Positions 1 to 64,000 of a stretch of DNA of 64,000 nt are shown piece after piece (within the stretch, counting starts at the first letter, position 1; every line of letters begins with the position of its first letter). The notes under the pieces were generated by a model, which saw only the letters and a list, made by a program, of their open reading frames with translations, was not told the origin of the DNA and did no database searches. Made by a program: the position numbers and the translations under genes. Source of the DNA: Verrucomicrobiota bacterium (GTDB lineage Bacteria > Verrucomicrobiota > Verrucomicrobiia > Limisphaerales > JAFGQR01); assembly GCA_016935555.1 (NCBI GenBank), contig JAFGQR010000022.1, forward strand, positions 15,415 to 79,414, given 5' to 3'.

Positions 1-1
1 G

Positions 2-868
2 GTGCTGCTGATGGAAATCGCCAACCGGGGCGCCGGCGAGCGGCAGGCGGACTTGCCGCCATGGCTGGCCGAAGGCCTGCTGGCGGAGATGCAGACGACG
101 ATGCTGGAGAGCCTGACGCTCGAGCCGCAAACCGGCATGGTCCGGCACGGCCGGCGCCGCCATCCCCTTGCCGGCCCCCGCGAATGCCTGCGGACCAACA
201 CACCCTTGACGTTTGACCAGTTGAGCTGGCCGGTCCGGGGCGGCGCGGGCGACGCGGACGCCCGGCTTTACCGGCATTGCGCCCATCTGTTCGTTCATGA
301 GCTGCTCGGCCTGCGCGACGGGCCCGGCCGGCTGCGGGATCTGCTGCGGCAGGCCCGCGACGCGCGCAACTGGCAGACGGCCTTTCTGCGCGCGTATGCG
401 CGGCATTTTCCGCGGCTGCTGGATGTGGACAAATGGTGGTCGCTCGCCGTGGTGGATCTGACCGGCAAGGATCCCTTCTCGCTCTGGCCGGTGGCCGAGA
501 GCCATGCCCACCTCCACCAGATTCTTCTGACCCACGCCGAGGTGCGGTCAAGTCCCGGCGAATTGCCCGTCGCCACCCAGGTCACCCTTCAGCAATTGAT
601 TGCCGACTGGGACCCGGCCCGGCAATGGCCCGTCTTGCGCGACAAGCTGACGCAGCTGGCCGCGGTGCGTCCGCGGGTGGTGCCCGGCGTGGCGCGATTG
701 GTGGACGGCTATTCCGAAGCGCTCCGGACCTACCTTGGCGATCAACCTGCCGGCGGCCCCAGGAAATCCGCGCCGGTCAGGCGCGTCCTTCAGAGGCTGG
801 ACGCGCTGGATGCGGACCGGGAACGGCTGTGGCGAGCGGCAGTGGAAGGGCGGGACGAAGGGACCTGA
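2..868 (+). CDS. Conserved hypothetical protein, 5'-truncated; weak gluzincin/peptidase-MA-like character
   Basis: Open from the window edge. PPWLAEGLLAE and downstream Y..A..FVHEL segments resemble peptidase-MA/DUF1570-type proteins. Confidence 0.55.
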   Translation: MLLMEIANRGAGERQADLPPWLAEGLLAEMQTTMLESLTLEPQTGMVRHGRRRHPLAGPRECLRTNTPLTFDQLSWPVRGGAGDADARLYRHCAHLFVHELLGLRDGPGRLRDLLRQARDARNWQTAFLRAYARHFPRLLDVDKWWSLAVVDLTGKDPFSLWPVAESHAHLHQILLTHAEVRSSPGELPVATQVTLQQLIADWDPARQWPVLRDKLTQLAAVRPRVVPGVARLVDGYSEALRTYLGDQPAGGPRKSAPVRRVLQRLDALDADRERLWRAAVEGRDEGT

Positions 869-911
869 GGAACGCCGGGGACCCCCGGGTTCCGCGGGTC
901 TGGCGGGTGGT

Positions 912-941
912 CCCTGCCGTCCTTGCGCCGGGACGGCAGGG
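912..941. terminator. GC-rich hairpin between convergent genes
   Basis: ccctgccgtcc (912-922) pairs with ggacggcaggg (931-941); no clear U-tract. Confidence 0.35.
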
Positions 942-969
942 GTGGCGAACGGACCCTAATGGGTTCGGG

Positions 970-2664
970 CTAGCGTTTGCGGTCGGGGCCGTCGTCGTCT
1001 TCGGGGCGGACGGCGACTTCGGCGGCGTCGAAGGCGTGTTGGAGGGCGACGAGGTCTTCGCCGGGTTTGAGGGAGTCGAGGAGGGCCTGTTCGGCTTTGA
1101 GTTGTTCTTGCGAATAGTTGGCGGCTTTGATGGACAACCCGATGCGGCGTTCGGTCTTATCGATCTTGATGACGCGGGCGGTGACTTCCTGGCCGACTTT
1201 GAGGACGTTCTTGATTTTCTCGATGCGTTCCTCGCTGACCTGGGAGATGTGGACCAGGCCGTCGATGTCATGCTGCAAGCCGACGAAGGCGCCGAAGCTG
1301 GCGAGTTTGGTGACCTGGCCGGTGACGAGGTCGCCGACCTTGTAGAACTGGTCGATGTTTTCCCAGGGATCGACGCTGAGTTGTTTGATGCCCATGGCGA
1401 TGCGCTGGCTGGTCTTGTCGATCTCCAGGACCACCGCCTCCACTTCCTCGCCTTTCTTCAACACTTCGGACGGGTGGTTGATCTTGCGTGTCCAGGAAAT
1501 GTCCGAGACATGGATCATGCCGTCCATGCCTTCCTCGAGTTCGATGAACGCGCCGTAGCTGGTGAGATTGCGGATCTTGCCCTTGATCCTGGTGCCGGGC
1601 GGGTATTTCTCCTGGGCCTTTTCCCAGGGATTGACTTCCAGTTGGCGAATGCCAAGGGAGATTTTTTGTTCTGCGACGTTGATGGCGAGCACGACGGCCT
1701 CGATTTCCTGGTCCTGCTTGAGCACGTCGGATGCCTTGGCGATGCGTTTGGTCCACGACAGTTCGGTCACGTGCACCAGGCCCTCGACCCCGGGCTCGAT
1801 CTCCACAAACGCGCCGTAGGGCACGAGGTTGACGACGCGGCCCTTGAGGCGCTGGTTGACGGAATACTTCTTGTCGATGTTCTCCCACGGGTTCTGCTGT
1901 TTCTGCTTGAGCCCGAGGCTGACGCGTTCCTTTTCCTTGTTGATGTCGAGCACGACGACGTCGACTTCCTGGCCGACTTTCAGCATTTCGGACGGATGCC
2001 CCACCCGGCCCCAGCTCATGTCCGTGATGTGCAGCAGGCCGTCCAAACCGTTGAGGTCGATGAACGCGCCGAAATCCGTGATGTTCTTGACCGTGCCCTT
2101 GCGGATGTCGCCGGGGGTCATCTCCGCCAGGAGCTTCGCGCGGCGCTCGGCCCGTTCGTGCTCGATGAGTTCGCGGCGGGACAGGACGATGTTCTGCCGT
2201 TCCTCGTTGATCTTGACCACCTTGAACTCGTAGGTGTTGCCCACAAACGACTGCAGGTTGCGCGGCGGCGCGATGTCCACCTGCGACGCCGGCAGGAAGG
2301 CTTCGACGCCGATGTTGACGATCAGGCCGCCCTTGACCATCGACTTGACCTTCCCGCTCACCTTGCCCCCCTCGTTGCAAATCGTCTGGATCCGGTCCCA
2401 GTTCTGCTTGAACTCCGCCTTCTCCTTCGACAACACCACCATCCCGTCCCGATCCTCCAGACGCTCGATCAGCACATCCACCTCGTCCCCGATCCGCACC
2501 ACCTTGATGTCCTCAAACTCGCCCGCCGGGATGACCCCCTCGCTCTTGTAGCCGATGTCCACCAAAACTTCCTTCGGCCGGACTTCGATGACGATGCCTT
2601 TGACGATTTCACCGGCGGCGAACTTGAACTGGCTCTGCCGCAGGGCTTCTTCCATTGTAACCAT
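970..2664 (-). CDS. rpsA: 30S ribosomal protein S1
   Basis: Six S1 repeats (GTVKNITDFGAFIDL, GLLHITDMSW, GLVHVTELSW, GMIHVSDISW, GLVHISQVS). Start set at ATG 2664 (MVTMEEAL). Confidence 0.97.
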   Translation of the reverse strand: MVTMEEALRQSQFKFAAGEIVKGIVIEVRPKEVLVDIGYKSEGVIPAGEFEDIKVVRIGDEVDVLIERLEDRDGMVVLSKEKAEFKQNWDRIQTICNEGGKVSGKVKSMVKGGLIVNIGVEAFLPASQVDIAPPRNLQSFVGNTYEFKVVKINEERQNIVLSRRELIEHERAERRAKLLAEMTPGDIRKGTVKNITDFGAFIDLNGLDGLLHITDMSWGRVGHPSEMLKVGQEVDVVVLDINKEKERVSLGLKQKQQNPWENIDKKYSVNQRLKGRVVNLVPYGAFVEIEPGVEGLVHVTELSWTKRIAKASDVLKQDQEIEAVVLAINVAEQKISLGIRQLEVNPWEKAQEKYPPGTRIKGKIRNLTSYGAFIELEEGMDGMIHVSDISWTRKINHPSEVLKKGEEVEAVVLEIDKTSQRIAMGIKQLSVDPWENIDQFYKVGDLVTGQVTKLASFGAFVGLQHDIDGLVHISQVSEERIEKIKNVLKVGQEVTARVIKIDKTERRIGLSIKAANYSQEQLKAEQALLDSLKPGEDLVALQHAFDAAEVAVRPEDDDGPDRKR

Positions 2665-2859
2665 AATGCTGATAACTCGACTGCTTTCGTACTGCGCGGT
2701 GGGAGGCTGGGTCCGGGCGCACGCGCCCGGCGAAGTCTCCATTGCCTAACCGACCGAACGTTGCGATGGCAACGGAGGGTTGAGTGTTAGGTTGCACATT
2801 GACCGATCATTTCTCAGCCGCATTGAGCGTCCGCACACGCGGCGCCCCGGCAAGCAGGG

Positions 2860-2887
2860 AGAATACGGGCGGACTCCGGGGAATCAA
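2860..2887 (-). promoter_or_regulatory. Putative sigma-70 promoter for rpsA
   Basis: Minus strand reads TTGATT-N16-TATTCT about 200 nt upstream of the rpsA start. Confidence 0.4.
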
Positions 2888-2958
2888 GGCAAAACTCCCG
2901 AAAACCTGCGGCGGGCGGTTTCGAGCAGGGTGACGTGCCGGGTGCGGAGGACTTGTTG

Positions 2959-5900
2959 TCAGAGGCTGGCGGGCTGCGTTTCGATGGGGTCGCGAAGCGC
3001 AACCAACCCGTGGGTTGTGTGGGGGCGGCCGGACGCGGGAGCGGGCAGCGCCCGCGTGTCGACGTTGCCGTTGGGGGCGAGGGGCAACGTGGGGACGATC
3101 ACGACCTGGGCCGGCACCATGTATTCGGGCAGATGCCGGCGCGCGAGTTCCCGCAGCTCGGCCGCGGCGGGGGCGGTGCCGGGTGCGGGCACGGCGTAAG
3201 CGACGAGGCGGGTGTCGCCGGTGGGGTTCACGTGGGCGACGACGGCGGTTTGGCGGACCTCGGGGTGCTGCGCGAGGGCCGTCTCGATTTCGGCCAGTTC
3301 AATCCGGTGGCCCTGCCATTCGACTTGGCGGTCGTGGCGTCCGAGGCAGTCGAGGGTCCCGTCGCTGCGGTAGCGGGCGTGGTCGCCGGTGCGGCAGAGT
3401 TGCGCGTCGGGCTCGCCCCGGAAAGGGTTGGGGACGAACCGTTCCCGGGTCAGCTCCGGCCGGTTCCAGTAGCCGCGGGCGAGGCCGTCGCCACCAATGA
3501 ACAACTCGCCCGGAACGCCCACGGGCACGGGCTGCATGGCGGCATCGAGCAGGTAGAATTGGGTGTTGGCCAGGGGGCGCCCGATGGGCACGGGTGTTTC
3601 GGGGCTGCGCACGGGGTGGAGGGCGGACGCGATGGTGGTTTCCGGGGGACCATAAGCGTTCCAGAGTGCGCCCACGCGCTCAAGCAGCCTGCGGGCGAGA
3701 TCGGGCGGGCAGGTTCCGCCGCTGCAGAGGGCGCGCAGGGAGGCGTGGCCGGCCCAGCCGGCCTGGAGCAGCCGTCGCCACGTGTCCGGGCTGGCCTGCA
3801 TGAGGGTCACCCCGTGCGCCCGGATCAAGGCGTCCAGCCGCCGTCCGTCCAGGGCGTCGTCGCGCGAGGCGATCGCGATCCGGGCGCCGTTGGCGAGGGG
3901 CAGGAAGATTTCGAGCCCGGCAATGTCCAACGACAGCGCGGCGATCGCGAGGAGGACGTCGTCGGGGCGGACGCTGAGGAGCGATTGGGCGGCGCCGAGG
4001 AAATTGACCACGGCGCGGTGGGGGATCATGACGCCGTTGGACTTGCCGTTGGAGCCCGGGGTATAGAGCACATAGGCCAGGTTGCCCGCACACGGCCCGC
4101 GCCGCGCAGCCCCCGGCGTGTCGGCTCTCGGGAAGGGAGTGTCGGGAGGAGGAAGGCCGGGTTCGGGGCGTCGGGTGACGACGACGCAATCTTCGAGGCA
4201 GAGGGCGTGCGGGGCGGGCAGGTGCAGGCGTTGTTGGAGGGGCCGCTCGGTGAGCAGGAGGGGGGCACCGGAATCGGCGAGCATGAACGCGAGGCGTTCC
4301 CGGGGCAACGCCGGGTCGAGCGGGAGATAAGCCCCGCCGGCTTTGAGAATGGCGAGGAGGGCCACGACCATTTCGGGCGACCGTTCGAGATGCACGGCGA
4401 CGAGCGTGTCGGGGCCCACGCCCTGGTTCTGGAGGCGGCGTGCGAGCTGGTCGGCGCGGGTGTTGAGGTCGCGATAGGTAAGGCGGCGTGCGCCCATTTC
4501 GACGGCGATGGCGCCGGGGGTTTGGGCGGCCTGGCTTTCGACGAGTTGATGGAGGCAGCGGTCTTTGGGGCGGGCCTGGTCGGTGGCGTTCCATTCGATG
4601 AGGATCTGGTCGCGTTCCTCGGGCGTGAGCAGCGGCAGGCGGGCGAGCCCCTGGTCGGGTTGCGCGCACGCCCCGTCGAGCAACGTCTGGTAATGGCCGA
4701 GCATGCGCCCGATGAAATCCGCCTCGAACAAATCGGTCTTGTATTCGAGCGTCACGCTCAGCGCGTCGCCCTCCTGCCGGAGGCGGCAGGCGAGGTCAGC
4801 CATGGCGGTGCCGACCTCGACTGTGCAGGGGCTGACGGTGAGGCCGGGCAGGAGGGGATCTTCGTGCGTGAGGTTTTCGAAAGCAAACAGCACCCGTAAC
4901 AGGGGGCTGGGGCCGGGGTCGCGACGGGGATTGAGCGCGGCGACGAGTGGTTCGAATGGCAGTTCGGCGTGGGCGGAGGCGTCCAGCGCGACGCTGCGTT
5001 CGCGGCGCAGCAGTTCGCGGAAGCCAAGGTCGCCGGAGAGCCGGGTGCGAAGCACGAGGGTGTTGGCGAACAGGCCGATCAGTCCCTGGGTTTCGGGCCG
5101 GGGGCGGTTGGCGACGGGGGTGCCGACGGCGATATCGTCCTGGTGGCAATAGCGGTGCAACAGGGCTTTGAACCCGGCCAGCAGCACCATGAAGAGAGTG
5201 GCGCCTTCGCGCTCGGCGAGGGCCGTCAGGGCCGTCACCAGGGGCGCCGGCAGCCGCCGGCTCAGGCTGCGCCCGTCGCAGGTCAGGACGGCGGGCCGGG
5301 GCTGGCGGGTGGGCAGGTCGAGAGGCGGCAGTTCGCCCTGCAGTTGGCCGCGCCAATACTCCAGAGCGGCCGCCCAGCCGGAGTCTTGGGCTTGTTGCCG
5401 CTGCGCCAGCACCCAGTCGGTGTAATGGAGCGCCAACGGCGCCAGATCCGGCGCGGCGCCGGCCGAGAGCCGCGCGTAGAGACGGCCGAGTTCTCCTGCC
5501 AGTATGCCCCGGGACCAGCCGTCGCAGATGACCCGATGCAGGCTCACAGCCAGGACGTGATCGTCTTCGGCAAGCCGCAGCAGTCCCGCCCGAAACAGCG
5601 GCCCCCGCGCCACATCGAATGGCCGCCGGACGAATTCGGCGGCCCATGGGACCGCGTCCGCCTCGCGGGCCGCGCGGACCACATCCAGCTTGAACCGGCT
5701 GCGCCGGCCCACCGGTGCCACTCGTTGCACGACCCGCTCGCCGTCGAGCCGGAACGTGGTGCGGAGGGGTTGGTGACGGCGGACAAGCTCACGGAAGGAT
5801 TGCTCGAGCGCGGCGACGTTCAAGGGTCCGCGGAGTCGGACGACCCAGGGAATGTTGGGGACGGGCGTGCCGGGGCTTGAGCAATGGGGCAGGCACAATG

Positions 5901-8900
5901 CTTCCTGGGCGAAGGACGCGGGGAATTCGCCGTGGGGCGGGGGAGCGGGAGCGGCTGCGGGCATCGCGGCGGGAGCGGCCTCGGGATTGGGGCAGGGCGT
6001 TTGCCGAGGCGTCGGCGCACGATCGTTCTGGGGAATCTGGCCATCGGGGGTGGTGAGCGGGGCGGGGCGCTGGAGGAGGCGACACTGGGTGGGAACGCCG
6101 AAGCGGTCGGGGAGGGCGGGCAATTCGAGGGAGGCGGGTGGCAGATGGTGGGAGGCGGTGTACGACCCCTGGAGGAAGGGGGTGGAGAGCGCGGGGTCTG
6201 GCGCCGCCTGGCGGATGAGGGGGTGGGAGGCGTCGAGGCCGACGAGGGCGGACGGATGTTGGTGGGCGAGGAGGATCTCGAGCGACTGGAGGCCTCGGTG
6301 AGCCGATGCCGGCAGGAAGCCCCGGGCTTGGGCGGAGGCGGCCCTGGGATAACGGCGGTTCATGCCCAGGTCGCGCCACATGCTCCAATGAATGCAGGCG
6401 GCGCGCCTCCGGCCGTGCCGCTGTTCGGCCAGCACGAAGCTGTCCAGGAACCGGTTGGCGGCCGCATACGCGGCGTAGCCTGGCTCGCCGAAGAACGCGT
6501 TGACGGACGAGAACCCCACGAAGAAGGCGCCGGGGTGGCGGTGCAGGAGGCGTTGCAGGGCCACGGCGCCGCCAAGCTTGGGCCGCAGCGTGGCGCGGAA
6601 GGTTTCGCGTGTTTCGGCGAGCAACGGGCGTTCGGGCGCGAGCCCGGCCAGGTGGAGCACGCCGTCCAGGCCGCATTGCCAGCGGCGGCGGGCTTGGGCG
6701 GCGGCGGCTTCGAGCTGCGATTCATCCGCGACATCGGCTTGGCCATAGATCACCTCGCCCCCGAGAACCGCCATCGTCCGCAGTGCCGCGGCGGCTTCGG
6801 TCTTGGAGAGGCGATCCGTGAGCACCAAGCGCGCGCCATATTTTTGCAGCAGGTGCCGCGCGAGTTCCTGCCCCACCCCACCCAGGGCGCCGCTGACAAG
6901 ATAGCAGCCCTGCGGGCGGAAGGCGCTTGCGGCCGCCGGCTCTTCAAAGGCCACACGCCGAAGCTCGGGCACCCAGCGCGCCCCCTGCCGGTAGGCGACT
7001 TCGGCGTCGGCGCACGGGCTGCGCCATTCCGCGCCGACGATCCCGGCGAGAGTCCGGACGCCGGCGGCGCCATCCTCGTCGGCCTCCGCATCCGGAAGGT
7101 CGATGTGGGCGCACTGGAGCCAGGGCAGTTCCTGGGGAATGGATTTCAGCAGGCCCAGCATCCCCGCGTGCAGGCAGTTGCGCGGATCGTTTTGGGAGAC
7201 GGGTTGGACGGCGGTGGAGACTGCCAGCAGGCGCACAGGCATGGAGTGATCCTGGTGGCGGGCGAGAGCCTGGGCGAGCAGGAGGATGCTGACGGCGCCG
7301 AGGTCTTGGGCATCGAGCGCCTGATCGCCGGTGAGACCGCCGACGAGGCCCGGCGTCGCGGCCTGGGTGCATGTCCACAAATGCACGATGCCGCGCACGG
7401 GATGCCCGGCGGCGCCGAGGCTGGAGACGAGCTGTGCGTAATGATCGGGCGCGCGCGGGTCGAGGCGCACGTGGCCTGGGCGGACTTGGTGATAGGTGTG
7501 GCCGGGTTCCACGACGAGGGTAGGGATGGGCAGGTGTTGCGCGACGGCCTGCCCGACGGCCAGGTTGCCGGCAAAGACCACGGCGCACCCGGCTTGCCCC
7601 CCGGCGGGGGCTCGAACGGCGCTGCGTCCGGCTCCCGGCATGACGCCGGGGTCCGCCTCGGCGCAGGCTGCAGACGCGCGGGCGCCAGCGTGCGCCCCTG
7701 CGCCCGGAGCGATGCACGAGGGGCGCGGGTTTTTCCGAATCCAGACGCGTTTGAAGAACCAGTCCGGGACGGTATTGGCATTGGCGGCGAGGACATCCAT
7801 CTGCTGCCGCGTCGCGTCGAAATCGCCCCGCTCGAACCGCGTTTTAAGTTGGGCGCGCCCCGTTTGACCGGGGGGCGTCTTGGGGAGGTCGCCGGGGCCT
7901 AACGGGATGACGACCGCGGGGGTGGCGCCAGTTTGCTGGAGGACGCGGCTGCGGATGTTCCGGGCGAGGGGTGGCCAGTCATGGGGATTGCGGCTGGCGG
8001 GGGCGAAGAAGACGGCGAGGGTGTCGGCATGGGCATGGGGCATGCGGACGGCGCAGGCGGCGGTGAAGCCGGGCTGGAGGCCGGGAACTTGTTCGGCGGC
8101 GGCTTCGATTTCGCGGCTGTGGCAGGGGACGCCCTGGATGACGAGGCGTTCCTCTGCGTGGCCGGTGACGGTGAGGCGGCCGTCGCGGATTCGGCCGACG
8201 TCGCCGGTATCGAACCAGCCGTCCGGGGTGAAGGCGTTGCGATTGAGTTCGGGCTGCCCGTAATAGCCGCGGGTGACGGTCAAGCCCCGGATTTGGACGC
8301 GGCCGATGACGCCTTCGCCCACGACGCGGCCGTCCCCGGCGGCGATGCGCAACGCGTTGCCGGGGATGGGGGCACCGACTTCGACGAAGGGATCGTCGTC
8401 GCGGCTGGTTTCGAGGGTGAAACGGTGGGAGCACGTGGTGCTGGAGCCGGTTTCCACCATGCCCCACACGGGGTGCATGGCGCGGAGGCCGTGGGGCTGC
8501 AGCAACTGCAGGAAGCGGCGGGCGGTGCGGGTGACGATGGTCTCGCCGCCGCAGAGGACGTAGCGGAGCCGGGACAGGTCCCAGCGATGCTCGGCGAGCG
8601 CGGCGGCGCAGTCGTTGACCAGGCCGAACGCGGTGTTGGAGCCGAACGTGACGGTGACGCGGTAGGTTTCGAGCCAATCGAGCCACTGAAGGGGATGCTC
8701 AAGAACGAGGGTGGGGGGGGCATGGATCTGCTGGCACTGCACGTGGGTGTCGCGAAGGTGGAAGTCGATGATGCCGGCGGCGTGGTCCAGCGGCATCCAA
8801 TTGAGGCTCACGTCATCGGCCGTGAGCCCGTTGAGTTGGACGCAGCCGAGCGTGCGGCTGATGAGGTTGCGATGACTGAGCATGACCAGCCTGGGCAGTC

Positions 8901-11394
8901 CGCTGCCGTCCCGGGCAGTCATCAGCAGCGCCACGTCGTCGGGCCGGCCACGGTGCCACCGGGTGTCCGGCTCGGTCGTCAACAGGTCGGGCACCGTCGC
9001 CACCGGCAGGTTGGGCCACCCCGCCGCGTCCGCCAGAGCCTTCAGGGCAGCCGCCAGCCGCGGACTCGCCAGGACGAGCTGCGCCTGGCTCACTTGGGCG
9101 GCGCGGATGAGTTTGCTGACGGCGTCTTCGGCCGGGTCGCCGCTGTCGGCCGCCGCGACCGGCACGGGAACGAATCCGCCGAGGATGCACCCCCAGAACG
9201 CCGCGACGAACTCGGCCTGGCGGTCGAGTTGAAAGAGGATTTTGTCCTGCGGCTTCAATCCCAGCCGGCGCAGTCCGCCCAGCATCCGCTGGGACTGGTC
9301 GAGCAGCGTTCCATAGGTCATCGCCAGCTCCGTTCCAGCCGCCTCCAAAAACACGAGCCGGTGCGTGGACTCATACGCCGCCCGCGACAGGACGTCCGCC
9401 AGCAACTGCGGCGCATTGGGCGCCACGCGCAGTTCCCCGCCGTCGGCTAGGGCGGGTTTCAGCACGGCACCGGTTCCGGAGGATTCGGAATCTGTCGCCG
9501 TCTCAGGCGCGAGCGTGTCTCGGGAGGTCTCGTGGAAGCCCTGCCGCGGGGGCGGAACGGGATCGGGTTCGGGGCCGGGATTGGGGGGGATGGGCATTTC
9601 GGGGGCGAGCAGGCGCGTGATGTGCAGGGCGGGCAGGGGAGGGAGGCGGTGTTCGACGGCCACGGCCACCTCGCGGATTCCGGGCACGCTGCGGAGGGCG
9701 GCTTCCCACCGGCGGCACAATTCCTCGTCGAGCACGGGCAGGGCGCGCAGCGCGGCCTCGTCGACTTGGCCGTCGGGGGTCAGAGGAAGGGCGCTGAGGG
9801 GCACCCAGGCGCTGGGCCGCTGGGCGGGGGGCAGACGCTGGCGGAGCCGGGCCACGCACGGTTCGAACGCCGCGGGCGTGCTGGGGACGACATAAGCGGC
9901 GAGTTCGACGCGGCCCTGCGCGGCCTGTTTGGCGAGCACCGCGCACTCAGCGATGTCGGGATCGTCCTGCAAAGCGGCGGCGACGGCGGCGGCTTGCGGT
10001 TCGGGTTGCCAGGAGGGCAATGCGCCCAACGGGGCATCGGGAGATGCCGCCACCTGCTGGAGGAGGTCCAGAAACCGATCCCGCATCAGGCTGGCGCTGG
10101 AGGCGGCAAACAGGTCGGTGGCGCAGGTCAAACACGCCTCGAGCGCGCCGCGGCTTTCCGTCAACTCGAGCGTCAGATCCAACAAGGTCGCCACGCGGTC
10201 GCCGGGTTCGACCCAGAGCGCGACGCCGCCCATCTCTGCGAAAGGCGCGCCGGCGTTATGGAGGGCGAACATGACCTGAACCAGCGGCGATTGGCCCGAT
10301 GGCGGCTCCGGCGCGAGATCCTGGACGACGCGCTCAAAGGGGAGGTCCTGGTGGGCGAAGGCGGCGAGGGCGGTGCGGCGGGTGCGTTGCACCAACTGGC
10401 GGAACGTGGGCGAGCCGGTCAAGTCCGCCCGCAATGCCAACGTGTTGACAAAGCGCCCGATCAACGGCTCCGTCTCCGCCCAGGGCCTGCCGGCGACCGG
10501 GGTGCCGACGGCGAAATCGGCCTGGCCGGTGCTGCGATGCAGAAAGGCGTTGAAGGCCGCCAGCAGGGTCATGAACAGCGTTGCATCCTCCTGCCGCCCG
10601 ACCGCCGCCAGCGCCGCCACCGGCGCCTGGGGCAGCGCGAACCGCAGGGCCGCGCCCTGTCGGATGGGCGTGCGAGGGCCCGGATGGTCGGCGGGCAGGT
10701 CCAGAGGCGGCACGGGACCGGCGAGGTGCTCTCTCCAAAAAGCCAGTTGTTGACCGGCGGACTCGGACTCCAGCCACGCGCGTTGCCAGGCGGCGAAGTC
10801 GGCGTATTGGATGGGGAGAGGCGGCAGCACGGGGGCGAGTCGTCTGACGCGGGCCGAGTAGGCGGTTCGGAGTTCGCGCCACAGGACGGCGAGAGACCAC
10901 GCGTCGCCGGCGATGTGGTGCAGCGTGAGGAGGAGCCAATGGCAAGTGGGATCCCGGCGCACGAGGCGGGCGCGGAGCACCGAGTCCCGCGACAGATCGA
11001 ACGGGCGCAGGGCTTCTTCGCGGGCCAGGGCCAGGGCGGCGGCCTCGCGGTCGCCGCGGGGCAGCGGGCTCAGATCGGAGGTGGCCAGTTCCACGGGCCG
11101 CGAGGGGTGAACGAACTGGCGGGGCTCTCCCTCGCAAGCGGCGTAGGTGGTTCGCAGGATTTCGTGGCGTGCGACAATATCGTTCAGGGCGGCTTGGAGC
11201 GCCGAATCGTCGAGGGGCCCGGTGAGGCGGACCGTCTCAGCCAGGTTGCAGCCGCAGCTGACGGTTTCGAGTGGATGGAGCAACCAGAGCCGCTGCTGTG
11301 CGGAGGAGAGGGCCAGCGGTTCGTGGCGGCGAAGGGTGGGGATGGGCTGGGATTGCCAGCCGTCACGAAGTTGAGCAGCAACGTGATGCGACAT
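2959..11394 (-). CDS. NRPS-like protein C-pseudoAsub-A(keto-acid type)-KR-C-A with degenerate catalytic motifs, no intact T or TE domain
   Basis: C1: SSAQQRLW, HHIAGDAWS. A1: NWMPLDHAAGII, WGMVET, FDTGD. KR: SGALGGVG, FSS, YAAAN. C2: RHQPLRT, HRVICDGWS. A2: LKAGGAYLPLDP, NAYGPPE, RIELAEIE. No GGxS phosphopantetheine motif seen. Confidence 0.9.
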   Translation of the reverse strand: MSHHVAAQLRDGWQSQPIPTLRRHEPLALSSAQQRLWLLHPLETVSCGCNLAETVRLTGPLDDSALQAALNDIVARHEILRTTYAACEGEPRQFVHPSRPVELATSDLSPLPRGDREAAALALAREEALRPFDLSRDSVLRARLVRRDPTCHWLLLTLHHIAGDAWSLAVLWRELRTAYSARVRRLAPVLPPLPIQYADFAAWQRAWLESESAGQQLAFWREHLAGPVPPLDLPADHPGPRTPIRQGAALRFALPQAPVAALAAVGRQEDATLFMTLLAAFNAFLHRSTGQADFAVGTPVAGRPWAETEPLIGRFVNTLALRADLTGSPTFRQLVQRTRRTALAAFAHQDLPFERVVQDLAPEPPSGQSPLVQVMFALHNAGAPFAEMGGVALWVEPGDRVATLLDLTLELTESRGALEACLTCATDLFAASSASLMRDRFLDLLQQVAASPDAPLGALPSWQPEPQAAAVAAALQDDPDIAECAVLAKQAAQGRVELAAYVVPSTPAAFEPCVARLRQRLPPAQRPSAWVPLSALPLTPDGQVDEAALRALPVLDEELCRRWEAALRSVPGIREVAVAVEHRLPPLPALHITRLLAPEMPIPPNPGPEPDPVPPPRQGFHETSRDTLAPETATDSESSGTGAVLKPALADGGELRVAPNAPQLLADVLSRAAYESTHRLVFLEAAGTELAMTYGTLLDQSQRMLGGLRRLGLKPQDKILFQLDRQAEFVAAFWGCILGGFVPVPVAAADSGDPAEDAVSKLIRAAQVSQAQLVLASPRLAAALKALADAAGWPNLPVATVPDLLTTEPDTRWHRGRPDDVALLMTARDGSGLPRLVMLSHRNLISRTLGCVQLNGLTADDVSLNWMPLDHAAGIIDFHLRDTHVQCQQIHAPPTLVLEHPLQWLDWLETYRVTVTFGSNTAFGLVNDCAAALAEHRWDLSRLRYVLCGGETIVTRTARRFLQLLQPHGLRAMHPVWGMVETGSSTTCSHRFTLETSRDDDPFVEVGAPIPGNALRIAAGDGRVVGEGVIGRVQIRGLTVTRGYYGQPELNRNAFTPDGWFDTGDVGRIRDGRLTVTGHAEERLVIQGVPCHSREIEAAAEQVPGLQPGFTAACAVRMPHAHADTLAVFFAPASRNPHDWPPLARNIRSRVLQQTGATPAVVIPLGPGDLPKTPPGQTGRAQLKTRFERGDFDATRQQMDVLAANANTVPDWFFKRVWIRKNPRPSCIAPGAGAHAGARASAACAEADPGVMPGAGRSAVRAPAGGQAGCAVVFAGNLAVGQAVAQHLPIPTLVVEPGHTYHQVRPGHVRLDPRAPDHYAQLVSSLGAAGHPVRGIVHLWTCTQAATPGLVGGLTGDQALDAQDLGAVSILLLAQALARHQDHSMPVRLLAVSTAVQPVSQNDPRNCLHAGMLGLLKSIPQELPWLQCAHIDLPDAEADEDGAAGVRTLAGIVGAEWRSPCADAEVAYRQGARWVPELRRVAFEEPAAASAFRPQGCYLVSGALGGVGQELARHLLQKYGARLVLTDRLSKTEAAAALRTMAVLGGEVIYGQADVADESQLEAAAAQARRRWQCGLDGVLHLAGLAPERPLLAETRETFRATLRPKLGGAVALQRLLHRHPGAFFVGFSSVNAFFGEPGYAAYAAANRFLDSFVLAEQRHGRRRAACIHWSMWRDLGMNRRYPRAASAQARGFLPASAHRGLQSLEILLAHQHPSALVGLDASHPLIRQAAPDPALSTPFLQGSYTASHHLPPASLELPALPDRFGVPTQCRLLQRPAPLTTPDGQIPQNDRAPTPRQTPCPNPEAAPAAMPAAAPAPPPHGEFPASFAQEALCLPHCSSPGTPVPNIPWVVRLRGPLNVAALEQSFRELVRRHQPLRTTFRLDGERVVQRVAPVGRRSRFKLDVVRAAREADAVPWAAEFVRRPFDVARGPLFRAGLLRLAEDDHVLAVSLHRVICDGWSRGILAGELGRLYARLSAGAAPDLAPLALHYTDWVLAQRQQAQDSGWAAALEYWRGQLQGELPPLDLPTRQPRPAVLTCDGRSLSRRLPAPLVTALTALAEREGATLFMVLLAGFKALLHRYCHQDDIAVGTPVANRPRPETQGLIGLFANTLVLRTRLSGDLGFRELLRRERSVALDASAHAELPFEPLVAALNPRRDPGPSPLLRVLFAFENLTHEDPLLPGLTVSPCTVEVGTAMADLACRLRQEGDALSVTLEYKTDLFEADFIGRMLGHYQTLLDGACAQPDQGLARLPLLTPEERDQILIEWNATDQARPKDRCLHQLVESQAAQTPGAIAVEMGARRLTYRDLNTRADQLARRLQNQGVGPDTLVAVHLERSPEMVVALLAILKAGGAYLPLDPALPRERLAFMLADSGAPLLLTERPLQQRLHLPAPHALCLEDCVVVTRRPEPGLPPPDTPFPRADTPGAARRGPCAGNLAYVLYTPGSNGKSNGVMIPHRAVVNFLGAAQSLLSVRPDDVLLAIAALSLDIAGLEIFLPLANGARIAIASRDDALDGRRLDALIRAHGVTLMQASPDTWRRLLQAGWAGHASLRALCSGGTCPPDLARRLLERVGALWNAYGPPETTIASALHPVRSPETPVPIGRPLANTQFYLLDAAMQPVPVGVPGELFIGGDGLARGYWNRPELTRERFVPNPFRGEPDAQLCRTGDHARYRSDGTLDCLGRHDRQVEWQGHRIELAEIETALAQHPEVRQTAVVAHVNPTGDTRLVAYAVPAPGTAPAAAELRELARRHLPEYMVPAQVVIVPTLPLAPNGNVDTRALPAPASGRPHTTHGLVALRDPIETQPASL

Positions 11395-11513
11395 CGCTTT
11401 AGGGCTGACGCCAAACGGCTTCAGCGGCGGGGACCTGCCTTTCGCGGGCGCAGAATCCCCCTAGTACATCGTCAGCCCGGCACGAAACTGTTGTCGCCTC
11501 CAACTGGCGCTCC

Positions 11514-12668
11514 TCACAGGGCGCGTTCGAGGATTTCGCAAAGGTCGTCCGCCTCAAGCGGCAGGGGATTGGCTTTCATGCTGCTGGCGCCGCTTGCCAG
11601 CTCGCAGAGGCGGCTCATGTGGGCTGCCGACACCCCATAAGCGCGCAATGGGGGAATGCTCATGGCCGCACCAAGGTCTCGCACCCAGGCGATGCCCTCT
11701 GCGCTCGACGCGCCGGCGTTGCCGGTCAGCAGGCGCGCCACTTCGGCGTAGCGTTCCAGCGCGGGGTTGTCGGGTTGGCGCTGCCGAAGGCCGCGCACGT
11801 TCACGTCCATGACCACTGCCAGTAACGCGGCGCACACGGCGCCGTGCGGCGCCTCGAAGCTGCCCCCGATGGGCGCCGCAAAGCCGTGCACGGCGCCAAG
11901 CCCCGCGTGGGCGAGTGCGAACCCGCTGAAGAGGCTGGCCAAGGCCATGTCTTCCCGCGCGGCGGCGTTCTGTCCGTCGTCAAACGCGGCTTTCAACGAT
12001 CGCGCCACCCGCGGGATGGCCTCCCGGCACAACGCATCGGCAAACGGATTCGCCCGGCGGCACACATACGCCTCGATCAGCTGGGTCAATGCATCCAAAC
12101 CCGTCGCCGCCGTCAGCGATGGCGGCAGCGTCCGCGTCAGCTCCGGGTCCACCACGGCCAGCCGCGCCGGCAGCAGCGGGCTGCGCAGGCTTGCTTTGAC
12201 GCCATGCTCCGGCGATGCCAGGACCGCGTTTCGCGTCACTTCAGCACCCGTGCCCGCCGTCGTGGGAATGGCCATCCAAGGCGCAGGCGGCTTCAACAGG
12301 GGTTGGGCGCGTCCGACAATTTCAAGGTAATCGAGGAGATCTCCGGAATTGGTCAGCAACCCGGCAACCGCCTTGGCGGCGTCAATGACGCTGCCGCCGC
12401 CATACCCCACGACCATGTCGCATCGGCTTGTTTTCGCCTCGGCGATGGCGCGCTGGACCAGGGCGATGGTGGGTTCGCCCGTCACGCCAAACCGAACCGC
12501 CTCCACCTTGGCTTCCTCCATGATGGCACTCAATGGCCCGAGCCGGCTCGCATCCCGCCCGCACACCACCAATGCCCGGCGACCCAACCCGCGCATCAGC
12601 GGCGCCGCCTCGCGGATTGTCCCGGGCCCGAACAGGATTCGGGTCGGGATGGCGATTTCAAAGTGCAT
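11514..12668 (-). CDS. Iron-containing alcohol dehydrogenase
   Basis: GGGSVIDAAKA, IPTTAGTGAEVT, GLDALTQLIEAY, GLGAVHG and PHG motifs. Start at ATG 12668 (MHFEIAIP). Confidence 0.93.
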   Translation of the reverse strand: MHFEIAIPTRILFGPGTIREAAPLMRGLGRRALVVCGRDASRLGPLSAIMEEAKVEAVRFGVTGEPTIALVQRAIAEAKTSRCDMVVGYGGGSVIDAAKAVAGLLTNSGDLLDYLEIVGRAQPLLKPPAPWMAIPTTAGTGAEVTRNAVLASPEHGVKASLRSPLLPARLAVVDPELTRTLPPSLTAATGLDALTQLIEAYVCRRANPFADALCREAIPRVARSLKAAFDDGQNAAAREDMALASLFSGFALAHAGLGAVHGFAAPIGGSFEAPHGAVCAALLAVVMDVNVRGLRQRQPDNPALERYAEVARLLTGNAGASSAEGIAWVRDLGAAMSIPPLRAYGVSAAHMSRLCELASGASSMKANPLPLEADDLCEILERAL

Positions 12669-12854
12669 CAGGTTGCGATCGGCCGCATGCCGCACACGGC
12701 CGCAAGCGCGTTGCGGGCCGCCCGCTGCCGTTGTCAGCGGCACTGCACCCGGCTTGGCAAGGCGCGCAACAGCCTGGCGGCATCTTGCTTTTTCGACGGC
12801 CGCCGAGGGCGGCCATGGAGGGTGGGGCAGTAGGGCAGCGACGTTATGCGCTGC

Positions 12855-13964
12855 TCAGGTGAGGCGCATGGGCATGACGACATAGAGGAATGGCCCGTTG
12901 ATTTTCAGGACGCCCGGGCTCAGCTCGTCGATAAGCTCGATGAATACCTCGTCCTCACTCAGTGCGGCAAGCGGTTCGATCATGTAGGCCGGGTTGAAGG
13001 CAATGGCCATATCCTTGCCCTTGTAATTGATCGCCATGCTCTCCCGAGCCTCGCCGACTTCCGGCGAATTGGCCGTGATGGCGAGGTTGTTTTTCGTGAA
13101 CGTCAACCTGACCGAGTTCTGCTTCTCGCTGGTCATGATTTCGGCGCGCTTCAACGCGTGCATGAGTTCCTCGCGCGAGACGGCAATACGCTCTTTGGTC
13201 TCAGCCGGGATCACTTGCCGGTAGTTGGGGTATGTGCCCTCGATCAGTTTGGTGACCAACTGGATCTGCGGCCCTTTTTCCTGCCTCAGATCGAACGAGG
13301 CCTGGTTTTCCGAGAAGACAATCTCGACCTCTCCCGTATCGCTCAGGAGCCGGCCGAGTTCGGCCACGGCCTTCGCAGGGACGATGCAATCGCCCTGGCT
13401 CTTCTCGGTAACGTCGACATCCTCCTCGGCAAGCGCAAGGCGGCGGCCATCCGTAGCCACCATGATCAGCTTGTGCTCCCTGAGGCTGATGAAAATCCCG
13501 TTCAACACATAGCGGGATTCGTCCGCGGAAATTGCAAACGACGTCTTCTTCAGCATCCCCTTGAGTCTGTCCTGCGCAATGGTGAATTTCCTATCCTCCT
13601 TGGGCTTGGGCAGCGGCGGGAACTCCTCCGCACCCAGGCCGCGGATTTTGAAAAACGACGCGCCGGCCCGCAGGCTGGTGACATTCTTGTCGTCGACATC
13701 GAGTTCCAGTTCAAGATTGGCCAGTTCACGTGCGATGCTCCAGATCTTTTTGACGGGCATGGTGGTGGTGCCGGCGCGCTTGACGGCCGCTTCCACCGAA
13801 CACGTCACTGTCACATCCAGATCCGTCGCGGTCAGCTCCAGTCGGTTTTCCTGCGTCCGCAGCAACACGTTGGACAAAATCGGCAGAGTCGTCCGGGTGC
13901 TGACCACGTTTTGAACGGATTGAAGCCCGTTCAACATTTGCTCTTTCGAGATGACAAGGTTCAT
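12855..13964 (-). CDS. dnaN: DNA polymerase III beta sliding clamp
   Basis: TLPILSNVL, ATDLD, SRYVLNG, VATDGRRLA, EGTYPNY and C-terminal VVMPMR. Confidence 0.98.
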   Translation of the reverse strand: MNLVISKEQMLNGLQSVQNVVSTRTTLPILSNVLLRTQENRLELTATDLDVTVTCSVEAAVKRAGTTTMPVKKIWSIARELANLELELDVDDKNVTSLRAGASFFKIRGLGAEEFPPLPKPKEDRKFTIAQDRLKGMLKKTSFAISADESRYVLNGIFISLREHKLIMVATDGRRLALAEEDVDVTEKSQGDCIVPAKAVAELGRLLSDTGEVEIVFSENQASFDLRQEKGPQIQLVTKLIEGTYPNYRQVIPAETKERIAVSREELMHALKRAEIMTSEKQNSVRLTFTKNNLAITANSPEVGEARESMAINYKGKDMAIAFNPAYMIEPLAALSEDEVFIELIDELSPGVLKINGPFLYVVMPMRLT

Positions 13965-14368
13965 CGAGTGTTACTTTGACGGCCTTCCGTACATGCTTCC
14001 AGACTCTTAATAGGCAGTGTCAATAGGGGAAACAACCGATGCTGTCAAGGCTATGCCAACGATTTAGCCGTGCCCTGGTCTGTGAACAACTCCACTAATA
14101 AAGGCGTGCTTTCGCGGAAAAGTGCGTGTTGTGCGCTAGTCCCACAAATTGTTCCATGCGTCTTCGATAATGTCTGAAAGGGTTGTTCCCATGCTGGGCG
14201 AGGCCATCCCATGGCACTACTGAGAGGCGGGTATGGTGTGTCAATATGGCGCGGGATTTGGACGAACGCCAAGTCCAGAGCGCCCGCAAGGCTGCGCCGT
14301 GCACCGGGTGCAGCCATGTCGGCTGCTTCGCGCTTGCCGCGGGTTATGGATCCTTTAGGTTAGGGCAC

Positions 14369-15070
14369 ATGTTGAAGCCGAGAGATCTATTCGACCTGCA
14401 GCAAACGGACCATGGCGCATTATTTGACGGGTGCGAATATGCCTGGGACGCTTTAAAGCGGTTGAGGGCTTATGTGGAGGAGCACTTGGTGGCGGGACTG
14501 CGGAACCGTTGCGAGGGAAGCGCGTTCATCGGCGAGCGCGTGTTTATCGGGGAGGAGACTATTGTTGAGGATGGGGCGATGATTAAGGGTCCGGCGATCA
14601 TTGGCAGGAAGTGCCGGATTCGGCACAACGCGTATATCCGGGAGGATGTGATTGTTGGCGACGAATGCACGGTGGGCAACGCCTGTGAGCTGAAGCACAG
14701 CCTGCTGTTCAACGGCGCTGAAGTGCCGCATTTCAATTATGTCGGCGATTCGATCCTTGGTCACGAGGCGCATTTGGGGGCGGGCGTGAAGATTTCAAAC
14801 CTGAAAGTTGTTCCTGGGAACGTCGTGGTGGAGTTGGACGGCCGCGTGTGGGACACGGGCTTGCGAAAGTTCGGGGCGTTATTGGGGGACGGATCGGATG
14901 TGGGTTGCAACGCCGTGCTCAACCCCGGCAGCATTATCGGTCCCGGGTCAATCATCTACCCGTGCACGCACTGGCGCGGCATTCTGGCGCCGCGCATGAT
15001 TGCGAAAAACCAAGCTGCGATCCAGGTGGTCGCCAGGCAACCCCGCACTGAAACGCCGAGGCCGGAATGA
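14369..15070 (+). CDS. Hexapeptide-repeat acetyltransferase (stand-alone GlmU C-terminal-like domain)
   Basis: Left-handed beta-helix repeats, PHFNYVGDSILG, KFGALLGD, GCNAVLNPG. No N-terminal nucleotidyltransferase domain. Confidence 0.85.
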   Translation: MLKPRDLFDLQQTDHGALFDGCEYAWDALKRLRAYVEEHLVAGLRNRCEGSAFIGERVFIGEETIVEDGAMIKGPAIIGRKCRIRHNAYIREDVIVGDECTVGNACELKHSLLFNGAEVPHFNYVGDSILGHEAHLGAGVKISNLKVVPGNVVVELDGRVWDTGLRKFGALLGDGSDVGCNAVLNPGSIIGPGSIIYPCTHWRGILAPRMIAKNQAAIQVVARQPRTETPRPE

Positions 15071-15137
15071 CGTTGATGAGCGGCGGCCTTGCGCGGCGAG
15101 CCCGGGTGAGCGATCCTATGCGGCGGGAGGGTTCGTC

Positions 15138-17294
15138 ATGATCAGTGCCATCGACCCACAGCCGGCCGGCTCGGATTTGGTTACACAGGTGGAGGCCATG
15201 TTTTCTCCAAGCGGGCTGCTGTCGCGCTCGCCGAATTTCGAGTATCGGCCGCAGCAGCAGCAGATGGCGGTGGGGGTGGCGAGGGCGTTAGTGGGGGGGG
15301 GGGATTTGGCGGTGGAGGCGGGGACAGGGGTGGGGAAGAGTCTGGCGTACCTGATTCCAGCGATCCTATTCGCAACGGCGCAGCGCAAGAAGGCGGTGGT
15401 ATCGACGCACACCATCAACTTGCAGGAACAGCTGATCGACAAGGATCTGCCCATGCTGCAGCGGATCCTGCAGGTTCCGTTCAGGCATGCCATGCTCAAG
15501 GGACGCGCGAATTACCTGTGCACGCACCGCCTGCACAAGGCACTGCGCCATGCCGAGAGTCTCTTCACCTCACCTGAAATCGAGGAACTCAAACGCATCG
15601 CCCAATGGGCTGCTGAGACCCGGGATGGCAGCCTCTCCGACTTCGAGGTTGAGCCCGACATGAAGGTGTGGGCCAGCGTCTGCTCCGAACGCGGCCTTTG
15701 CTCCCCCAAGATCTGCGGACCCGGCTCCGAGTTTGCCAGAGACCACCCGGTGTGCTTTTTCCAGCGCGCGCGGCAGCGGATTCTGTCGGCCGACGTGCTT
15801 GTGCTGAACCACACGCTTTTTTTCACGCTGCTTGGGGCGGTCGAACAGTCCGTGAAAGGCGGCATTCTGTTCCGCAACGACTTTCTGATTTTCGACGAGG
15901 CCCACACGCTGGAACAGGTGGCGTCGCGGCACATTGGCCTGAGCCTGTCGCACGCGCAATTGCGCTTCACCCTGCAGCGGCTCTACAACCCGAACACCCA
16001 AAAAGGGCTTCTGGCCACCCTGCGCCGCGCGCGCGAAATCCCGCGGGTTGCCGAGGTGCTGGTCCACGCCGAAAGGTTCTTTGCCGAGGTGGAAGAGGCG
16101 TGCGAGGCGCTGCGTGCCCGGGGTCGCGGACGGCGTGCCGAGGGCGGGGATGGTGGCGGCGCTGAGAAGGGCCGGCAGTGGAGCGAATTACGGATTCGGC
16201 GGCCGGAGCTGGTCAGGGACGATGTGAGTTTGCCGCTGCAACGGGTTCGTGAAGCGGTGAGCGAGCTGGTGAAGAGCAGCGACGACGAGCAGACGGGCTT
16301 GGAATTGCTCGAGTGCAATCGCCGGCTGGGCGAGTTGCGCGACGGGATTGCGTTTTTCCTGAGCCAGGCCGCCGAAGACCATGTGTACTGGGTCGAACGC
16401 ACCGGACGCGCCCGGCGCAACCTCGCCCTGTGCGCCGCGCCCATCGATGTCGCCGGCTACCTGCGCCGGCGCTTGTTCGACAGCGACACCTCGGTGATCC
16501 TCACCAGCGCCACCCTCGCTGTCTCCAGCCCCTCAACCCACCCATCCCCAGGAGCCGGCCCCGGGGGTGTTCGCGCCAAAACCGGGGGCTCGCTCCCCGG
16601 GGCGCGGCGGTCGGGGGCGGGCACTCTGGATTATTTCGCGGGGCGGGTGGGGGCGGAGGCGGCGGTGCTGTTGCAGGTCGGGTCGCCCTTCAACTATGAG
16701 CGGCAGGTGAAGCTGTTCGTTGTCGCCCAAATGCCCGACCCGCGCTCCGCGGAGTATCGGGATGCGCTGCGTCATTGGATCGAACATTTTGTGATGCTGA
16801 CGCATGGCAAGGCGTTTGTGTTGTTCACGAATTTCAAGCTCATGCAGGAGATCGCCGGCCTCATGGAGCCGTTCTTCGAGCGGCTCGGTGTCGAATGCCT
16901 CGTCCAAGGCACCGGCACCCCGCGCTCGCTCATGCTGGAGAAGTTCAAGGAGAACATCGATTCGGTCCTGTTCGGCACGGACAGCTTCTGGCAGGGTGTG
17001 GATGTTCCTGGCGAAGCCCTGTCGAACGTCATCATCACACGCCTGCCCTTTGCCGTCCCCGATCACCCGCTTGTCGAGGCGCGCATCGAAGCCATCGAGG
17101 CCCGCGGTGGCAACTCGTTTGCCGAATTCTCCCTGCCCGAGGCCATCCTCAAGTTCCGACAGGGCATCGGCCGCCTCATCCGGCAGAAAACGGATCACGG
17201 CATCGTGGTTGTCCTGGACAACCGGGTTCTGACCAAGTCCTACGGCCAGGCCTTCCTCAGCGCCGCGCCCGCGTGTCCTGTCGAAATCGTCTGA
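15138..17294 (+). CDS. DinG/YoaA-family ATP-dependent DNA helicase
   Basis: Q motif (YRPQQ), EAGTGVGKSLAYL, KGRANYLC, FeS-type Cys cluster, DEAH, TSATL, FWQGVDVPG, QGIGRLIR. Confidence 0.95.
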   Translation: MISAIDPQPAGSDLVTQVEAMFSPSGLLSRSPNFEYRPQQQQMAVGVARALVGGGDLAVEAGTGVGKSLAYLIPAILFATAQRKKAVVSTHTINLQEQLIDKDLPMLQRILQVPFRHAMLKGRANYLCTHRLHKALRHAESLFTSPEIEELKRIAQWAAETRDGSLSDFEVEPDMKVWASVCSERGLCSPKICGPGSEFARDHPVCFFQRARQRILSADVLVLNHTLFFTLLGAVEQSVKGGILFRNDFLIFDEAHTLEQVASRHIGLSLSHAQLRFTLQRLYNPNTQKGLLATLRRAREIPRVAEVLVHAERFFAEVEEACEALRARGRGRRAEGGDGGGAEKGRQWSELRIRRPELVRDDVSLPLQRVREAVSELVKSSDDEQTGLELLECNRRLGELRDGIAFFLSQAAEDHVYWVERTGRARRNLALCAAPIDVAGYLRRRLFDSDTSVILTSATLAVSSPSTHPSPGAGPGGVRAKTGGSLPGARRSGAGTLDYFAGRVGAEAAVLLQVGSPFNYERQVKLFVVAQMPDPRSAEYRDALRHWIEHFVMLTHGKAFVLFTNFKLMQEIAGLMEPFFERLGVECLVQGTGTPRSLMLEKFKENIDSVLFGTDSFWQGVDVPGEALSNVIITRLPFAVPDHPLVEARIEAIEARGGNSFAEFSLPEAILKFRQGIGRLIRQKTDHGIVVVLDNRVLTKSYGQAFLSAAPACPVEIV

Positions 17295-17446
17295 CCGCAC
17301 CCCAGGCGATGCGTGTGTGGGCGCTTCGTGGGAACGCGGATCGGCCGGCGGCAATGGTGCTGCGGCCGCTGGCGGCCGCCGGGGATCTCGCGGCTTGATT
17401 TGTCCGTGCCAATCGGGTTGGCTTCACCCCGCAGGAACATTGTGCC

Positions 17447-18370
17447 ATGAAAACCATGCCGCCCAGCCCGTCGGCCCGCCCAGCGCCCCTCGAAGCCCCC
17501 GCTCGAGAGCCCGCTCAGTCAATCAGCCCCCGGCCGCGCCGGCCGCGCGCCGCCCTCGGAGGGGCGGTCGCCGGCGGCGTGCTCGCCGCCGCGCTGGTCG
17601 CTTCGCAGGCCGCTGAACCCATTCCCACCGCGGCGCGCCCGGCTGCGATGCGGCTGCGTCCTGCCGAGTTGGAGCCGCCGGCGGAGGGCATCAAGGTGCT
17701 GGTGGTGACGGGGATCGATTATCCCGGGCACCCGTGGCAGCAAACGGCTCCTGCGCTGAAGGGCGTTCTGGAAAAAGATCCGCGGCTCAAGGTGCGGATC
17801 GTTGAGGATCCCGAGGCGCTGGCTTCGCCCAAGCTCGCGCTGTGGGACACGGTCGTCCTGCATTTCATGGACTGGGAAGTGCCCGGGCCCGGCCCTGCGG
17901 CGCGCGACAACCTCAAGCGGTTTGTGTCCGGCGGCAAGGGACTGGCCCTGACGCACTTTGCGTGTGGCGCCTGGGACAACAACGAGTGGCCCGAGTTCCG
18001 CACGCTGGCGGGGCGTGTGTGGGATCCCAAGCGGCGCGCGCACGATCCGCATGGGACGTTCCGCGTGGACATCGCCGATCGTGCGCATCCGATCACACGG
18101 GATCTGGAGCCTTTCGAGACGCTGGACGAGCTCTACACCTGCCTGGCCGGGGAGGCGCCCGTTCATGTGGTGGCCAAGGCGACGTCCAAAGTCGACCGGC
18201 GCGATTACCCGATCGCGTTCGTGTTGCGCTACGGCCAGGGCCGGGTGTTTCACTGCGTCCTGGGGCACGACGCGCGCGCCTACGCCGCTCCAGGCGCAGG
18301 CGAACTGTTCCGCCGCGGCATTGCCTGGACCGCCGGCGTGCCCCCGAAGCCTACCGCCGCCCAACCCTGA
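17447..18370 (+). CDS. Secreted ThuA-like domain protein
   Basis: Signal-like N-terminus. GHPW, FVSGGKGLALTH, HPITRDL..F...DELY, YGQGRVFHCVLGHD. Confidence 0.85.
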   Translation: MKTMPPSPSARPAPLEAPAREPAQSISPRPRRPRAALGGAVAGGVLAAALVASQAAEPIPTAARPAAMRLRPAELEPPAEGIKVLVVTGIDYPGHPWQQTAPALKGVLEKDPRLKVRIVEDPEALASPKLALWDTVVLHFMDWEVPGPGPAARDNLKRFVSGGKGLALTHFACGAWDNNEWPEFRTLAGRVWDPKRRAHDPHGTFRVDIADRAHPITRDLEPFETLDELYTCLAGEAPVHVVAKATSKVDRRDYPIAFVLRYGQGRVFHCVLGHDARAYAAPGAGELFRRGIAWTAGVPPKPTAAQP

Positions 18371-18456
18371 GCCGGCGGCGCGGGCGGTTGGGGCCCAGGG
18401 CAGTTGACCAAGTTGGCGGGTCTGAATATCGACGCCCTATTGCCGGTGCGGTTCAT

Positions 18457-18590
18457 CTTGCTCTTGCTCTTGCTCTTGCTCTTGCTGTTACTCTTACTCC
18501 TGCTCTTCGTCGACGCGGCTGTGGCGAGCAAGAGTAAGAGCAGGAGTAAGAGCAAGAACCTGCGCCGCAGTCACCGGGCCGGACTTTGTC
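18457..18590. repeat. Inverted hexamer tandem-repeat hairpin plus 40-nt core shared with 41167-41206
   Basis: (ctcttg)n / ttactcttactcctgctctt faces aagagcaggagtaagagcaa. Core agcaagaacctgcg...gactttgtc matches the second copy at 34 of 40 positions. Confidence 0.8.
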
Positions 18591-18691
18591 CGTGGCCCTG
18601 CGGTGGGGGCTGCATTTCCGGATTGACTTTGGCGGCGAAGGAAATAGGCTTGGTAATGTCAACCGGCTTTCACCTGCCAACCCGGCCAAAC

Positions 18692-18726
18692 ACTCACTAA
18701 CACGGATGTTAGTGAGTTTTTTGTTT
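18692..18726 (+). terminator. Intrinsic-terminator-like hairpin (or operator palindrome) upstream of the GH27 gene
   Basis: actcactaaca-cgga-tgttagtgagt, a perfect 11-bp stem followed by a T-tract. Confidence 0.6.
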
Positions 18727-18755
18727 GGGGGCTTGAAGGGCGCCGACGCTGTGGC

Positions 18756-20741
18756 ATGCTGCGCCCCATGCGATTTGTTCTTGCGGCGGTGCTGGTCGGG
18801 GCGGGGTGGTTGAGTGCGGCGGACGAGACGGTCTGGCTGACGGAGTTGGACCTTTCGAAGATGCGGCAGGGATGGGGTCGGCCGCAGATCAACCGTTCGA
18901 TCCGGGAGAAGCCCCTGAAGATTGGCGGCGTGGCGTTCGAGCGCGGCGTCGGCACGCACGCGCGCAGCACGCTGTGGGTGGCGCTGGCGGGCGGCGCCGG
19001 GAGATTCACGGCGTTTGCGGGTGTGGATGACGCCGCCGGGGGCCCTGCCTCGATCGAGTTCAGGCTCATGGGCGACGGCCGGACGCTGTGGGAGTCCGGG
19101 CTGATGAAGCCGGGGGACGCCCCGAAGGCTGTGGAGGCGGATCTGCGCGGGGTGAAGACACTGCTGCTCATGGTGGACGACGGCGGCGATGGCATCAGCT
19201 TCGATCACGCCGATTGGGCGGACGCGAAGTTTGTGGTCAGCGGCGCCAAACCGCGCGCCGTGAGCGCCCCGGTCGAACCCGGTGTCCTGCTCACCCCCAA
19301 GCCGGGACCGGCTCCGCGGCTCAACGGGCCCGCCGTCTGCGGGGGCCGCCCGGGCCATTTTTTTCTTTACCGGATTCCTGCCCAGGGGCAGCGCCCGATG
19401 ACATTTGCGGCGGAGGGGCTGCCATCGACACTGCGCCTGGACCCGCACACGGGCATCATCACGGGAACCGTGCCGCCCCGGGGCGAGCACCCGGTGCGGC
19501 TGCGTGCGGAGAACGCCCATGGCCGGGCTGCGCGGCTGTTGCGGATTGTGTCTGGCGACACGCTGGCGCTGACGCCGCCGATGGGGTGGAACCACTGGTA
19601 TGCGCATTACAACCGGATCACGGATGCGATGATGCGCGAGGCGGCGGACATCATGATCCGCAGCGGCATGGCCGACGTGGGCTACCAATACGTCAACATT
19701 GACGATTGCTGGATGAACGCCAGGCCGGACGCCAAACGGCCGGACCCGATGCGAACGGGGCCGTTGCGCGACGCGGCGGGGGACGTGATTCCGAACAGGC
19801 ATTTTCCGGACATGGGGGGTTTGGCCGCTTACATCCACAGTCTGGGGCTGAAGGCGGGGTTGTACACGTCGCCGGGGCCGTTCACCTGCGCGGGCTATGC
19901 CGGCGCCTACCAGCACGAGGAACAGGATGCCCGCCGGTTTGCCGGGTGGGGCTATGATTTCCTGAAATACGACTGGTGCTCCTACGGCCAGGTGGTGAAG
20001 GGGGACAACAGCCTGGAGGCGATGAAGAAGCCTTACCGGCTGATGGGCGACATCCTGAAGCGGCTGGACCGCGACATCGTGCTCAACCTCTGCCAGTATG
20101 GGATGGGCGACGTCTGGGAATGGGGCGCCGAGGTGGGCGGCCATTGCTGGCGCACGTCCGGCGACCTGGGGTTCGAACTGGACCGCATCTTCGAGGTGGC
20201 CCTCAAGAACGCCGAGCATCGCCAGTGGTCCAAACCCGGCGCGTGGAACGACCCGGATTACATCCAGATCGGCCACATCGGCAGCGCGCGCGGGGGCGGC
20301 TTGCCCGAACCGTGCCCGCTGACGCCCAGCGAGCAATATGCGTTCATGTCGTTGTGGTGCCTGATGGCGGCGCCGTTGTTTTACAGCGGCGACATGACGC
20401 GTCTGGACGAGTTCACGCTCAATGTGCTCTGCAACCCGGAGGTGATCGAGATCGACCAGGATCCCCTCGGCCAATGCGCCCGCGTCGTCCCCCTCGGCGC
20501 CCATGCCTTCGCCATGGTCAAAGACCTCGCCGATCACTCCAAGGCCGTCGGGCTCTTCAACCGCGGCGAGTTCCCCGCCGTCGTCGAGGCGCCCTGGAGC
20601 GACCTGGGCATCGCAGGACCGCACCGTGTCCGCGACCTGTGGCGGCAGAAGGACCTCAGCGACGCCGTCAGCGCCCTGCGTGCCGACGTGCCCCGGCACG
20701 GCGTCGCGCTGGTCCGGCTGTTTCCGCGCGCCCGGCAGTGA
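18756..20741 (+). CDS. Secreted GH27 alpha-galactosidase with NPCBM and Ig-like domains
   Basis: NPCBM (FERGVGTHA, DHADWADA), Ig-like (GLPSTLRLDPHTGIITG), GH27 motifs TPPMGWN, NIDDCW, DFLKYDWC, WRTSGD, WNDPD. Confidence 0.93.
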   Translation: MLRPMRFVLAAVLVGAGWLSAADETVWLTELDLSKMRQGWGRPQINRSIREKPLKIGGVAFERGVGTHARSTLWVALAGGAGRFTAFAGVDDAAGGPASIEFRLMGDGRTLWESGLMKPGDAPKAVEADLRGVKTLLLMVDDGGDGISFDHADWADAKFVVSGAKPRAVSAPVEPGVLLTPKPGPAPRLNGPAVCGGRPGHFFLYRIPAQGQRPMTFAAEGLPSTLRLDPHTGIITGTVPPRGEHPVRLRAENAHGRAARLLRIVSGDTLALTPPMGWNHWYAHYNRITDAMMREAADIMIRSGMADVGYQYVNIDDCWMNARPDAKRPDPMRTGPLRDAAGDVIPNRHFPDMGGLAAYIHSLGLKAGLYTSPGPFTCAGYAGAYQHEEQDARRFAGWGYDFLKYDWCSYGQVVKGDNSLEAMKKPYRLMGDILKRLDRDIVLNLCQYGMGDVWEWGAEVGGHCWRTSGDLGFELDRIFEVALKNAEHRQWSKPGAWNDPDYIQIGHIGSARGGGLPEPCPLTPSEQYAFMSLWCLMAAPLFYSGDMTRLDEFTLNVLCNPEVIEIDQDPLGQCARVVPLGAHAFAMVKDLADHSKAVGLFNRGEFPAVVEAPWSDLGIAGPHRVRDLWRQKDLSDAVSALRADVPRHGVALVRLFPRARQ

Positions 20742-20915
20742 ATTCCGTGTTGACGGCGCGGCCGCGTTGTTGCAGGGTGCCCGGGTTGGCGCAAAAAACA
20801 GCGGTGTTGGTGTCCGGTGACAGATTGTCCGGGATTCAAATCCAATAAAGGCAACCAGATCCTGCAGGGCGGAATCTCCCACTCGGTTTTTTGAGCAGAC
20901 GAGATGTGATGAGGT

Positions 20916-21236
20916 ATGCAGAACGAAGCAAGACTCTTTGTGGGCAACCTGGCCTACCAAACGATGGAAAGCGACCTGACGGAATACTTCTCGCAGGCCG
21001 GCGTGGTGTCGTCCGTGGATTTGATCCTCGACAAGTTCACCGGCCGCTCCAAAGGATTTGCGTTCGTCGAGTTCTCCAGTTCCGAGGAGGCCAACAAGGC
21101 GGTCGAGATGTTTCACAACAAAGAGTTCCAAGGCCGTCTGCTGACGGTCAACGTCGCCCGGCCCAAGGAAGAACGCCCGCCGCGCTCAGGCGGCGGCTAC
21201 CGGTCGCAAGAGGGTTCGGGTTCGGAAGCGCGCTGA
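20916..21236 (+). CDS. RRM-domain RNA-binding protein
   Basis: RNP2 LFVGNL, RNP1 KGFAFVEF, LTVNVARPKEER, Gly-rich tail. Confidence 0.95.
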   Translation: MQNEARLFVGNLAYQTMESDLTEYFSQAGVVSSVDLILDKFTGRSKGFAFVEFSSSEEANKAVEMFHNKEFQGRLLTVNVARPKEERPPRSGGGYRSQEGSGSEAR

Positions 21237-21314
21237 TCCCGGCGCCGTCTTGACCCCCGTCCGGAGGGTTTTCTCCCGGGCCCGCGCCGCCGGCGGGTCG
21301 TTTTGAATATGAGG

Positions 21315-21343
21315 TTGACAGGCCTGCGGGCCAAACCTAGGTT
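21315..21343 (+). promoter_or_regulatory. Sigma-70 promoter
   Basis: TTGACA-N17-TAGGTT, 25 nt upstream of ATG 21369. Confidence 0.65.
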
Positions 21344-21368
21344 GCGCACACTGATGCATCACTGATTT

Positions 21369-21866
21369 ATGGCCGAACCGCCTTCCAACATCCCAGCAGC
21401 CGTCCCGCCCAAACCGGGCGATCCCGCCAAGGTGCAGCCGAAGAAGGAAACCGTGCGGATCAGCCTGCCGCCGAAACCTTCGGCCACCATCAAGCTGCCC
21501 ACCCTGCCGGCCGCCGGCGGACCGCCTCCACCCTCCGTTGCCAAACCCGGCGTAACCGGTCCGGCGGTGCCCACCACCCGCCCAGGCCCCATGCCGGCCA
21601 GCCCGCGCCCGGCATCGTCCCCGGCTGGCATTGCCGCGCCGGCGGCGGCCGCGCCGCGCTCGACGCTGGTCAGCGCCCCGACGACCAAGGGGACGATGGT
21701 CACGGGGGCGCCTGCCGCCGGGCGTGCTCCGTCCGCGGGTGGGCGTGCCGGCGTCGCGAGGGGCGGCGGCCGGGTGAGCACGGTGGATGTGGGCCTGGCG
21801 ATCGCCGCGCTGGTGTTCTGCCTGGGCGCGGTGGCCAGCCTGTTATTTCTGCTTCAAATGAACTGA
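21369..21866 (+). CDS. Pro/Ala-rich protein with C-terminal membrane anchor
   Basis: PKKETVRISLPPKP N-terminal motif, low-complexity middle, hydrophobic C-terminus, own promoter. Confidence 0.7.
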   Translation: MAEPPSNIPAAVPPKPGDPAKVQPKKETVRISLPPKPSATIKLPTLPAAGGPPPPSVAKPGVTGPAVPTTRPGPMPASPRPASSPAGIAAPAAAAPRSTLVSAPTTKGTMVTGAPAAGRAPSAGGRAGVARGGGRVSTVDVGLAIAALVFCLGAVASLLFLLQMN

Positions 21867-21953
21867 TCTGACCTGACCTGAGCTGGGCCGGCGGTGCCCA
21901 AAGCCCGGCCTGTGTGCGGCGCGTCCATGTTCAGTCGATCGTCTCGTGTTGCC

Positions 21954-22286
21954 ATGCCAGCCTCCAATATCCTGACTCTTACCCATAACAACTTCGGCGA
22001 CGAAGTGATCGCCTCACCGGTTCCGATCCTGGTGGATTTCTGGGCGGAATGGTGCGGGCCGTGCAAGATGGTCGCCCCCATCCTGGACGAGTTGGCAGCC
22101 GAATACGACGGCAAGGTCCGCTTCGGCAAGGTCAACATCGATGATCACCAGCTGCTGGCCAGCGAATACGGCATTCGGGCCATCCCCACCCTCCTGCTGT
22201 TCAAGGAAGGCCAGATCAACGACCACATCGTTGGACTCCGCAGCAAACGCGAGTTGAAGGAGAAAATCGACGCCGCCCTCGGCTGA
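21954..22286 (+). CDS. trxA: Thioredoxin
   Basis: LVDFWAEWCGPCK, GIRAIPTLLLFK. Confidence 0.95.
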   Translation: MPASNILTLTHNNFGDEVIASPVPILVDFWAEWCGPCKMVAPILDELAAEYDGKVRFGKVNIDDHQLLASEYGIRAIPTLLLFKEGQINDHIVGLRSKRELKEKIDAALG

Positions 22287-22309
22287 GGCGGCGTCCTGCC
22301 GCCGGCGTC

Positions 22310-23326
22310 ATGGCTCTCGTTTGCACTCCCGGACAGCTGCGACGTCGTGCGGAACTCTTCGATCGGCTGGCCCAACTCACGGCGGCGGGCATGCCGCTGC
22401 CGGCGGCGATCGAGGATCAACGCCGGCAGGCGGCCAGCGCGCCGTTCCGTTCTCCCCTGGCCACGCTTTCCCGCCAGCTCCACAGCGGGTCCACGCTCGG
22501 CGACGCCCTGCCCCACACCGGCCGATGGCTGTCCGACTTCGACGCTGCCCTGCTGCGTGCGGGTGAGCAGAGCGGGCGTCTGCCGGGCGTCTTGGAACTG
22601 CTCGCCAGACACTACCGGGCGCGGGCGGACCTCGCGCGGACGCTGCTGGTGCTGCTGGCGTATCCCCTCCTGCTGGCTCACGTGGCGGCGCTGATCTTTC
22701 CCGTCGAACGACTGCAGCACCTGGTCCTGCGCGGCGATTGGGCTGGCTATGTGGGCCACAAACTGCTCCTGCTCGTCCCCTTTTACACCGTCGTCCTGCT
22801 CGGCATCGCCGCCTTCCAGGACAGCCGCGGCGAGTCCTGGCGCGCGCTGCTCGAACGCGTCCTCCACTATGTTCCCGGGTTGGGCCCCGCCCGGCGTTCG
22901 CTGGCCTTGGCGCGGCTGGCGGCGGCGCTTGAGGCCTTGATCGGCGCGGGGGTGTCCATCATCGAGGCCTGGGACCTGGCCGCCGCGGCAAGCGGTTCGC
23001 CCGCCTTGCGCCGCATCGTGCAGGAGTCCAAGGCCAAGCTTTACGAGGGGATGACCCCGGCGGACATGGTCCGGGAGCATCCGGCGTTTCCGCCAACTTT
23101 CGCCAGCCAATACCAGGTCGGCGAAATCAGCGGGCAGCTGGAAGCGTCGCTGATCCGGCTCCGCGACGACTGCCAGGAGGACGGTTTTCGGCGGTTGAAG
23201 GTTGTTTTCATGGTGGGGGCGGGGTTGGCAGTCGGCTTGGTGCTGCTGCTGGTGGCTTGGCAGATCATCCACTTCTGGGTGCGGTATTACCAGAACATCT
23301 TCGAAGCCATTCCGGGCGCCACCTGA
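22310..23326 (+). CDS. Type II secretion F / PilC-family platform protein
   Basis: Two T2SSF repeats (AGEQSGRL, VGEISGQLE) with transmembrane segments. Confidence 0.88.
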   Translation: MALVCTPGQLRRRAELFDRLAQLTAAGMPLPAAIEDQRRQAASAPFRSPLATLSRQLHSGSTLGDALPHTGRWLSDFDAALLRAGEQSGRLPGVLELLARHYRARADLARTLLVLLAYPLLLAHVAALIFPVERLQHLVLRGDWAGYVGHKLLLLVPFYTVVLLGIAAFQDSRGESWRALLERVLHYVPGLGPARRSLALARLAAALEALIGAGVSIIEAWDLAAAASGSPALRRIVQESKAKLYEGMTPADMVREHPAFPPTFASQYQVGEISGQLEASLIRLRDDCQEDGFRRLKVVFMVGAGLAVGLVLLLVAWQIIHFWVRYYQNIFEAIPGAT

Positions 23327-23398
23327 ACGCGGGGCTTGTCTGTGGCGCGCGGTTGGCTATGCTGCCAGCCGACAACACCGTATCCCGACGGAGATCTT

Positions 23399-24937
23399 AT
23401 GCGAACACTTCTGATTGGCATTGACAGCGGCACGCAATCCACCAAGGCGCTGGTGGTCGACGCCCGCAGCGGGCGCGTCGTCGGCGCCGGCGCCGCGGCC
23501 TACGACCTGATTGCCGGCCTGCCGCCTGGCGCCAAGGAACAGCATCCCGCGACCTGGCGCGATGCCACCGTGAAGGCTGTCCGAGGGGCTCTCAAACAGG
23601 CGCGGGCCCGGGCAGCGGAGGTGAAGGCCATGGGAGTCAGCGGCCAGCAGCACGGCTTCGTGCCGCTGGACAAGGCGGGCCAGGTGATCCGGCCTGCCAA
23701 GCTCTGGTGCGACACGTCGACCAGCGCCGAGTGCGACACGATCACGGCGCGGCTTGGGGGGCTGAAGGGGGCGATTCGCCGCCTGGGCAACGCCGTGCTG
23801 CCCGGATTCACCGCATCAAAAATCCTCTGGCTCAAGCAGCATGAGCCGAAGCACTATGCGCGGCTGGGGATGGTGTTGTTGCCGCACGACTACTTGAACT
23901 ACTGGCTGACCGGCCAGGCTGTGATGGAATACGGCGATGCCAGCGGCACCGCCTTGCTGGACGTCCGCAAGCGCCAATGGTCCGCCGCCGTGCTGGAAGC
24001 GATCGACAGCGGCTTGCGGGACAAGTTGCCGCCCCTGCAGCCCAGCGACCAGCCGGTCGGCACCCTGCAGGCCGCCACGGCCAGGGCGCTGGGCCTGACC
24101 AGCAACGTGCTGGTGAGCGCCGGCGGCGGCGACAACATGATGGGCGCCATTGGCACCGGCAACACCCGCCAGGGCGTCATCACCGCAAGCTTCGGCACCA
24201 GCGGCACCATCTATGCCTGCTCCGAACAACCCGTCGTCGATCCCCAAGGCGAAATCGCCGCGTTCTGCGATTCCACCAACCGCTGGCTGCCCCTGCTCTG
24301 CACCATGAATGTCACCGTCGCCACCGAAATGGTCCGCGAGGATTTCAAAATGTCCCACGCCGCCTTCGAAGCCGCCGCCGCCCAAGCGCCTGCGGGCTCG
24401 GACGGCTTGTGTCTTCTGCCTTACCTGGAAGGCGAACGCACGCCGAATGTGCCCGAAGGCACCGGCGTGTTCCTTGGCGTGTCCCCCCGCACCTTCACCG
24501 CCCCGCACTTCGCCCGCGCCGCCATGGAAGGTGTCACCCTCGGAATGAACTACGGCCTGCGCCGGCTCGCCCAGCTCGGCGTCCAACCCGCGCAGATTCG
24601 CGCCACGGGCGGCGGCGCCCGTTCGGCACTGTGGCGTCAGATCATGGCCGACATTTTCAATGCCGAGGTCGTCACCTTGAAGGTGGCCGAAGGCGCCGCT
24701 TACGGCGCCGCCCTCCAGGCGCTCTGGTGCTGGCGCCGCCACCAGGGCGAACGCCTCACCATCACCGACATCACCGACGCGTTTGTGAAGTTGAACCCGG
24801 CCGACACAGCGCGTCCGAAGGCGGCGCGGGTCAGAGTCTACCGCGAAGCGCAGGCGCTCCAGGATGAATTGTCCCTGGCGCTGCGCCCTGTGTTCGCGCG
24901 TCACCGCGCCTTCGTGGCCCCAAACGCGGCCCGGTGA
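23399..24937 (+). CDS. xylB: Xylulokinase
   Basis: GIDSGTQSTKA, GVSGQQHG, AKLWCD, GGGDN, PYLEGERTP, GGGARS. Confidence 0.92.
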   Translation: MRTLLIGIDSGTQSTKALVVDARSGRVVGAGAAAYDLIAGLPPGAKEQHPATWRDATVKAVRGALKQARARAAEVKAMGVSGQQHGFVPLDKAGQVIRPAKLWCDTSTSAECDTITARLGGLKGAIRRLGNAVLPGFTASKILWLKQHEPKHYARLGMVLLPHDYLNYWLTGQAVMEYGDASGTALLDVRKRQWSAAVLEAIDSGLRDKLPPLQPSDQPVGTLQAATARALGLTSNVLVSAGGGDNMMGAIGTGNTRQGVITASFGTSGTIYACSEQPVVDPQGEIAAFCDSTNRWLPLLCTMNVTVATEMVREDFKMSHAAFEAAAAQAPAGSDGLCLLPYLEGERTPNVPEGTGVFLGVSPRTFTAPHFARAAMEGVTLGMNYGLRRLAQLGVQPAQIRATGGGARSALWRQIMADIFNAEVVTLKVAEGAAYGAALQALWCWRRHQGERLTITDITDAFVKLNPADTARPKAARVRVYREAQALQDELSLALRPVFARHRAFVAPNAAR

Positions 24938-25118
24938 GCGCCGGGCGTTGACCCCTGGGCGCCGGCTCCAAGGCCGCCGCCGCTTGCGCCCCGCGAGAGC
25001 GCACGCCCGCACCCCGCGCCGGGGGGCTTGCGCACGTCTGCGCTTGATCGGGCGAATTCCAGCGTGCAAAGATTTTCCCCCGGTTGCCGCGGCGACAGGC
25101 CGTGCCAGCCGCAATGCG

Positions 25119-26972
25119 ATGTGCGACGTGCGAAGCAGACAGACCGGTGACGGCCAGGCAGGCGCGGGGAGCGTCGATGCCGGTTGGGGACGCGTGCGGC
25201 GGGCGGGGTGGGCATGGATGGCGGCCGGGGTGGCGGCGGCGCTGACGGGGGGCGCCTTGCGGGGCGCGACGCTGACGGCCGCGCTTGATCGGAGCATGGT
25301 ACCGCTGGGCGAGAGCGTCACGTTGTCGCTGATCTTCGAAGGAGGCGCCCCGCCGGGCAGCCCGCGGCTGCCGGAGCTGGTTGGGGTGCGGGTGCAGCCG
25401 GGGGTAAGCCAGCGGAGCGAATTCACCTTTGTGAACGGGCGGCAGAGTTCGCGTCAGATTTTCGACTACGTGCTGGTGCCGCTGCGCTTGGGGGAGGTGG
25501 TGGTGCCGGGTTTGCAGATCCAGGTGGGGCAGGAGGTGTTGAGGAGCCAGCCGCTGGTGCTGAAGGTGGTCGAGGGCACCGCTCGCAACGCGGTCACCAA
25601 CCTGGCCTTCCTCCGCCTGGTCGCGACGCGGAAGCAGGTGTATGTGGGCGAGCCGTTCCGGGTGGAGATGCAATTGTATGTGCGCCTGCAGGGGGCCACG
25701 GACGTGAACCGCCCGCAGCTTGCCGCCGAGGGATTCTCGTTCGGGCAGATCCAACAGGGCCCGCAAAGCCGCACCCAGGTGGAAGGCGGCGTGTTTGACG
25801 TGGTCACCTTCCAGCTGGCGGCGACCCCGGTCAAGGCGGGCATGCTCAAGCTGGGGCCGGCCACGTGCGATCTGACGCTGCTGATTCCCTCGGGGGCGCC
25901 GCAGCGGCGACTGGATCCTTTTGGGGATCCGTTCGGGTTGTTTGGCGGGCGGAACCTGAGGCGGCATCCCACGACGATTGCCAGCGAAATCCTCCCGGTG
26001 GAGGTGCTGCCGTTGCCCGGCACCCAGGTGCCGCCCACATTCAACGGCGCGGTGGGCCGTTTCCAGTTGAACGTCACCGCCAGCCCCACGGAAGTTGCAG
26101 TCGGCGACCCGATCACGGTGCGGGTCCAGATCTCCGGCACCGGCCCGATTGAGGCGCTCAACCTGCCGACCCAGCCCGCCTGGAAAGAGTTCAAAACCTA
26201 CCCGCCCTCCAGCGAGTTCGCCGCGGGCGACCCGCTTCATTTGTCGGGAACGAAGACCTTCACCCAGGTGCTGATTCCGCAGAATCACGAGATCAAGACG
26301 CTCCCGCCGTTTACGTTCTCGTACTTCGATTCGCAGGCCCGCCAATACCGAACGCTGTCCGGCCCCGCGATCGCGCTGACCGTGAAGGCCGAGACCAGCC
26401 CGGCCGCGCCGCCGCCGCTCCTGGCGTCGAACCCGGCGCCCCATGTCCCGGTGCCGGTGGATGATGTGTTGCCGGTGCAGACGCGCCTGGAGGGGGCAGC
26501 CATGCCGGAGCCATTTCTGGCGTCGCAGCCGTGGTTTCTGGGGGTGCAGAGCCTGCCCGTGCTCGCCTGGCTGTCCATCTGGCTCTGGCGCAAGCGCGCC
26601 GACAGGCTCGCCCACAACCCCAGGCTCCGCCGGCAGCGCGAGGTGGCGCGGGAGGTTCGCGCTGGCCTGGCATCGCTGCGCGCCCAGGCCGCCGCGGGCC
26701 AGCCGGCCGGGTTTTTCGCCACGCTGTTCCACCTGCTCCAACAGCAAATCGGGGAGCGCCTCGATACCGCCTCCTCCGCGATCACCGAAGCGGTGATCGA
26801 GGAGCGGTTGACCGGAGCCGGCTTGCCGGAGGCGGTGCTCGCGGATCTGCACGAGTTGTTTCAAAGCTGCAACCTTGCCCGCTATGCCCCCACCCAAAGC
26901 ACCCAGGAACTGGTCGCCCTGGTGCCCCGGGTCGAATCCACCCTCCGCGCCCTGCAGACCTGGACGCCATGA
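25119..26972 (+). CDS. batD: BatD-family protein
   Basis: Repeated beta domains, VYVGEP, FNGAVGRF, SYFDS...YRTL, TM helix and BatD-type helical tail. Start uncertain. Confidence 0.8.
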   Translation: MCDVRSRQTGDGQAGAGSVDAGWGRVRRAGWAWMAAGVAAALTGGALRGATLTAALDRSMVPLGESVTLSLIFEGGAPPGSPRLPELVGVRVQPGVSQRSEFTFVNGRQSSRQIFDYVLVPLRLGEVVVPGLQIQVGQEVLRSQPLVLKVVEGTARNAVTNLAFLRLVATRKQVYVGEPFRVEMQLYVRLQGATDVNRPQLAAEGFSFGQIQQGPQSRTQVEGGVFDVVTFQLAATPVKAGMLKLGPATCDLTLLIPSGAPQRRLDPFGDPFGLFGGRNLRRHPTTIASEILPVEVLPLPGTQVPPTFNGAVGRFQLNVTASPTEVAVGDPITVRVQISGTGPIEALNLPTQPAWKEFKTYPPSSEFAAGDPLHLSGTKTFTQVLIPQNHEIKTLPPFTFSYFDSQARQYRTLSGPAIALTVKAETSPAAPPPLLASNPAPHVPVPVDDVLPVQTRLEGAAMPEPFLASQPWFLGVQSLPVLAWLSIWLWRKRADRLAHNPRLRRQREVAREVRAGLASLRAQAAAGQPAGFFATLFHLLQQQIGERLDTASSAITEAVIEERLTGAGLPEAVLADLHELFQSCNLARYAPTQSTQELVALVPRVESTLRALQTWTP

Positions 26973-27856
26973 CCGGAACCCGCTGCCGCCTGCTTGCAGT
27001 CCCCGCCGCCAGACGCCGGCTTCGCCGCCGTCACGCGCCGGGCCAGGACGGGGCTGCACTTGCGAACGGCGGCCATGGCGGCCCGGGACGCCGCGCGGGA
27101 TGGCGGGTGCGGCTTGGGGTTTGGGTGGGGATGGTGGCAGCGACCCACGGGTTTGCGGCGCCGAGCGCGTTCGACGCCGCCAACCAGCTCTACTTCGAGG
27201 GCCGGTTCGCGGAGGCGGCTGCGGCGTATGAGCGGATGATTGACGCAGGCCGGGCGTCGGGGGTGGTCTGGTACAACCTTGGGAATGCCTGGTACAAAGC
27301 CGGCCAGCCCGGCCGCGCCATCGCCGCGTATTTGCGGGCGCGGGAACTGAACCCGCGCGACCCCGACCTCCGGTTCAATCTCCGTTTTGTGCGGGAGAAG
27401 GTGACCGGGAGGGACGTGCGTGCGGATCCGGCCTGGCGGCGGGTGCTGCGGGCGCTGACGCTGAACGAGTGGTCGAGGCTGTGGGCGGCGGTGTTTTGGG
27501 GTTGGTTTGTGCTGTTGATGCTGCGGGAACTGCGTCCGGCGTGGCGCAAGCCGCTGCACACCGCGAGCGCGCTGGCCGGCACGGCCACCGTTCTCCTGGC
27601 GATAGCGCTGACGGCAGCGTGGCGGCTTTCCCGGGTGCCCACCGCCGTGGTGATCCGAACCGAAGCGGTCGTTCGACAGGGCCCGTTGGAGCGATCCCCC
27701 GTGGCGTTCAAGCTGCGCGACGGATCGGAATTGGTCGTCCAGGATCAGCAGGAGATCGTCGACCAGGGGCGAACGCAACAGTGGCTGCGCATCCAGGACG
27801 CCGGCGGACGGATGGGGTGGCTGCGGCGCGACGAGGTGGTGGTGACGCAGGGGTGA
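26969..27856 (+). CDS. batE: BatE-like TPR + SH3 membrane protein
   Basis: ATGA overlap with batD. TPR (YNLGNAWYK..GRAIAAYLRA..LNPRD), two TM helices, SH3b-like tail (WLRI...GW). Confidence 0.75.
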   Translation: MTGTRCRLLAVPAARRRLRRRHAPGQDGAALANGGHGGPGRRAGWRVRLGVWVGMVAATHGFAAPSAFDAANQLYFEGRFAEAAAAYERMIDAGRASGVVWYNLGNAWYKAGQPGRAIAAYLRARELNPRDPDLRFNLRFVREKVTGRDVRADPAWRRVLRALTLNEWSRLWAAVFWGWFVLLMLRELRPAWRKPLHTASALAGTATVLLAIALTAAWRLSRVPTAVVIRTEAVVRQGPLERSPVAFKLRDGSELVVQDQQEIVDQGRTQQWLRIQDAGGRMGWLRRDEVVVTQG

Positions 27857-27861
27857 GCCCC

Positions 27862-29406
27862 TTACTTGTATTGCAGATCGATGCGGTTGCGCTGCAGCGT
27901 GGATCCTTCACGCCGGTAGAGTTCGGACAGGGCGGTGTTGTAGGCCGCCAGCGCGGCGATCTCTCCATACCGCTTCTCGGTCAGCTGACGCTGGAAGTCC
28001 AACACGAAATAACTCGTGCTCTTGCCGTTCTCCATCTTCTTGCGTTCCGCGTCCAGGGCGGCCTCGGCAAAGATGCGGGCCTCGCGAGTGGCCCCGGCCG
28101 CTTCATAGGCGGCGCGGGCGGTGTTGACGGCTTTTTCGATGCTGACGAGGATGTCCAAGTGGAGCAGGCGGAGCTGGTTCTTGAGTTGTTCCATCTGCTC
28201 CTTGCGGGCCTTGTGCCGGTTGCGTGCGTCCGTGTTGCCCAAGGGGATCGACAGCACGCCGCCGAAGGAGTAGCGGGCGTTGCGCTCCAGCTCGACGTCG
28301 GCCAGCACGTCCGCGAAGCTGCCGTCTTCGTTGTTGCCGCTCCGCCCGTAGGTGGCCACGAACTGCAGCGTGGGAAAGAGCTGGTTGTGCGCGTATTTCA
28401 CCTCCAACCCCTTCATCTCCACCTGCAACTTCGCCTGGTTGTAGTCCGGCCGCAGCGAGATCCCCATCAGCCAGCTCTCGTTCAGATTATACGCCTCGGG
28501 GATGGCCAGCAGCTTCTCCGAGGGCAGCGGCTGGACCTGGTACCAATCGCCGTAATCGTCCGCCAGCAGCCGCTTCAGGTCGTTCTCGGAATTGGCCAGG
28601 TCCAGCCGCGCCTTGATCAGGGCGGCCCGGGCGGAGGCGACGTCCGATTCGACCTGTTTTTCGTCCAGGGGCACGGCCACGCCCACCTTGACCCGCTGCC
28701 TGGTTTCGCTCAGCAACTGCTCGTTGAGCTGCAGCGAAACCTCCGCCACACGCACGTTCTCCACCGCCGCAATCAGCGCGTAATACGCCTGCTCGGTCGT
28801 CGCCACCGTCTGCAAAATCCGGTTCTCAAGCATGAATTCGGCCATCTTGAGCGCGCGCCGGTTGAGCTGGATCGTCAGCCGGCCGGCGTCCGTCCAGAAA
28901 TTCCGGAGCAAATCCTGCCGGAACGTCACGCCGGCCGCCCCCGTATAGACGTCGACCGGCATGTTCGTCGCCCCAAAACCGGCCCGGGCGCCGCGGGTGC
29001 CATAGATGTGGGAGGCGTCGGCTCCGATTTCGAGCTGGCTGCCGTAGGGGCTGCGGAAGGTCAGGAAGGTCGAGTTGAACGCGTTGTTGAACTGGCGGGC
29101 CCCGGGGATGCTGAGGTCGATGGAGGGATCGTAGGAACCTTCGCTCTTGGAGAAGGCATGGGTGACCGACGCGTTGAGGGTCGGCTCGTAGTAGGCATAC
29201 GTGCCCCGCAGGTTGTAATGGGCGATCCGCGGCTCATGCCGGGCCACCCTGATCTCGAGGTTGTGTTCCAGCGCCAGCGCAATGCATTCCATGCGGGACA
29301 GGTGCCGGACGGTCGCGTTGGTGCTGTCCGGAACCGTCAGTTGCCCCTCCACACCCAGAGCCGCCCCGGCCACGGCCAGACAATAAAATGTCGTCACGAG
29401 TCGCAT
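27862..29406 (-). CDS. TolC-family outer-membrane efflux protein
   Basis: Signal peptide, ALEHNLEI, two OEP helical repeats (AYYAL; GKSTSYFVLDFQ). Confidence 0.88.
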   Translation of the reverse strand: MRLVTTFYCLAVAGAALGVEGQLTVPDSTNATVRHLSRMECIALALEHNLEIRVARHEPRIAHYNLRGTYAYYEPTLNASVTHAFSKSEGSYDPSIDLSIPGARQFNNAFNSTFLTFRSPYGSQLEIGADASHIYGTRGARAGFGATNMPVDVYTGAAGVTFRQDLLRNFWTDAGRLTIQLNRRALKMAEFMLENRILQTVATTEQAYYALIAAVENVRVAEVSLQLNEQLLSETRQRVKVGVAVPLDEKQVESDVASARAALIKARLDLANSENDLKRLLADDYGDWYQVQPLPSEKLLAIPEAYNLNESWLMGISLRPDYNQAKLQVEMKGLEVKYAHNQLFPTLQFVATYGRSGNNEDGSFADVLADVELERNARYSFGGVLSIPLGNTDARNRHKARKEQMEQLKNQLRLLHLDILVSIEKAVNTARAAYEAAGATREARIFAEAALDAERKKMENGKSTSYFVLDFQRQLTEKRYGEIAALAAYNTALSELYRREGSTLQRNRIDLQYK

Positions 29407-29536
29407 TGGGCCCAGAGCTTGGGCGAATTCCACCGTTTCGTCAACTCGACTCGCAACGCCCCGGCCTTAGCCAGGCGGGAGCCGGCGCGTTGTCGGCTTG
29501 TCAAAGCGGCGCCAACGTGCGAAGAAGGCGCACGGC

Positions 29537-31612
29537 ATGTCGAGTGAACCCTTGACGAGACAGGCGCTGATCGAACAGGCACGCCGGTGCGACTTCTTCC
29601 AGGGGGCGCTGCGCGAATTGGCGCGTGAATTGCCGCTCGAGGACGCCGACCTGAACGCCACCATCGCAGAGGCGGTCGCTGCTCGAGACGAGCGCGCCTT
29701 TCGCAGCCTTTTCTATGCGGCGATCGGCACAGGGCGCCACGTGGACGGCCGGCATCTGGCCGAAGGCAGCGCCTTGTTCGGTGCGCCGGATCAGCTGCTG
29801 TGTGCCGCGCGGTCGTGCAGTGGCGACGTTGCGGCGGCCCTGCTGGCGGCGGTGCAGGGCGGCCGCATGGGATGCGAACGCGAAGCCTTGGCCCTGGTGG
29901 TGGCGCAACTGTGGTCCGAGGACCGCCAAGCCGCCCTCCCGCCGGGATTTCTCGCCACCGCCCGAAGCTTCGCGCGGCGCACCGCCGACAACGTGTTCGC
30001 GCAAACCAACCTCGCCGTGCTGGCCCGCCTCTCCAAGGACAAGCAGCTCCTCTGCATCCTGGACGCCCACGAGATGCCCGCCACCGGCCGCCTGGTCGAG
30101 GCCACCGAGCAGTCCTTCCGCAACTGGTTCCAAGGACCGCCATGGAAGGCCGTGCCCGAACAACGCCCCCCCGTCATGCTCTCCGGTTACACCGTCCGCC
30201 GCGCCGTGCCGCGCGTCTGGCGCAACGACCCCTGCCCGTGCGGCAGCGGCAAGAAATACAAAAAATGCTGCTTCGCAAAAGACCAGCTCCGCCTCCTGCA
30301 ATCCTCGGCCGTGGCGGGATTGACCCTGGACGAATGGCGCCACCAGCCGGAACTCGCACTGACGGCCGAGCGGCTCTCCCAGATGCGCTCCTACGAGGTG
30401 GTGAAGCTGGATCCCGCCCGGGTGTCGCCCGACCTCCACGAGCATCTCCTGGACCGGCTGCTGATCTTCAAGGAACACGACGCCATCGTCCGCTTCTTCG
30501 AAACCGTCGGCTACCACGACAGCCTCGAATTCTACTGGGATTGGGCCGTCGAAACCGCAGGCACCGACCGCGAAACCGAAATCATCCGCCGGTTGCTCGC
30601 GCTGCGCCCCGGCTTGGACCCCGCCACGCTGCCTCTCAAGGTGCGCCTCCTGCTCGCCGACACCCAGGGCGCCGCGCTTCTGGACCTGGTCGAAACCGAG
30701 GCGCGCCGGGCATTGCAAGCCGAAGACAGCCCCGACGAATTGGCTTCCATGGCCTATTCCCTCCTCGAAAGCCGCGTCCCCGCCCTCGGCGTGCTGGTCG
30801 CACGCAGCCTGCTGCCCATCGTCGGCCCTTGGGAAGGCGAATTCCTCCTCGACGCCCTGCTCCAGGCCCGCGACAAGCTCGAACTCGGCAGCGACGAACC
30901 CTTCGAGACCATCTTCCAGGAACGCTTCGCCGGGGAACCCGACGAACCCCGCGAATCCGAAGCCCTCGCCGCCGTCCGCCTCGACCTCGACGCCAAGACC
31001 AGCGAAGTCCAACGCCTCCGCGCCGAACTTAAAAACATCTACCGCGAAATGGAAAAACGCCGGCAGCGCGCCGCCGTCGCCCCCGCCGAACCCCGGCCCG
31101 CGCCGGCCGACGACGCCAGTATGGCCGACCTGCGGACGAAGGTGTCCTCGCTCCGGGGGCTCCTCAAGGAACGCCACACCGAACGCAACCAGCTCCGCCG
31201 TGAACTGCAGCTGGCTCGCGACCAACTGGCCGCCATCCCCCCGCCCGCCGCCTCCCCGGCGTCCCCACAAGACACGGACGCTCCCGAACGCGAAGACGAC
31301 CTCTTGCTGGCCGAGTCCGACTTGGGCCGGCAGCCCGTCCGCATCCCGGAGTTCTCCCCGAAATTCGCCCACGCCACAGCCGGCCTGCCGCGCTTTGCTG
31401 TCCGCGCCGCATTGGTGCTCGTGGCGCGCCTGGCTGCCGGCGAAACGTCCGCCTTTGCAGGGGTGCGCCGCCTGCGCGCCTGGCCCGACGTCTATCGGCA
31501 ACGCGTCGGCAGCGATTATCGGCTCCTGTTCCGGCTGCCCGAAGACCGGGTCGACGTCGTCGACCTGATCAACCGCCGCGACCTCGAGCGCACGCTCAAA
31601 TGCCGGCCCTGA
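29537..31612 (+). CDS. SEC-C motif protein with coiled coil and C-terminal RelE/ParE-like domain
   Basis: [17 protein letters not shown]; heptad-rich segment; C-terminal EFSPKF...[14 protein letters not shown]...[10 protein letters not shown]. Confidence 0.75.
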
Positions 31613-31734
31613 TCCCGCCGCCTCCCGCTGCCCTCCGGCAGCCGTGCCGCCGCCCCATGCCGACAAGCCCCTCAAACCGCCCCGTTAACAAAAACGCTTC
31701 TTCGGCAGTTTCAATGGAATCGCTCCGCTGAACA

Positions 31735-31767
31735 GAAATCCGAAACCCGAATCTCGAAATTCGAAAC
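31735..31767. repeat. Degenerate heptamer tandem repeat
   Basis: gaaatcc gaaaccc gaatctc gaaattc gaaac. Confidence 0.7.
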
Positions 31768-31865
31768 AAAAAAAAGCGCCGGTGCCCGGTCGACAAATCC
31801 GGAAAATGGCCGACAGTAAGCCCGACAGATTACCCATTGCTGGGCAACCACTCTTGAGATCAAGC

Positions 31866-32924
31866 ATGCACACTGACCCCTGTACCCCTCGGGCGGGCAA
31901 TATTCCCACCTCGCTTCGTGTCATGGGACTCGCCGCCCTCATCCTGGCCGGCCTCGGATTCGCGGCAACGGCCGCCCCAACCGCCGTCACCTGGAACGTG
32001 GACCCCGCAAGCAGCTACATCCGTCTGACCATTCCCGACCAGACCCTCGCCGTGGAGGGTGTGGGCAACGTCACGGTTCGCATGCGCGACGCCACCAGCA
32101 CCACGGAATGGACCGACGCCGGCGGACGACGCGCCGCCATCGACGGGGAGATTGTCACGCTTTACGACGACGGCCACTCCATCGCGTTCGTCGGCGGTGC
32201 TCACAACCTTTATGCCCTCGAAACCACCAGCCTCCGGCCTGACCCGGCCCAGTGGGACCCGGCCACCACCAATTACACCGGCACGGGCACCGCCCCGGCC
32301 GCCCTGGGAGGCCGGGTCCGGGCGTCGTATGTCCTTGCATTCGACGCCGCCTTCGTGGCCTTTCGCGATGTCAGGCTGGATATCACCAACGCCACAGGCG
32401 CCCCCATCGGCATCACCAGCGGGACCTTTCCCGCCGACACCACCCGCTGCGGGATCGTCACGGCGCTGGCGGACGTCGACGGGCTGGAGCTGCCGTTGGA
32501 GCTGGGGCAACCCATCCCGGACGTGCTTCACGGCAGCCTGCCCCCGGTGGTCGAGCTGAATGCCGCCGGCGGCGCCATCACCGACCTGGGCGGGCTGAGC
32601 AGGCAGTTGACCTACACCATCCACATCCCCCAACTCGCCATGGACCTGAGCGGCACCGTCGTCACCGGATCCGCCGCCGGCCTGGTCGTGGCCTCCGCAA
32701 CGCTCCCCCCGCCGCCCCCCCTCCTCACCGCCCGCAAAGCGGGGCCGGACCTGGTGCTCGCCTGGTCCACGAACGCGGCGGGGTTCTCGCTGGAATGCGC
32801 CAAGGTGCTGCCCGCGGCCACCTGGTCGCCGGCCTCCCCGGCGCCCGTGATTGTGGACGGCCACTACGTTGTCACGAACGCCATGACGCTCGACACGGTG
32901 TTCTATCGGCTGCGCTACCCGTAA
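31866..32924 (+). CDS. Secreted beta-rich protein with C-terminal W...FYRL domain
   Basis: Signal peptide (LAALILAGLGFAATA), Thr/Gly-rich body, Pro linker, ~65-aa tail ending FYRLRYP. Confidence 0.75.
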   Translation: MHTDPCTPRAGNIPTSLRVMGLAALILAGLGFAATAAPTAVTWNVDPASSYIRLTIPDQTLAVEGVGNVTVRMRDATSTTEWTDAGGRRAAIDGEIVTLYDDGHSIAFVGGAHNLYALETTSLRPDPAQWDPATTNYTGTGTAPAALGGRVRASYVLAFDAAFVAFRDVRLDITNATGAPIGITSGTFPADTTRCGIVTALADVDGLELPLELGQPIPDVLHGSLPPVVELNAAGGAITDLGGLSRQLTYTIHIPQLAMDLSGTVVTGSAAGLVVASATLPPPPPLLTARKAGPDLVLAWSTNAAGFSLECAKVLPAATWSPASPAPVIVDGHYVVTNAMTLDTVFYRLRYP

Positions 32925-33032
32925 ACGGGCGTCAACCGCCGCGCCCGCCGCGGCGGCGGGCATGGTTGTTACGCCTCAGGGAAGATGCGGAAGTCTGGGG
33001 AGGTGCTTTCTCGCGCTGGGTGAGGAGATCCG

Positions 33033-33066
33033 ACAATCCACAACCCACAGCCCACAGCCCACAGCC
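33033..33066. repeat. Heptamer tandem repeat
   Basis: acaatcc acaaccc acagccc acagccc acagcc, just past the stop of the M50 protease gene. Confidence 0.7.
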
Positions 33067-33072
33067 GGAGGT

Positions 33073-34167
33073 TCAGTTGCGGGCGGCGCCGCTGCGTTCC
33101 AGGGCGGCGTTGACCATTAGCATCTCGCTGATGTTTTCCAGGGTCAGCAGCCCCACCATGGCGCCGCCACCCATCACGGGGACCGTTGCGCATTGCTGCG
33201 CCTGCATGGATTCGACAGCCGCCCTCAGCGGGGCGTCGGCGTTCAAGGTGTCGCAGACGCGGCACATGACGTCGCGCACGGCGTCGTCGCGCCGGCCTTC
33301 GGCGAGGGCTTTGACGAGGTCGTTGCGGCGCAGGATGCCGACGGGGGCGTCGTGGTCAAGGACGGGGAAGTCCTGCTGGGAGCCGGCCAGCAGTTCCTGG
33401 ACGGCGTTGGCCACCGAGTCGGCCGCCGACAAGGTGCGGAACTGGGTCATCATGGCGTCGCGGACGCGGAAGCCGTCCAGGGCGGACTGGAACTCGACCT
33501 GGCTGGCTTCGGCCTGGGCGCCGAGGTAGACAAAGATGGCGATGAAAATGAGCCAGGGATTGTAGAGGAAGCCGACGATGCCGAAGAGGATCGCCATGAT
33601 CTGGCCGATGTTGGCGGCAATGACCGTCGCGCGGCGCCGGCCCAGCGCCGTGGCCAGCAGCGCGCGCAACACGCGCCCGCCGTCCATCGGGAACGCCGGC
33701 AGCAGATTGAAGCCCACGAGGAACACGTTCACCACCATCAGCCGCTCGAGCAGCGAGCCGCCCGTCACACTCAGTTCCCCCAGCGGCACCAGGGCGTTCC
33801 GCAGCGACAGCCAGGCAAACAACACGAGAGCAATGGCGACGTTCACCGCGGGGCCGGCGAGGGCGACCCAGAATTCCTGCATGGGTTGTTCGGGCATTTT
33901 CTCCAGGCGCGCCACGCCCCCGATGGGCAGCAGGGTGATGTCGCGGGTGCGGACGCCGTATTTGCGGGCCATCAGGGCGTGGCCCAGCTCATGGAGCAGC
34001 ACGCAGCCGAACAGCGCCAGGAAGAAGCCCACTCCGGCCAGCGCCGCCTCGAGGCGCCGGGTGTTGAGCCAGTAGACGTAGCCCAGGAACGCCAGCAGCA
34101 GCAGGAACGTGAAGTGGATGAACACGTCGATGCCAAACAGCCTGCCGATTTTCAGCGACCATTTCAT
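33073..34167 (-). CDS. Site-2 protease (M50) with CBS pair
   Basis: HELGH, LAGPAVN, FNLLPAFPMDGGRVLR and two C-terminal CBS domains. Confidence 0.95.
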   Translation of the reverse strand: MKWSLKIGRLFGIDVFIHFTFLLLLAFLGYVYWLNTRRLEAALAGVGFFLALFGCVLLHELGHALMARKYGVRTRDITLLPIGGVARLEKMPEQPMQEFWVALAGPAVNVAIALVLFAWLSLRNALVPLGELSVTGGSLLERLMVVNVFLVGFNLLPAFPMDGGRVLRALLATALGRRRATVIAANIGQIMAILFGIVGFLYNPWLIFIAIFVYLGAQAEASQVEFQSALDGFRVRDAMMTQFRTLSAADSVANAVQELLAGSQQDFPVLDHDAPVGILRRNDLVKALAEGRRDDAVRDVMCRVCDTLNADAPLRAAVESMQAQQCATVPVMGGGAMVGLLTLENISEMLMVNAALERSGAARN

Positions 34168-34185
34168 AAATTGTCCGTGTGGATT

Positions 34186-35211
34186 CTAGATTCCAGGCGC
34201 CAGCAGGGCGGGGGATGCGGGCGGCGTGCGGCCCAGCGGCCGGGCACGCGCCCCCTGGGCTTGGCGCACCACCAGCACCGGGCACGGCGCATAACGAATC
34301 ACCTGTTCCGCCGTGCTCCCCATGAACCACCGCTTCAACCCGGTCCGGCCCCGGGTGGCAATGACGATCAGGTCCGCCTTCAAACGGCGGGCGGCACGGA
34401 CGATTTGGTCATGGGGCAGGCCGGCGGCCAGTTCGATGTGGGCCGGCGTGCGGCGGTGCAGCTTGCGTTGGACCAGCGTGGCGACTTTCTTTCTGGCTTC
34501 CTCGAGCGCTGCCATGTCCAGCCGGCGCGCGTAGGCCGCCAGCCGGCGCGGCGCCGGCATCGAGAACACCACGTGAAGCACCGTGAGCGCCGACTCGAAA
34601 CGATCCGCCAACTCCCCCGCCAGCCGCACCGCCTTCGCCGACGGCCCGGAAAAATCCACCGGCGCGAGAATCCGGCGCAGATGCGGCACGTCGCCGCGCG
34701 GGTCGCGGCGGACGCCGCCGGCGCGGGCGTCGAGGCGCAGCGTGAGCACGGCGCAGGGCGCGTGGCGAACGACCTGTTCGGCGGTGCTCCCCATGAAGAC
34801 GCGTTCGACGCCGGAATAGCCGTTGGTGGGGATGACGATGAGATCCATGCGCTGCTCGCGAGCGTGCGCCGCGATCTCCAGGTGGGCCTTCCCTTGCCGC
34901 ACAGCCACGCCGGCGTCGACGCCGGGGGGCGGGAGCGTCTCCGCCAGCTTGTGCAGCCGCTTGAGGGCAGTGTCCGCCAACTGGCGGTTGCTTATCGCCA
35001 GGGGCGAGTCTTCCAGCCCGGAATAAAACGGCGCCGGTTCAACCACAAACAACAACTCCAGCTTGCCGCCCGATCGCTGCGCCAGCGCCCCGGCATACTG
35101 GATCGCCAGCTTCGAACGCGGCGAGAAATCCACCGGGACAAGAAATCGTTTCAGAGGCAGAGCGGGTTTCGCCTTGCGCGAGCCCGGCGGCTTGGAGGTT
35201 GTCGATGCCAT
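34186..35211 (-). CDS. Tandem universal stress protein
   Basis: Two USP domains (LVPVDFS...MGSTAEQVVRHAPCAVL; LAPVDFS...MGSTAEQVIRYAPCPVLVV). Start set at ATG 35211. Confidence 0.92.
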   Translation of the reverse strand: MASTTSKPPGSRKAKPALPLKRFLVPVDFSPRSKLAIQYAGALAQRSGGKLELLFVVEPAPFYSGLEDSPLAISNRQLADTALKRLHKLAETLPPPGVDAGVAVRQGKAHLEIAAHAREQRMDLIVIPTNGYSGVERVFMGSTAEQVVRHAPCAVLTLRLDARAGGVRRDPRGDVPHLRRILAPVDFSGPSAKAVRLAGELADRFESALTVLHVVFSMPAPRRLAAYARRLDMAALEEARKKVATLVQRKLHRRTPAHIELAAGLPHDQIVRAARRLKADLIVIATRGRTGLKRWFMGSTAEQVIRYAPCPVLVVRQAQGARARPLGRTPPASPALLAPGI

Positions 35212-35381
35212 AGGACTGTGTTCATTCACCGGCGGTGCGCCGTGCCCCGCGCGGCTGGACACGCGCCATGCCGCGTGCCCCCCGTCGCAGAACCCGCGGC
35301 CAGCCGACGGCGGGCCTTTGGTCGCAACGTCCGGAGACGCGTCGCAGTGTGCCGCAGGGTCCCCGGGCCCGCAAGCCTTGT

Positions 35382-36497
35382 TCAATGCGCCCGGTCAATG
35401 CCGGATGGGTACACGGTTCCGTCCGGACTGCGCGGTTCGGTTCCTTGGGCGACCCCACGGGCAAGATCCGAACCTGCCAGCCCGGACTGGCGCACCCTGA
35501 CGCACAGGAACACGCCTTCTTCGCCCGAGCTGCCTATCCAGGAGCCGCTCTGCTCGAGGTTCCAAGGGGCCAGCACCTCCCGCACCAGCGCGGGCACGTA
35601 GCGATACGAGAAAAACACACGCAGCCGATCGCCCGCCTCGAACGCAACGTCCGCCCCCTGCATCCGAACCGCCACGGGGCGCCGGAAATGAAACCCGGCT
35701 TCCACGCGCAACAGGCGCCGCGTCGATGGGCAGCGCTCGATCCCCAACCGCAGGTCGCCGTCCTCCCGTCCGATTCCCAGCTCGTCCAGGAACGTCCGCA
35801 GCCAGTCGCGTGTCAACCGGTTGTCATACTGCGGCAGAATCCGGCGAACGCCTGCCGCGTAATCAGGCCCGGGAGCAAGGTTCGCGCTCAACAAAAGCCC
35901 ATCGCCGGGACGCAGAAGCGCCACGACCCGCGGCAGGATGGCCTCGGGCTCGAAGCCGGGAAGCATGCCGAAGAACGTGACCAGGCGCGTCTGTCCCGGC
36001 GGCGACAGCCTTTCAAAATAAGCCGGCAGATCCGGGGCCGCCGCCAGGTCGCAGACCAGCGGATGGCAGTGTTTGGCAGGCACCACGTCCAACACAGTCC
36101 GACGCGCCTCGAGCACCAAGGCCACGCTCGAATCCACCGGCGAGTAATCCACAGTCGCACCCCGCCCCGCCAACACCCGCAGCAGCCGGGCGTCCTTCCC
36201 GCCATCCCCAGCCCCCAAACCCATCACGTGCACCGGTCCGGACCCGGCGTGGGCGGCGGCAGCCGCGAAGGCGCGGTCGTAGAGGGCCGCGCTTTCAGGA
36301 TCGGTGTGGGATGGGGACCACGCCCGGTGCAGGTCCAGCCAGCGCGCGGCCTGCGCGGGGCTGTCGTAGTGGACCTTGTTCGGAACAGCGCGCGCCCGGA
36401 GCGCCCCGATCAGTTCCGCCCGGAGGCGGCCGGGCGATTGGCTTTCGTGAATCACGACGCGGACATACGCGTCGTCCGGGAGCGGCTTGTTCGACAC
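35382..36497 (-). CDS. EgtD-like (histidine N-alpha-methyltransferase family) SAM methyltransferase
   Basis: VPNKVHYD, GLGAGDGGKD SAM motif, YSPVDSS, LRVFFSYRY. Confidence 0.75.
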   Translation of the reverse strand: MSNKPLPDDAYVRVVIHESQSPGRLRAELIGALRARAVPNKVHYDSPAQAARWLDLHRAWSPSHTDPESAALYDRAFAAAAAHAGSGPVHVMGLGAGDGGKDARLLRVLAGRGATVDYSPVDSSVALVLEARRTVLDVVPAKHCHPLVCDLAAAPDLPAYFERLSPPGQTRLVTFFGMLPGFEPEAILPRVVALLRPGDGLLLSANLAPGPDYAAGVRRILPQYDNRLTRDWLRTFLDELGIGREDGDLRLGIERCPSTRRLLRVEAGFHFRRPVAVRMQGADVAFEAGDRLRVFFSYRYVPALVREVLAPWNLEQSGSWIGSSGEEGVFLCVRVRQSGLAGSDLARGVAQGTEPRSPDGTVYPSGIDRAH

Positions 36498-36498
36498 G

Positions 36499-37686
36499 TC
36501 AGGCTCCGCACAGTCGGACGCCGCAGCCGTTGACTTTGGGGTAACGGACGCGTCCTTGTTCGATGGTGACGCCGCTGGCGATGTCTTTCGCCAGGAGCAG
36601 CGCGCCGTCCATGTCCACGTAATCGAGCATGGGACGCAACTGGGCGATGGCGGAGATGCCCACGGTGGACTCGGTCATGCAGCCCACCATCGTCTTCAGC
36701 CCCAGGTGCTGCGCGCGGGCGATCATCCGCCGGGCCGGAGTGAGCCCGCCGCACTTGACCACTTTGATGTTGATGCCGTGGAAACACTCCCGGCAGCGGT
36801 CCACATCGCTCTCGGCGCGGCAGGTTTCATCCGCGATGACGGGCAGGGCGCAGCGGGCGAAGACTTCCTTCATGCCGGTCCAATCGTCGGGCGGCAGGGG
36901 TTGTTCGATGAACTCGACGCCCAGCTCCTTGAGCCGCGGCGCCTTGTGGAGCGTCTCGGCGACGGTCCACCCGGCGTTGGCGTCGATGCGGAACACGGCC
37001 TGGCTGTGGCGGCGCAGGGCTTCAACGATTTCGATGTCGTGGGGTGTGCCGAGCTTGATCTTGTAGATGGGCCAGTTGGGCAGTTCCTGCATTTTGGCCA
37101 CCATCACATCGATGGTGTCGATGCCAATCGTGTAGTCCGTGAGCGGCCCGGCGTTGCAGTCCAGGCCCCAGAGCTTCCAGACCGGCTGGCCGCGGCATTT
37201 GCCCCAGAGATCGTGCGCAGCCTCGTCCACGGCACATTGCGCGAACGCATGCCCCCCCAGCACCGGCCGCAGCTGCTCCCAAAGACGGGCGGGATCCTCG
37301 AGCCGCGCCCGCTCGATGGCCGGCCGCGCCCCCTCCAGCGCCCCCCGCGTCTCGGCCAGCGTCGCCCCGTAATAGCCCGATTCGGGAGCTTCGCCGTAGC
37401 CGCGCCGCCCATCCTGGCCCAATTCCACGATCAGGGTCCGGGCGACACGTTTCGAATCGCGCGAGATGGTGAACGTGTGCTTGAGCGGCAGCTCGAACTC
37501 GCGCAGCGTCATCGTCAGACGGCCGCGGCCCGGGCCGGCCCCGGCCCGGGGCGAGGTGCAGCCCGCCGCGAGCATCGCCCCGCCGGCGGCCTGCAAAAAG
37601 CGGCGTCTGGACCAGGCCGCCCGATCGTCGGGGGAGCGGCGGGCGGGAGGCAGGGATTCGGTGGGTTCGTCCAAGGGTGTGATCAT
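36499..37686 (-). CDS. L-Ala-D/L-Glu dipeptide epimerase with Tat signal and lipobox-like motif
   Basis: SRRRFL and LAAGC. Enolase-superfamily motifs YKIKLG, RIDANAGW, IEQP, ADE, NIKVVKCGG, GCMTE, DMDG. Confidence 0.9.
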   Translation of the reverse strand: MITPLDEPTESLPPARRSPDDRAAWSRRRFLQAAGGAMLAAGCTSPRAGAGPGRGRLTMTLREFELPLKHTFTISRDSKRVARTLIVELGQDGRRGYGEAPESGYYGATLAETRGALEGARPAIERARLEDPARLWEQLRPVLGGHAFAQCAVDEAAHDLWGKCRGQPVWKLWGLDCNAGPLTDYTIGIDTIDVMVAKMQELPNWPIYKIKLGTPHDIEIVEALRRHSQAVFRIDANAGWTVAETLHKAPRLKELGVEFIEQPLPPDDWTGMKEVFARCALPVIADETCRAESDVDRCRECFHGINIKVVKCGGLTPARRMIARAQHLGLKTMVGCMTESTVGISAIAQLRPMLDYVDMDGALLLAKDIASGVTIEQGRVRYPKVNGCGVRLCGA

Positions 37687-37739
37687 GGCGACCGTTTACG
37701 CCGGTCCGGCCAACAACACAAGGCGGGTTTGATAGGCGA

Positions 37740-39185
37740 TCATGGGGAGCGCGTGGGCGACCAGAGTCTCGGGTAAGGACCGCGCGAGACGCGCTCGACG
37801 ACGGGGGCGCCGGTGAGTTTTTGGGGCAGGCTGGAGACGTAGCCTGGGAACCCGAGCGCGATGTCGCCGACTTCGACCATGAAGGCGTCAGGGGTTTTGC
37901 CTGGCAGGAAGCCTTCATAGCGGTCGCCCACGGGGCGCATGAGGATATGGTACCACATGACGTCGCGCCAGGCGGGGTCGTCGGTGAAGGCGAACCAGGT
38001 GCGGACCATGTGGACGGTGGCGTTGCCGGTGATGGTGGCGGTGAACAGGGTGCCGTTGTTCAGGAGGCGATGCGACACGTTGTCGATGCGGGTGAGGGGA
38101 CGGCCGTTGAACACGTGGGCGACCCACATCATGAAGTCCATGAACTGGATTTCGCTGAAATTGGAGTGGTTGTAGTTGGGAATGATCTCGATGGTCATCG
38201 GGCGCCGCAGCCGTTCCTGGAGGATGTTGACATTGAACATGCGGTAGCCGTCCTCGTTGCTGGCTCCGAGATAGAACACGGGCACGGTGACCTGGTCCTG
38301 GAAAAAGGCGTGATGGAACGACAGGTGCGACTCGACGCGGTCGGTGCGGTAGACGCCTTCGTTGCCCATGATGATGGGCGAGGCCACCCGGGCGTCCATC
38401 GCCGCGGCCACCGTCGCGCTGCGCCCCCGCTTCGAATGGCCGCCCACGACCGCCTGCAGGGTGTCCAACCCGAGGAACTGCTGGAGGGCGTTCATCGCCT
38501 GAATGTAGACCACCGCGAGCTGGCAATTCATGTTGTAGTAGTTCGTCCGGGTTTCCCTCGCCAGCCGCCCCAGGACGCCGATGTCCGACTCGATGTCGCT
38601 GCCGTCCGGGTAGGTGCCCGGGTTGCTCAGCACCATGGTCGGGTAACCGGTGCGCGCGGTGATCGGCTCGCCGTATTTGGCCACGTGAATCGGATAATAG
38701 TCGCGTCCGGGCGACCCGACGATGACCACCTTGCCCCGGCGTGGAGGCGCCTGGTTAACCGTATTGTCGGCCGGCAGCAGGATCGTGCAGGGGTGCCCCC
38801 ATTTCCTGCCCGCCAGTTCCTGCGACCAGAAATGAGCACTCACCCGGCGCAGCCGCTTGCCGGGGTCGGTGTCGCTGGTTACCACCTCGTCCTTGAGCAC
38901 CTTGAACTCGAGCGGGACGCAATGCTGCCGGACCACCGGCCACAATTCGCGCGGCTTGAGCACGTGGCGCGAGGCCTCCTCGAAGTTGAACGGCGCGGCG
39001 GACGGCGGGGGTTCGGCAGCGGCCAGCAGCGCGGGAGCCGCGCACGCCCAGATGAACAGGCCCAGCCACAGGACCGTCCGGGAGCCGCTTATGCAACGGG
39101 AAAACGCGCAAGGCTTGCCCGCGGATCGTGGCCGGGAACCCGCCCCCGCCATGCGCCATGGCACCAGGCATCTGGCAGAGGGCAT
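37740..39185 (-). CDS. Secreted PqaA-like alpha/beta hydrolase
   Basis: VVGGHSKRG nucleophile elbow, IIPNYNH, hydrophobic signal segment. Start uncertain; the ORF extension runs through a REPIN. Confidence 0.65.
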   Translation of the reverse strand: MPSARCLVPWRMAGAGSRPRSAGKPCAFSRCISGSRTVLWLGLFIWACAAPALLAAAEPPPSAAPFNFEEASRHVLKPRELWPVVRQHCVPLEFKVLKDEVVTSDTDPGKRLRRVSAHFWSQELAGRKWGHPCTILLPADNTVNQAPPRRGKVVIVGSPGRDYYPIHVAKYGEPITARTGYPTMVLSNPGTYPDGSDIESDIGVLGRLARETRTNYYNMNCQLAVVYIQAMNALQQFLGLDTLQAVVGGHSKRGRSATVAAAMDARVASPIIMGNEGVYRTDRVESHLSFHHAFFQDQVTVPVFYLGASNEDGYRMFNVNILQERLRRPMTIEIIPNYNHSNFSEIQFMDFMMWVAHVFNGRPLTRIDNVSHRLLNNGTLFTATITGNATVHMVRTWFAFTDDPAWRDVMWYHILMRPVGDRYEGFLPGKTPDAFMVEVGDIALGFPGYVSSLPQKLTGAPVVERVSRGPYPRLWSPTRSP

Positions 39186-39257
39186 CCGGCCGAGTCCAGG
39201 CTCCTGGAAAGGCGCGATGCCGCCTGCGCGGCGGCGCGTCTCGCGCCGCATGAGTTT

Positions 39258-39387
39258 GGTAGGGCGAGACTCCGTCGAGCCCTGACTTCTTCTGCGGGCC
39301 GGCGCCTTGGACGCGGGGCACCGCGGTGGCCACGGATCGGCGGCACAGAAGCCAAGAAGTTTGGGCTCGACGGAGTCTCGCCCTACC
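39258..39387. repeat. REPIN: two GTAG-type REPs in inverted orientation
   Basis: ggtagggcgagactccgtcgagccc (39258-39282) and its exact reverse complement (39363-39387); spacer partly self-complementary. Confidence 0.85.
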
Positions 39388-39424
39388 GGAGTGGAAGCGC
39401 GGTTCCTGGAAAGCGGCTGGTCGT

Positions 39425-40960
39425 TCATGGCTTTTTCTTCGGTGTGTCGCCGGGCAGCGGCGTGCGGGGCGTGCGGGCTTTGAGCCACTCGTTCCATCGG
39501 GCGCGGTGGGTGCCGAAGGATTGCCCGGTGAACCCTTCGAGCAACCGCCCGATCTGCCGGTCGCCATCGGCATCGTTCAGGCGCTCCAGGCAATTGACAA
39601 TCGCAGCCAGTTCGGCGTCGCCGCCGATCTGGAGGGCGGCGCGGGCCGCCGGGACGCGCAGGCCGGGTTCATAGAGGAGATCGTCGAGCCACGGCAGGAC
39701 AAAGGGGTGGCCGATGTTCAGTGCCTCCTGCGCGAGAACCGCGCGCGCTTGCCCGGCAGCTGAGCCGAGGCGCTGACGGAATTGCGCGACGCGGGCGCGG
39801 ACATCGGGCGCGGGCGGAGGGAACCACCAGGCTTGGCGCATGCCGGAAGCCTGCGCGGGCGTGCCGTCCCAGTCGTGTTTCTCGAGGTAATCCGAACCCG
39901 TCAGCGAGCCCTCGCCCGAGTCGCCGACGGCCGTGATCAGCATGGGGCCGGGGGTTTGCCCAAAATAGAGGCGCTTGTTGTTGGCCCGCTCGTTCCGGGT
40001 CGGGTCGAAATCGACCCAGCCGAACCCGGGGACGTGGGCTTGGGGGAAGCGATGGAACACCTTGTCGAGATGGAACGGGACGCCGAGTCGGCCGACGATG
40101 CCGCCCACATAGCGGGCCGGAATGCGGTTTTTGCGGCACAGGGCGAGGAAGCAGTAGGTGTATTCGCTGCAGCTGCCCTTGCCGCTGGAGAGCACTTCGG
40201 GGGCGGGCTGCCATTTGCCGTCGCGGTCATAGCTCAGGCGGTCCATCACCAGCCCAAAGGCGCCGTCCAACACCGCCACGGTGCCGGTCTTGGCGCGGGC
40301 GGCCTCGGCGGCGGCGGCTTCGATGACCGGGTGTTCGAGGGCGAGGTCCTTGCCGTTGCGCAGGCAGAGCGCCTGTTGTTCGGGCGAGAGCGCCGGGAGG
40401 TTGTCGCTAGGGGCGGCCTGCCAATCCCAGCGGAATCGGCGGAGGGTGGCGGTGGCGGTCCAGCGTCCGACGAGGCAGGCGCCCGGGGCGAGGGTGGGGC
40501 GTTGGTAGAGGAGGATGGGGGATTGCCAGGCATCGGCGAGGCGCTCGGGATCGCCTTCGATGTCCAGCTCGGTGATGTCCTGGTGGGGCAATGCGACGGG
40601 CGCATGCACGTGAAGGCGCGCATTGCGGAGTGCTTGGGGACCGCGGCTGACGATGCGTGTGACGAACACCACCGTGGCCCGGGTCTCGGAATTTGGCACG
40701 ATCCGCCGCGCCGCGGCCTGGGCCGGCGCGGCGGGGGGCGCCGCGGAGGCGGCGGCGGCGGCGGCGACGGGAGTCGCAGTGGACGGGAAGTCGAAGAGCG
40801 CGGCGCGACTCAGTTGCCGTTCGAAGTCGGCTTCGACGGGCGAGGTCAGGTCGAGGTGGCAGAACTCCGCGCCGGGGCAGGTGGTGCGGACCAGCAACAA
40901 AGCCAGGCCGGCGGCGAGGCTGGCAGCCGTGAGCGCGCCGCGTTGTTGCGCTGTTTGCAT
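39425..40960 (-). CDS. Transglutaminase-like domain protein with helical-repeat C-terminus
   Basis: GKGSCSEY, GIPARY-like IPARYVGG, FHRF, GWVDFDPT (Cys-His-Asp triad); signal-like N-terminus. Confidence 0.85.
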   Translation of the reverse strand: MQTAQQRGALTAASLAAGLALLLVRTTCPGAEFCHLDLTSPVEADFERQLSRAALFDFPSTATPVAAAAAASAAPPAAPAQAAARRIVPNSETRATVVFVTRIVSRGPQALRNARLHVHAPVALPHQDITELDIEGDPERLADAWQSPILLYQRPTLAPGACLVGRWTATATLRRFRWDWQAAPSDNLPALSPEQQALCLRNGKDLALEHPVIEAAAAEAARAKTGTVAVLDGAFGLVMDRLSYDRDGKWQPAPEVLSSGKGSCSEYTYCFLALCRKNRIPARYVGGIVGRLGVPFHLDKVFHRFPQAHVPGFGWVDFDPTRNERANNKRLYFGQTPGPMLITAVGDSGEGSLTGSDYLEKHDWDGTPAQASGMRQAWWFPPPAPDVRARVAQFRQRLGSAAGQARAVLAQEALNIGHPFVLPWLDDLLYEPGLRVPAARAALQIGGDAELAAIVNCLERLNDADGDRQIGRLLEGFTGQSFGTHRARWNEWLKARTPRTPLPGDTPKKKP

Positions 40961-41146
40961 GGGCGGCATCATCGCGCCGGCAGAGCCGCCTGGCAAGCGG
41001 TGTTGCGCCTGGCGCGACCCCGGGAGCGGTGGGGCTGGAACGGGCATCATCCCCGGCGACAGCACAGAATCCGGCACTTTTGCGATGCCGGCGAAACGTG
41101 ATCTGTCTCACGCCCTTGTTCGTCACTGGGACGGGGGGGGCGAGCC

Positions 41147-41206
41147 GGAGTAAGAGTAAGAGCGACAGCAAGAACCTGCGGCCCAGTCGCTGGGTCCGAC
41201 TTTGTC
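41147..41206 (+). repeat. Second copy of the gagtaa-repeat + 40-nt core element
   Basis: gagtaagagtaagagc then agcaagaacctgcggcccagtcgctgggtccgactttgtc. Confidence 0.75.
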
Positions 41207-41304
41207 ACGCGCCGGGGCCATGCCGTTGAACGGCCCGCGAATGCCGTTGACGCTCCCGGCGCGGGATTGCATCGTTTGCGGGTGCAGATTGTGATTCCCG
41301 CCAC

Positions 41305-44300
41305 ATGCCCATGAACGCCCCAGCATTTCCGATGACCCCCTCCCTTCCGGTGCCGGGCCGCGCCGCTCCCGGCGCGCCGCGTCAGTATCCGATCCCAGTC
41401 CGCCCGTTTGATGGCGCCGCGAGTGCGCAGGGTCTTGTCCGCTGCGGGCCGGCAGGCGCTTGGCCGGCGGTGCTGGGGTTGCTTGCGATGGTCCTGGGCA
41501 CGCAGGTTGTGGCTGCCGGCGAGCCGGCCGGGCCGCTGCCGCCCGCCGGTCCTCCGGGGTTGGCCTACACCAACGAGTTCTTTCCCGGCACGCGTTACCG
41601 CCCCACCGTGCCCACGCAGCAGGAGATCGTGGGGTTCACGCCCGGGCAGCGGGCGGCGAGCGCCGCGGAGGTGGCGCAATGCCTGCGCGCATGGGCTGGC
41701 GCGGCCCCTGAACGGACGCGCCTGGTCGAATACGCCCGCAGCCATGAAGGCCGTGCGCTGCACTACCTCGTGGTGACGGCGCCGGAGAACCTCGGGCGGC
41801 TCGAGGCGATTCGCACCGGCCTGGCCAGACTGGCCGATCCGCGCACCCTGGCCGAGGGCGAGGCCCGGCGGCTGGTGCGGGAATCGCCCGCGGTGGGGTG
41901 GGCCGGGTTCACGATTCACGGGGACGAAACGGAGGGCAGCGACGCTGCGTTGGTGCTGGTGTATCATTTGGTGGCTGCGGAGGATCCCGCCGTCGCCGAG
42001 CTGCTCAAGAACGTCGTCGTCATCGTCGATCCGCTGATGAATCCCGACGGGCGCGACCGGTTCGTGAAAACCATCGCCGAGCACCGGGGCGCCCTGCCGA
42101 ACGTGGACAGCCAGTCGCTGGTTCATGCGGGGTATTGGCCCCGGGGCCGCGGCAACCATTATCTGTTTGACCTGAACCGCGACTCGATTCTCGGGGTGCA
42201 CCCTGAGACGCGCGGGCGCCTCCGGGAGTTCATCCGGTGGAACCCGCAGTTGTTCATCGACGGGCACGGCATGGGGCCGTTCGAGACGCACCTGTTTTCG
42301 CCGCCGCGCCCGCCGATCAACCCGAACATCCCCGACGGCCGGGGGCGGTGGGCGGCGTTGTTTGCGCGGGACCAGGCGCAGGCGTTCGACCGGGAGCACC
42401 TGTTGTATTACACGGGGGAGTGGCATGAGGAGTGGTATCCGGGCTACTGCGACGCCTGGGCTTCGTCCCGAGGGGCCATCGGCATCCTCTACGAGCAGGC
42501 CCGCGTCGCCGAAAACGGCGTGCGGCGTCCCGACGGACGGATTTTGAGTTATCGGGAGTCGATGCGGCATCATGTGATTGGGGCGATGGCCAATCTGACC
42601 ACGCTCAGCCGCCATCGCCAGGCGCTGCTGGAATACTTCGTCGGCACGCGCCGGGCGGCCGTGGCCGCCGAGGGTGCGTATGCGAACCGGACGTTTGCGG
42701 TGCTGCCGACCGCTAACCGGTCGCGTCTGCAGGACTTGGCGGCCACGCTTCAGGTGCAGGGCATCGAGGTGTTCGAGGCCGCCTCGAGCTTCGTCGCTTC
42801 CCGGGCGGTGGACCAGCTGGGGCGGTCCCTGACCAACGCCCAAGTCCCCGCCGGAACGCTGCTGGTCCCCAACCGCCAACCCCTCGGGCATCTCGTCGCG
42901 GCCATCCTCGAGTTCGATCCGCGCCTGCCCCGCGAGGTGCTGCAGGAGGAACGCCGGGAGGTGCTGCGGACCGGCCGGTCGCGCATCTACGATGTCACCG
43001 CGTGGAACCTGACGATGTTGTTCGGCCTGGAGGCTTGGACGCTGGCGCAACCGATGCCCGCCGACCCCCGGCCATGGGCGCCGGCTTCGGCTCCGCCCAG
43101 GCGCGGCATGCTGCCCGGCGGCGGGGCGGTCGCGTGGGTGCTGGACGGTGCGGACGACCGTTCCGTGGCGGCGGCGGCGCGGCTGATGGAGCAAGGCGTC
43201 GAAGTGCGCGTTGCGGACAAGCCCTTCCGGTTCGAGGGAACCCCGTTTGCGCGCGGGTCGGTGGTGATCACGCGCCTCGACAACCGGGGGTTTGACGGCG
43301 ACCTGCAGCAAACCGTCGCGCGCACGGCCGACGCCCTCAACCTTGCCACCGTCGCAGTCGGCACCGGCCTGGGCGAAGGCGACCTGCCGGACCTGGGCGG
43401 GCGCCATTTCCGGCGGCTGCAGCCGCCGCGGATTGCGGTGTTGGGCCGGGGGGCGTTCAGCCCGACGGATTACGGGGCGACGTGGTATGTGCTGGACAAG
43501 CATCTGGGCATTCGCCATTCGCATCTGGAGGAGGGCCGCGCGCCGGACCTGGCCCGCTACAACGTGGTGGTGGCGCCGGACCGGGGCGGGGCGCCTCTGC
43601 CGGAGGCGTTGGCCACGGCGCTGAAGGACTGGGTGAAAGGCGGCGGCACGTTGGTCGCCGTCGGCAATTCCGCCGCCCAGTTCACACCGGAAAAAGCCGC
43701 CTTCAGCAAGGTCCGCACCTTGCCGGATGTCCTCGGCCGATTGCCCGAATACGAACTGGCCGTCCTGCGCGAGTGGCTTGCATGGACAGGTGCGCTGCCC
43801 GCAGACGAAGCCACTTGGGCGCACACGGTCACGCCGGACCTGCGGTATCCGTGGCCGGCCGCCGGCGGCGCGTTGCCCGACGAAAAGGAGCTCAAGAAGC
43901 GCGATGCCTGGCAGGGGCTGTTCATGCCGGAAGGCACGCTGCTGGCCGGGCGTGTGGACACCAACCACTGGCTGACCGCCGGCTGCGGCGAACGGCTGCC
44001 GCTCCTCGTGGGCACCGGCCCCGTCCTCATGTCCGCCGGCGGCGTCGAAACTCCCATCCGGCACGGGTGCTGGACCCGCGCCGAGACGAATCCGCCCGTG
44101 GTTGCCCCGGCCCACGCGGATGCGAATCCGGTGTCGGCTTCGGGCTCGGGGAAGCCCGGGACGGCGGCCAAGCCGGAATTGAAGCCGGCGCCGCGGATTG
44201 GGTGGTGCGCGCCTCCCGAGGGCATGCACCTTCAGCTGCGCATGAGCGGGCTGTTGTGGCCCGAAGCGGCCCATCGTCTTGCCAACGCCGCCGCCGTCAC

Positions 44301-44445
44301 GCGCGAGTCGTTCGGGCGCGGCCAGATCATTTTGTTTGCGGCGCCGCCCGTGTTCCGGGCCAGCTCGCGCGGTGCCATGCGGGCGTTTCAAAACGCGCTC
44401 GTTTACGGCCCAGGGTTCGGCGCCGCCCAGACCGTCACGCCGTAG
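41305..44445 (+). CDS. Secreted M14-family zinc carboxypeptidase
   Basis: HGDETEG (HxxE), NPDGRDRF, GRGNHYLFDLNRD, DGHGMG, YEQA. Start uncertain. Confidence 0.88.
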   Translation: MPMNAPAFPMTPSLPVPGRAAPGAPRQYPIPVRPFDGAASAQGLVRCGPAGAWPAVLGLLAMVLGTQVVAAGEPAGPLPPAGPPGLAYTNEFFPGTRYRPTVPTQQEIVGFTPGQRAASAAEVAQCLRAWAGAAPERTRLVEYARSHEGRALHYLVVTAPENLGRLEAIRTGLARLADPRTLAEGEARRLVRESPAVGWAGFTIHGDETEGSDAALVLVYHLVAAEDPAVAELLKNVVVIVDPLMNPDGRDRFVKTIAEHRGALPNVDSQSLVHAGYWPRGRGNHYLFDLNRDSILGVHPETRGRLREFIRWNPQLFIDGHGMGPFETHLFSPPRPPINPNIPDGRGRWAALFARDQAQAFDREHLLYYTGEWHEEWYPGYCDAWASSRGAIGILYEQARVAENGVRRPDGRILSYRESMRHHVIGAMANLTTLSRHRQALLEYFVGTRRAAVAAEGAYANRTFAVLPTANRSRLQDLAATLQVQGIEVFEAASSFVASRAVDQLGRSLTNAQVPAGTLLVPNRQPLGHLVAAILEFDPRLPREVLQEERREVLRTGRSRIYDVTAWNLTMLFGLEAWTLAQPMPADPRPWAPASAPPRRGMLPGGGAVAWVLDGADDRSVAAAARLMEQGVEVRVADKPFRFEGTPFARGSVVITRLDNRGFDGDLQQTVARTADALNLATVAVGTGLGEGDLPDLGGRHFRRLQPPRIAVLGRGAFSPTDYGATWYVLDKHLGIRHSHLEEGRAPDLARYNVVVAPDRGGAPLPEALATALKDWVKGGGTLVAVGNSAAQFTPEKAAFSKVRTLPDVLGRLPEYELAVLREWLAWTGALPADEATWAHTVTPDLRYPWPAAGGALPDEKELKKRDAWQGLFMPEGTLLAGRVDTNHWLTAGCGERLPLLVGTGPVLMSAGGVETPIRHGCWTRAETNPPVVAPAHADANPVSASGSGKPGTAAKPELKPAPRIGWCAPPEGMHLQLRMSGLLWPEAAHRLANAAAVTRESFGRGQIILFAAPPVFRASSRGAMRAFQNALVYGPGFGAAQTVTP

Positions 44446-44461
44446 CGGGGATGGGGGCTTG

Positions 44462-45832
44462 CTACAGGTTGTCTCTGCCGAGGCCGTATGCCTTGAGTTT
44501 GTATTGGAGGGTGCGGCGGCTGATGCCGAGCGCTTGGGCGGCGGCTTCGCGGTTGGCGCTGACGTGGGTGAGGGTTTTGCGGATGAGGAGTTTTTCGACT
44601 TCGGCGAGGGTCATGCCGGGGCGGAGAGTGAAGGTGTGGGGATCCCGGTGCAGCTCGGTGAGGAAGGGTGGCAGGTCGGCGGGGGTGATGAGGGGGGCGG
44701 GGCAGGTGATGACGAGCCGTTCGACGAGGTTGCGGAGTTGGCGGACGTTGCCGGGCCAGGGAAAGCGCTGGCAGAGTTCCATGGTTTCGCGCGCAAACCC
44801 TTTGCGGCGGCGTTTGTGTTTGGCGGAGAAATGCCCGAGAAACGACTCGACCAGCAGCGGGATGTCCTCGGGGCGCTCGCGCAGCGGCGGCAGGGCGATG
44901 GGGACAATCTGCAGCCGGTAGAGGAGATCCTCGCGGAAGCGGCCTGCGGCGACCGCCTGCTGCAGGTTCCTGTTGGTGGCGGCAATGAGGCGGACATTGA
45001 CGCGGACGAGGTCGGTGCCGCCCACCATGCGGAAGCAGCCTTCCTCGATGACGCGGAGCAGGTCGCCCTGGCCTTTGGGGGGCAGATCGCTGATTTCGTC
45101 GAGAAAGAGCGTGCCTTGGTTGGCGAGTTGGAACCGGCCGGGGGTGGTGGCGGTGGCGCCCGTGAAGGCGCCCTTGACATGGCCGAACAGTTCGGACTCG
45201 GCGAGGGGCTCGGGCACGGCGGCGCAGTTGACGGTGACAAACGGGCCGGCGCTCCGGGCGCTTTGCTGGTGGATCGAGCGGGCCACCAGTTCCTTGCCCG
45301 TGCCGCTCTCGCCTTCGAGCAGCACCGTCACGTCGCTGCGCGCCACGCTCTCGACAAGCCCGATGACGGCGCGCATGGCGTCGGTCTGGCTGATCAGGAG
45401 GCTCGGCTCGGAGCGTTTCTGCAGACGCAGGCGCAGCTCGTGGTTTTCCGCAACCAGGGCCTGGAACTCGAGCGCTTTGCGGACCACAGCGCGCAGCCGT
45501 TTCAGGTCGATGGGCTTGGTCAGGTAATCGTAGGCCCCCTCCTTCATGGCCTCCACCGCGCTTTCCACCGTCCCGTAGGCCGTCATCAGAATGAACACGG
45601 TGTCGCGGCTGTTCTGCTTGACGCGCGTCAGCAGCTCCAGGCCGCTGATCCCCGGCATCTTGATGTCCGAAATCACCAGGTTGAACAGGCGCGTCTCCAT
45701 GACCTTCAACGCGTCGCGCGGATCCGTGGCGGCTTCCACGTCGTAGCCCTCCCGCTGCAACGCCTCCCGCAGCCCGGCACACAACCCGGGCTCGTCGTCC
45801 ACAATCAGGATCTTGATCCGCGGCTTATCCAT
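44462..45832 (-). CDS. Sigma-54-dependent response regulator (NtrC/AtoC family)
   Basis: Receiver (IVDDE, SDIKMPG), GESGTGKELVA, GAFTGA, FLDEI, WPGNVRQL, Fis-type HTH. Confidence 0.96.
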   Translation of the reverse strand: MDKPRIKILIVDDEPGLCAGLREALQREGYDVEAATDPRDALKVMETRLFNLVISDIKMPGISGLELLTRVKQNSRDTVFILMTAYGTVESAVEAMKEGAYDYLTKPIDLKRLRAVVRKALEFQALVAENHELRLRLQKRSEPSLLISQTDAMRAVIGLVESVARSDVTVLLEGESGTGKELVARSIHQQSARSAGPFVTVNCAAVPEPLAESELFGHVKGAFTGATATTPGRFQLANQGTLFLDEISDLPPKGQGDLLRVIEEGCFRMVGGTDLVRVNVRLIAATNRNLQQAVAAGRFREDLLYRLQIVPIALPPLRERPEDIPLLVESFLGHFSAKHKRRRKGFARETMELCQRFPWPGNVRQLRNLVERLVITCPAPLITPADLPPFLTELHRDPHTFTLRPGMTLAEVEKLLIRKTLTHVSANREAAAQALGISRRTLQYKLKAYGLGRDNL

Positions 45833-46568
45833 GGTCCGTCTCCGCCCGGCGCAGCGGCAGGCGCAACGTGAACGACGCGCCGCCGCCGGGGCAGGTGGCG
45901 ACGTGCACGGTGCCGCCGTGGGCGGCGAGAATCTGCTGCACAATCCAGAGACCCAGCCCCGTGCCGTCCGGCTTCGTCGTGAAATAGGGGTCGAACACGC
46001 TCGCATGCAGCTCCGCCGGCACACCCGGCCCCGAGTCCCATACCTCAATCCGCACCGCGCCCGGCTCCGTCCGGCGCGCGTCGATGTGGACGCGGCCCGA
46101 TTGGCCGACGGCCTGCAGGGCGTTGATGACGAGGTTGAGCAGGGCCTGCGTCAACTGCCCGGGATCGGCCAGGAACGGCGGCAGGCCGGCTTCGACCTCG
46201 AAGTCCAGCGCGATGGCGTGCGCCTCCGCCTCCGGGCGCAGCAGCCGGCACACATGCTCGCACAGGGCGGGAAGGTTCACGCGCTCCAGCTCCACATGCG
46301 AGGTGCCCGCAAGCCGCAGAAAATGCTGGACCGTCGTCTCCAGCCGCCGCATCTCCGCGCGGATGATCTCCAGCCGGCTGGCCGTCGTCTCCTTCAAGGG
46401 CGCGCCCGAGCCCGCCAGGTCCTCCTCCAGCAGCTGAATGTGCACGTCCAGCGAGCTCAGAGGATTGCGGATTTCATGCGCCAGCCGGGCCAGCAGCCGC
46501 GACAACAGCATGCGCTTCTCCGTGGCCGCCAGTTGGGTGGCGTCTTGACCCAGCGCGGTTGACAGCAT
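45825..46568 (-). CDS. Histidine kinase without an evident sensor domain
   Basis: AHEIRNPL, LNLVINA, DSGPGVP, FDPYFTTK..GTGLGL. Overlaps the regulator start. Confidence 0.88.
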   Translation of the reverse strand: MLSTALGQDATQLAATEKRMLLSRLLARLAHEIRNPLSSLDVHIQLLEEDLAGSGAPLKETTASRLEIIRAEMRRLETTVQHFLRLAGTSHVELERVNLPALCEHVCRLLRPEAEAHAIALDFEVEAGLPPFLADPGQLTQALLNLVINALQAVGQSGRVHIDARRTEPGAVRIEVWDSGPGVPAELHASVFDPYFTTKPDGTGLGLWIVQQILAAHGGTVHVATCPGGGASFTLRLPLRRAETDHG

Positions 46569-47029
46569 GTGGTCCACTCGGAATGCCGCAGCAGGCCGCC
46601 CGCAAGCCCCCCCCAGCCCCGCCAGGACTCGCCCCCGACCGGCCGGCTGCGCACAAGCCAAGTATGCGCGCGGCCCGGGGCCATGTCCAAGGCCAAACGC
46701 GCGATTCGGGCCCGGGCCGGTGCCTCCGCCGGTTGTCGGTGGCGGAGCGCGGGCTTCAGTTGCTTTTCCCCCAGATGCGATGGAGCCAAGCGAGCGACTT
46801 GCGCTGCGGCAGGCTCGGAGGCATGTTCCGCAGCGATACGCGACCGAGCGGCCAACGAAGCCCCAAGGCCCGCGGACCCCGCGGCAACACATGCCCGCTG
46901 GACGCCGACCGGGATGCCGGGAATACTCCCTCCAAAACCATGCGCCTGACGACTCCACCCGATGCCGCGGCAGACCGCCCCGGGCCCCGGGCGCCGGACG
47001 CGACCGCCAACCCGTGTGACTCCCGGCAT

Positions 47030-47512
47030 ATGAACCCGGCAAACCCCGTCCCCTCTTCGTTCCGCGGGCGCGGCGGCCTGTGGGTTGTCGCGCAGAATGT
47101 GCTCACGCTGGCCGTCGTGGCGCTCGGGGTCGTGTTTCAGGGCGACTGGAGCCGCATGCTGCTGATCAGCCTGGGCGCGGTGCTGTTTGCCGCGGGGGGC
47201 GCGGTGGGCATTGCGGGGGTGGCGGCGCTGGGCCGGAACCGGACCTCATTTCCCACGCCGGAGCGGGGCGGCGTCCTGGTGCGGCGCGGCATTTATGCGG
47301 CGATGCGGCACCCGCTTTACGCGAGCGTGATGCTGGCGTCGCTGGGCTGGGCGCTGTTGTGGCAGAGCGGCCCGGCGCTGGCCGCCGCGCTGCTGCTGAT
47401 CCCTTTGCTCGACGCCAAGGCCCGCCACGAGGAACGCTGGCTGGTGAGCCATTTCCCGGATTACCCGGATTACCAGCGGCGGGTCCGGCGGTTCATTCCC
47501 GGGATCTACTGA
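47030..47512 (+). CDS. Isoprenylcysteine carboxyl methyltransferase / PEMT-family membrane protein
   Basis: LVRRGIYAAMRHPLY, EERWL..F.DY..Y..RV.RFIP. Confidence 0.88.
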   Translation: MNPANPVPSSFRGRGGLWVVAQNVLTLAVVALGVVFQGDWSRMLLISLGAVLFAAGGAVGIAGVAALGRNRTSFPTPERGGVLVRRGIYAAMRHPLYASVMLASLGWALLWQSGPALAAALLLIPLLDAKARHEERWLVSHFPDYPDYQRRVRRFIPGIY

Positions 47513-47554
47513 GCCGGACAGGGTGGTCGACATTCGAGGTTGGACGAAGTGTCC

Positions 47555-47590
47555 AAAGACAACAGCGGGGCTGGCGCACGCCAGCCCCGC
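47555..47590 (-). terminator. Intrinsic terminator of dnaK-groES-groEL
   Basis: gcggggctggc-gcac-gccagccccgc 11-bp stem, followed on the minus strand by tgttgtcttt. Confidence 0.65.
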
Positions 47591-47626
47591 CGGTGATGGC
47601 CTCGAACAGTGTGAGGCCTCAGAAGC

Positions 47627-49267
47627 TTAATAGTCCATGTCGCCCATGCCGCCGTGTCCCGGAGGCCCGCCGGCCGGTTTCTTTTCCTTTTCGGGGATTT
47701 CCGTCACCAGGCATTCGGTGGTGAGGAGCAGTCCGGCGATGGAGGCGGCGTTTTGGAGGGCGGTGCGGGTGACCTTCTTGGGGTCCACCACCCCGGCCTT
47801 GACGAGGTCTTCGTAGTCGTCGGTGGAGACGTTGTAGCCCTCGTTGCCCTTGCGTTTCTTGACTTCCTCGACGACGACGGAGCCTTCGACCCCGGCGTTG
47901 TCGGCGAGCGCGCGGGTGGGGAACTCGACGGCGCGTTTGACGATGTCGACGCCAATCCGCTCGTCGTCGTTGGCGGGCTTGACCGTGTCGATGGCGGAGA
48001 TGCAGCGCAGGAGCGCGACGCCGCCGCCGGGCACGATGCCTTCTTCGACGGCTGCGCGGGTGGCGTGCAGGGCGTCTTCGACGCGGGCTTTTTTCTCCTT
48101 CATTTCGGTTTCGGTCGCGGCGCCGACATTGATGACGGCGACGCCGCCGGCGAGTTTGGCGAGGCGTTCCTGGAGTTTCTCGCGGTCGTAGTCGGAGGTG
48201 GTTTCCTCGATCTGGCGCCGGATCTGGTTGATGCGGCCCTGGATTTCGGAGCTCTTGCCGTAGCCTTCGACGATGGTGGTGTTTTCCTTGTCGACCACGA
48301 TGTTCTTGGCGCGGCCCAAGTCGCTCAATTCGAGGTTCTCGAGCTTGATGCCGAGGTCTTCCGTGATGCACTTGCCGCCGGTGAGGATGGCGATGTCCTC
48401 GAGCATGGCTTTGCGGCGGTCGCCGAAGCCGGGGGCCTTGACGGCGCAGCAGTTCAGGGTGCCGCGCAGTTTGTTGACGACCAGGGTGGCCAGCGCCTCG
48501 CCCTCGACTTCCTCGGAGCAGATGAGCAGGGGCTTGCCGACCTTGGCGATTTTCTCGAGCAGCGGCAGCAGGTCTTTGAGGCTGCTGATCTTTTTCTCGT
48601 AGATGAGGATGTAGGCTTCCTCAAGCTTGGCTTCCATGGTTTCGGCGTTGGTGACGAAGTAGGGGGAGAGGTAGCCCTTGTCGAACTGCATGCCTTCGAC
48701 CACCTCGAGGGTGGTTTCGATCGACTTGGCTTCCTCGACGGTGATGGTGCCGTCCTTGCCCACCTTGTCCATGGCGTCGGCGATGATTTCGCCGATGGTG
48801 GTGTCCCAGTTGGCCGACACGGTGGCGACCTGCTTGATCTCCTCCTTGTCCTTGACCTTCTTGGCAATCTTGTCGAGCTGCGTCACGGCCGCCTCGACCG
48901 CTTTGGAAACGCCGCGCTGGATGCCGATCGGGTTGGCGCCGGAGGTGACGAACTTCAGGCCTTCGCGGTAGATGGCCTCCGCGAGGACCGTCGCCGTCGT
49001 GGTGCCGTCGCCGGCGGCGTCGCTGGTCTTGCTCGCCACTTCGCGCACCATCTGGGCCCCCATGTTTTCATAGGGATCCTCAAGCTCGATTTCCTTGGCG
49101 ACGGTGACGCCGTCCTTGGTGACGGTGGGGGAGCCGAATTTTTTGTCGAGCACCACGTTGCGGCCTTTGGGGCCGAGCGTGGCGGTGACGGCTCTGGAGA
49201 GTTTGGCGACGCCGCGCAGGATGGCCTGGCGGGCGGCTTCGTCAAAGATGAGTTGTTTGGCTGCCAT
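47627..49267 (-). CDS. groEL: Chaperonin GroEL
   Basis: [34 protein letters not shown] tail. Confidence 0.99.
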
Positions 49268-49307
49268 AAATGTGTTGGGGAGTTACGAATTGAAGGTTGC
49301 AGGGGGG

Positions 49308-49601
49308 TTATTGAATGACGCCGAGAATGTCGTCGGAGTTGAGGATCTTGAATTCCTTGCCGTCCAACTTGATCTCGGTGCCGCCGTACTTGCTGACCAG
49401 GACGCGGTCGCCGACTTTGACCTCGAACGGGATCTTCTTGCCGTCGTCATCGGTCTTGCCCGTGCCCAACGCGCGCACGATGCCTTCCGTGGGTTTTTCC
49501 TTGGCGGTGTCCGGAATGATGATGCCGCCTTTTTTCACTTCCTTCTCTTCGACGGGTTCCACGAGAACCCGGTCGCCGAGGGGTTTTAACTTGATGGCCA
49601 T
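49308..49601 (-). CDS. groES: Co-chaperonin GroES
   Basis: [31 protein letters not shown]. Confidence 0.99.
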
Positions 49602-49745
49602 AGGTGGTTTTGGTGTTCCTGTTGGTGTCTTGTTTAACTTGCGGTTGAATCAGATCCCGCGGCACCCGCTGCGGGCAATCGGGAGGGCAGCCCGCCCGCC
49701 CGGGCCGCTTGAGCGGACCCCGGCGGGCATGCCGCGCCGAAAGTG

Positions 49746-51686
49746 TCATTGTTTTTTCTCATCCACAACTTCAGCATCAATAATGGGCCCTTCGTCCTTG
49801 CCGCCCCCCGGCGCGGCGTCGCCGGCGTCCCCCGGGGCCGCGCCGGGGGCCGCCCGGCCGGCCTTGGCCTTTTCGGCGGCCGCCTTGTAGAGCTCGCCCG
49901 ACACGGCCTGCCACGCCTCGTTGAGCTTGTCGCTCGCCGCCTTGATCGCGTCGCTGTCGCCGCCCTTGAGCGCCTCCCTTACCGCCGCAATCGCCCCCTC
50001 GATGCTGCGCTTGCTCGCGTCCGAAATCTTGTCGGCATTGTCCTTGAGCATCTTTTCGGACCGGTAGACGGCGCTGTCGGCCTCGTTGCGCGCCTCGACC
50101 TGCTCGCGCTGCTTGCGGTCATCGGCCTCGTGGGCTTCGGCGTCCTTGCGCATCCGGTCGATCTCGTCCTTGCCCAGGCCGCTGCTGGCGGTGATGGTGA
50201 TCTTCTGCTCCTTGCCGGTGCCGAGGTCCTTGGCGCTGACGTGCAAAATCCCGTTGGCGTCGATGTCGAACGTGACTTCGATCTGCGGCACACCCCGGGG
50301 GGCCGGGGGAATGTCCGTGAGATGAAACTTGCCGATGGTCTTGTTGTGGGCGGCCATCTGGCGTTCGCCCTGGAGAACGTGGATTTCGACCCCCGGCTGG
50401 TTGTCGGAGGCGGTGGAGAAAATCTCCGATTTGCGGGTGGGGATGGTGGTGTTGCGCTCGATGAGGCGCGTGAACACGCCGCCCAGCGTTTCAATGCCGA
50501 GGGAGAGCGGGGTGACATCCAGCAGCAGCACATCCTTGACCTCGCCCTTCAAAACGCCGCCTTGAATGGCCGCGCCGACCGCGACTACTTCATCGGGGTT
50601 GACGCCCTGGTGCGGAGCCTTGTTGACCATGGCGTGGGCGGTTTCGACGACGCGCGGCATGCGGGTCATGCCCCCGACCAGCACCAGCTCGTCGATCTTG
50701 TCAGCCGGAATGCCGGCGTCCTTCAAACACGCCCGCACCGGCGTGACGGTGCGCTCAAACAGGTCGTCGCAAAGCTGCTCGAGCTTCGCGCGCGTGAGTT
50801 TCGTGCTGATGTGCTTCGGTCCGCTGGCATCGGCGGTCACAAAGGGCAGGTTGATTTCGTATTGCTGGGCGCTGGACAACGCAATCTTGGCCTTCTCGGC
50901 TTCCTCCTTGATCCGCTGCACCGCGTCCGGCTGCTTCCGCAAATCCATCCCGTGCTCCCGCTTGAACTCGTCAATCACCCAATCCATGATCCGCGCATCC
51001 CAGTCGTCCCCCCCAAGGTGCGTGTCGCCGTTGGTGGCCTTCACCTCAAACACGCCGTCGCCAATCTCCAGCACCGAAATGTCAAACGTGCCCCCGCCAA
51101 GATCGTACACGGCGATTTTCTCGTCTTTTTTCTTGTCCAAACCGTAGGCCAGGGAGGCGGCGGTGGGCTCATTAATGATCCGAAGCACGTCGAGACCTGC
51201 GATCCGGCCCGCGTCTTTCGTGGCTTGCCGCTGCGAATCGTTGAAATAAGCCGGCACGGTGATCACCGCCTGGGTGATTTTCTCGCCCAACCGCACCTCC
51301 GCATCCGTCTTGAGCTTTGTCAGAATCATCGCGGAAATCTCCGGCGGACTCAGCACTTTCGGGCGCCCATCGACCTCCACTTCAACCGCGGCATCGCCGT
51401 TGGCCGACCGCACCACCTTGTACGGAACACGCTTCAGTTCCTCGCTCACTTCATCATACTTGCGTCCCATGAACCGCTTGATCGAGTAGACCGTGTTCCT
51501 TGGGTTTGTGACAGACTGGCGCTTCGCAGCGTCGCCAACCAACCGTTCGCCGCTCTTTGTGAAGGCCACCACGGATGGTGTCGTGCGTTTTCCCTCGGAG
51601 TTTTCAAGTACCACTGGCTCACCGCCTTCCATGATAGACATGCAGGAGTTGGTGGTTCCCAGGTCAATCCCTAAAACTTTTGCCAT
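49746..51686 (-). CDS. dnaK: Chaperone DnaK
   Basis: [35 protein letters not shown]. Confidence 0.99.
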
Positions 51687-51720
51687 ATGTCCAGCTGTTA
51701 AAAATTCGTGAATGAACTTA

Positions 51721-51737
51721 AGCAACCGTGATGCCGA
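51721..51737 (-). promoter_or_regulatory. Sigma-54 (-24/-12) promoter for the dnaK operon
   Basis: Minus strand TCGGCATCACGGTTGCT: GG-N10-GC with TTGC, 35 nt upstream of the dnaK ATG. Confidence 0.7.
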
Positions 51738-51813
51738 ACACTATAAAAATGTCTAAAGACTTAAGCATGAGTAAGATACAAATAACGTTCGCGTTTTTTC
51801 GACTCCTTGTTGG

Positions 51814-51838
51814 TGTGACATAGAGTCACAATGTCACA
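51814..51838. promoter_or_regulatory. Palindromic site, candidate activator (UAS) binding site
   Basis: TGTGAC-atAGA-GTCACA perfect inverted repeat plus an extra TGTCACA half-site, about 80-100 bp upstream of the -24 element. Confidence 0.5.
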
Positions 51839-51883
51839 ATACCCCAGTTTGTGTCCGTGGTTGCGATTCAACCCGTCGAACAC

Positions 51884-53764
51884 TCATCCCAGACGTTTCA
51901 TCCAAACCATCAGCAATCCCAAATCAGCAGGTGTGACTCCGGAAATTCTAGAGGCTTGTCCGATTGTGACTGGCCGTATTTTGGTGAGTTTGAGGCGTGC
52001 CTCTGTTCTGAGGCCGAGCACCTTGTCGTAGTCGAATGATTCGGGAATGGGCTTCTGTTCGAGGCTCTTGAACTTTCTGATTTCGACCTCTTGGCGTTGG
52101 ATGTAACCGGCGTATTTGATTTCGGTTTCGACTTGGTTGATTTCGTCCTCAGTCAGGCACGGGTTATTGGAGGGGAGGTTTCTGTAGGTGACCTCTGGCC
52201 GTTTCAAGATATCTGCAAGGATCTGGCCATTGACGCGGCTCGAGGTTAATCTTTGGATTTCTTCGGAGATTCGGGTGCGTTTGTTTTGGAATTGCCGGTA
52301 GTTCCTTGGTGGGAGCAATCCGACATCGAATCCGATATCGCACAATCGCATGTCGGCGTTGTCTTGTCGCAGCAAGAGCCTGTATTCAGCGCGGGAAGTG
52401 AACATGCGGTAAGGTTCGGTGGTGCCTTTTGTGACCAGGTCATCAATTAGGACTCCGATGTACGATTGATCTCGTGTGAGCACGACAGGTTCTTTGGCAT
52501 GGACGCGCCTGGCGGCGTTGATGCCGGCCATGAGTCCTTGGGCTCCTGCTTCTTCATAACCTGAAGTGCCGTTGATTTGTCCTGCCAGATAGAGGTTGCG
52601 GCAGGCTTTGGTTTCCAATGATGGCAGCAATTGGGTTGGGAATGCGAAATCGTATTCGATCGCGTAGGCAGGACGCATGATTTCGGCGTTCTCGCATCCC
52701 ACAATGCTCCGAACCATCTCAACCTGAATTTCATATGGGAGCGATGTTGAGAACCCGTTGACATAGATCTCTTCGGTGGCGATTCCCTCAGGTTCAAGGA
52801 AAAGCTGTTGCCTGGGCTTGTCAGGAAACCGCATGATTTTATCTTCGATCGATGGGCAGTAGCGCGGGCCTATGCCTTGGATGACGCCTGAGAACAGAGG
52901 CGACTTGTCGAGATTTGCCCTGATGATCTGGGCGGTTTTTTCGGTGGTGTACGTCACGTAGCATGGAAGCTGACCTGGAAGTCGGTCCAAAATCGAACCC
53001 GGAGGGTATGCCGTCCGGATATTCGATGTTCCACTCTTGTGAGGATGTTCCACGTGGAACAAATCATCAGCCCAGAATGAAAAGAATGGCACCGGTTCAT
53101 CGCCCGCCTGGGGGCTGGTTTTCGAAAAGTCAATTGACTTGCGATTCAGTCTTTGCGGTGTGCCGGTTTTCAAGCGTCCGAGCTCGATTCCCGCACTTTT
53201 CAATGACGCGGAAAGTCCTGAGGCCGATTCCTCACCTGTTCTGCCACCTTGCTGCCTGTTCAACCCAATGTGAATCAATCCCCTCAGGAATGTTCCGGTG
53301 GTTAGGATGACGGTTGCAGAGTGGTATTGAATGCCAAAGGTTGTTTCCACTCCGTGCACCTGGCCGTCCTTGTGTAATATGGCTGAAGCTTGACCTTGTT
53401 TTACGTCCAGATTATTCTCCTGTTCGCATACCCACTTCAGCCTGAATTGGTATGCCTTCTTGTCGCATTGCGCTCTTGGAGCGCGCACCGAGGGGCCCTT
53501 CTTCAGATTCAGCATCCGGAACTGAAGCCCGGTCATATCGGTGTTTTTGGCCATCTCACCTCCCAAGGCGTCGATTTCTCTCGCAAGATGCCCCTTAGCC
53601 AGCCCTCCAATGGCTGGGTTGCAGGACATTTGCGCGATGGTATCAAGATTCATGGTCAGTAAGAGGGTGGTCAGTCCCATCCTTGCCGTGGCCAATGCCG
53701 CCTCCGTACCTGCATGGCCGCCTCCCACAACAACGACTTCGTATTTCTTGGGGTATACGTACAT
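51884..53764 (-). CDS. mnmG: tRNA uridine-5-carboxymethylaminomethyl modification enzyme MnmG (GidA)
   Basis: VVVGGGHAG, MSCNPAIGG, RLKTGTP, GPRYCPSIEDK, AGQINGTSGYEEA, EPYRMFTSRAEYRL. Confidence 0.97.
   Translation of the reverse strand: MYVYPKKYEVVVVGGGHAGTEAALATARMGLTTLLLTMNLDTIAQMSCNPAIGGLAKGHLAREIDALGGEMAKNTDMTGLQFRMLNLKKGPSVRAPRAQCDKKAYQFRLKWVCEQENNLDVKQGQASAILHKDGQVHGVETTFGIQYHSATVILTTGTFLRGLIHIGLNRQQGGRTGEESASGLSASLKSAGIELGRLKTGTPQRLNRKSIDFSKTSPQAGDEPVPFFSFWADDLFHVEHPHKSGTSNIRTAYPPGSILDRLPGQLPCYVTYTTEKTAQIIRANLDKSPLFSGVIQGIGPRYCPSIEDKIMRFPDKPRQQLFLEPEGIATEEIYVNGFSTSLPYEIQVEMVRSIVGCENAEIMRPAYAIEYDFAFPTQLLPSLETKACRNLYLAGQINGTSGYEEAGAQGLMAGINAARRVHAKEPVVLTRDQSYIGVLIDDLVTKGTTEPYRMFTSRAEYRLLLRQDNADMRLCDIGFDVGLLPPRNYRQFQNKRTRISEEIQRLTSSRVNGQILADILKRPEVTYRNLPSNNPCLTEDEINQVETEIKYAGYIQRQEVEIRKFKSLEQKPIPESFDYDKVLGLRTEARLKLTKIRPVTIGQASRISGVTPADLGLLMVWMKRLG
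53046..53061. other. parS centromere site
   Basis: Perfect palindrome TGTTCCACGTGGAACA matching the widespread parS consensus TGTTNCACGTGNAACA. Confidence 0.88.
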
Positions 53765-53811
53765 AAACCTTAATGGTCGCCCGTTACGCCGACCACGCAC
53801 CAACACTCGCC

Positions 53812-55920
53812 TCATCCATTTTCAACAACTGCTTCGCCACGCACTTCCAAATTCTCTGCCATTGAGCGAAAGGCGCCCACTGCAAAAATGAGCGGATACA
53901 GCTTCTCAAAATACCAAAGTTTCGCAAAGTAGAAACCGATGGGCGTCGGGTTTGGGATTGGATTCCGATCCAATTCGGCCATCAGCCAATCGGCTCCGCG
54001 GCGGATTGCGATGCGCCTTTGGCCGGCTTGGTCTGCCGCGCATGGCGCCGCCGCCATGGCCGACAGCGCTTCGAGGACAAGCGCCGTTTCCTCGACGGAC
54101 GCCGGCCCCTTCACAGAACCGCCCCAGCTGCCGTCCGCGTGCTGGGCCGCCATCAGCCACCGTGCCCCGGCTTCCATGCGCCGCGCGGGGCCGGGCACGG
54201 CATTACGATTAGATATACTTATATTTTTTATTAATCGTATAAAATCTCGAAATCTTTCTGCGGCCCCGCGCCGCGCCCGCAGCCCGCGGATCGCGGCCAG
54301 CCCCAGCAGCACCCGCGAGGTGCCGTAAGCCGGGTTCCGGTCGTCCGGCGCCCACGGGCTTCCAAACCACAGGGGCTCCCAGGAGCCGTCCGGCCGCTGG
54401 ACGCGCGCCAGGAAGGCCCCCGCCCTTCGAATGGCCCGGTCCAGGCGCCGCAGCAGGGGCCGCGGCAGCAGGGGCCGCCACGCCATCCATGCCCGCAGGG
54501 CGTGCGCCGTGATGTCCGCGCTGCTGCGGTCGAACGGCAGATGGCCCCATCCGCGGCAAAACGTGGCGATGCCCCCGTCGCCGTTCTGCAACCCGATCAG
54601 CCACCGGACGCCCGCCGTTGCGGCCGCCCGGACTTCGGGGTCTGACGGCGCGAGCCGGTGCAACGCCAGCAGCGCCCCGGCGGTGTCGTCGGCATCCGGC
54701 ACGCCCCCGGGCAGGTCCGTCCACGCCCATCCGCCGGGTGGCGCGTGTGTGTAGGGGTGGGTTCGGGTGTGTTGTTGGGCCAGGAGCCAGCACCGGAGCT
54801 GCTGGCGCCATGCCTCCCGGCCGGGGGCGGGATGATCAGGCGGGTTTTGGGCGTGCGGGCCGGGGTGGGGGTGGCGGCAGGCGGGGGACGGCGGCTCCTG
54901 GGCGGGTGGCTGGGTCCAAATGTCTGGCGGCAGTGCGTTGACGGCGAGGGTCGTGAGCCACGTGGCCAGGTTGGTGTCAATCGGCCAGCTGCCGTCGGGC
55001 CGCTGGGCGCGTTTGAGAAACTCGATGCCGCGGCGGGTGACGGGGTGACTGGCCTGTCCGCTGGCGGCGAGGCTCATGGCGACGAAACTCGTCAGGGGCG
55101 GCGCTTCCAGGAAACCGCCGTTGGACGGCTGGATGCGTTCCAGGATGGCGAGCGTGCGCCCTCGCAGCAGGGTGCGCAGGGTGCGGGTGAGGGGATTTGG
55201 GGAGGGGAGGTGGTGGTGGCGGGCCTGACCGATGGCGATAAGGGCGGGAAGGGCGTAACTGACGACTGGGAATCGAAGCCAGGAGAACAGCCGGGCTGGG
55301 AATGCAGCCAGTTCGAAGGGCAGCGGGAGGACATGCCGCCAGGCAGAGGGTCCGGAACCGAGTTTTCCGGCGAGTGCGCACATGGTGAGGATAGGGATGG
55401 AGAACGTGCGATCTTTGCCGTAGCGCCGGAGGATTGCTGTTGCAAGTCTCTCGGGATCAATATGTTCCAAATTATTCCTGAGCCATGCCTCCGCGCGTAC
55501 CACCGTCTCTGAGCAATCCAAGTCCAGTCCCGCGTGCGCAACAGCGCCGAAGGCAGCCCAACCCAGGGTGGTTGTGCTCAGGTTGCTGGCGCTGGCTGTG
55601 GTGTCGCCCCACCCCCCGTCGGCATTCTGATGGCTGGCGAGCCAGGCCAATCCGGTCCGGATGCGGCCGGCGAGTTCGGGATTGGGGCTGACGTCGGCGG
55701 GGGGATTGTTGGGGCTGGGGCGGGAGGTGTTGGGCGGGGTGGGGGGGCTGGGATTCTGCTGATAGACGGCGAGGGCGGTGATTGCGGTGGCGGTGGAAAG
55801 GGGGCTGCTGGACAGTTCGCCGACCCAATGGCCTTCGGGACCGAGGGCGGCCAGCAAGTGGCGGGTTGCGTGTGCGAGGTTTCGCTCCAACCGGCTTTTG
55901 GAGGATGCATGATGGGCCAT
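53812..55920 (-). CDS. Squalene-hopene cyclase-like terpene cyclase
   Basis: QW repeats (QNADGGWG, QRPDGSW, QNGDGG, QHADGSWG), GGWAW, catalytic DADD (DxDD), IGFYFAKLWY. Confidence 0.88.
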   Translation of the reverse strand: MAHHASSKSRLERNLAHATRHLLAALGPEGHWVGELSSSPLSTATAITALAVYQQNPSPPTPPNTSRPSPNNPPADVSPNPELAGRIRTGLAWLASHQNADGGWGDTTASASNLSTTTLGWAAFGAVAHAGLDLDCSETVVRAEAWLRNNLEHIDPERLATAILRRYGKDRTFSIPILTMCALAGKLGSGPSAWRHVLPLPFELAAFPARLFSWLRFPVVSYALPALIAIGQARHHHLPSPNPLTRTLRTLLRGRTLAILERIQPSNGGFLEAPPLTSFVAMSLAASGQASHPVTRRGIEFLKRAQRPDGSWPIDTNLATWLTTLAVNALPPDIWTQPPAQEPPSPACRHPHPGPHAQNPPDHPAPGREAWRQQLRCWLLAQQHTRTHPYTHAPPGGWAWTDLPGGVPDADDTAGALLALHRLAPSDPEVRAAATAGVRWLIGLQNGDGGIATFCRGWGHLPFDRSSADITAHALRAWMAWRPLLPRPLLRRLDRAIRRAGAFLARVQRPDGSWEPLWFGSPWAPDDRNPAYGTSRVLLGLAAIRGLRARRGAAERFRDFIRLIKNISISNRNAVPGPARRMEAGARWLMAAQHADGSWGGSVKGPASVEETALVLEALSAMAAAPCAADQAGQRRIAIRRGADWLMAELDRNPIPNPTPIGFYFAKLWYFEKLYPLIFAVGAFRSMAENLEVRGEAVVENG

Positions 55921-55958
55921 GGAGCCAGGGGGTTTGCGGGGAGGACCCTGGAACGCCG

Positions 55959-57791
55959 CTATTCGATCTTGGGTGCGGATCGGGCGGCGATGGCCTCGGA
56001 GAGGAGGGACAGGGCTTCGGCGCGCGCGATGGCGCCGACGAGCTGGTTTTCGATCAGGTTATTGACCACGGGCACATTGCGCAGCTCGCTGGCGAGCAGC
56101 AGGGGCAGGACGTCGGCCAGTTTCTGGTCGGGCGTGAGGCGTGGCGGGGGGGGGCGCATGACGTCGCTGGCGATCACCGTGTCCAGTTCATAGCCGGCGG
56201 TGAGGAATTCCTTCAGGTCATGCAGCGCGACGCTGCCCAGGAGCCGCTGGCTTCGATCCACGACCGGCAGGTGATTGTAGGAGCTGCGCAGAAAACGCTC
56301 CGTCACTTGCCGGAAGGGGGTGTCGTCGCGCACGGGCGGGACGGGCTCGCGCATCAGGTCGCCGATGGTCTTTTCGGAGGCGGCTCCGAGGCGTGCGCTT
56401 TCGCGTTCGAGCTGGAGTCCCTTGCGGCGGAGCGGCTCGGTGTAGACCGACTCGGTGTGCAGGCCCCGCGCGACGAGGGTGGCCAGGACGCAGGCCAGCA
56501 TAAGTGGGGGCATGAGCGAATAGTTCAGGGACAGTTCGAACACGATGATCATGGCCAGCAGGGGCGAGTGTGTGGTGGCGGCGAGCATGCCGGCCATGCC
56601 CACCAACACGAAGGCGCCCGTGGGCGGCGTGGGGATGCCGAAGGCGTGGAGGGTCTGGCCCAGCAGGCAGCCCGTGGCCGCCCCCAGGAACATGGTCGGT
56701 GTGAACACGCCCCCCACGGTGCCGGCCCCCACCGTGATGCTCGTCGCCACCAGCTTCGCCACCAGCAGCCCCAGCACCATCCAAATCTCCGAGGCATGCG
56801 ACGTGCCGTGTCCGAGCAGCTCATTGGTGGCCGTATACCCGTTTCCCCAGATCTCGGGAAACGGAAGGGAGATGAGGCCGACGGCCAGCCCGGCCAGGGC
56901 GAGCCGGCCGTAGAGAGGCAGCCGAATCCTGAGGAACAGCTGCTCGCTCAGGCGCAGCGATTTCAGGAACACGGCGCCGCACACGCCCGCCAGCAGCCCG
57001 AGCACCACAAACCACGGCAACTGCGCCAGCCGCGTCACCTCGAACTCCGGCACGACATACCAGGGCTCGATCCCGAAGAACGAGCGCGACACGACGGCGG
57101 CGATGACGGATGCAAACACCAGCGGCGCGAACAGGCTCATCGAGAAGTTGCCCAGCACGATCTGCGCGGCGAACACGGCTCCGGCGATGGGGGCATTGTA
57201 ACAGGCAGCGATGCCGGAGGCGGCTCCGCAGGCGATCAGCAGCCGCAGCCTGTATGGCGGCCAGCGCATGAGCTGGCCCAGTTTCGACGCCAGGGTCGCG
57301 CACAGCTGGATCACGGCGCCCTCGCGTCCGATGGAGGCGCCCGTGTTGATGCTCACCATCGCGGCGGTGGTGCCCACGAGGGTGCCGCGCAGCGGCAGCC
57401 GGCCGTCCCCGGCCACCACGACTTCGAGCAGGTTGGTCCGGCCCGGCGTCCCGATCAGCCGCAGTCCCCAGTAAAGCACCGCCCCCGCCGCAAGCCCGCC
57501 CAGCGCCGGCACCAGCAGCTTGTGCACCGGCAGGTGCTCCAAATCCCGCGCGATCCGCACCATGTCCGCCGTGCTGCCCAGCACCAGCCACCGGAACAGC
57601 TCGTTCAGCAGGTTGAACACGTAATTCGCCATCCCCCCCACCACTCCCACCACCCCCGCCGAACAAATGTGCAGCGTCTCCTCGGACAGCCGCAGCTTGT
57701 CCCGCAGCACCAGCAGCCGCCGCCAGTGCGTTCGCAGCCAGGCGCGCACGAATGCCAGCAGCCGGCTCACCTTGTTCCACGCAACACCCAT
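55959..57791 (-). CDS. ClC chloride channel/antiporter family protein with CBS pair
   Basis: GASIGREG, ACGAASGIAA.YNAPIAG, GGVFTP, C-terminal CBS domains. Start set at ATG 57791. Confidence 0.93.
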   Translation of the reverse strand: MGVAWNKVSRLLAFVRAWLRTHWRRLLVLRDKLRLSEETLHICSAGVVGVVGGMANYVFNLLNELFRWLVLGSTADMVRIARDLEHLPVHKLLVPALGGLAAGAVLYWGLRLIGTPGRTNLLEVVVAGDGRLPLRGTLVGTTAAMVSINTGASIGREGAVIQLCATLASKLGQLMRWPPYRLRLLIACGAASGIAACYNAPIAGAVFAAQIVLGNFSMSLFAPLVFASVIAAVVSRSFFGIEPWYVVPEFEVTRLAQLPWFVVLGLLAGVCGAVFLKSLRLSEQLFLRIRLPLYGRLALAGLAVGLISLPFPEIWGNGYTATNELLGHGTSHASEIWMVLGLLVAKLVATSITVGAGTVGGVFTPTMFLGAATGCLLGQTLHAFGIPTPPTGAFVLVGMAGMLAATTHSPLLAMIIVFELSLNYSLMPPLMLACVLATLVARGLHTESVYTEPLRRKGLQLERESARLGAASEKTIGDLMREPVPPVRDDTPFRQVTERFLRSSYNHLPVVDRSQRLLGSVALHDLKEFLTAGYELDTVIASDVMRPPPPRLTPDQKLADVLPLLLASELRNVPVVNNLIENQLVGAIARAEALSLLSEAIAARSAPKIE

Positions 57792-57879
57792 CGCCGAAGC
57801 TTGGCAAAACCCGGTTCGTTTGACGAGCCAAGTTAATGGCCCCTTGGGTCCGCAGGAACCCAGGCCCCAAACGGGGACC

Positions 57880-57907
57880 AACATCGAACGCCGAACGCCG
57901 AACACCG
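57880..57907. repeat. Heptamer tandem repeat
   Basis: aacatcg aacgccg aacgccg aacaccg. Confidence 0.7.
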
Positions 57908-58056
57908 AGGGCGCGCCTGACCCGTGCGAAGCGCTGACTCGCCGCGGAGCTGGGGCCATGGACTTGCCGCCTCCGTCGGCAGCGTGCGCCTCGCTCTACA
58001 AAACCGCTGCGCGGTTTTGAGCCAACACCATTCAACCCGCCGCGCAGCGGCGGCAG

Positions 58057-58127
58057 AGAATCCTTGAGTTTTCGATTTCCGGCAGAACTTGATCTATTGA
58101 CAAAGCATGTGAAAACTCAAGGATTCT
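58057..58127. mobile_element. 71-bp MITE-like element with 17-bp perfect terminal inverted repeats
   Basis: agaatccttgagttttc (58057-58073) and gaaaactcaaggattct (58111-58127) around an AT-rich core. Confidence 0.55.
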
Positions 58128-59265
58128 AGCGGGCCGCCAGGATGCTCGCCACGGCATCCGGGCCGATGTCCCGGTGCTCGCCCAGAACGGTCTTGCGCTC
58201 GGCGAATCGGGTTCGGACTTTTTCGGCCGCTTCGGCGGGGTTGATGTGGTAGGCTTCGAAGCGCGTGGGCATGCCCAGGGAGTGGAAAAAGTCCTCGGTC
58301 CTGGCGATGGCGTCATCGGCGGTGCTGACATTCCAGACGCGCTGCCCGTATTGTTCCAGCTTGGCTTTCTTGGGTTCGCGCTGGTGTTTCCAGAGTCCCG
58401 GCAGCACGATGGCCAGGGTTTCGGCGTGGTCGAGCCCGTAGAAGGCCGTGAGTTCGTGCCCGATCATGTGCGTGGACCAGTCCTGCGGCACGCCGCACCC
58501 GATGAGCGTATTGAGCGCCATCGTGGCGCTCCACATGAACGTCGCCCTCGCCTCGTAGTGGTTCGGCTCGGCCAGGGTGGTCGGGCCCCATTCGGCAAGC
58601 GTCTGCAGAATGGACTCGGCGAACCGGTCCTGCAGGGGGGCGGCGGCCGGGTAGGTCATGTATTGTTCCATGACGTGCACGAAGGCGTCCACGATGCCAT
58701 TGCGCACCTGTTTCCGCGGCAGACTGAACGTCGTCTCGGGATCCAGCACGGAAAACACCGGAAACACATGCTTGGAGCTGAGCGCGAGTTTTTCCCGGGT
58801 GGCCTCGCGGGAGATGACGGCATTGCCGTTGGACTCCGAGCCGGTGGCGGGCAGGGTGAGCACGGCGCCCAGGGGAAGGGCCGACTGGATGACGACCCCG
58901 TGGGACCGGAGGATCTCCCACGAATCCGGTCCGGCGAAGCGCGCGGCCGCGGCGATGAATTTGGCGGCATCCAGGACCGATCCGCCGCCTGCGGCCAGGA
59001 TGAAGCCGGCCTGGCTGGTTTTGACGACGTCGACGGCCTTCAGGCAGGTTTCGTAGAGGGGGTTGACTTCGATGCCGCCGAATTCCACGACGCGATGGTT
59101 TTTGAGGGTGGCCTTCACCTGTTCGTAAACGCCGTTGCGCTTGATGGACCCGCCCCCGTAGAGCAGCAACACCGGCGCCTGCGCCGGCACCCGCTTCCCC
59201 GCCTCCGCAATCGTCCCCCGCCCAAACACAATCTCCGTCGGATTCCTGAATACAAAATTCTGCAT
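58126..59265 (-). CDS. YqhD/BdhA-like NADPH-dependent aldehyde reductase (iron-containing ADH family)
   Basis: NF.F.NPT.I.FG.G, YGGGSIKRNGVY, FGGIE.NP, TLPATGSESN, QDWSTHMIGHELTA. Confidence 0.92.
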   Translation of the reverse strand: MQNFVFRNPTEIVFGRGTIAEAGKRVPAQAPVLLLYGGGSIKRNGVYEQVKATLKNHRVVEFGGIEVNPLYETCLKAVDVVKTSQAGFILAAGGGSVLDAAKFIAAAARFAGPDSWEILRSHGVVIQSALPLGAVLTLPATGSESNGNAVISREATREKLALSSKHVFPVFSVLDPETTFSLPRKQVRNGIVDAFVHVMEQYMTYPAAAPLQDRFAESILQTLAEWGPTTLAEPNHYEARATFMWSATMALNTLIGCGVPQDWSTHMIGHELTAFYGLDHAETLAIVLPGLWKHQREPKKAKLEQYGQRVWNVSTADDAIARTEDFFHSLGMPTRFEAYHINPAEAAEKVRTRFAERKTVLGEHRDIGPDAVASILAAR

Positions 59266-59325
59266 GGGCCGATTCATCCATGTGCGTCGCCGTTCTGTCA
59301 AGGGCGGGCCCGTGGCGCGCGGCTT

Positions 59326-59354
59326 TTGACAATGGCGGGGGGATCTTCTAAGCT
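59326..59354 (+). promoter_or_regulatory. Sigma-70 promoter for hisD-hisC
   Basis: TTGACA-N17-TAAGCT ending 10 nt before the hisD ATG. Confidence 0.65.
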
Positions 59355-59364
59355 GACGTTCCCG

Positions 59365-60660
59365 ATGAAGATCATTCGCTTTGCCGAGCCTGAATTTGAG
59401 CAGCTCTTAACGGAGCAGACGCGGGCCTCGAGCCTGTTCGATCCCGGGATCGAAGCGCAGACGCGGGCGATTGTGGACGACGTCGCTGCGCGCGGGGACG
59501 CGGCGCTGCTGGAGTATACACGGCGTTTCGACGGGGCGGCGCTGACGGCCGGCCAGCTGGCGGTGACAAAAGCCGAATGGATGCAAGTGGCTCTCGAGGC
59601 GGACGCCACGCTGCGGTCGGCGATTGCGGACGCGCATCGCAACATTGCGTGGTTCAGCCGCCGGTCGCTGCGCCGGAACTGGACGGCGAAGAACGCCCAT
59701 GGCGCGGTGGTGGGCGAGAAGTTCGATCCGTTTCAGCGGGTGGGGATTTACATTCCGGGCGGGGCGGCTCCGCTGGTGTCGACGGCCCTGATGACGATCA
59801 CGCTGGCGCGGGTGGCAGGCTGTCCGGAGATCGTCGTATGCACGCCGTGCAATGCCCGGGGCGAGGTGAATGCCGGGCTGCTGTTTGCCGCGCGCACCGC
59901 GGGGGCCACGGAGGTTTACCGGGTCGGGGGTGCTCAGGCGGTGGCTGCGATGGCGTATGGGACGGCGACTATCCGGGGTGTGCAGAAGGTGTTTGGTCCG
60001 GGGAATGCATATGTGGTTGCGGCAAAACGGCTTCTGTTTGGCCGCGTGGCAGTGGACCTCCTCCCAGGCCCAAGTGAAGTGCTGGTCCTCGCCGACCATA
60101 CCGCCCATCCCCCGTTCGCCGCCGCCGACCTGCTCGCCCAAGCCGAGCACGGCTCCGGGCATGAACGCATCTGGCTGGTCACCCCGTCCGCACGGCTGCT
60201 GCGCGCGGTGGGCGCTGAAATCCGGCGGCAATGGCCCCGGCTGGGCCGCCGCGCCCTGGTGGAACGCGTGCTCGACGCTCACGCCTGTCTCATCCAAGTC
60301 AAGTCCATGGACCAAGGCGTCGAGGTGGTCAACCGCCTCGCGCCCGAACACTGCGAAATCATGACCCGCCAGCCGCGCGTGCTGGCGGCGCGGATTCGGA
60401 CGGCGGGCGCCATTTTTCTGGGGCGCTGGTCGCCGACTGCGCTGGGCGACTATGTGGCGGGGCCAAGCCACACCCTGCCGACGGGCGGCGCCGGCGCGGC
60501 GTTTGCGGGTTTGACGGCTGATCAGTTCCAGCGCCGGACCAGCGTGGTGGGCTACGGCCGCGCGGCGTTGCGCAAGGCGATGAAGCCGTTGCAGGCGCTG
60601 GCTGCGGTGGAAGGCCTGGACGCGCATGGCCGTTCCGCGTCGATCCGGCTCAACCCTTGA
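59365..60660 (+). CDS. hisD: Histidinol dehydrogenase
   Basis: RVGIYIPGG, GGAQAVAAMAYG, GPGNAYV, DLLAQAEH, APEH, GDYVAGPSHTLPT. Confidence 0.97.
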   Translation: MKIIRFAEPEFEQLLTEQTRASSLFDPGIEAQTRAIVDDVAARGDAALLEYTRRFDGAALTAGQLAVTKAEWMQVALEADATLRSAIADAHRNIAWFSRRSLRRNWTAKNAHGAVVGEKFDPFQRVGIYIPGGAAPLVSTALMTITLARVAGCPEIVVCTPCNARGEVNAGLLFAARTAGATEVYRVGGAQAVAAMAYGTATIRGVQKVFGPGNAYVVAAKRLLFGRVAVDLLPGPSEVLVLADHTAHPPFAAADLLAQAEHGSGHERIWLVTPSARLLRAVGAEIRRQWPRLGRRALVERVLDAHACLIQVKSMDQGVEVVNRLAPEHCEIMTRQPRVLAARIRTAGAIFLGRWSPTALGDYVAGPSHTLPTGGAGAAFAGLTADQFQRRTSVVGYGRAALRKAMKPLQALAAVEGLDAHGRSASIRLNP

Positions 60661-60690
60661 GATCCCCCGACCCTCACCCCCGGACTGTTC

Positions 60691-61884
60691 ATGCCCCCCA
60701 GGAATGCCTTCCCCCAAAAAACCCGCCACGGCCGGGCGCCCTCCCCCGCCGCGTCGACCTTCATCCGTCCCAGCGTGCGTCGCCTTCGCCCGTATGTGCC
60801 CGGCGAGCAGCCCAAGATCAGGGGTCTGATCAAGCTGAACACGAACGAAAACCCGTATCCGCCCTCGCCCCGGGTGCTGGCGGCCATCAGGGCCGCGGTG
60901 GATGGGCGCCTGCGGCTCTATCCTAATCCCACGGCCGAAGCCCTGCGCCGGCGGCTTGCGGCGCTCCACGGTTGCGCGCCGGAAAACCTGATTGTGGGGA
61001 ACGGTTCCGACGAATTGCTCGCCCTGGCCTCGCGCGCCTTTGTCGAGCCGGCCTCGGTCCCGCTCGGGACTCGCGCCCGGCGGGCCCGTGCCACGATTCA
61101 ATACTTCACGCCGAGCTATTCGCTGTATCCCGTGCTGGCGGATATCCACGGCGCCCGGAGAAATCCCGTGCCGCTCAACCCGGATTTCAGCCTGCCGAGC
61201 CTGCGCGGGCTCGAGTTGGGCAAACGGTGGGAGTGGGACGCCGCGCTGACCTATGTCACCACCCCGAACGCGCCCTGCGGACGCGGGTATGCGACTGCGG
61301 ATTTGGGGCGGCTTTGCGGGGCGCAGCGGGGGGTGGTGCTGCTGGACGAGGCGTATGCGGATTTCGCGGAGGACAACGCGCTGCGTCTTGGGCTGGAGCG
61401 CCCGAACGTGATTGTGGCCCGGACCTTTTCCAAGGCCTACGCGCTCTGCCACCAGCGGGTCGGGTATGCCGTGGGCCCGGAGACCTTGATCGACGCCATG
61501 CACCGGATTCGCGACAGTTACAACGTCAACGGACTCGGCCAGGTCGCCGCGCTCGCCACCCTCGATGACCCCGGTTATTACCGCGCCAACCTCCGCCGCG
61601 TCGTCGCCAGCCGCCAGCGCCTCGGCCACGCCCTGGCCGAACTCGGCTTCGACGTCCTGCCCAGCCAGACCAACTTCCTCCTCGCCCGACCCCCGGGTCC
61701 GCCTGCGCAAACCTGGCTGGAGCGCCTGCGCGCCAGACGCATCCTGGTGCGGTGGTGGGATGACCCTTCCGTGCGCGACTACTTGCGCATCAGCATCGGC
61801 ACCGAGGCGGAGGTGGACACCCTGATCGGCACGGTGAAACGGCTTTTGCGGAGCGCTGGCCCGGGACAGCGCCGGGCCCGGTGA
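60691..61884 (+). CDS. hisC: Histidinol-phosphate aminotransferase
   Basis: YVPGEQP, KLNTNENPYPPSP, GNGSDE, DEAYADF, RTFSKAY (PLP lysine), LRISIGT. Confidence 0.95.
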   Translation: MPPRNAFPQKTRHGRAPSPAASTFIRPSVRRLRPYVPGEQPKIRGLIKLNTNENPYPPSPRVLAAIRAAVDGRLRLYPNPTAEALRRRLAALHGCAPENLIVGNGSDELLALASRAFVEPASVPLGTRARRARATIQYFTPSYSLYPVLADIHGARRNPVPLNPDFSLPSLRGLELGKRWEWDAALTYVTTPNAPCGRGYATADLGRLCGAQRGVVLLDEAYADFAEDNALRLGLERPNVIVARTFSKAYALCHQRVGYAVGPETLIDAMHRIRDSYNVNGLGQVAALATLDDPGYYRANLRRVVASRQRLGHALAELGFDVLPSQTNFLLARPPGPPAQTWLERLRARRILVRWWDDPSVRDYLRISIGTEAEVDTLIGTVKRLLRSAGPGQRRAR

Positions 61885-61969
61885 CCAGGTCCCGGGTTGT
61901 TGTTCATGCTTCTGCGCCAGCTCGTGCCCGACTGAGCCTCGCCGATTCGCGAAGCGCATCCCTCGTGGG

Positions 61970-61992
61970 AGGGACGCGTTCCACGCGTCCCT
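61970..61992. repeat. REP-like palindrome
   Basis: agggacgcg-ttcca-cgcgtccct downstream of hisC. Confidence 0.5.
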
Positions 61993-62251
61993 GCCGGATA
62001 GAACTTGTGAATTGGCAGTTTTATGGTTTAATACGCGGCAATCGCAGACCTGTATTCCGGGCGCTGACCACGCCGGAAGCGGGGATGACTGCGGGCAGAA
62101 CCGATTCGATCATCGATGAAACGCGAGCATGCCGCGTGCGGCTCCCTGGGCTGGCGGGTGCGGCCGGTGGAAAACCGGCCGTGCCAGCGTCCCGTGGGCT
62201 TGCGGCGCGGCGGGCTCGAGCAAGAAACGTCAACCCCTTAAGGATTACCCC

Positions 62252-63040
62252 ATGCACATGAACCTCTCCCTTCTCGGAAGCCTGCTCCTGGTGCCGCTGC
62301 TGGCCGCGCCGGCTGTCGCCCAGATCAGCACGTTCGACACCGACAACGACGGCTGGACCGTGATCAACAACGGCGAGTCGCCCCTGTCGTGGCTCGCCAC
62401 GGGCGGCAATCCCGGCGGGTGCATTCAGAACCAGGATGCCAGCGCCGAGAGCGGCTGGTTCGAGGCGCCGGCCAAGTTCCTCGGGAACCAGTCCGCAGTC
62501 TACGGGATCTATCTGCGGTTCGATCTGCGCACGCAATCGCCGTTCGCGGTGCCTGCGGGCCAGCTGGTCGAGCTGGTCGGCGGCGCCGGCCAGGTCTCCC
62601 TCCGGTTCCCGATGCCAACCTTGCCGAGCCGGAAGTGGACGTCGATCACCATCCCGCTGGTGGCGTCGGCGGGGTGGCTGGTCAACGAGATTTATCCCGC
62701 AACGGAGGAGCAGCTGCAGACCGTGCTGGCGGACCTGCAACACCTGCGCATCGACGCGGACATCATCGACGGGGTGGACCAGGATGTCACCTCGCTGGAC
62801 AACGTCACCTTCACATCCTGTCTGCCTCCGACCGTATCGATCCGCGTGTCCCACTTCGAGGTTTGCTGGAACTCGTGCACCAACAAGACCTACAACGTCC
62901 AATACAGCACCGTCCTGGCACCCGATACCTGGATCAATTTGTCCACCGGCCTCCCCGGCAACGGCACCACCAACTGCGTCCTCGATTCCATCCCCGTCGG
63001 CGCCCCCTGGCGTTTTTACCGCGTCCAGCCTGTCGAGTAA
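62252..63040 (+). CDS. Secreted laminin-B(IV)-like domain protein with C-terminal W...FYRV domain
   Basis: Signal peptide (AVA-Q). STFDTDNDGW, GGNPGG, WFEAPAKFLGNQS..YG..LRFD, L.I.AD......LDNV. Tail ends WRFYRVQPVE. Confidence 0.75.
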   Translation: MHMNLSLLGSLLLVPLLAAPAVAQISTFDTDNDGWTVINNGESPLSWLATGGNPGGCIQNQDASAESGWFEAPAKFLGNQSAVYGIYLRFDLRTQSPFAVPAGQLVELVGGAGQVSLRFPMPTLPSRKWTSITIPLVASAGWLVNEIYPATEEQLQTVLADLQHLRIDADIIDGVDQDVTSLDNVTFTSCLPPTVSIRVSHFEVCWNSCTNKTYNVQYSTVLAPDTWINLSTGLPGNGTTNCVLDSIPVGAPWRFYRVQPVE

Positions 63041-63124
63041 TCCCCGGCGTTGGACCCCTCCGGGAGAACTGGCCGGCGTTTTGCAGGGCGAGGAGCACGG
63101 CGCCCCGTGGCGGGGCGGCGCCGG

Positions 63125-64000
63125 CTATTCCAGGAACACCCGGTGCAGGATCCGCGTGGCGGACTCGCCCTTGTCGGCTTTGACGACGACGGAGATTTTG
63201 ATTTCGCTGGTGGAGATCATTTCGATGTTGATGCCGGCGTCGGCGAGCGCCTCGAACATTTTGGCGGCGACGCCCGAGTGGCTGCGCATGCCGACGCCGA
63301 CGATGGACACTTTGCTGATGTTCTCGTCGGCGGCGGCGTGTTTGAACCCGATGGCGTTTCCGATGCCGTCGAGGACTTTTTTGGCCTTGAGCAGGTCGGG
63401 TTTGTCGATCGTGAACGAGATGTCCGTGGCCCCGCCGGCCCCGTGACTTGCCGTCTGCACGATCATGTCCACGTTGATGGCGCTGTCGGCGATCGCCTTG
63501 AAGATCCGCGCCGCCGCGCCGGGCTGGTCGGGGACGTGGACCAGGGTGATTTTGGCCTGGTTTCTGTCCAGGGACACGCCGCGGATCACGACGCTTTCCA
63601 TGCTCTGGGTTTCTTCTTTCACAATCGTGCCTGGGTTGTCGTTTAAGCTGGAGCGCACCTCGAAAACCACCTTGAACTTCTTCGCAAATTCCACCGAGCG
63701 CAACTGCATCACCTTCGCCCCCGCCCCCGCCAACTCCAGCATCTCGTCGTAGGAGATTTCGCCCAGCTTGCGCGCGGACGGGACCACGCGCGGGTCGGAG
63801 GTGTAGACGCCGTCGACGTCGGTGTAGATCTGGCACAGGTCCGCCTTGAGCGCGCCGGCCATGGCGATGGCCGACAGATCGGAGCCGCCGCGGCCCAGGG
63901 TGGTGATCTGGCCCTCGGGCGTCTGGCCCTGAAACCCGGCGACGATCACCACGTTGCCGTCGTCCAGCAGCCGGTGCACTTGCTTGGGCGTGATGTTCTG
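63125..64000 (-). CDS. lysC: Aspartate kinase, 5'-truncated by the window end
   Basis: AGFQG, TTLGRGGSD, IYTDVDGVY..DPR, two ACT domains (VPDQPG; SIVGVGM; STSEIKIS). Confidence 0.96.
   Translation of the reverse strand, partial: QNITPKQVHRLLDDGNVVIVAGFQGQTPEGQITTLGRGGSDLSAIAMAGALKADLCQIYTDVDGVYTSDPRVVPSARKLGEISYDEMLELAGAGAKVMQLRSVEFAKKFKVVFEVRSSLNDNPGTIVKEETQSMESVVIRGVSLDRNQAKITLVHVPDQPGAAARIFKAIADSAINVDMIVQTASHGAGGATDISFTIDKPDLLKAKKVLDGIGNAIGFKHAAADENISKVSIVGVGMRSHSGVAAKMFEALADAGINIEMISTSEIKISVVVKADKGESATRILHRVFLE

Follow-up and report, generated by a model that had tools for sequence, protein, structure and literature searches.

A 2811-residue open frame in a Verrucomicrobiota genome, probably the decaying remnant of a depsipeptide-type NRPS

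We have studied a long gene in the genome of a bacterium of the Verrucomicrobiota. It is found in a window of 64,000 nucleotides, which is the whole stretch of DNA that was analysed. On balance we consider it probable that this gene is a dead, decaying remnant of one subunit of a depsipeptide-type NRPS. Judged from its sequence, the product is unable to make a peptide, because the open frame contains no carrier, the genome has none apart from the fatty-acid ACP, a partner synthetase is missing and neither adenylation domain can work. Such incompetence for assembly-line chemistry had already been claimed in a first, sequence-only reading of this DNA and is confirmed here: T domains are absent, the P-loop, A8 and the A10 Lys have gone from both adenylation domains, and the second His of the C2 motif has become Arg.

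The open frame and its domains

A single uninterrupted frame had been described. It is real, as it is apparent from the list of open reading frames and from the translation: it lies on the minus strand and ends with TGA (Table 1). The other open frames in the same interval have at most 329 aa on the same strand and 702 aa on the opposite strand. An assembly patchwork is ruled out, because a DNA contig of 12,757 nt, probably from the source run, is identical to positions 2530–15286 with zero differences. No stop or frameshift is found inside the 2811 codons, the codon periodicity is intact and GC3 is 0.842, to be compared with a genome median of 0.836. As a sign of compensated frameshifts we sought canonical P-loop, A8 and A10 motifs in the other two frames: none was found.

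Domain parsing with Pfam recovers the expected NRPS folds, namely two Condensation, two AMP-binding, one KR and one AMP-binding_C domain; PP-binding is absent at E≤0.1. The parts follow each other as C1, Ax/pseudo-Asub remnant, keto-acid ligase (KAL), ketoreductase (KR), a missing T domain, C2, A2 and a cut T domain. The first of them form a depsipeptide module of a known type (CrpD-M2/StsA, PDB 6ULW), and a terminal amino-acid module comes after it. In BLASTP one alignment of 1,330–1,390 columns, with 32–40% identity, joins the frame to 24 pseudoAsub-KAL-KR-T proteins. Every altered motif quoted in the sequence-only reading was located in its place.

Table 1. Position of the features of the open frame and its surroundings in the window
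Feature	Position	Strand	Remarks
Whole open frame	2959..11394	(-)	2811 aa + TGA stop
C1 condensation domain	10018..11316	(-)	aa 27-459; Pfam; HHIAGD kept
Older A-domain remnant (Ax A9-A10 part, pseudo-Asub element)	9595..9981	(-)	aa 472-600; AMP-binding_C 35.9 bits
KAL, keto-acid ligase-type adenylation domain	7819..9393	(-)	aa 668-1192; PDB 6ULW E 2.3e-177
KAL P-loop TARDGSGLPRL	8887-8919	(-)	
KAL A8 GHAEE	8149-8163	(-)	
KAL A10 PKTPPGQTGR	7855-7884	(-)	
Ketoreductase domain (KR)	6205..7554	(-)	aa 1281-1730; Pfam
Post-KR A10-like piece PLTTPDGQIP + Pro/Ala linker	5938..6204	(-)	alignment with 24 homologs
C2 condensation domain	4585..5937	(-)	aa 1820-2270; Pfam 304.1-304.5 bits
C2 motif HRVICDG	5518-5538	(-)	
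A2 amino-acid adenylation domain	3034..4539	(-)	aa 2286-2787; Pfam 282.5 bits
A2 P-loop YTPGSNGKSNG	4033-4065	(-)	
A2 A8 GRHDRQVEWQG	3310-3342	(-)	
A2 A10 NGNVDT	3055-3072	(-)	
Relic of terminal T-domain start	2926..3012	(-)	0/150 random controls reach its score
Spacer	2827..2958	(-)	no counterpart in same-genus genome

State of the individual domains

We will start with the first large adenylation domain, which had been taken for an amino-acid A domain. This assignment has to be changed: the domain belongs with the keto-acid ligases of StsA and CrpD-M2. It has lost its P-loop, the Arg and Lys of A8 and the Lys of A10, by changes (T827A, S828R, G829D, S830G, T831S, K835R, R1079H, K1081E and K1177Q) in columns which are invariant in 24 of 24 homologs. 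In all, changes are found in 32 of its 128 conserved columns and in 17 of the 57 invariant ones, compared with a median of 4.5 and a maximum of 14 in the homologs. The change in length of the P-loop is one residue, in frame. The branch of this domain has a length of 0.753, that of its sister 0.375. The P-loop is unusual, too, in the closest known KAL fragment (P0213, with 60% identity in 265 aa), but there it is altered at different positions.

Between C1 and KAL there is an older A-domain remnant of about 130 aa, which the sequence-only reading had missed. It aligns with the N-termini of the homologs P0012, P0006 and P0009. Only 2 of its 17 conserved columns are changed and its branch is not lengthened. 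It carries Gln for the A10 Lys; these three homologs likewise have Q or H, and Gln at this position is normal for the family.

The two condensation domains differ in their active sites. C1 retains HHxxxD (it reads HHIAGDA), and to this extent it is intact, as had been claimed, but three residues invariant in 80 of 80 homologs have been lost. Changes affect 9 of 95 conserved columns, including R239G, R364P and Y424C, and the branch length is 0.856 vs 0.447 in the sister. In C2 the catalytic His has become Arg (H1954R), in a column where 80 of 80 homologs have His. Further changes are W1834C and D2030R, and 18 of 103 conserved columns are altered; the maximum among homologs is 9.

A2 is altered in motifs A3, A5, A7, A8 and A10 (S2446P, T2449N, P2452S, K2453N, T2584P, K2692E, R2694Q and K2777N). 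Conservation at these sites is high: S2446, P2452, K2453, K2692 and K2777 are shared by all 80 homologs; for R2694 the number is 79 and for T2449 it is 78. Of its conserved columns 14 out of 108 are changed, and no homolog exceeds 11. Its nearest relatives, with 52–54% identity, have all five motifs canonical and a T domain. The A2 branch (0.642 vs 0.606 in the sister) was counted as not longer.

The catalytic half of KR is the best-kept part of the protein. By comparison with 73 homologs it keeps 24 of 26 conserved columns; the catalytic K1606, S1630 and Y1643 are present, and so is a nucleotide-binding Gly motif. The exceptions are in the cofactor site: G1503A, a change to an Ala which 4 of the 73 homologs also have, and G1527D, where the cofactor-binding strand ends, with Asp in only 2 of the 73. 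An intact KR had been proposed, which is correct for these catalytic residues; over the whole domain the deviating fraction is 0.22 vs 0.08 in homologs. Its branch is not longer than that of the sister (0.837 vs 0.990). Behind KR, about 35 Pro/Ala-rich residues connect the A10-like piece straight to C2; homologs carry a T domain here. The 130 aa between KR and C2 contain no Pfam family at E≤1.

Carrier domains in the frame and in the genome

It had been observed that no T domain follows KR, that the final T is truncated and that there is no TE. Pfam, a T-domain HMM and the alignment to homologs all agree with this. The HMM, built from the 24 homologs, matches 119 of 120 proteins: the sole miss is the 2811-aa frame, in which there is no match even at E≤10 with filters off. 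The T domain after KR has been lost in frame. Of the terminal one only the N-terminal 17 residues remain before the stop; its other residues are missing, and so is any TE. The TGA at 2959–2961 aligns with a conserved Trp of this domain (Trp in 8 of 8 homologs shown), which indicates that the ancestral frame was cut by a nonsense codon. Likeness to the T domain continues for about 11 codons beyond it. A frameshifted T core past the stop (F.E...DS, in another frame) was considered and dropped: X-bridging at 64 junctions gave 4.4 vs 3.6 bits.

A search for free-standing T domains had also been proposed. In the genome, which is 93.6% complete with about 6% missing, Pfam has one PP-binding match, the fatty-acid acpP between fabG and fabF, and a six-frame scan with the T-domain HMM finds the ACP gene as its sole match. 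The only C domains are C1 and C2, and there is no other NRPS. The other AMP-binding matches are acyl-CoA-ligase-like genes, 27–28% identical. One Sfp/HetI-like PPTase is present, with 183.4 bits, under the cut-off of 370 bits.

Locus, relatives and expression

The neighbours are those named in the sequence-only reading: dnaN, ADH (an Fe-ADH), the 2811-aa frame and rpsA all have minus-strand orientation and are separated by short distances (119 and 216 bp). Synteny with the only genome of the same genus comprises only a helicase, a hexapeptide transferase, dnaN and ADH, and it breaks after the ADH gene; that genome has no copy of the NRPS gene. From 2826 on, the window is again homologous to the rpsA locus of that genome. 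Conservation there includes the 84 bp upstream of rpsA, so this gene probably brought a control region with it.

A single metagenome-assembled genome is the only known source of the NRPS gene. In 40 related genomes, 5.8 billion proteins (compared at near and at shorter lengths) and metagenome contigs we have found no relative above 43–60% identity, and for the KR region none closer than 43–60% among 1.84 billion representatives. In metatranscriptome X3, from the source's study, a contig of 172 nt equals positions 4277–4448 exactly; it may be due to DNA carry-over and shows neither strand nor level. The remaining matches, in two metatranscriptome runs of the same study, are pieces of about 20–40 nt. 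Promoter and terminator scans at both gene ends gave nothing exceeding shuffled controls: there is no terminator-like site after the frame and no sigma-70-like promoter before rpsA, by a consensus of E. coli type which may not suit Verrucomicrobia. Rfam has no match in the 64-kb window.

Decay and constraint

In columns conserved in at least 80% of homologs, the deviating fraction is 0.16–0.29 per large domain, vs a homolog median of 0.07–0.08. Every domain deviates at 2–4 times as many conserved columns as working homologs; for C1 the values are 0.21 vs 0.08. The replacements are also more radical than in working homologs: their mean BLOSUM score is −0.02 to −0.51, compared with +0.28 to +0.51 in the homologs and a neutral expectation of −0.45 to −0.80. 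Since all domains show such excess radical changes, the protein is under relaxed constraint and likely heading to loss. Decay is uneven: the branches of C1 and KAL have roughly double the length seen in sister sequences; those of KR, pseudo-Asub and A2 are not lengthened.

The sequence-only reading had seen in these changes a targeted loss of catalytic residues. Our results do not support it: the excess of radical change is present in all large domains, C1 and KAL have long branches, a nonsense codon lies in the last T domain, synteny is broken and the same-genus genome lacks the gene. A second part of the argument survives, namely that an open frame of 2811 codons is a poor fit to random decay. 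When neutral point substitution was simulated (200 runs each), the probability of finding no stop was 0–0.02 with 8% of residues changed and 0–0.005 with 14%; the excess change at conserved columns is 8–22%, depending on the domain. Indels would cut the odds of a neutral open frame further. Some constraint has therefore kept the frame open, since drift sufficient for the decay almost always yields stops in the simulation. The open frame, the in-frame losses, the uneven decay and the normal GC3 fit a continuing constraint on the protein or its translation.

Possible origins of the present gene

The most likely reading is that constraint has been relaxed throughout the protein, which is now moving towards loss. 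The ancestor would have had the order C, (Ax remnant), KAL, KR, T, C, A, T(-TE). Its first module would have loaded an alpha-keto acid, reduced it on the carrier to a hydroxy acid and joined it to the upstream chain; the second would have attached an amino acid and carried out the release of the product. In the present gene the internal T domain has been removed in frame and the terminal one is cut by TGA at its conserved Trp, its remainder presumably having been lost when a rearrangement brought rpsA to this side of the gene. KAL, C2 and A2 have had their ATP-binding and catalytic residues replaced.

A different history, possible but unlikely in our opinion, is that the gene was repurposed: after the assembly-line function was lost, selection would have maintained another role, with KR as its likeliest seat. 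In this role KR would reduce a keto substrate, either free or bound to CoA, with NAD(P)H, and the dead domains would provide a scaffold; a second option would be C1 as a possible acyltransferase. The open frame, improbable under neutral drift, and the deletion of domains in frame argue for it, together with the well-kept catalytic half of KR and its three catalytic residues, the HHxxxD of C1 and the branches which are not lengthened. Structural dead A domains are on record in this module family (Ax; PMC13643306), and the odd P-loop of P0213 is a further parallel, even if its altered positions are different. However, no ortholog is found in the same-genus genome or in the databases searched, so that no conservation is shown; the excess of radical change reaches C1 and the whole KR; the Asp of G1527D is rare at that cofactor-binding strand; the KR domains of this family use carrier-bound substrates and no carrier remains; a nonsense codon ends the frame in a rearranged locus. 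We find it doubtful that the gene is a 300-kDa NRPS scaffold under selection, in which KR, and perhaps C1, would function as an independent enzyme and the dead domains would have a structural or ligand-binding role.

The constraint might also be indirect, which we consider quite improbable: the frame would remain open on account of rpsA transcription and not of protein function. If rpsA depended in part on read-through transcription, stops would cause polarity and be selected against, and amino-acid changes would be free. The frame is directly upstream of the essential rpsA on the same strand, in a co-directional group with short gaps and no recognizable terminator or promoter in between, and radical change is found in all domains of an open frame. 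Against this, the conserved 84 bp point to a separate control of rpsA, the E. coli-type consensus of the promoter scan may be unsuited to Verrucomicrobia, and uneven decay of domains is unexpected if only the frame matters. A working, unorthodox synthetase with carrier and adenylating partners in trans, compatible with the C1 and KR motifs and with the PPTase, is very improbable in a genome, 93.6% complete, whose only carrier is acpP, which has no other C domain, whose remaining AMP-binding genes resemble acyl-CoA ligases, and in which the gene itself has Arg for the catalytic His of C2 and lacks both A10 lysines and both P-loops.

If the gene is a remnant only, it is an example of the death of an assembly-line gene, in which carriers and catalytic residues go first and the fold and the frame persist. 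It is also a caution for genome-mining pipelines: a long, high-scoring NRPS frame may be inert. If selection has maintained the frame, we would have here a rare megasynthase turned pseudoenzyme and a natural test of the abilities of a carrier-less KAL-KR unit.

Comparison with known systems

Modules of the types C-KAL-KR-T and C-Ax-KAL-KR-T, with partial Ax remnants, are described in PMC13643306. In the literature on NRPS pseudoenzymes we have found nothing beyond the dolastatin 15 study. We have compared the frame with the keto-acid depsipeptide modules CrpD-M2 (C-KAL-KR-T), Dol15D-M2/PyrG (C-Ax-KAL-KR-T) and StsA KAL-KR-T (6ULW). It shares with them the order C, Ax/pseudo-Asub remnant, KAL, KR and post-KR A10-like piece; with the 24 homologs it shares the end-to-end alignment, the Gln of the remnant and the K/S/Y of KR. 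It differs from all 24 by having no T domain after KR, and its KAL has ARDGS..R for TSGST..K, H..E for R..K in A8 and Gln for Lys in A10.

The second half resembles terminal C-A-T-TE modules of NRPSs, such as those of P0329, P0325 and P0312, with a full-length alignment of C2-A2 and the identity in A2 mentioned above; the Pfam scores of the two C domains of the frame are in the same range, 306.2 and about 304 bits. It is unlike them in the HR of C2, in the five altered A2 motifs, in the T domain cut at the conserved Trp and in the absence of TE.

The attenuated Ax domains presented in PMC13643306 offer a parallel: there an adenylation fold outlives its A3 motif and its catalysis. Those modules have a working KAL and T domain; our frame, in contrast, has nothing able to load a substrate. 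With ordinary pseudogenes and remnants of biosynthetic clusters it has in common an orphan gene in a rearranged locus, lost partner genes, a final domain cut by a nonsense codon and an excess of radical substitutions. It differs from them by its 8.4 kb free of stops and frameshifts, a state which is rare under simulated neutral drift.

The gene and its locus

The NRPS-like gene of the window once encoded a two-module depsipeptide NRPS subunit of a known kind; what is left of it is dead and carrier-less. A nonsense codon together with a rearrangement cut it short, and constraint is relaxed along its whole length. Translation gave the single uninterrupted frame claimed in the sequence-only reading, and all the motifs quoted there were found in place; no canonical forms of them are hidden in other frames of the ORF. 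Alternative frames of the same strand have at most 329 open codons; the opposite strand is open for up to 702, as expected for about 70% G+C. The neighbours are also as claimed, all on the minus strand. A 12,757-nt DNA contig of the probable source run spans positions 2530-15286 with 0 differences, at a depth of about 20, so that the gene and its junctions with Fe-ADH, dnaN and rpsA are no assembly patchwork.

Position of the domains and neighbouring genes, with the changes found in each domain. Branches: query branch from the parent node vs sister (FastTree)
Feature	Position	Strand	Basis	Changed columns among those conserved in >=90% of homologs (n; median; maximum)	Share changed of columns conserved in >=80%; mean BLOSUM62 of changes	Branches
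rpsA	970-2742	-	neighbour gene
Query	2959-11394	-	2811 codons
Fe-ADH	11514-12743	-	neighbour gene
dnaN	12855-13964	-	neighbour gene
C1 (Condensation)	aa 27-459		Pfam	9/95 (80; 3; 9 reached by 3/80)	0.21; -0.31	0.856 vs 0.447
Ax remnant, an older A domain (AMP-binding_C)	about aa 472-542		Pfam	2/17 (24; 0; 5)		0.785 vs 0.928
KAL, keto-acid ligase (AMP-binding)	aa 684-1045		Pfam, 154 bits	32/128, 17/57 invariant (24; 4.5; 14)	0.29; -0.02	0.753 vs 0.375
KR	aa 1281-1675		Pfam	11/81, 2/30 invariant (24; 2; 17)	0.22; -0.07	0.837 vs 0.990
C2 (Condensation)	aa 1822-2265		Pfam	18/103 (80; 4; 9)	0.24; -0.51	0.871 vs 0.661
A2 (AMP-binding + AMP-binding_C)	aa 2286-2776		Pfam, 282.5 and 61.3 bits	14/108 (80; 4; 11)	0.16; -0.08	0.642 vs 0.606
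PPTase, Sfp/HetI-like	G000:C128:36166-36954 (L132:1667-2455)	-	183.4 bits (cut-off 370 bits)

The dnaN relatives are Limisphaerales-like MAGs of Verrucomicrobiota; the closest is a genome of the same genus (G001), 86% identical in dnaN. The order helicase, hexapeptide transferase, dnaN, Fe-ADH is common to both (11514-12743 vs 11121-12275 in locus L097). Synteny breaks directly after the ADH, exactly at the start of the remnant: the next genes of G001 are on other contigs in the genome of the window (G000), and the rpsA of G001 is located elsewhere. G001 has no NRPS like the query (best match 27%), and no relative above 43-60% identity was found in all the protein and contig collections searched. 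The closest piece is P0213, a 265-aa metagenome fragment 60% identical to KAL (aa 801-1063). Its P-loop, TSGSTAAAKL, is degenerate in positions other than those of the query, which hints at an unsampled lineage where ATP binding by KAL would already have been relaxed.

The rpsA of G001 (G001:C36:21513-23270, locus L096) appears as several overlapping matched pieces that contain TGA and TAA codons in frame, a sign of frameshifts or of misassembly in that MAG. Region 48001-54000 of the window has a G+C content of 0.52-0.63, compared with about 0.67 elsewhere in it. Rfam gave no match over the whole window.

Carrier domains and catalytic residues

A carrier (T) domain HMM built from 24 homologs, run at E<=10 with filters off, matched 119 of 120 proteins; the sole exception was the query. 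From the A10-like piece after KR to C2 the query has about 35 Pro/Ala-rich residues vs about 75 T-domain residues in the homologs, so the T domain reported missing after KR is indeed absent. The C-terminus aligns with the nearest homologs through 'LVALRDPIETQPASL', ending one residue short of the Trp of the T-domain helix IWxxVL. This Trp is present in all eight homologs printed; the query codon at the same position is TGA. The HMM alignment extends about 11 codons beyond it with 3.6 bits, reached by none of 150 random genome stretches, each with 64 trial read-throughs. Since the TGA replaces a conserved Trp and the likeness continues beyond it, the frame is terminated by a nonsense codon within the last T domain. 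Neither a T core nor a TE is found downstream, in agreement with the truncated T and absent TE noticed earlier.

The lost motifs also stand when compared with 24 homologs for KAL and 80 for C2 and A2. The invariant columns gone from KAL include the entire P-loop, both A8 residues (Arg and Lys) and the A10 Lys. In C2 the catalytic His is replaced (H1954R), and A2 lacks S2446, P2452, K2453, K2692 and K2777, each present in 80/80 homologs. Assembly-line synthesis depends on a phosphopantetheinyl carrier, on the P-loop and A10 Lys, and on the second His of HHxxxDG; therefore the query is dead as an assembly line. The KR had looked intact, and in its catalytic half 24 of the 26 columns that 73 homologs conserve are unchanged, K1606, S1630 and Y1643 among them; the two changes, G1503A and G1527D, are at the nucleotide-binding strand.

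No further condensation domains occur in the genome (5.29 Mb in 200 contigs, 93.6% complete). A check for free-standing T domains gave none apart from acpP, the single PP-binding match, found between fabG and fabF. The only PPTase is Sfp/HetI-like and no AcpS-type match was found in the genome, so fatty-acid synthesis probably relies on this single, broad PPTase.

Decay and the open frame

The loss of residues had been described as targeted. This does not hold: all five domains measured have an excess of change at conserved columns. Homolog medians are 0.07-0.08 changed, with mean BLOSUM62 +0.28 to +0.51, and random single-base changes are expected to give -0.45 to -0.80; by this comparison the query lies between working homologs and neutral expectation. 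Judged from these values and the branch lengths, constraint is relaxed across the whole query; KAL, C1 and C2 are the most affected, the KR catalytic half and A2 the least. On balance we favour a decaying remnant.

Nevertheless, the frame was retained while carriers and catalytic residues went. In the query CDS 1.4-2.7% of random substitutions give a stop, equivalent to 0.018-0.040 stops per amino-acid change. Neutral drift was simulated with 200 runs per setting and two mutation spectra; indels were excluded and would lower the probability of no stop. This probability was 0.025 to 0.125 with 4% of residues changed, 0 to 0.02 with 8% and 0 to 0.005 with 14%. The excess change of the query at conserved columns is 8-22%, so it is unlikely that evolution since inactivation was purely neutral. 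GC3 (0.842) is close to the genome median (0.836); Lys makes up only 0.7% of residues (4.6th percentile of long ORFs).

Candidate causes of the open frame are residual function, the cost of truncated products and polarity on rpsA. KR is the best candidate for residual function, and a retained non-synthetase role centred on it, which its conserved catalytic residues would suit, is a tentative alternative to decay. That the frame is maintained only through indirect constraint seems improbable: the downstream rpsA is essential, but the 84 bp upstream of it are conserved with G001 and homology ends at 2826, which speaks against polarity. A working, unorthodox synthetase is hardly credible with these losses. 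The open frame is a real oddity; known from a single MAG, the gene is a curiosity rather than a demonstrated pseudoenzyme.

Comparison with known modules

The second half of the query consists of a standard C-A pair, most of whose nearest relatives (52-54% identity across A2) are termination modules of the C-A-T-TE type. Another protein, P0136 (1539 aa, from a 187-kb contig), has partial-A, pseudo-Asub, KAL and KR and ends straight after KR, and neither Pfam nor the T-domain HMM shows a T domain in it; it may be a split gene or a further carrier-less unit. A pseudo-Asub is reportedly described in the original paper on the 6ULW structure (Alonzo et al. 2020).

In the first half, residues ~470-1790 form one alignment block with 24 proteins of cyanobacterial, actinobacterial and metagenomic origin (32-40% identity, 1,330-1,390 columns). 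The best solved relative is PDB 6ULW (E 2.3e-177), called the StsA KAL-KR structure in a 2026 paper (PMC13643306). In that paper the modules are of two types, C-KAL-KR-T (CrpD-M2) and C-Ax-KAL-KR-T (Dol15D-M2, PyrG): in these, KAL had entered a pre-existing A domain that decayed afterwards, and a partial Ax piece with motifs A6-A10 persists in many of the modules with four domains (PMC13643306). The block, the 6ULW match and these module types together identify the supposed amino-acid A domain "A1" as KAL, and the ~130 residues from C1 to KAL as an Ax remnant. The Gln at its A10 position is no lesion, since the homologs P0012, P0006 and P0009 also have Gln or His. In the 24 homologs the same Ax remnant-KAL-KR block is followed by a T domain.
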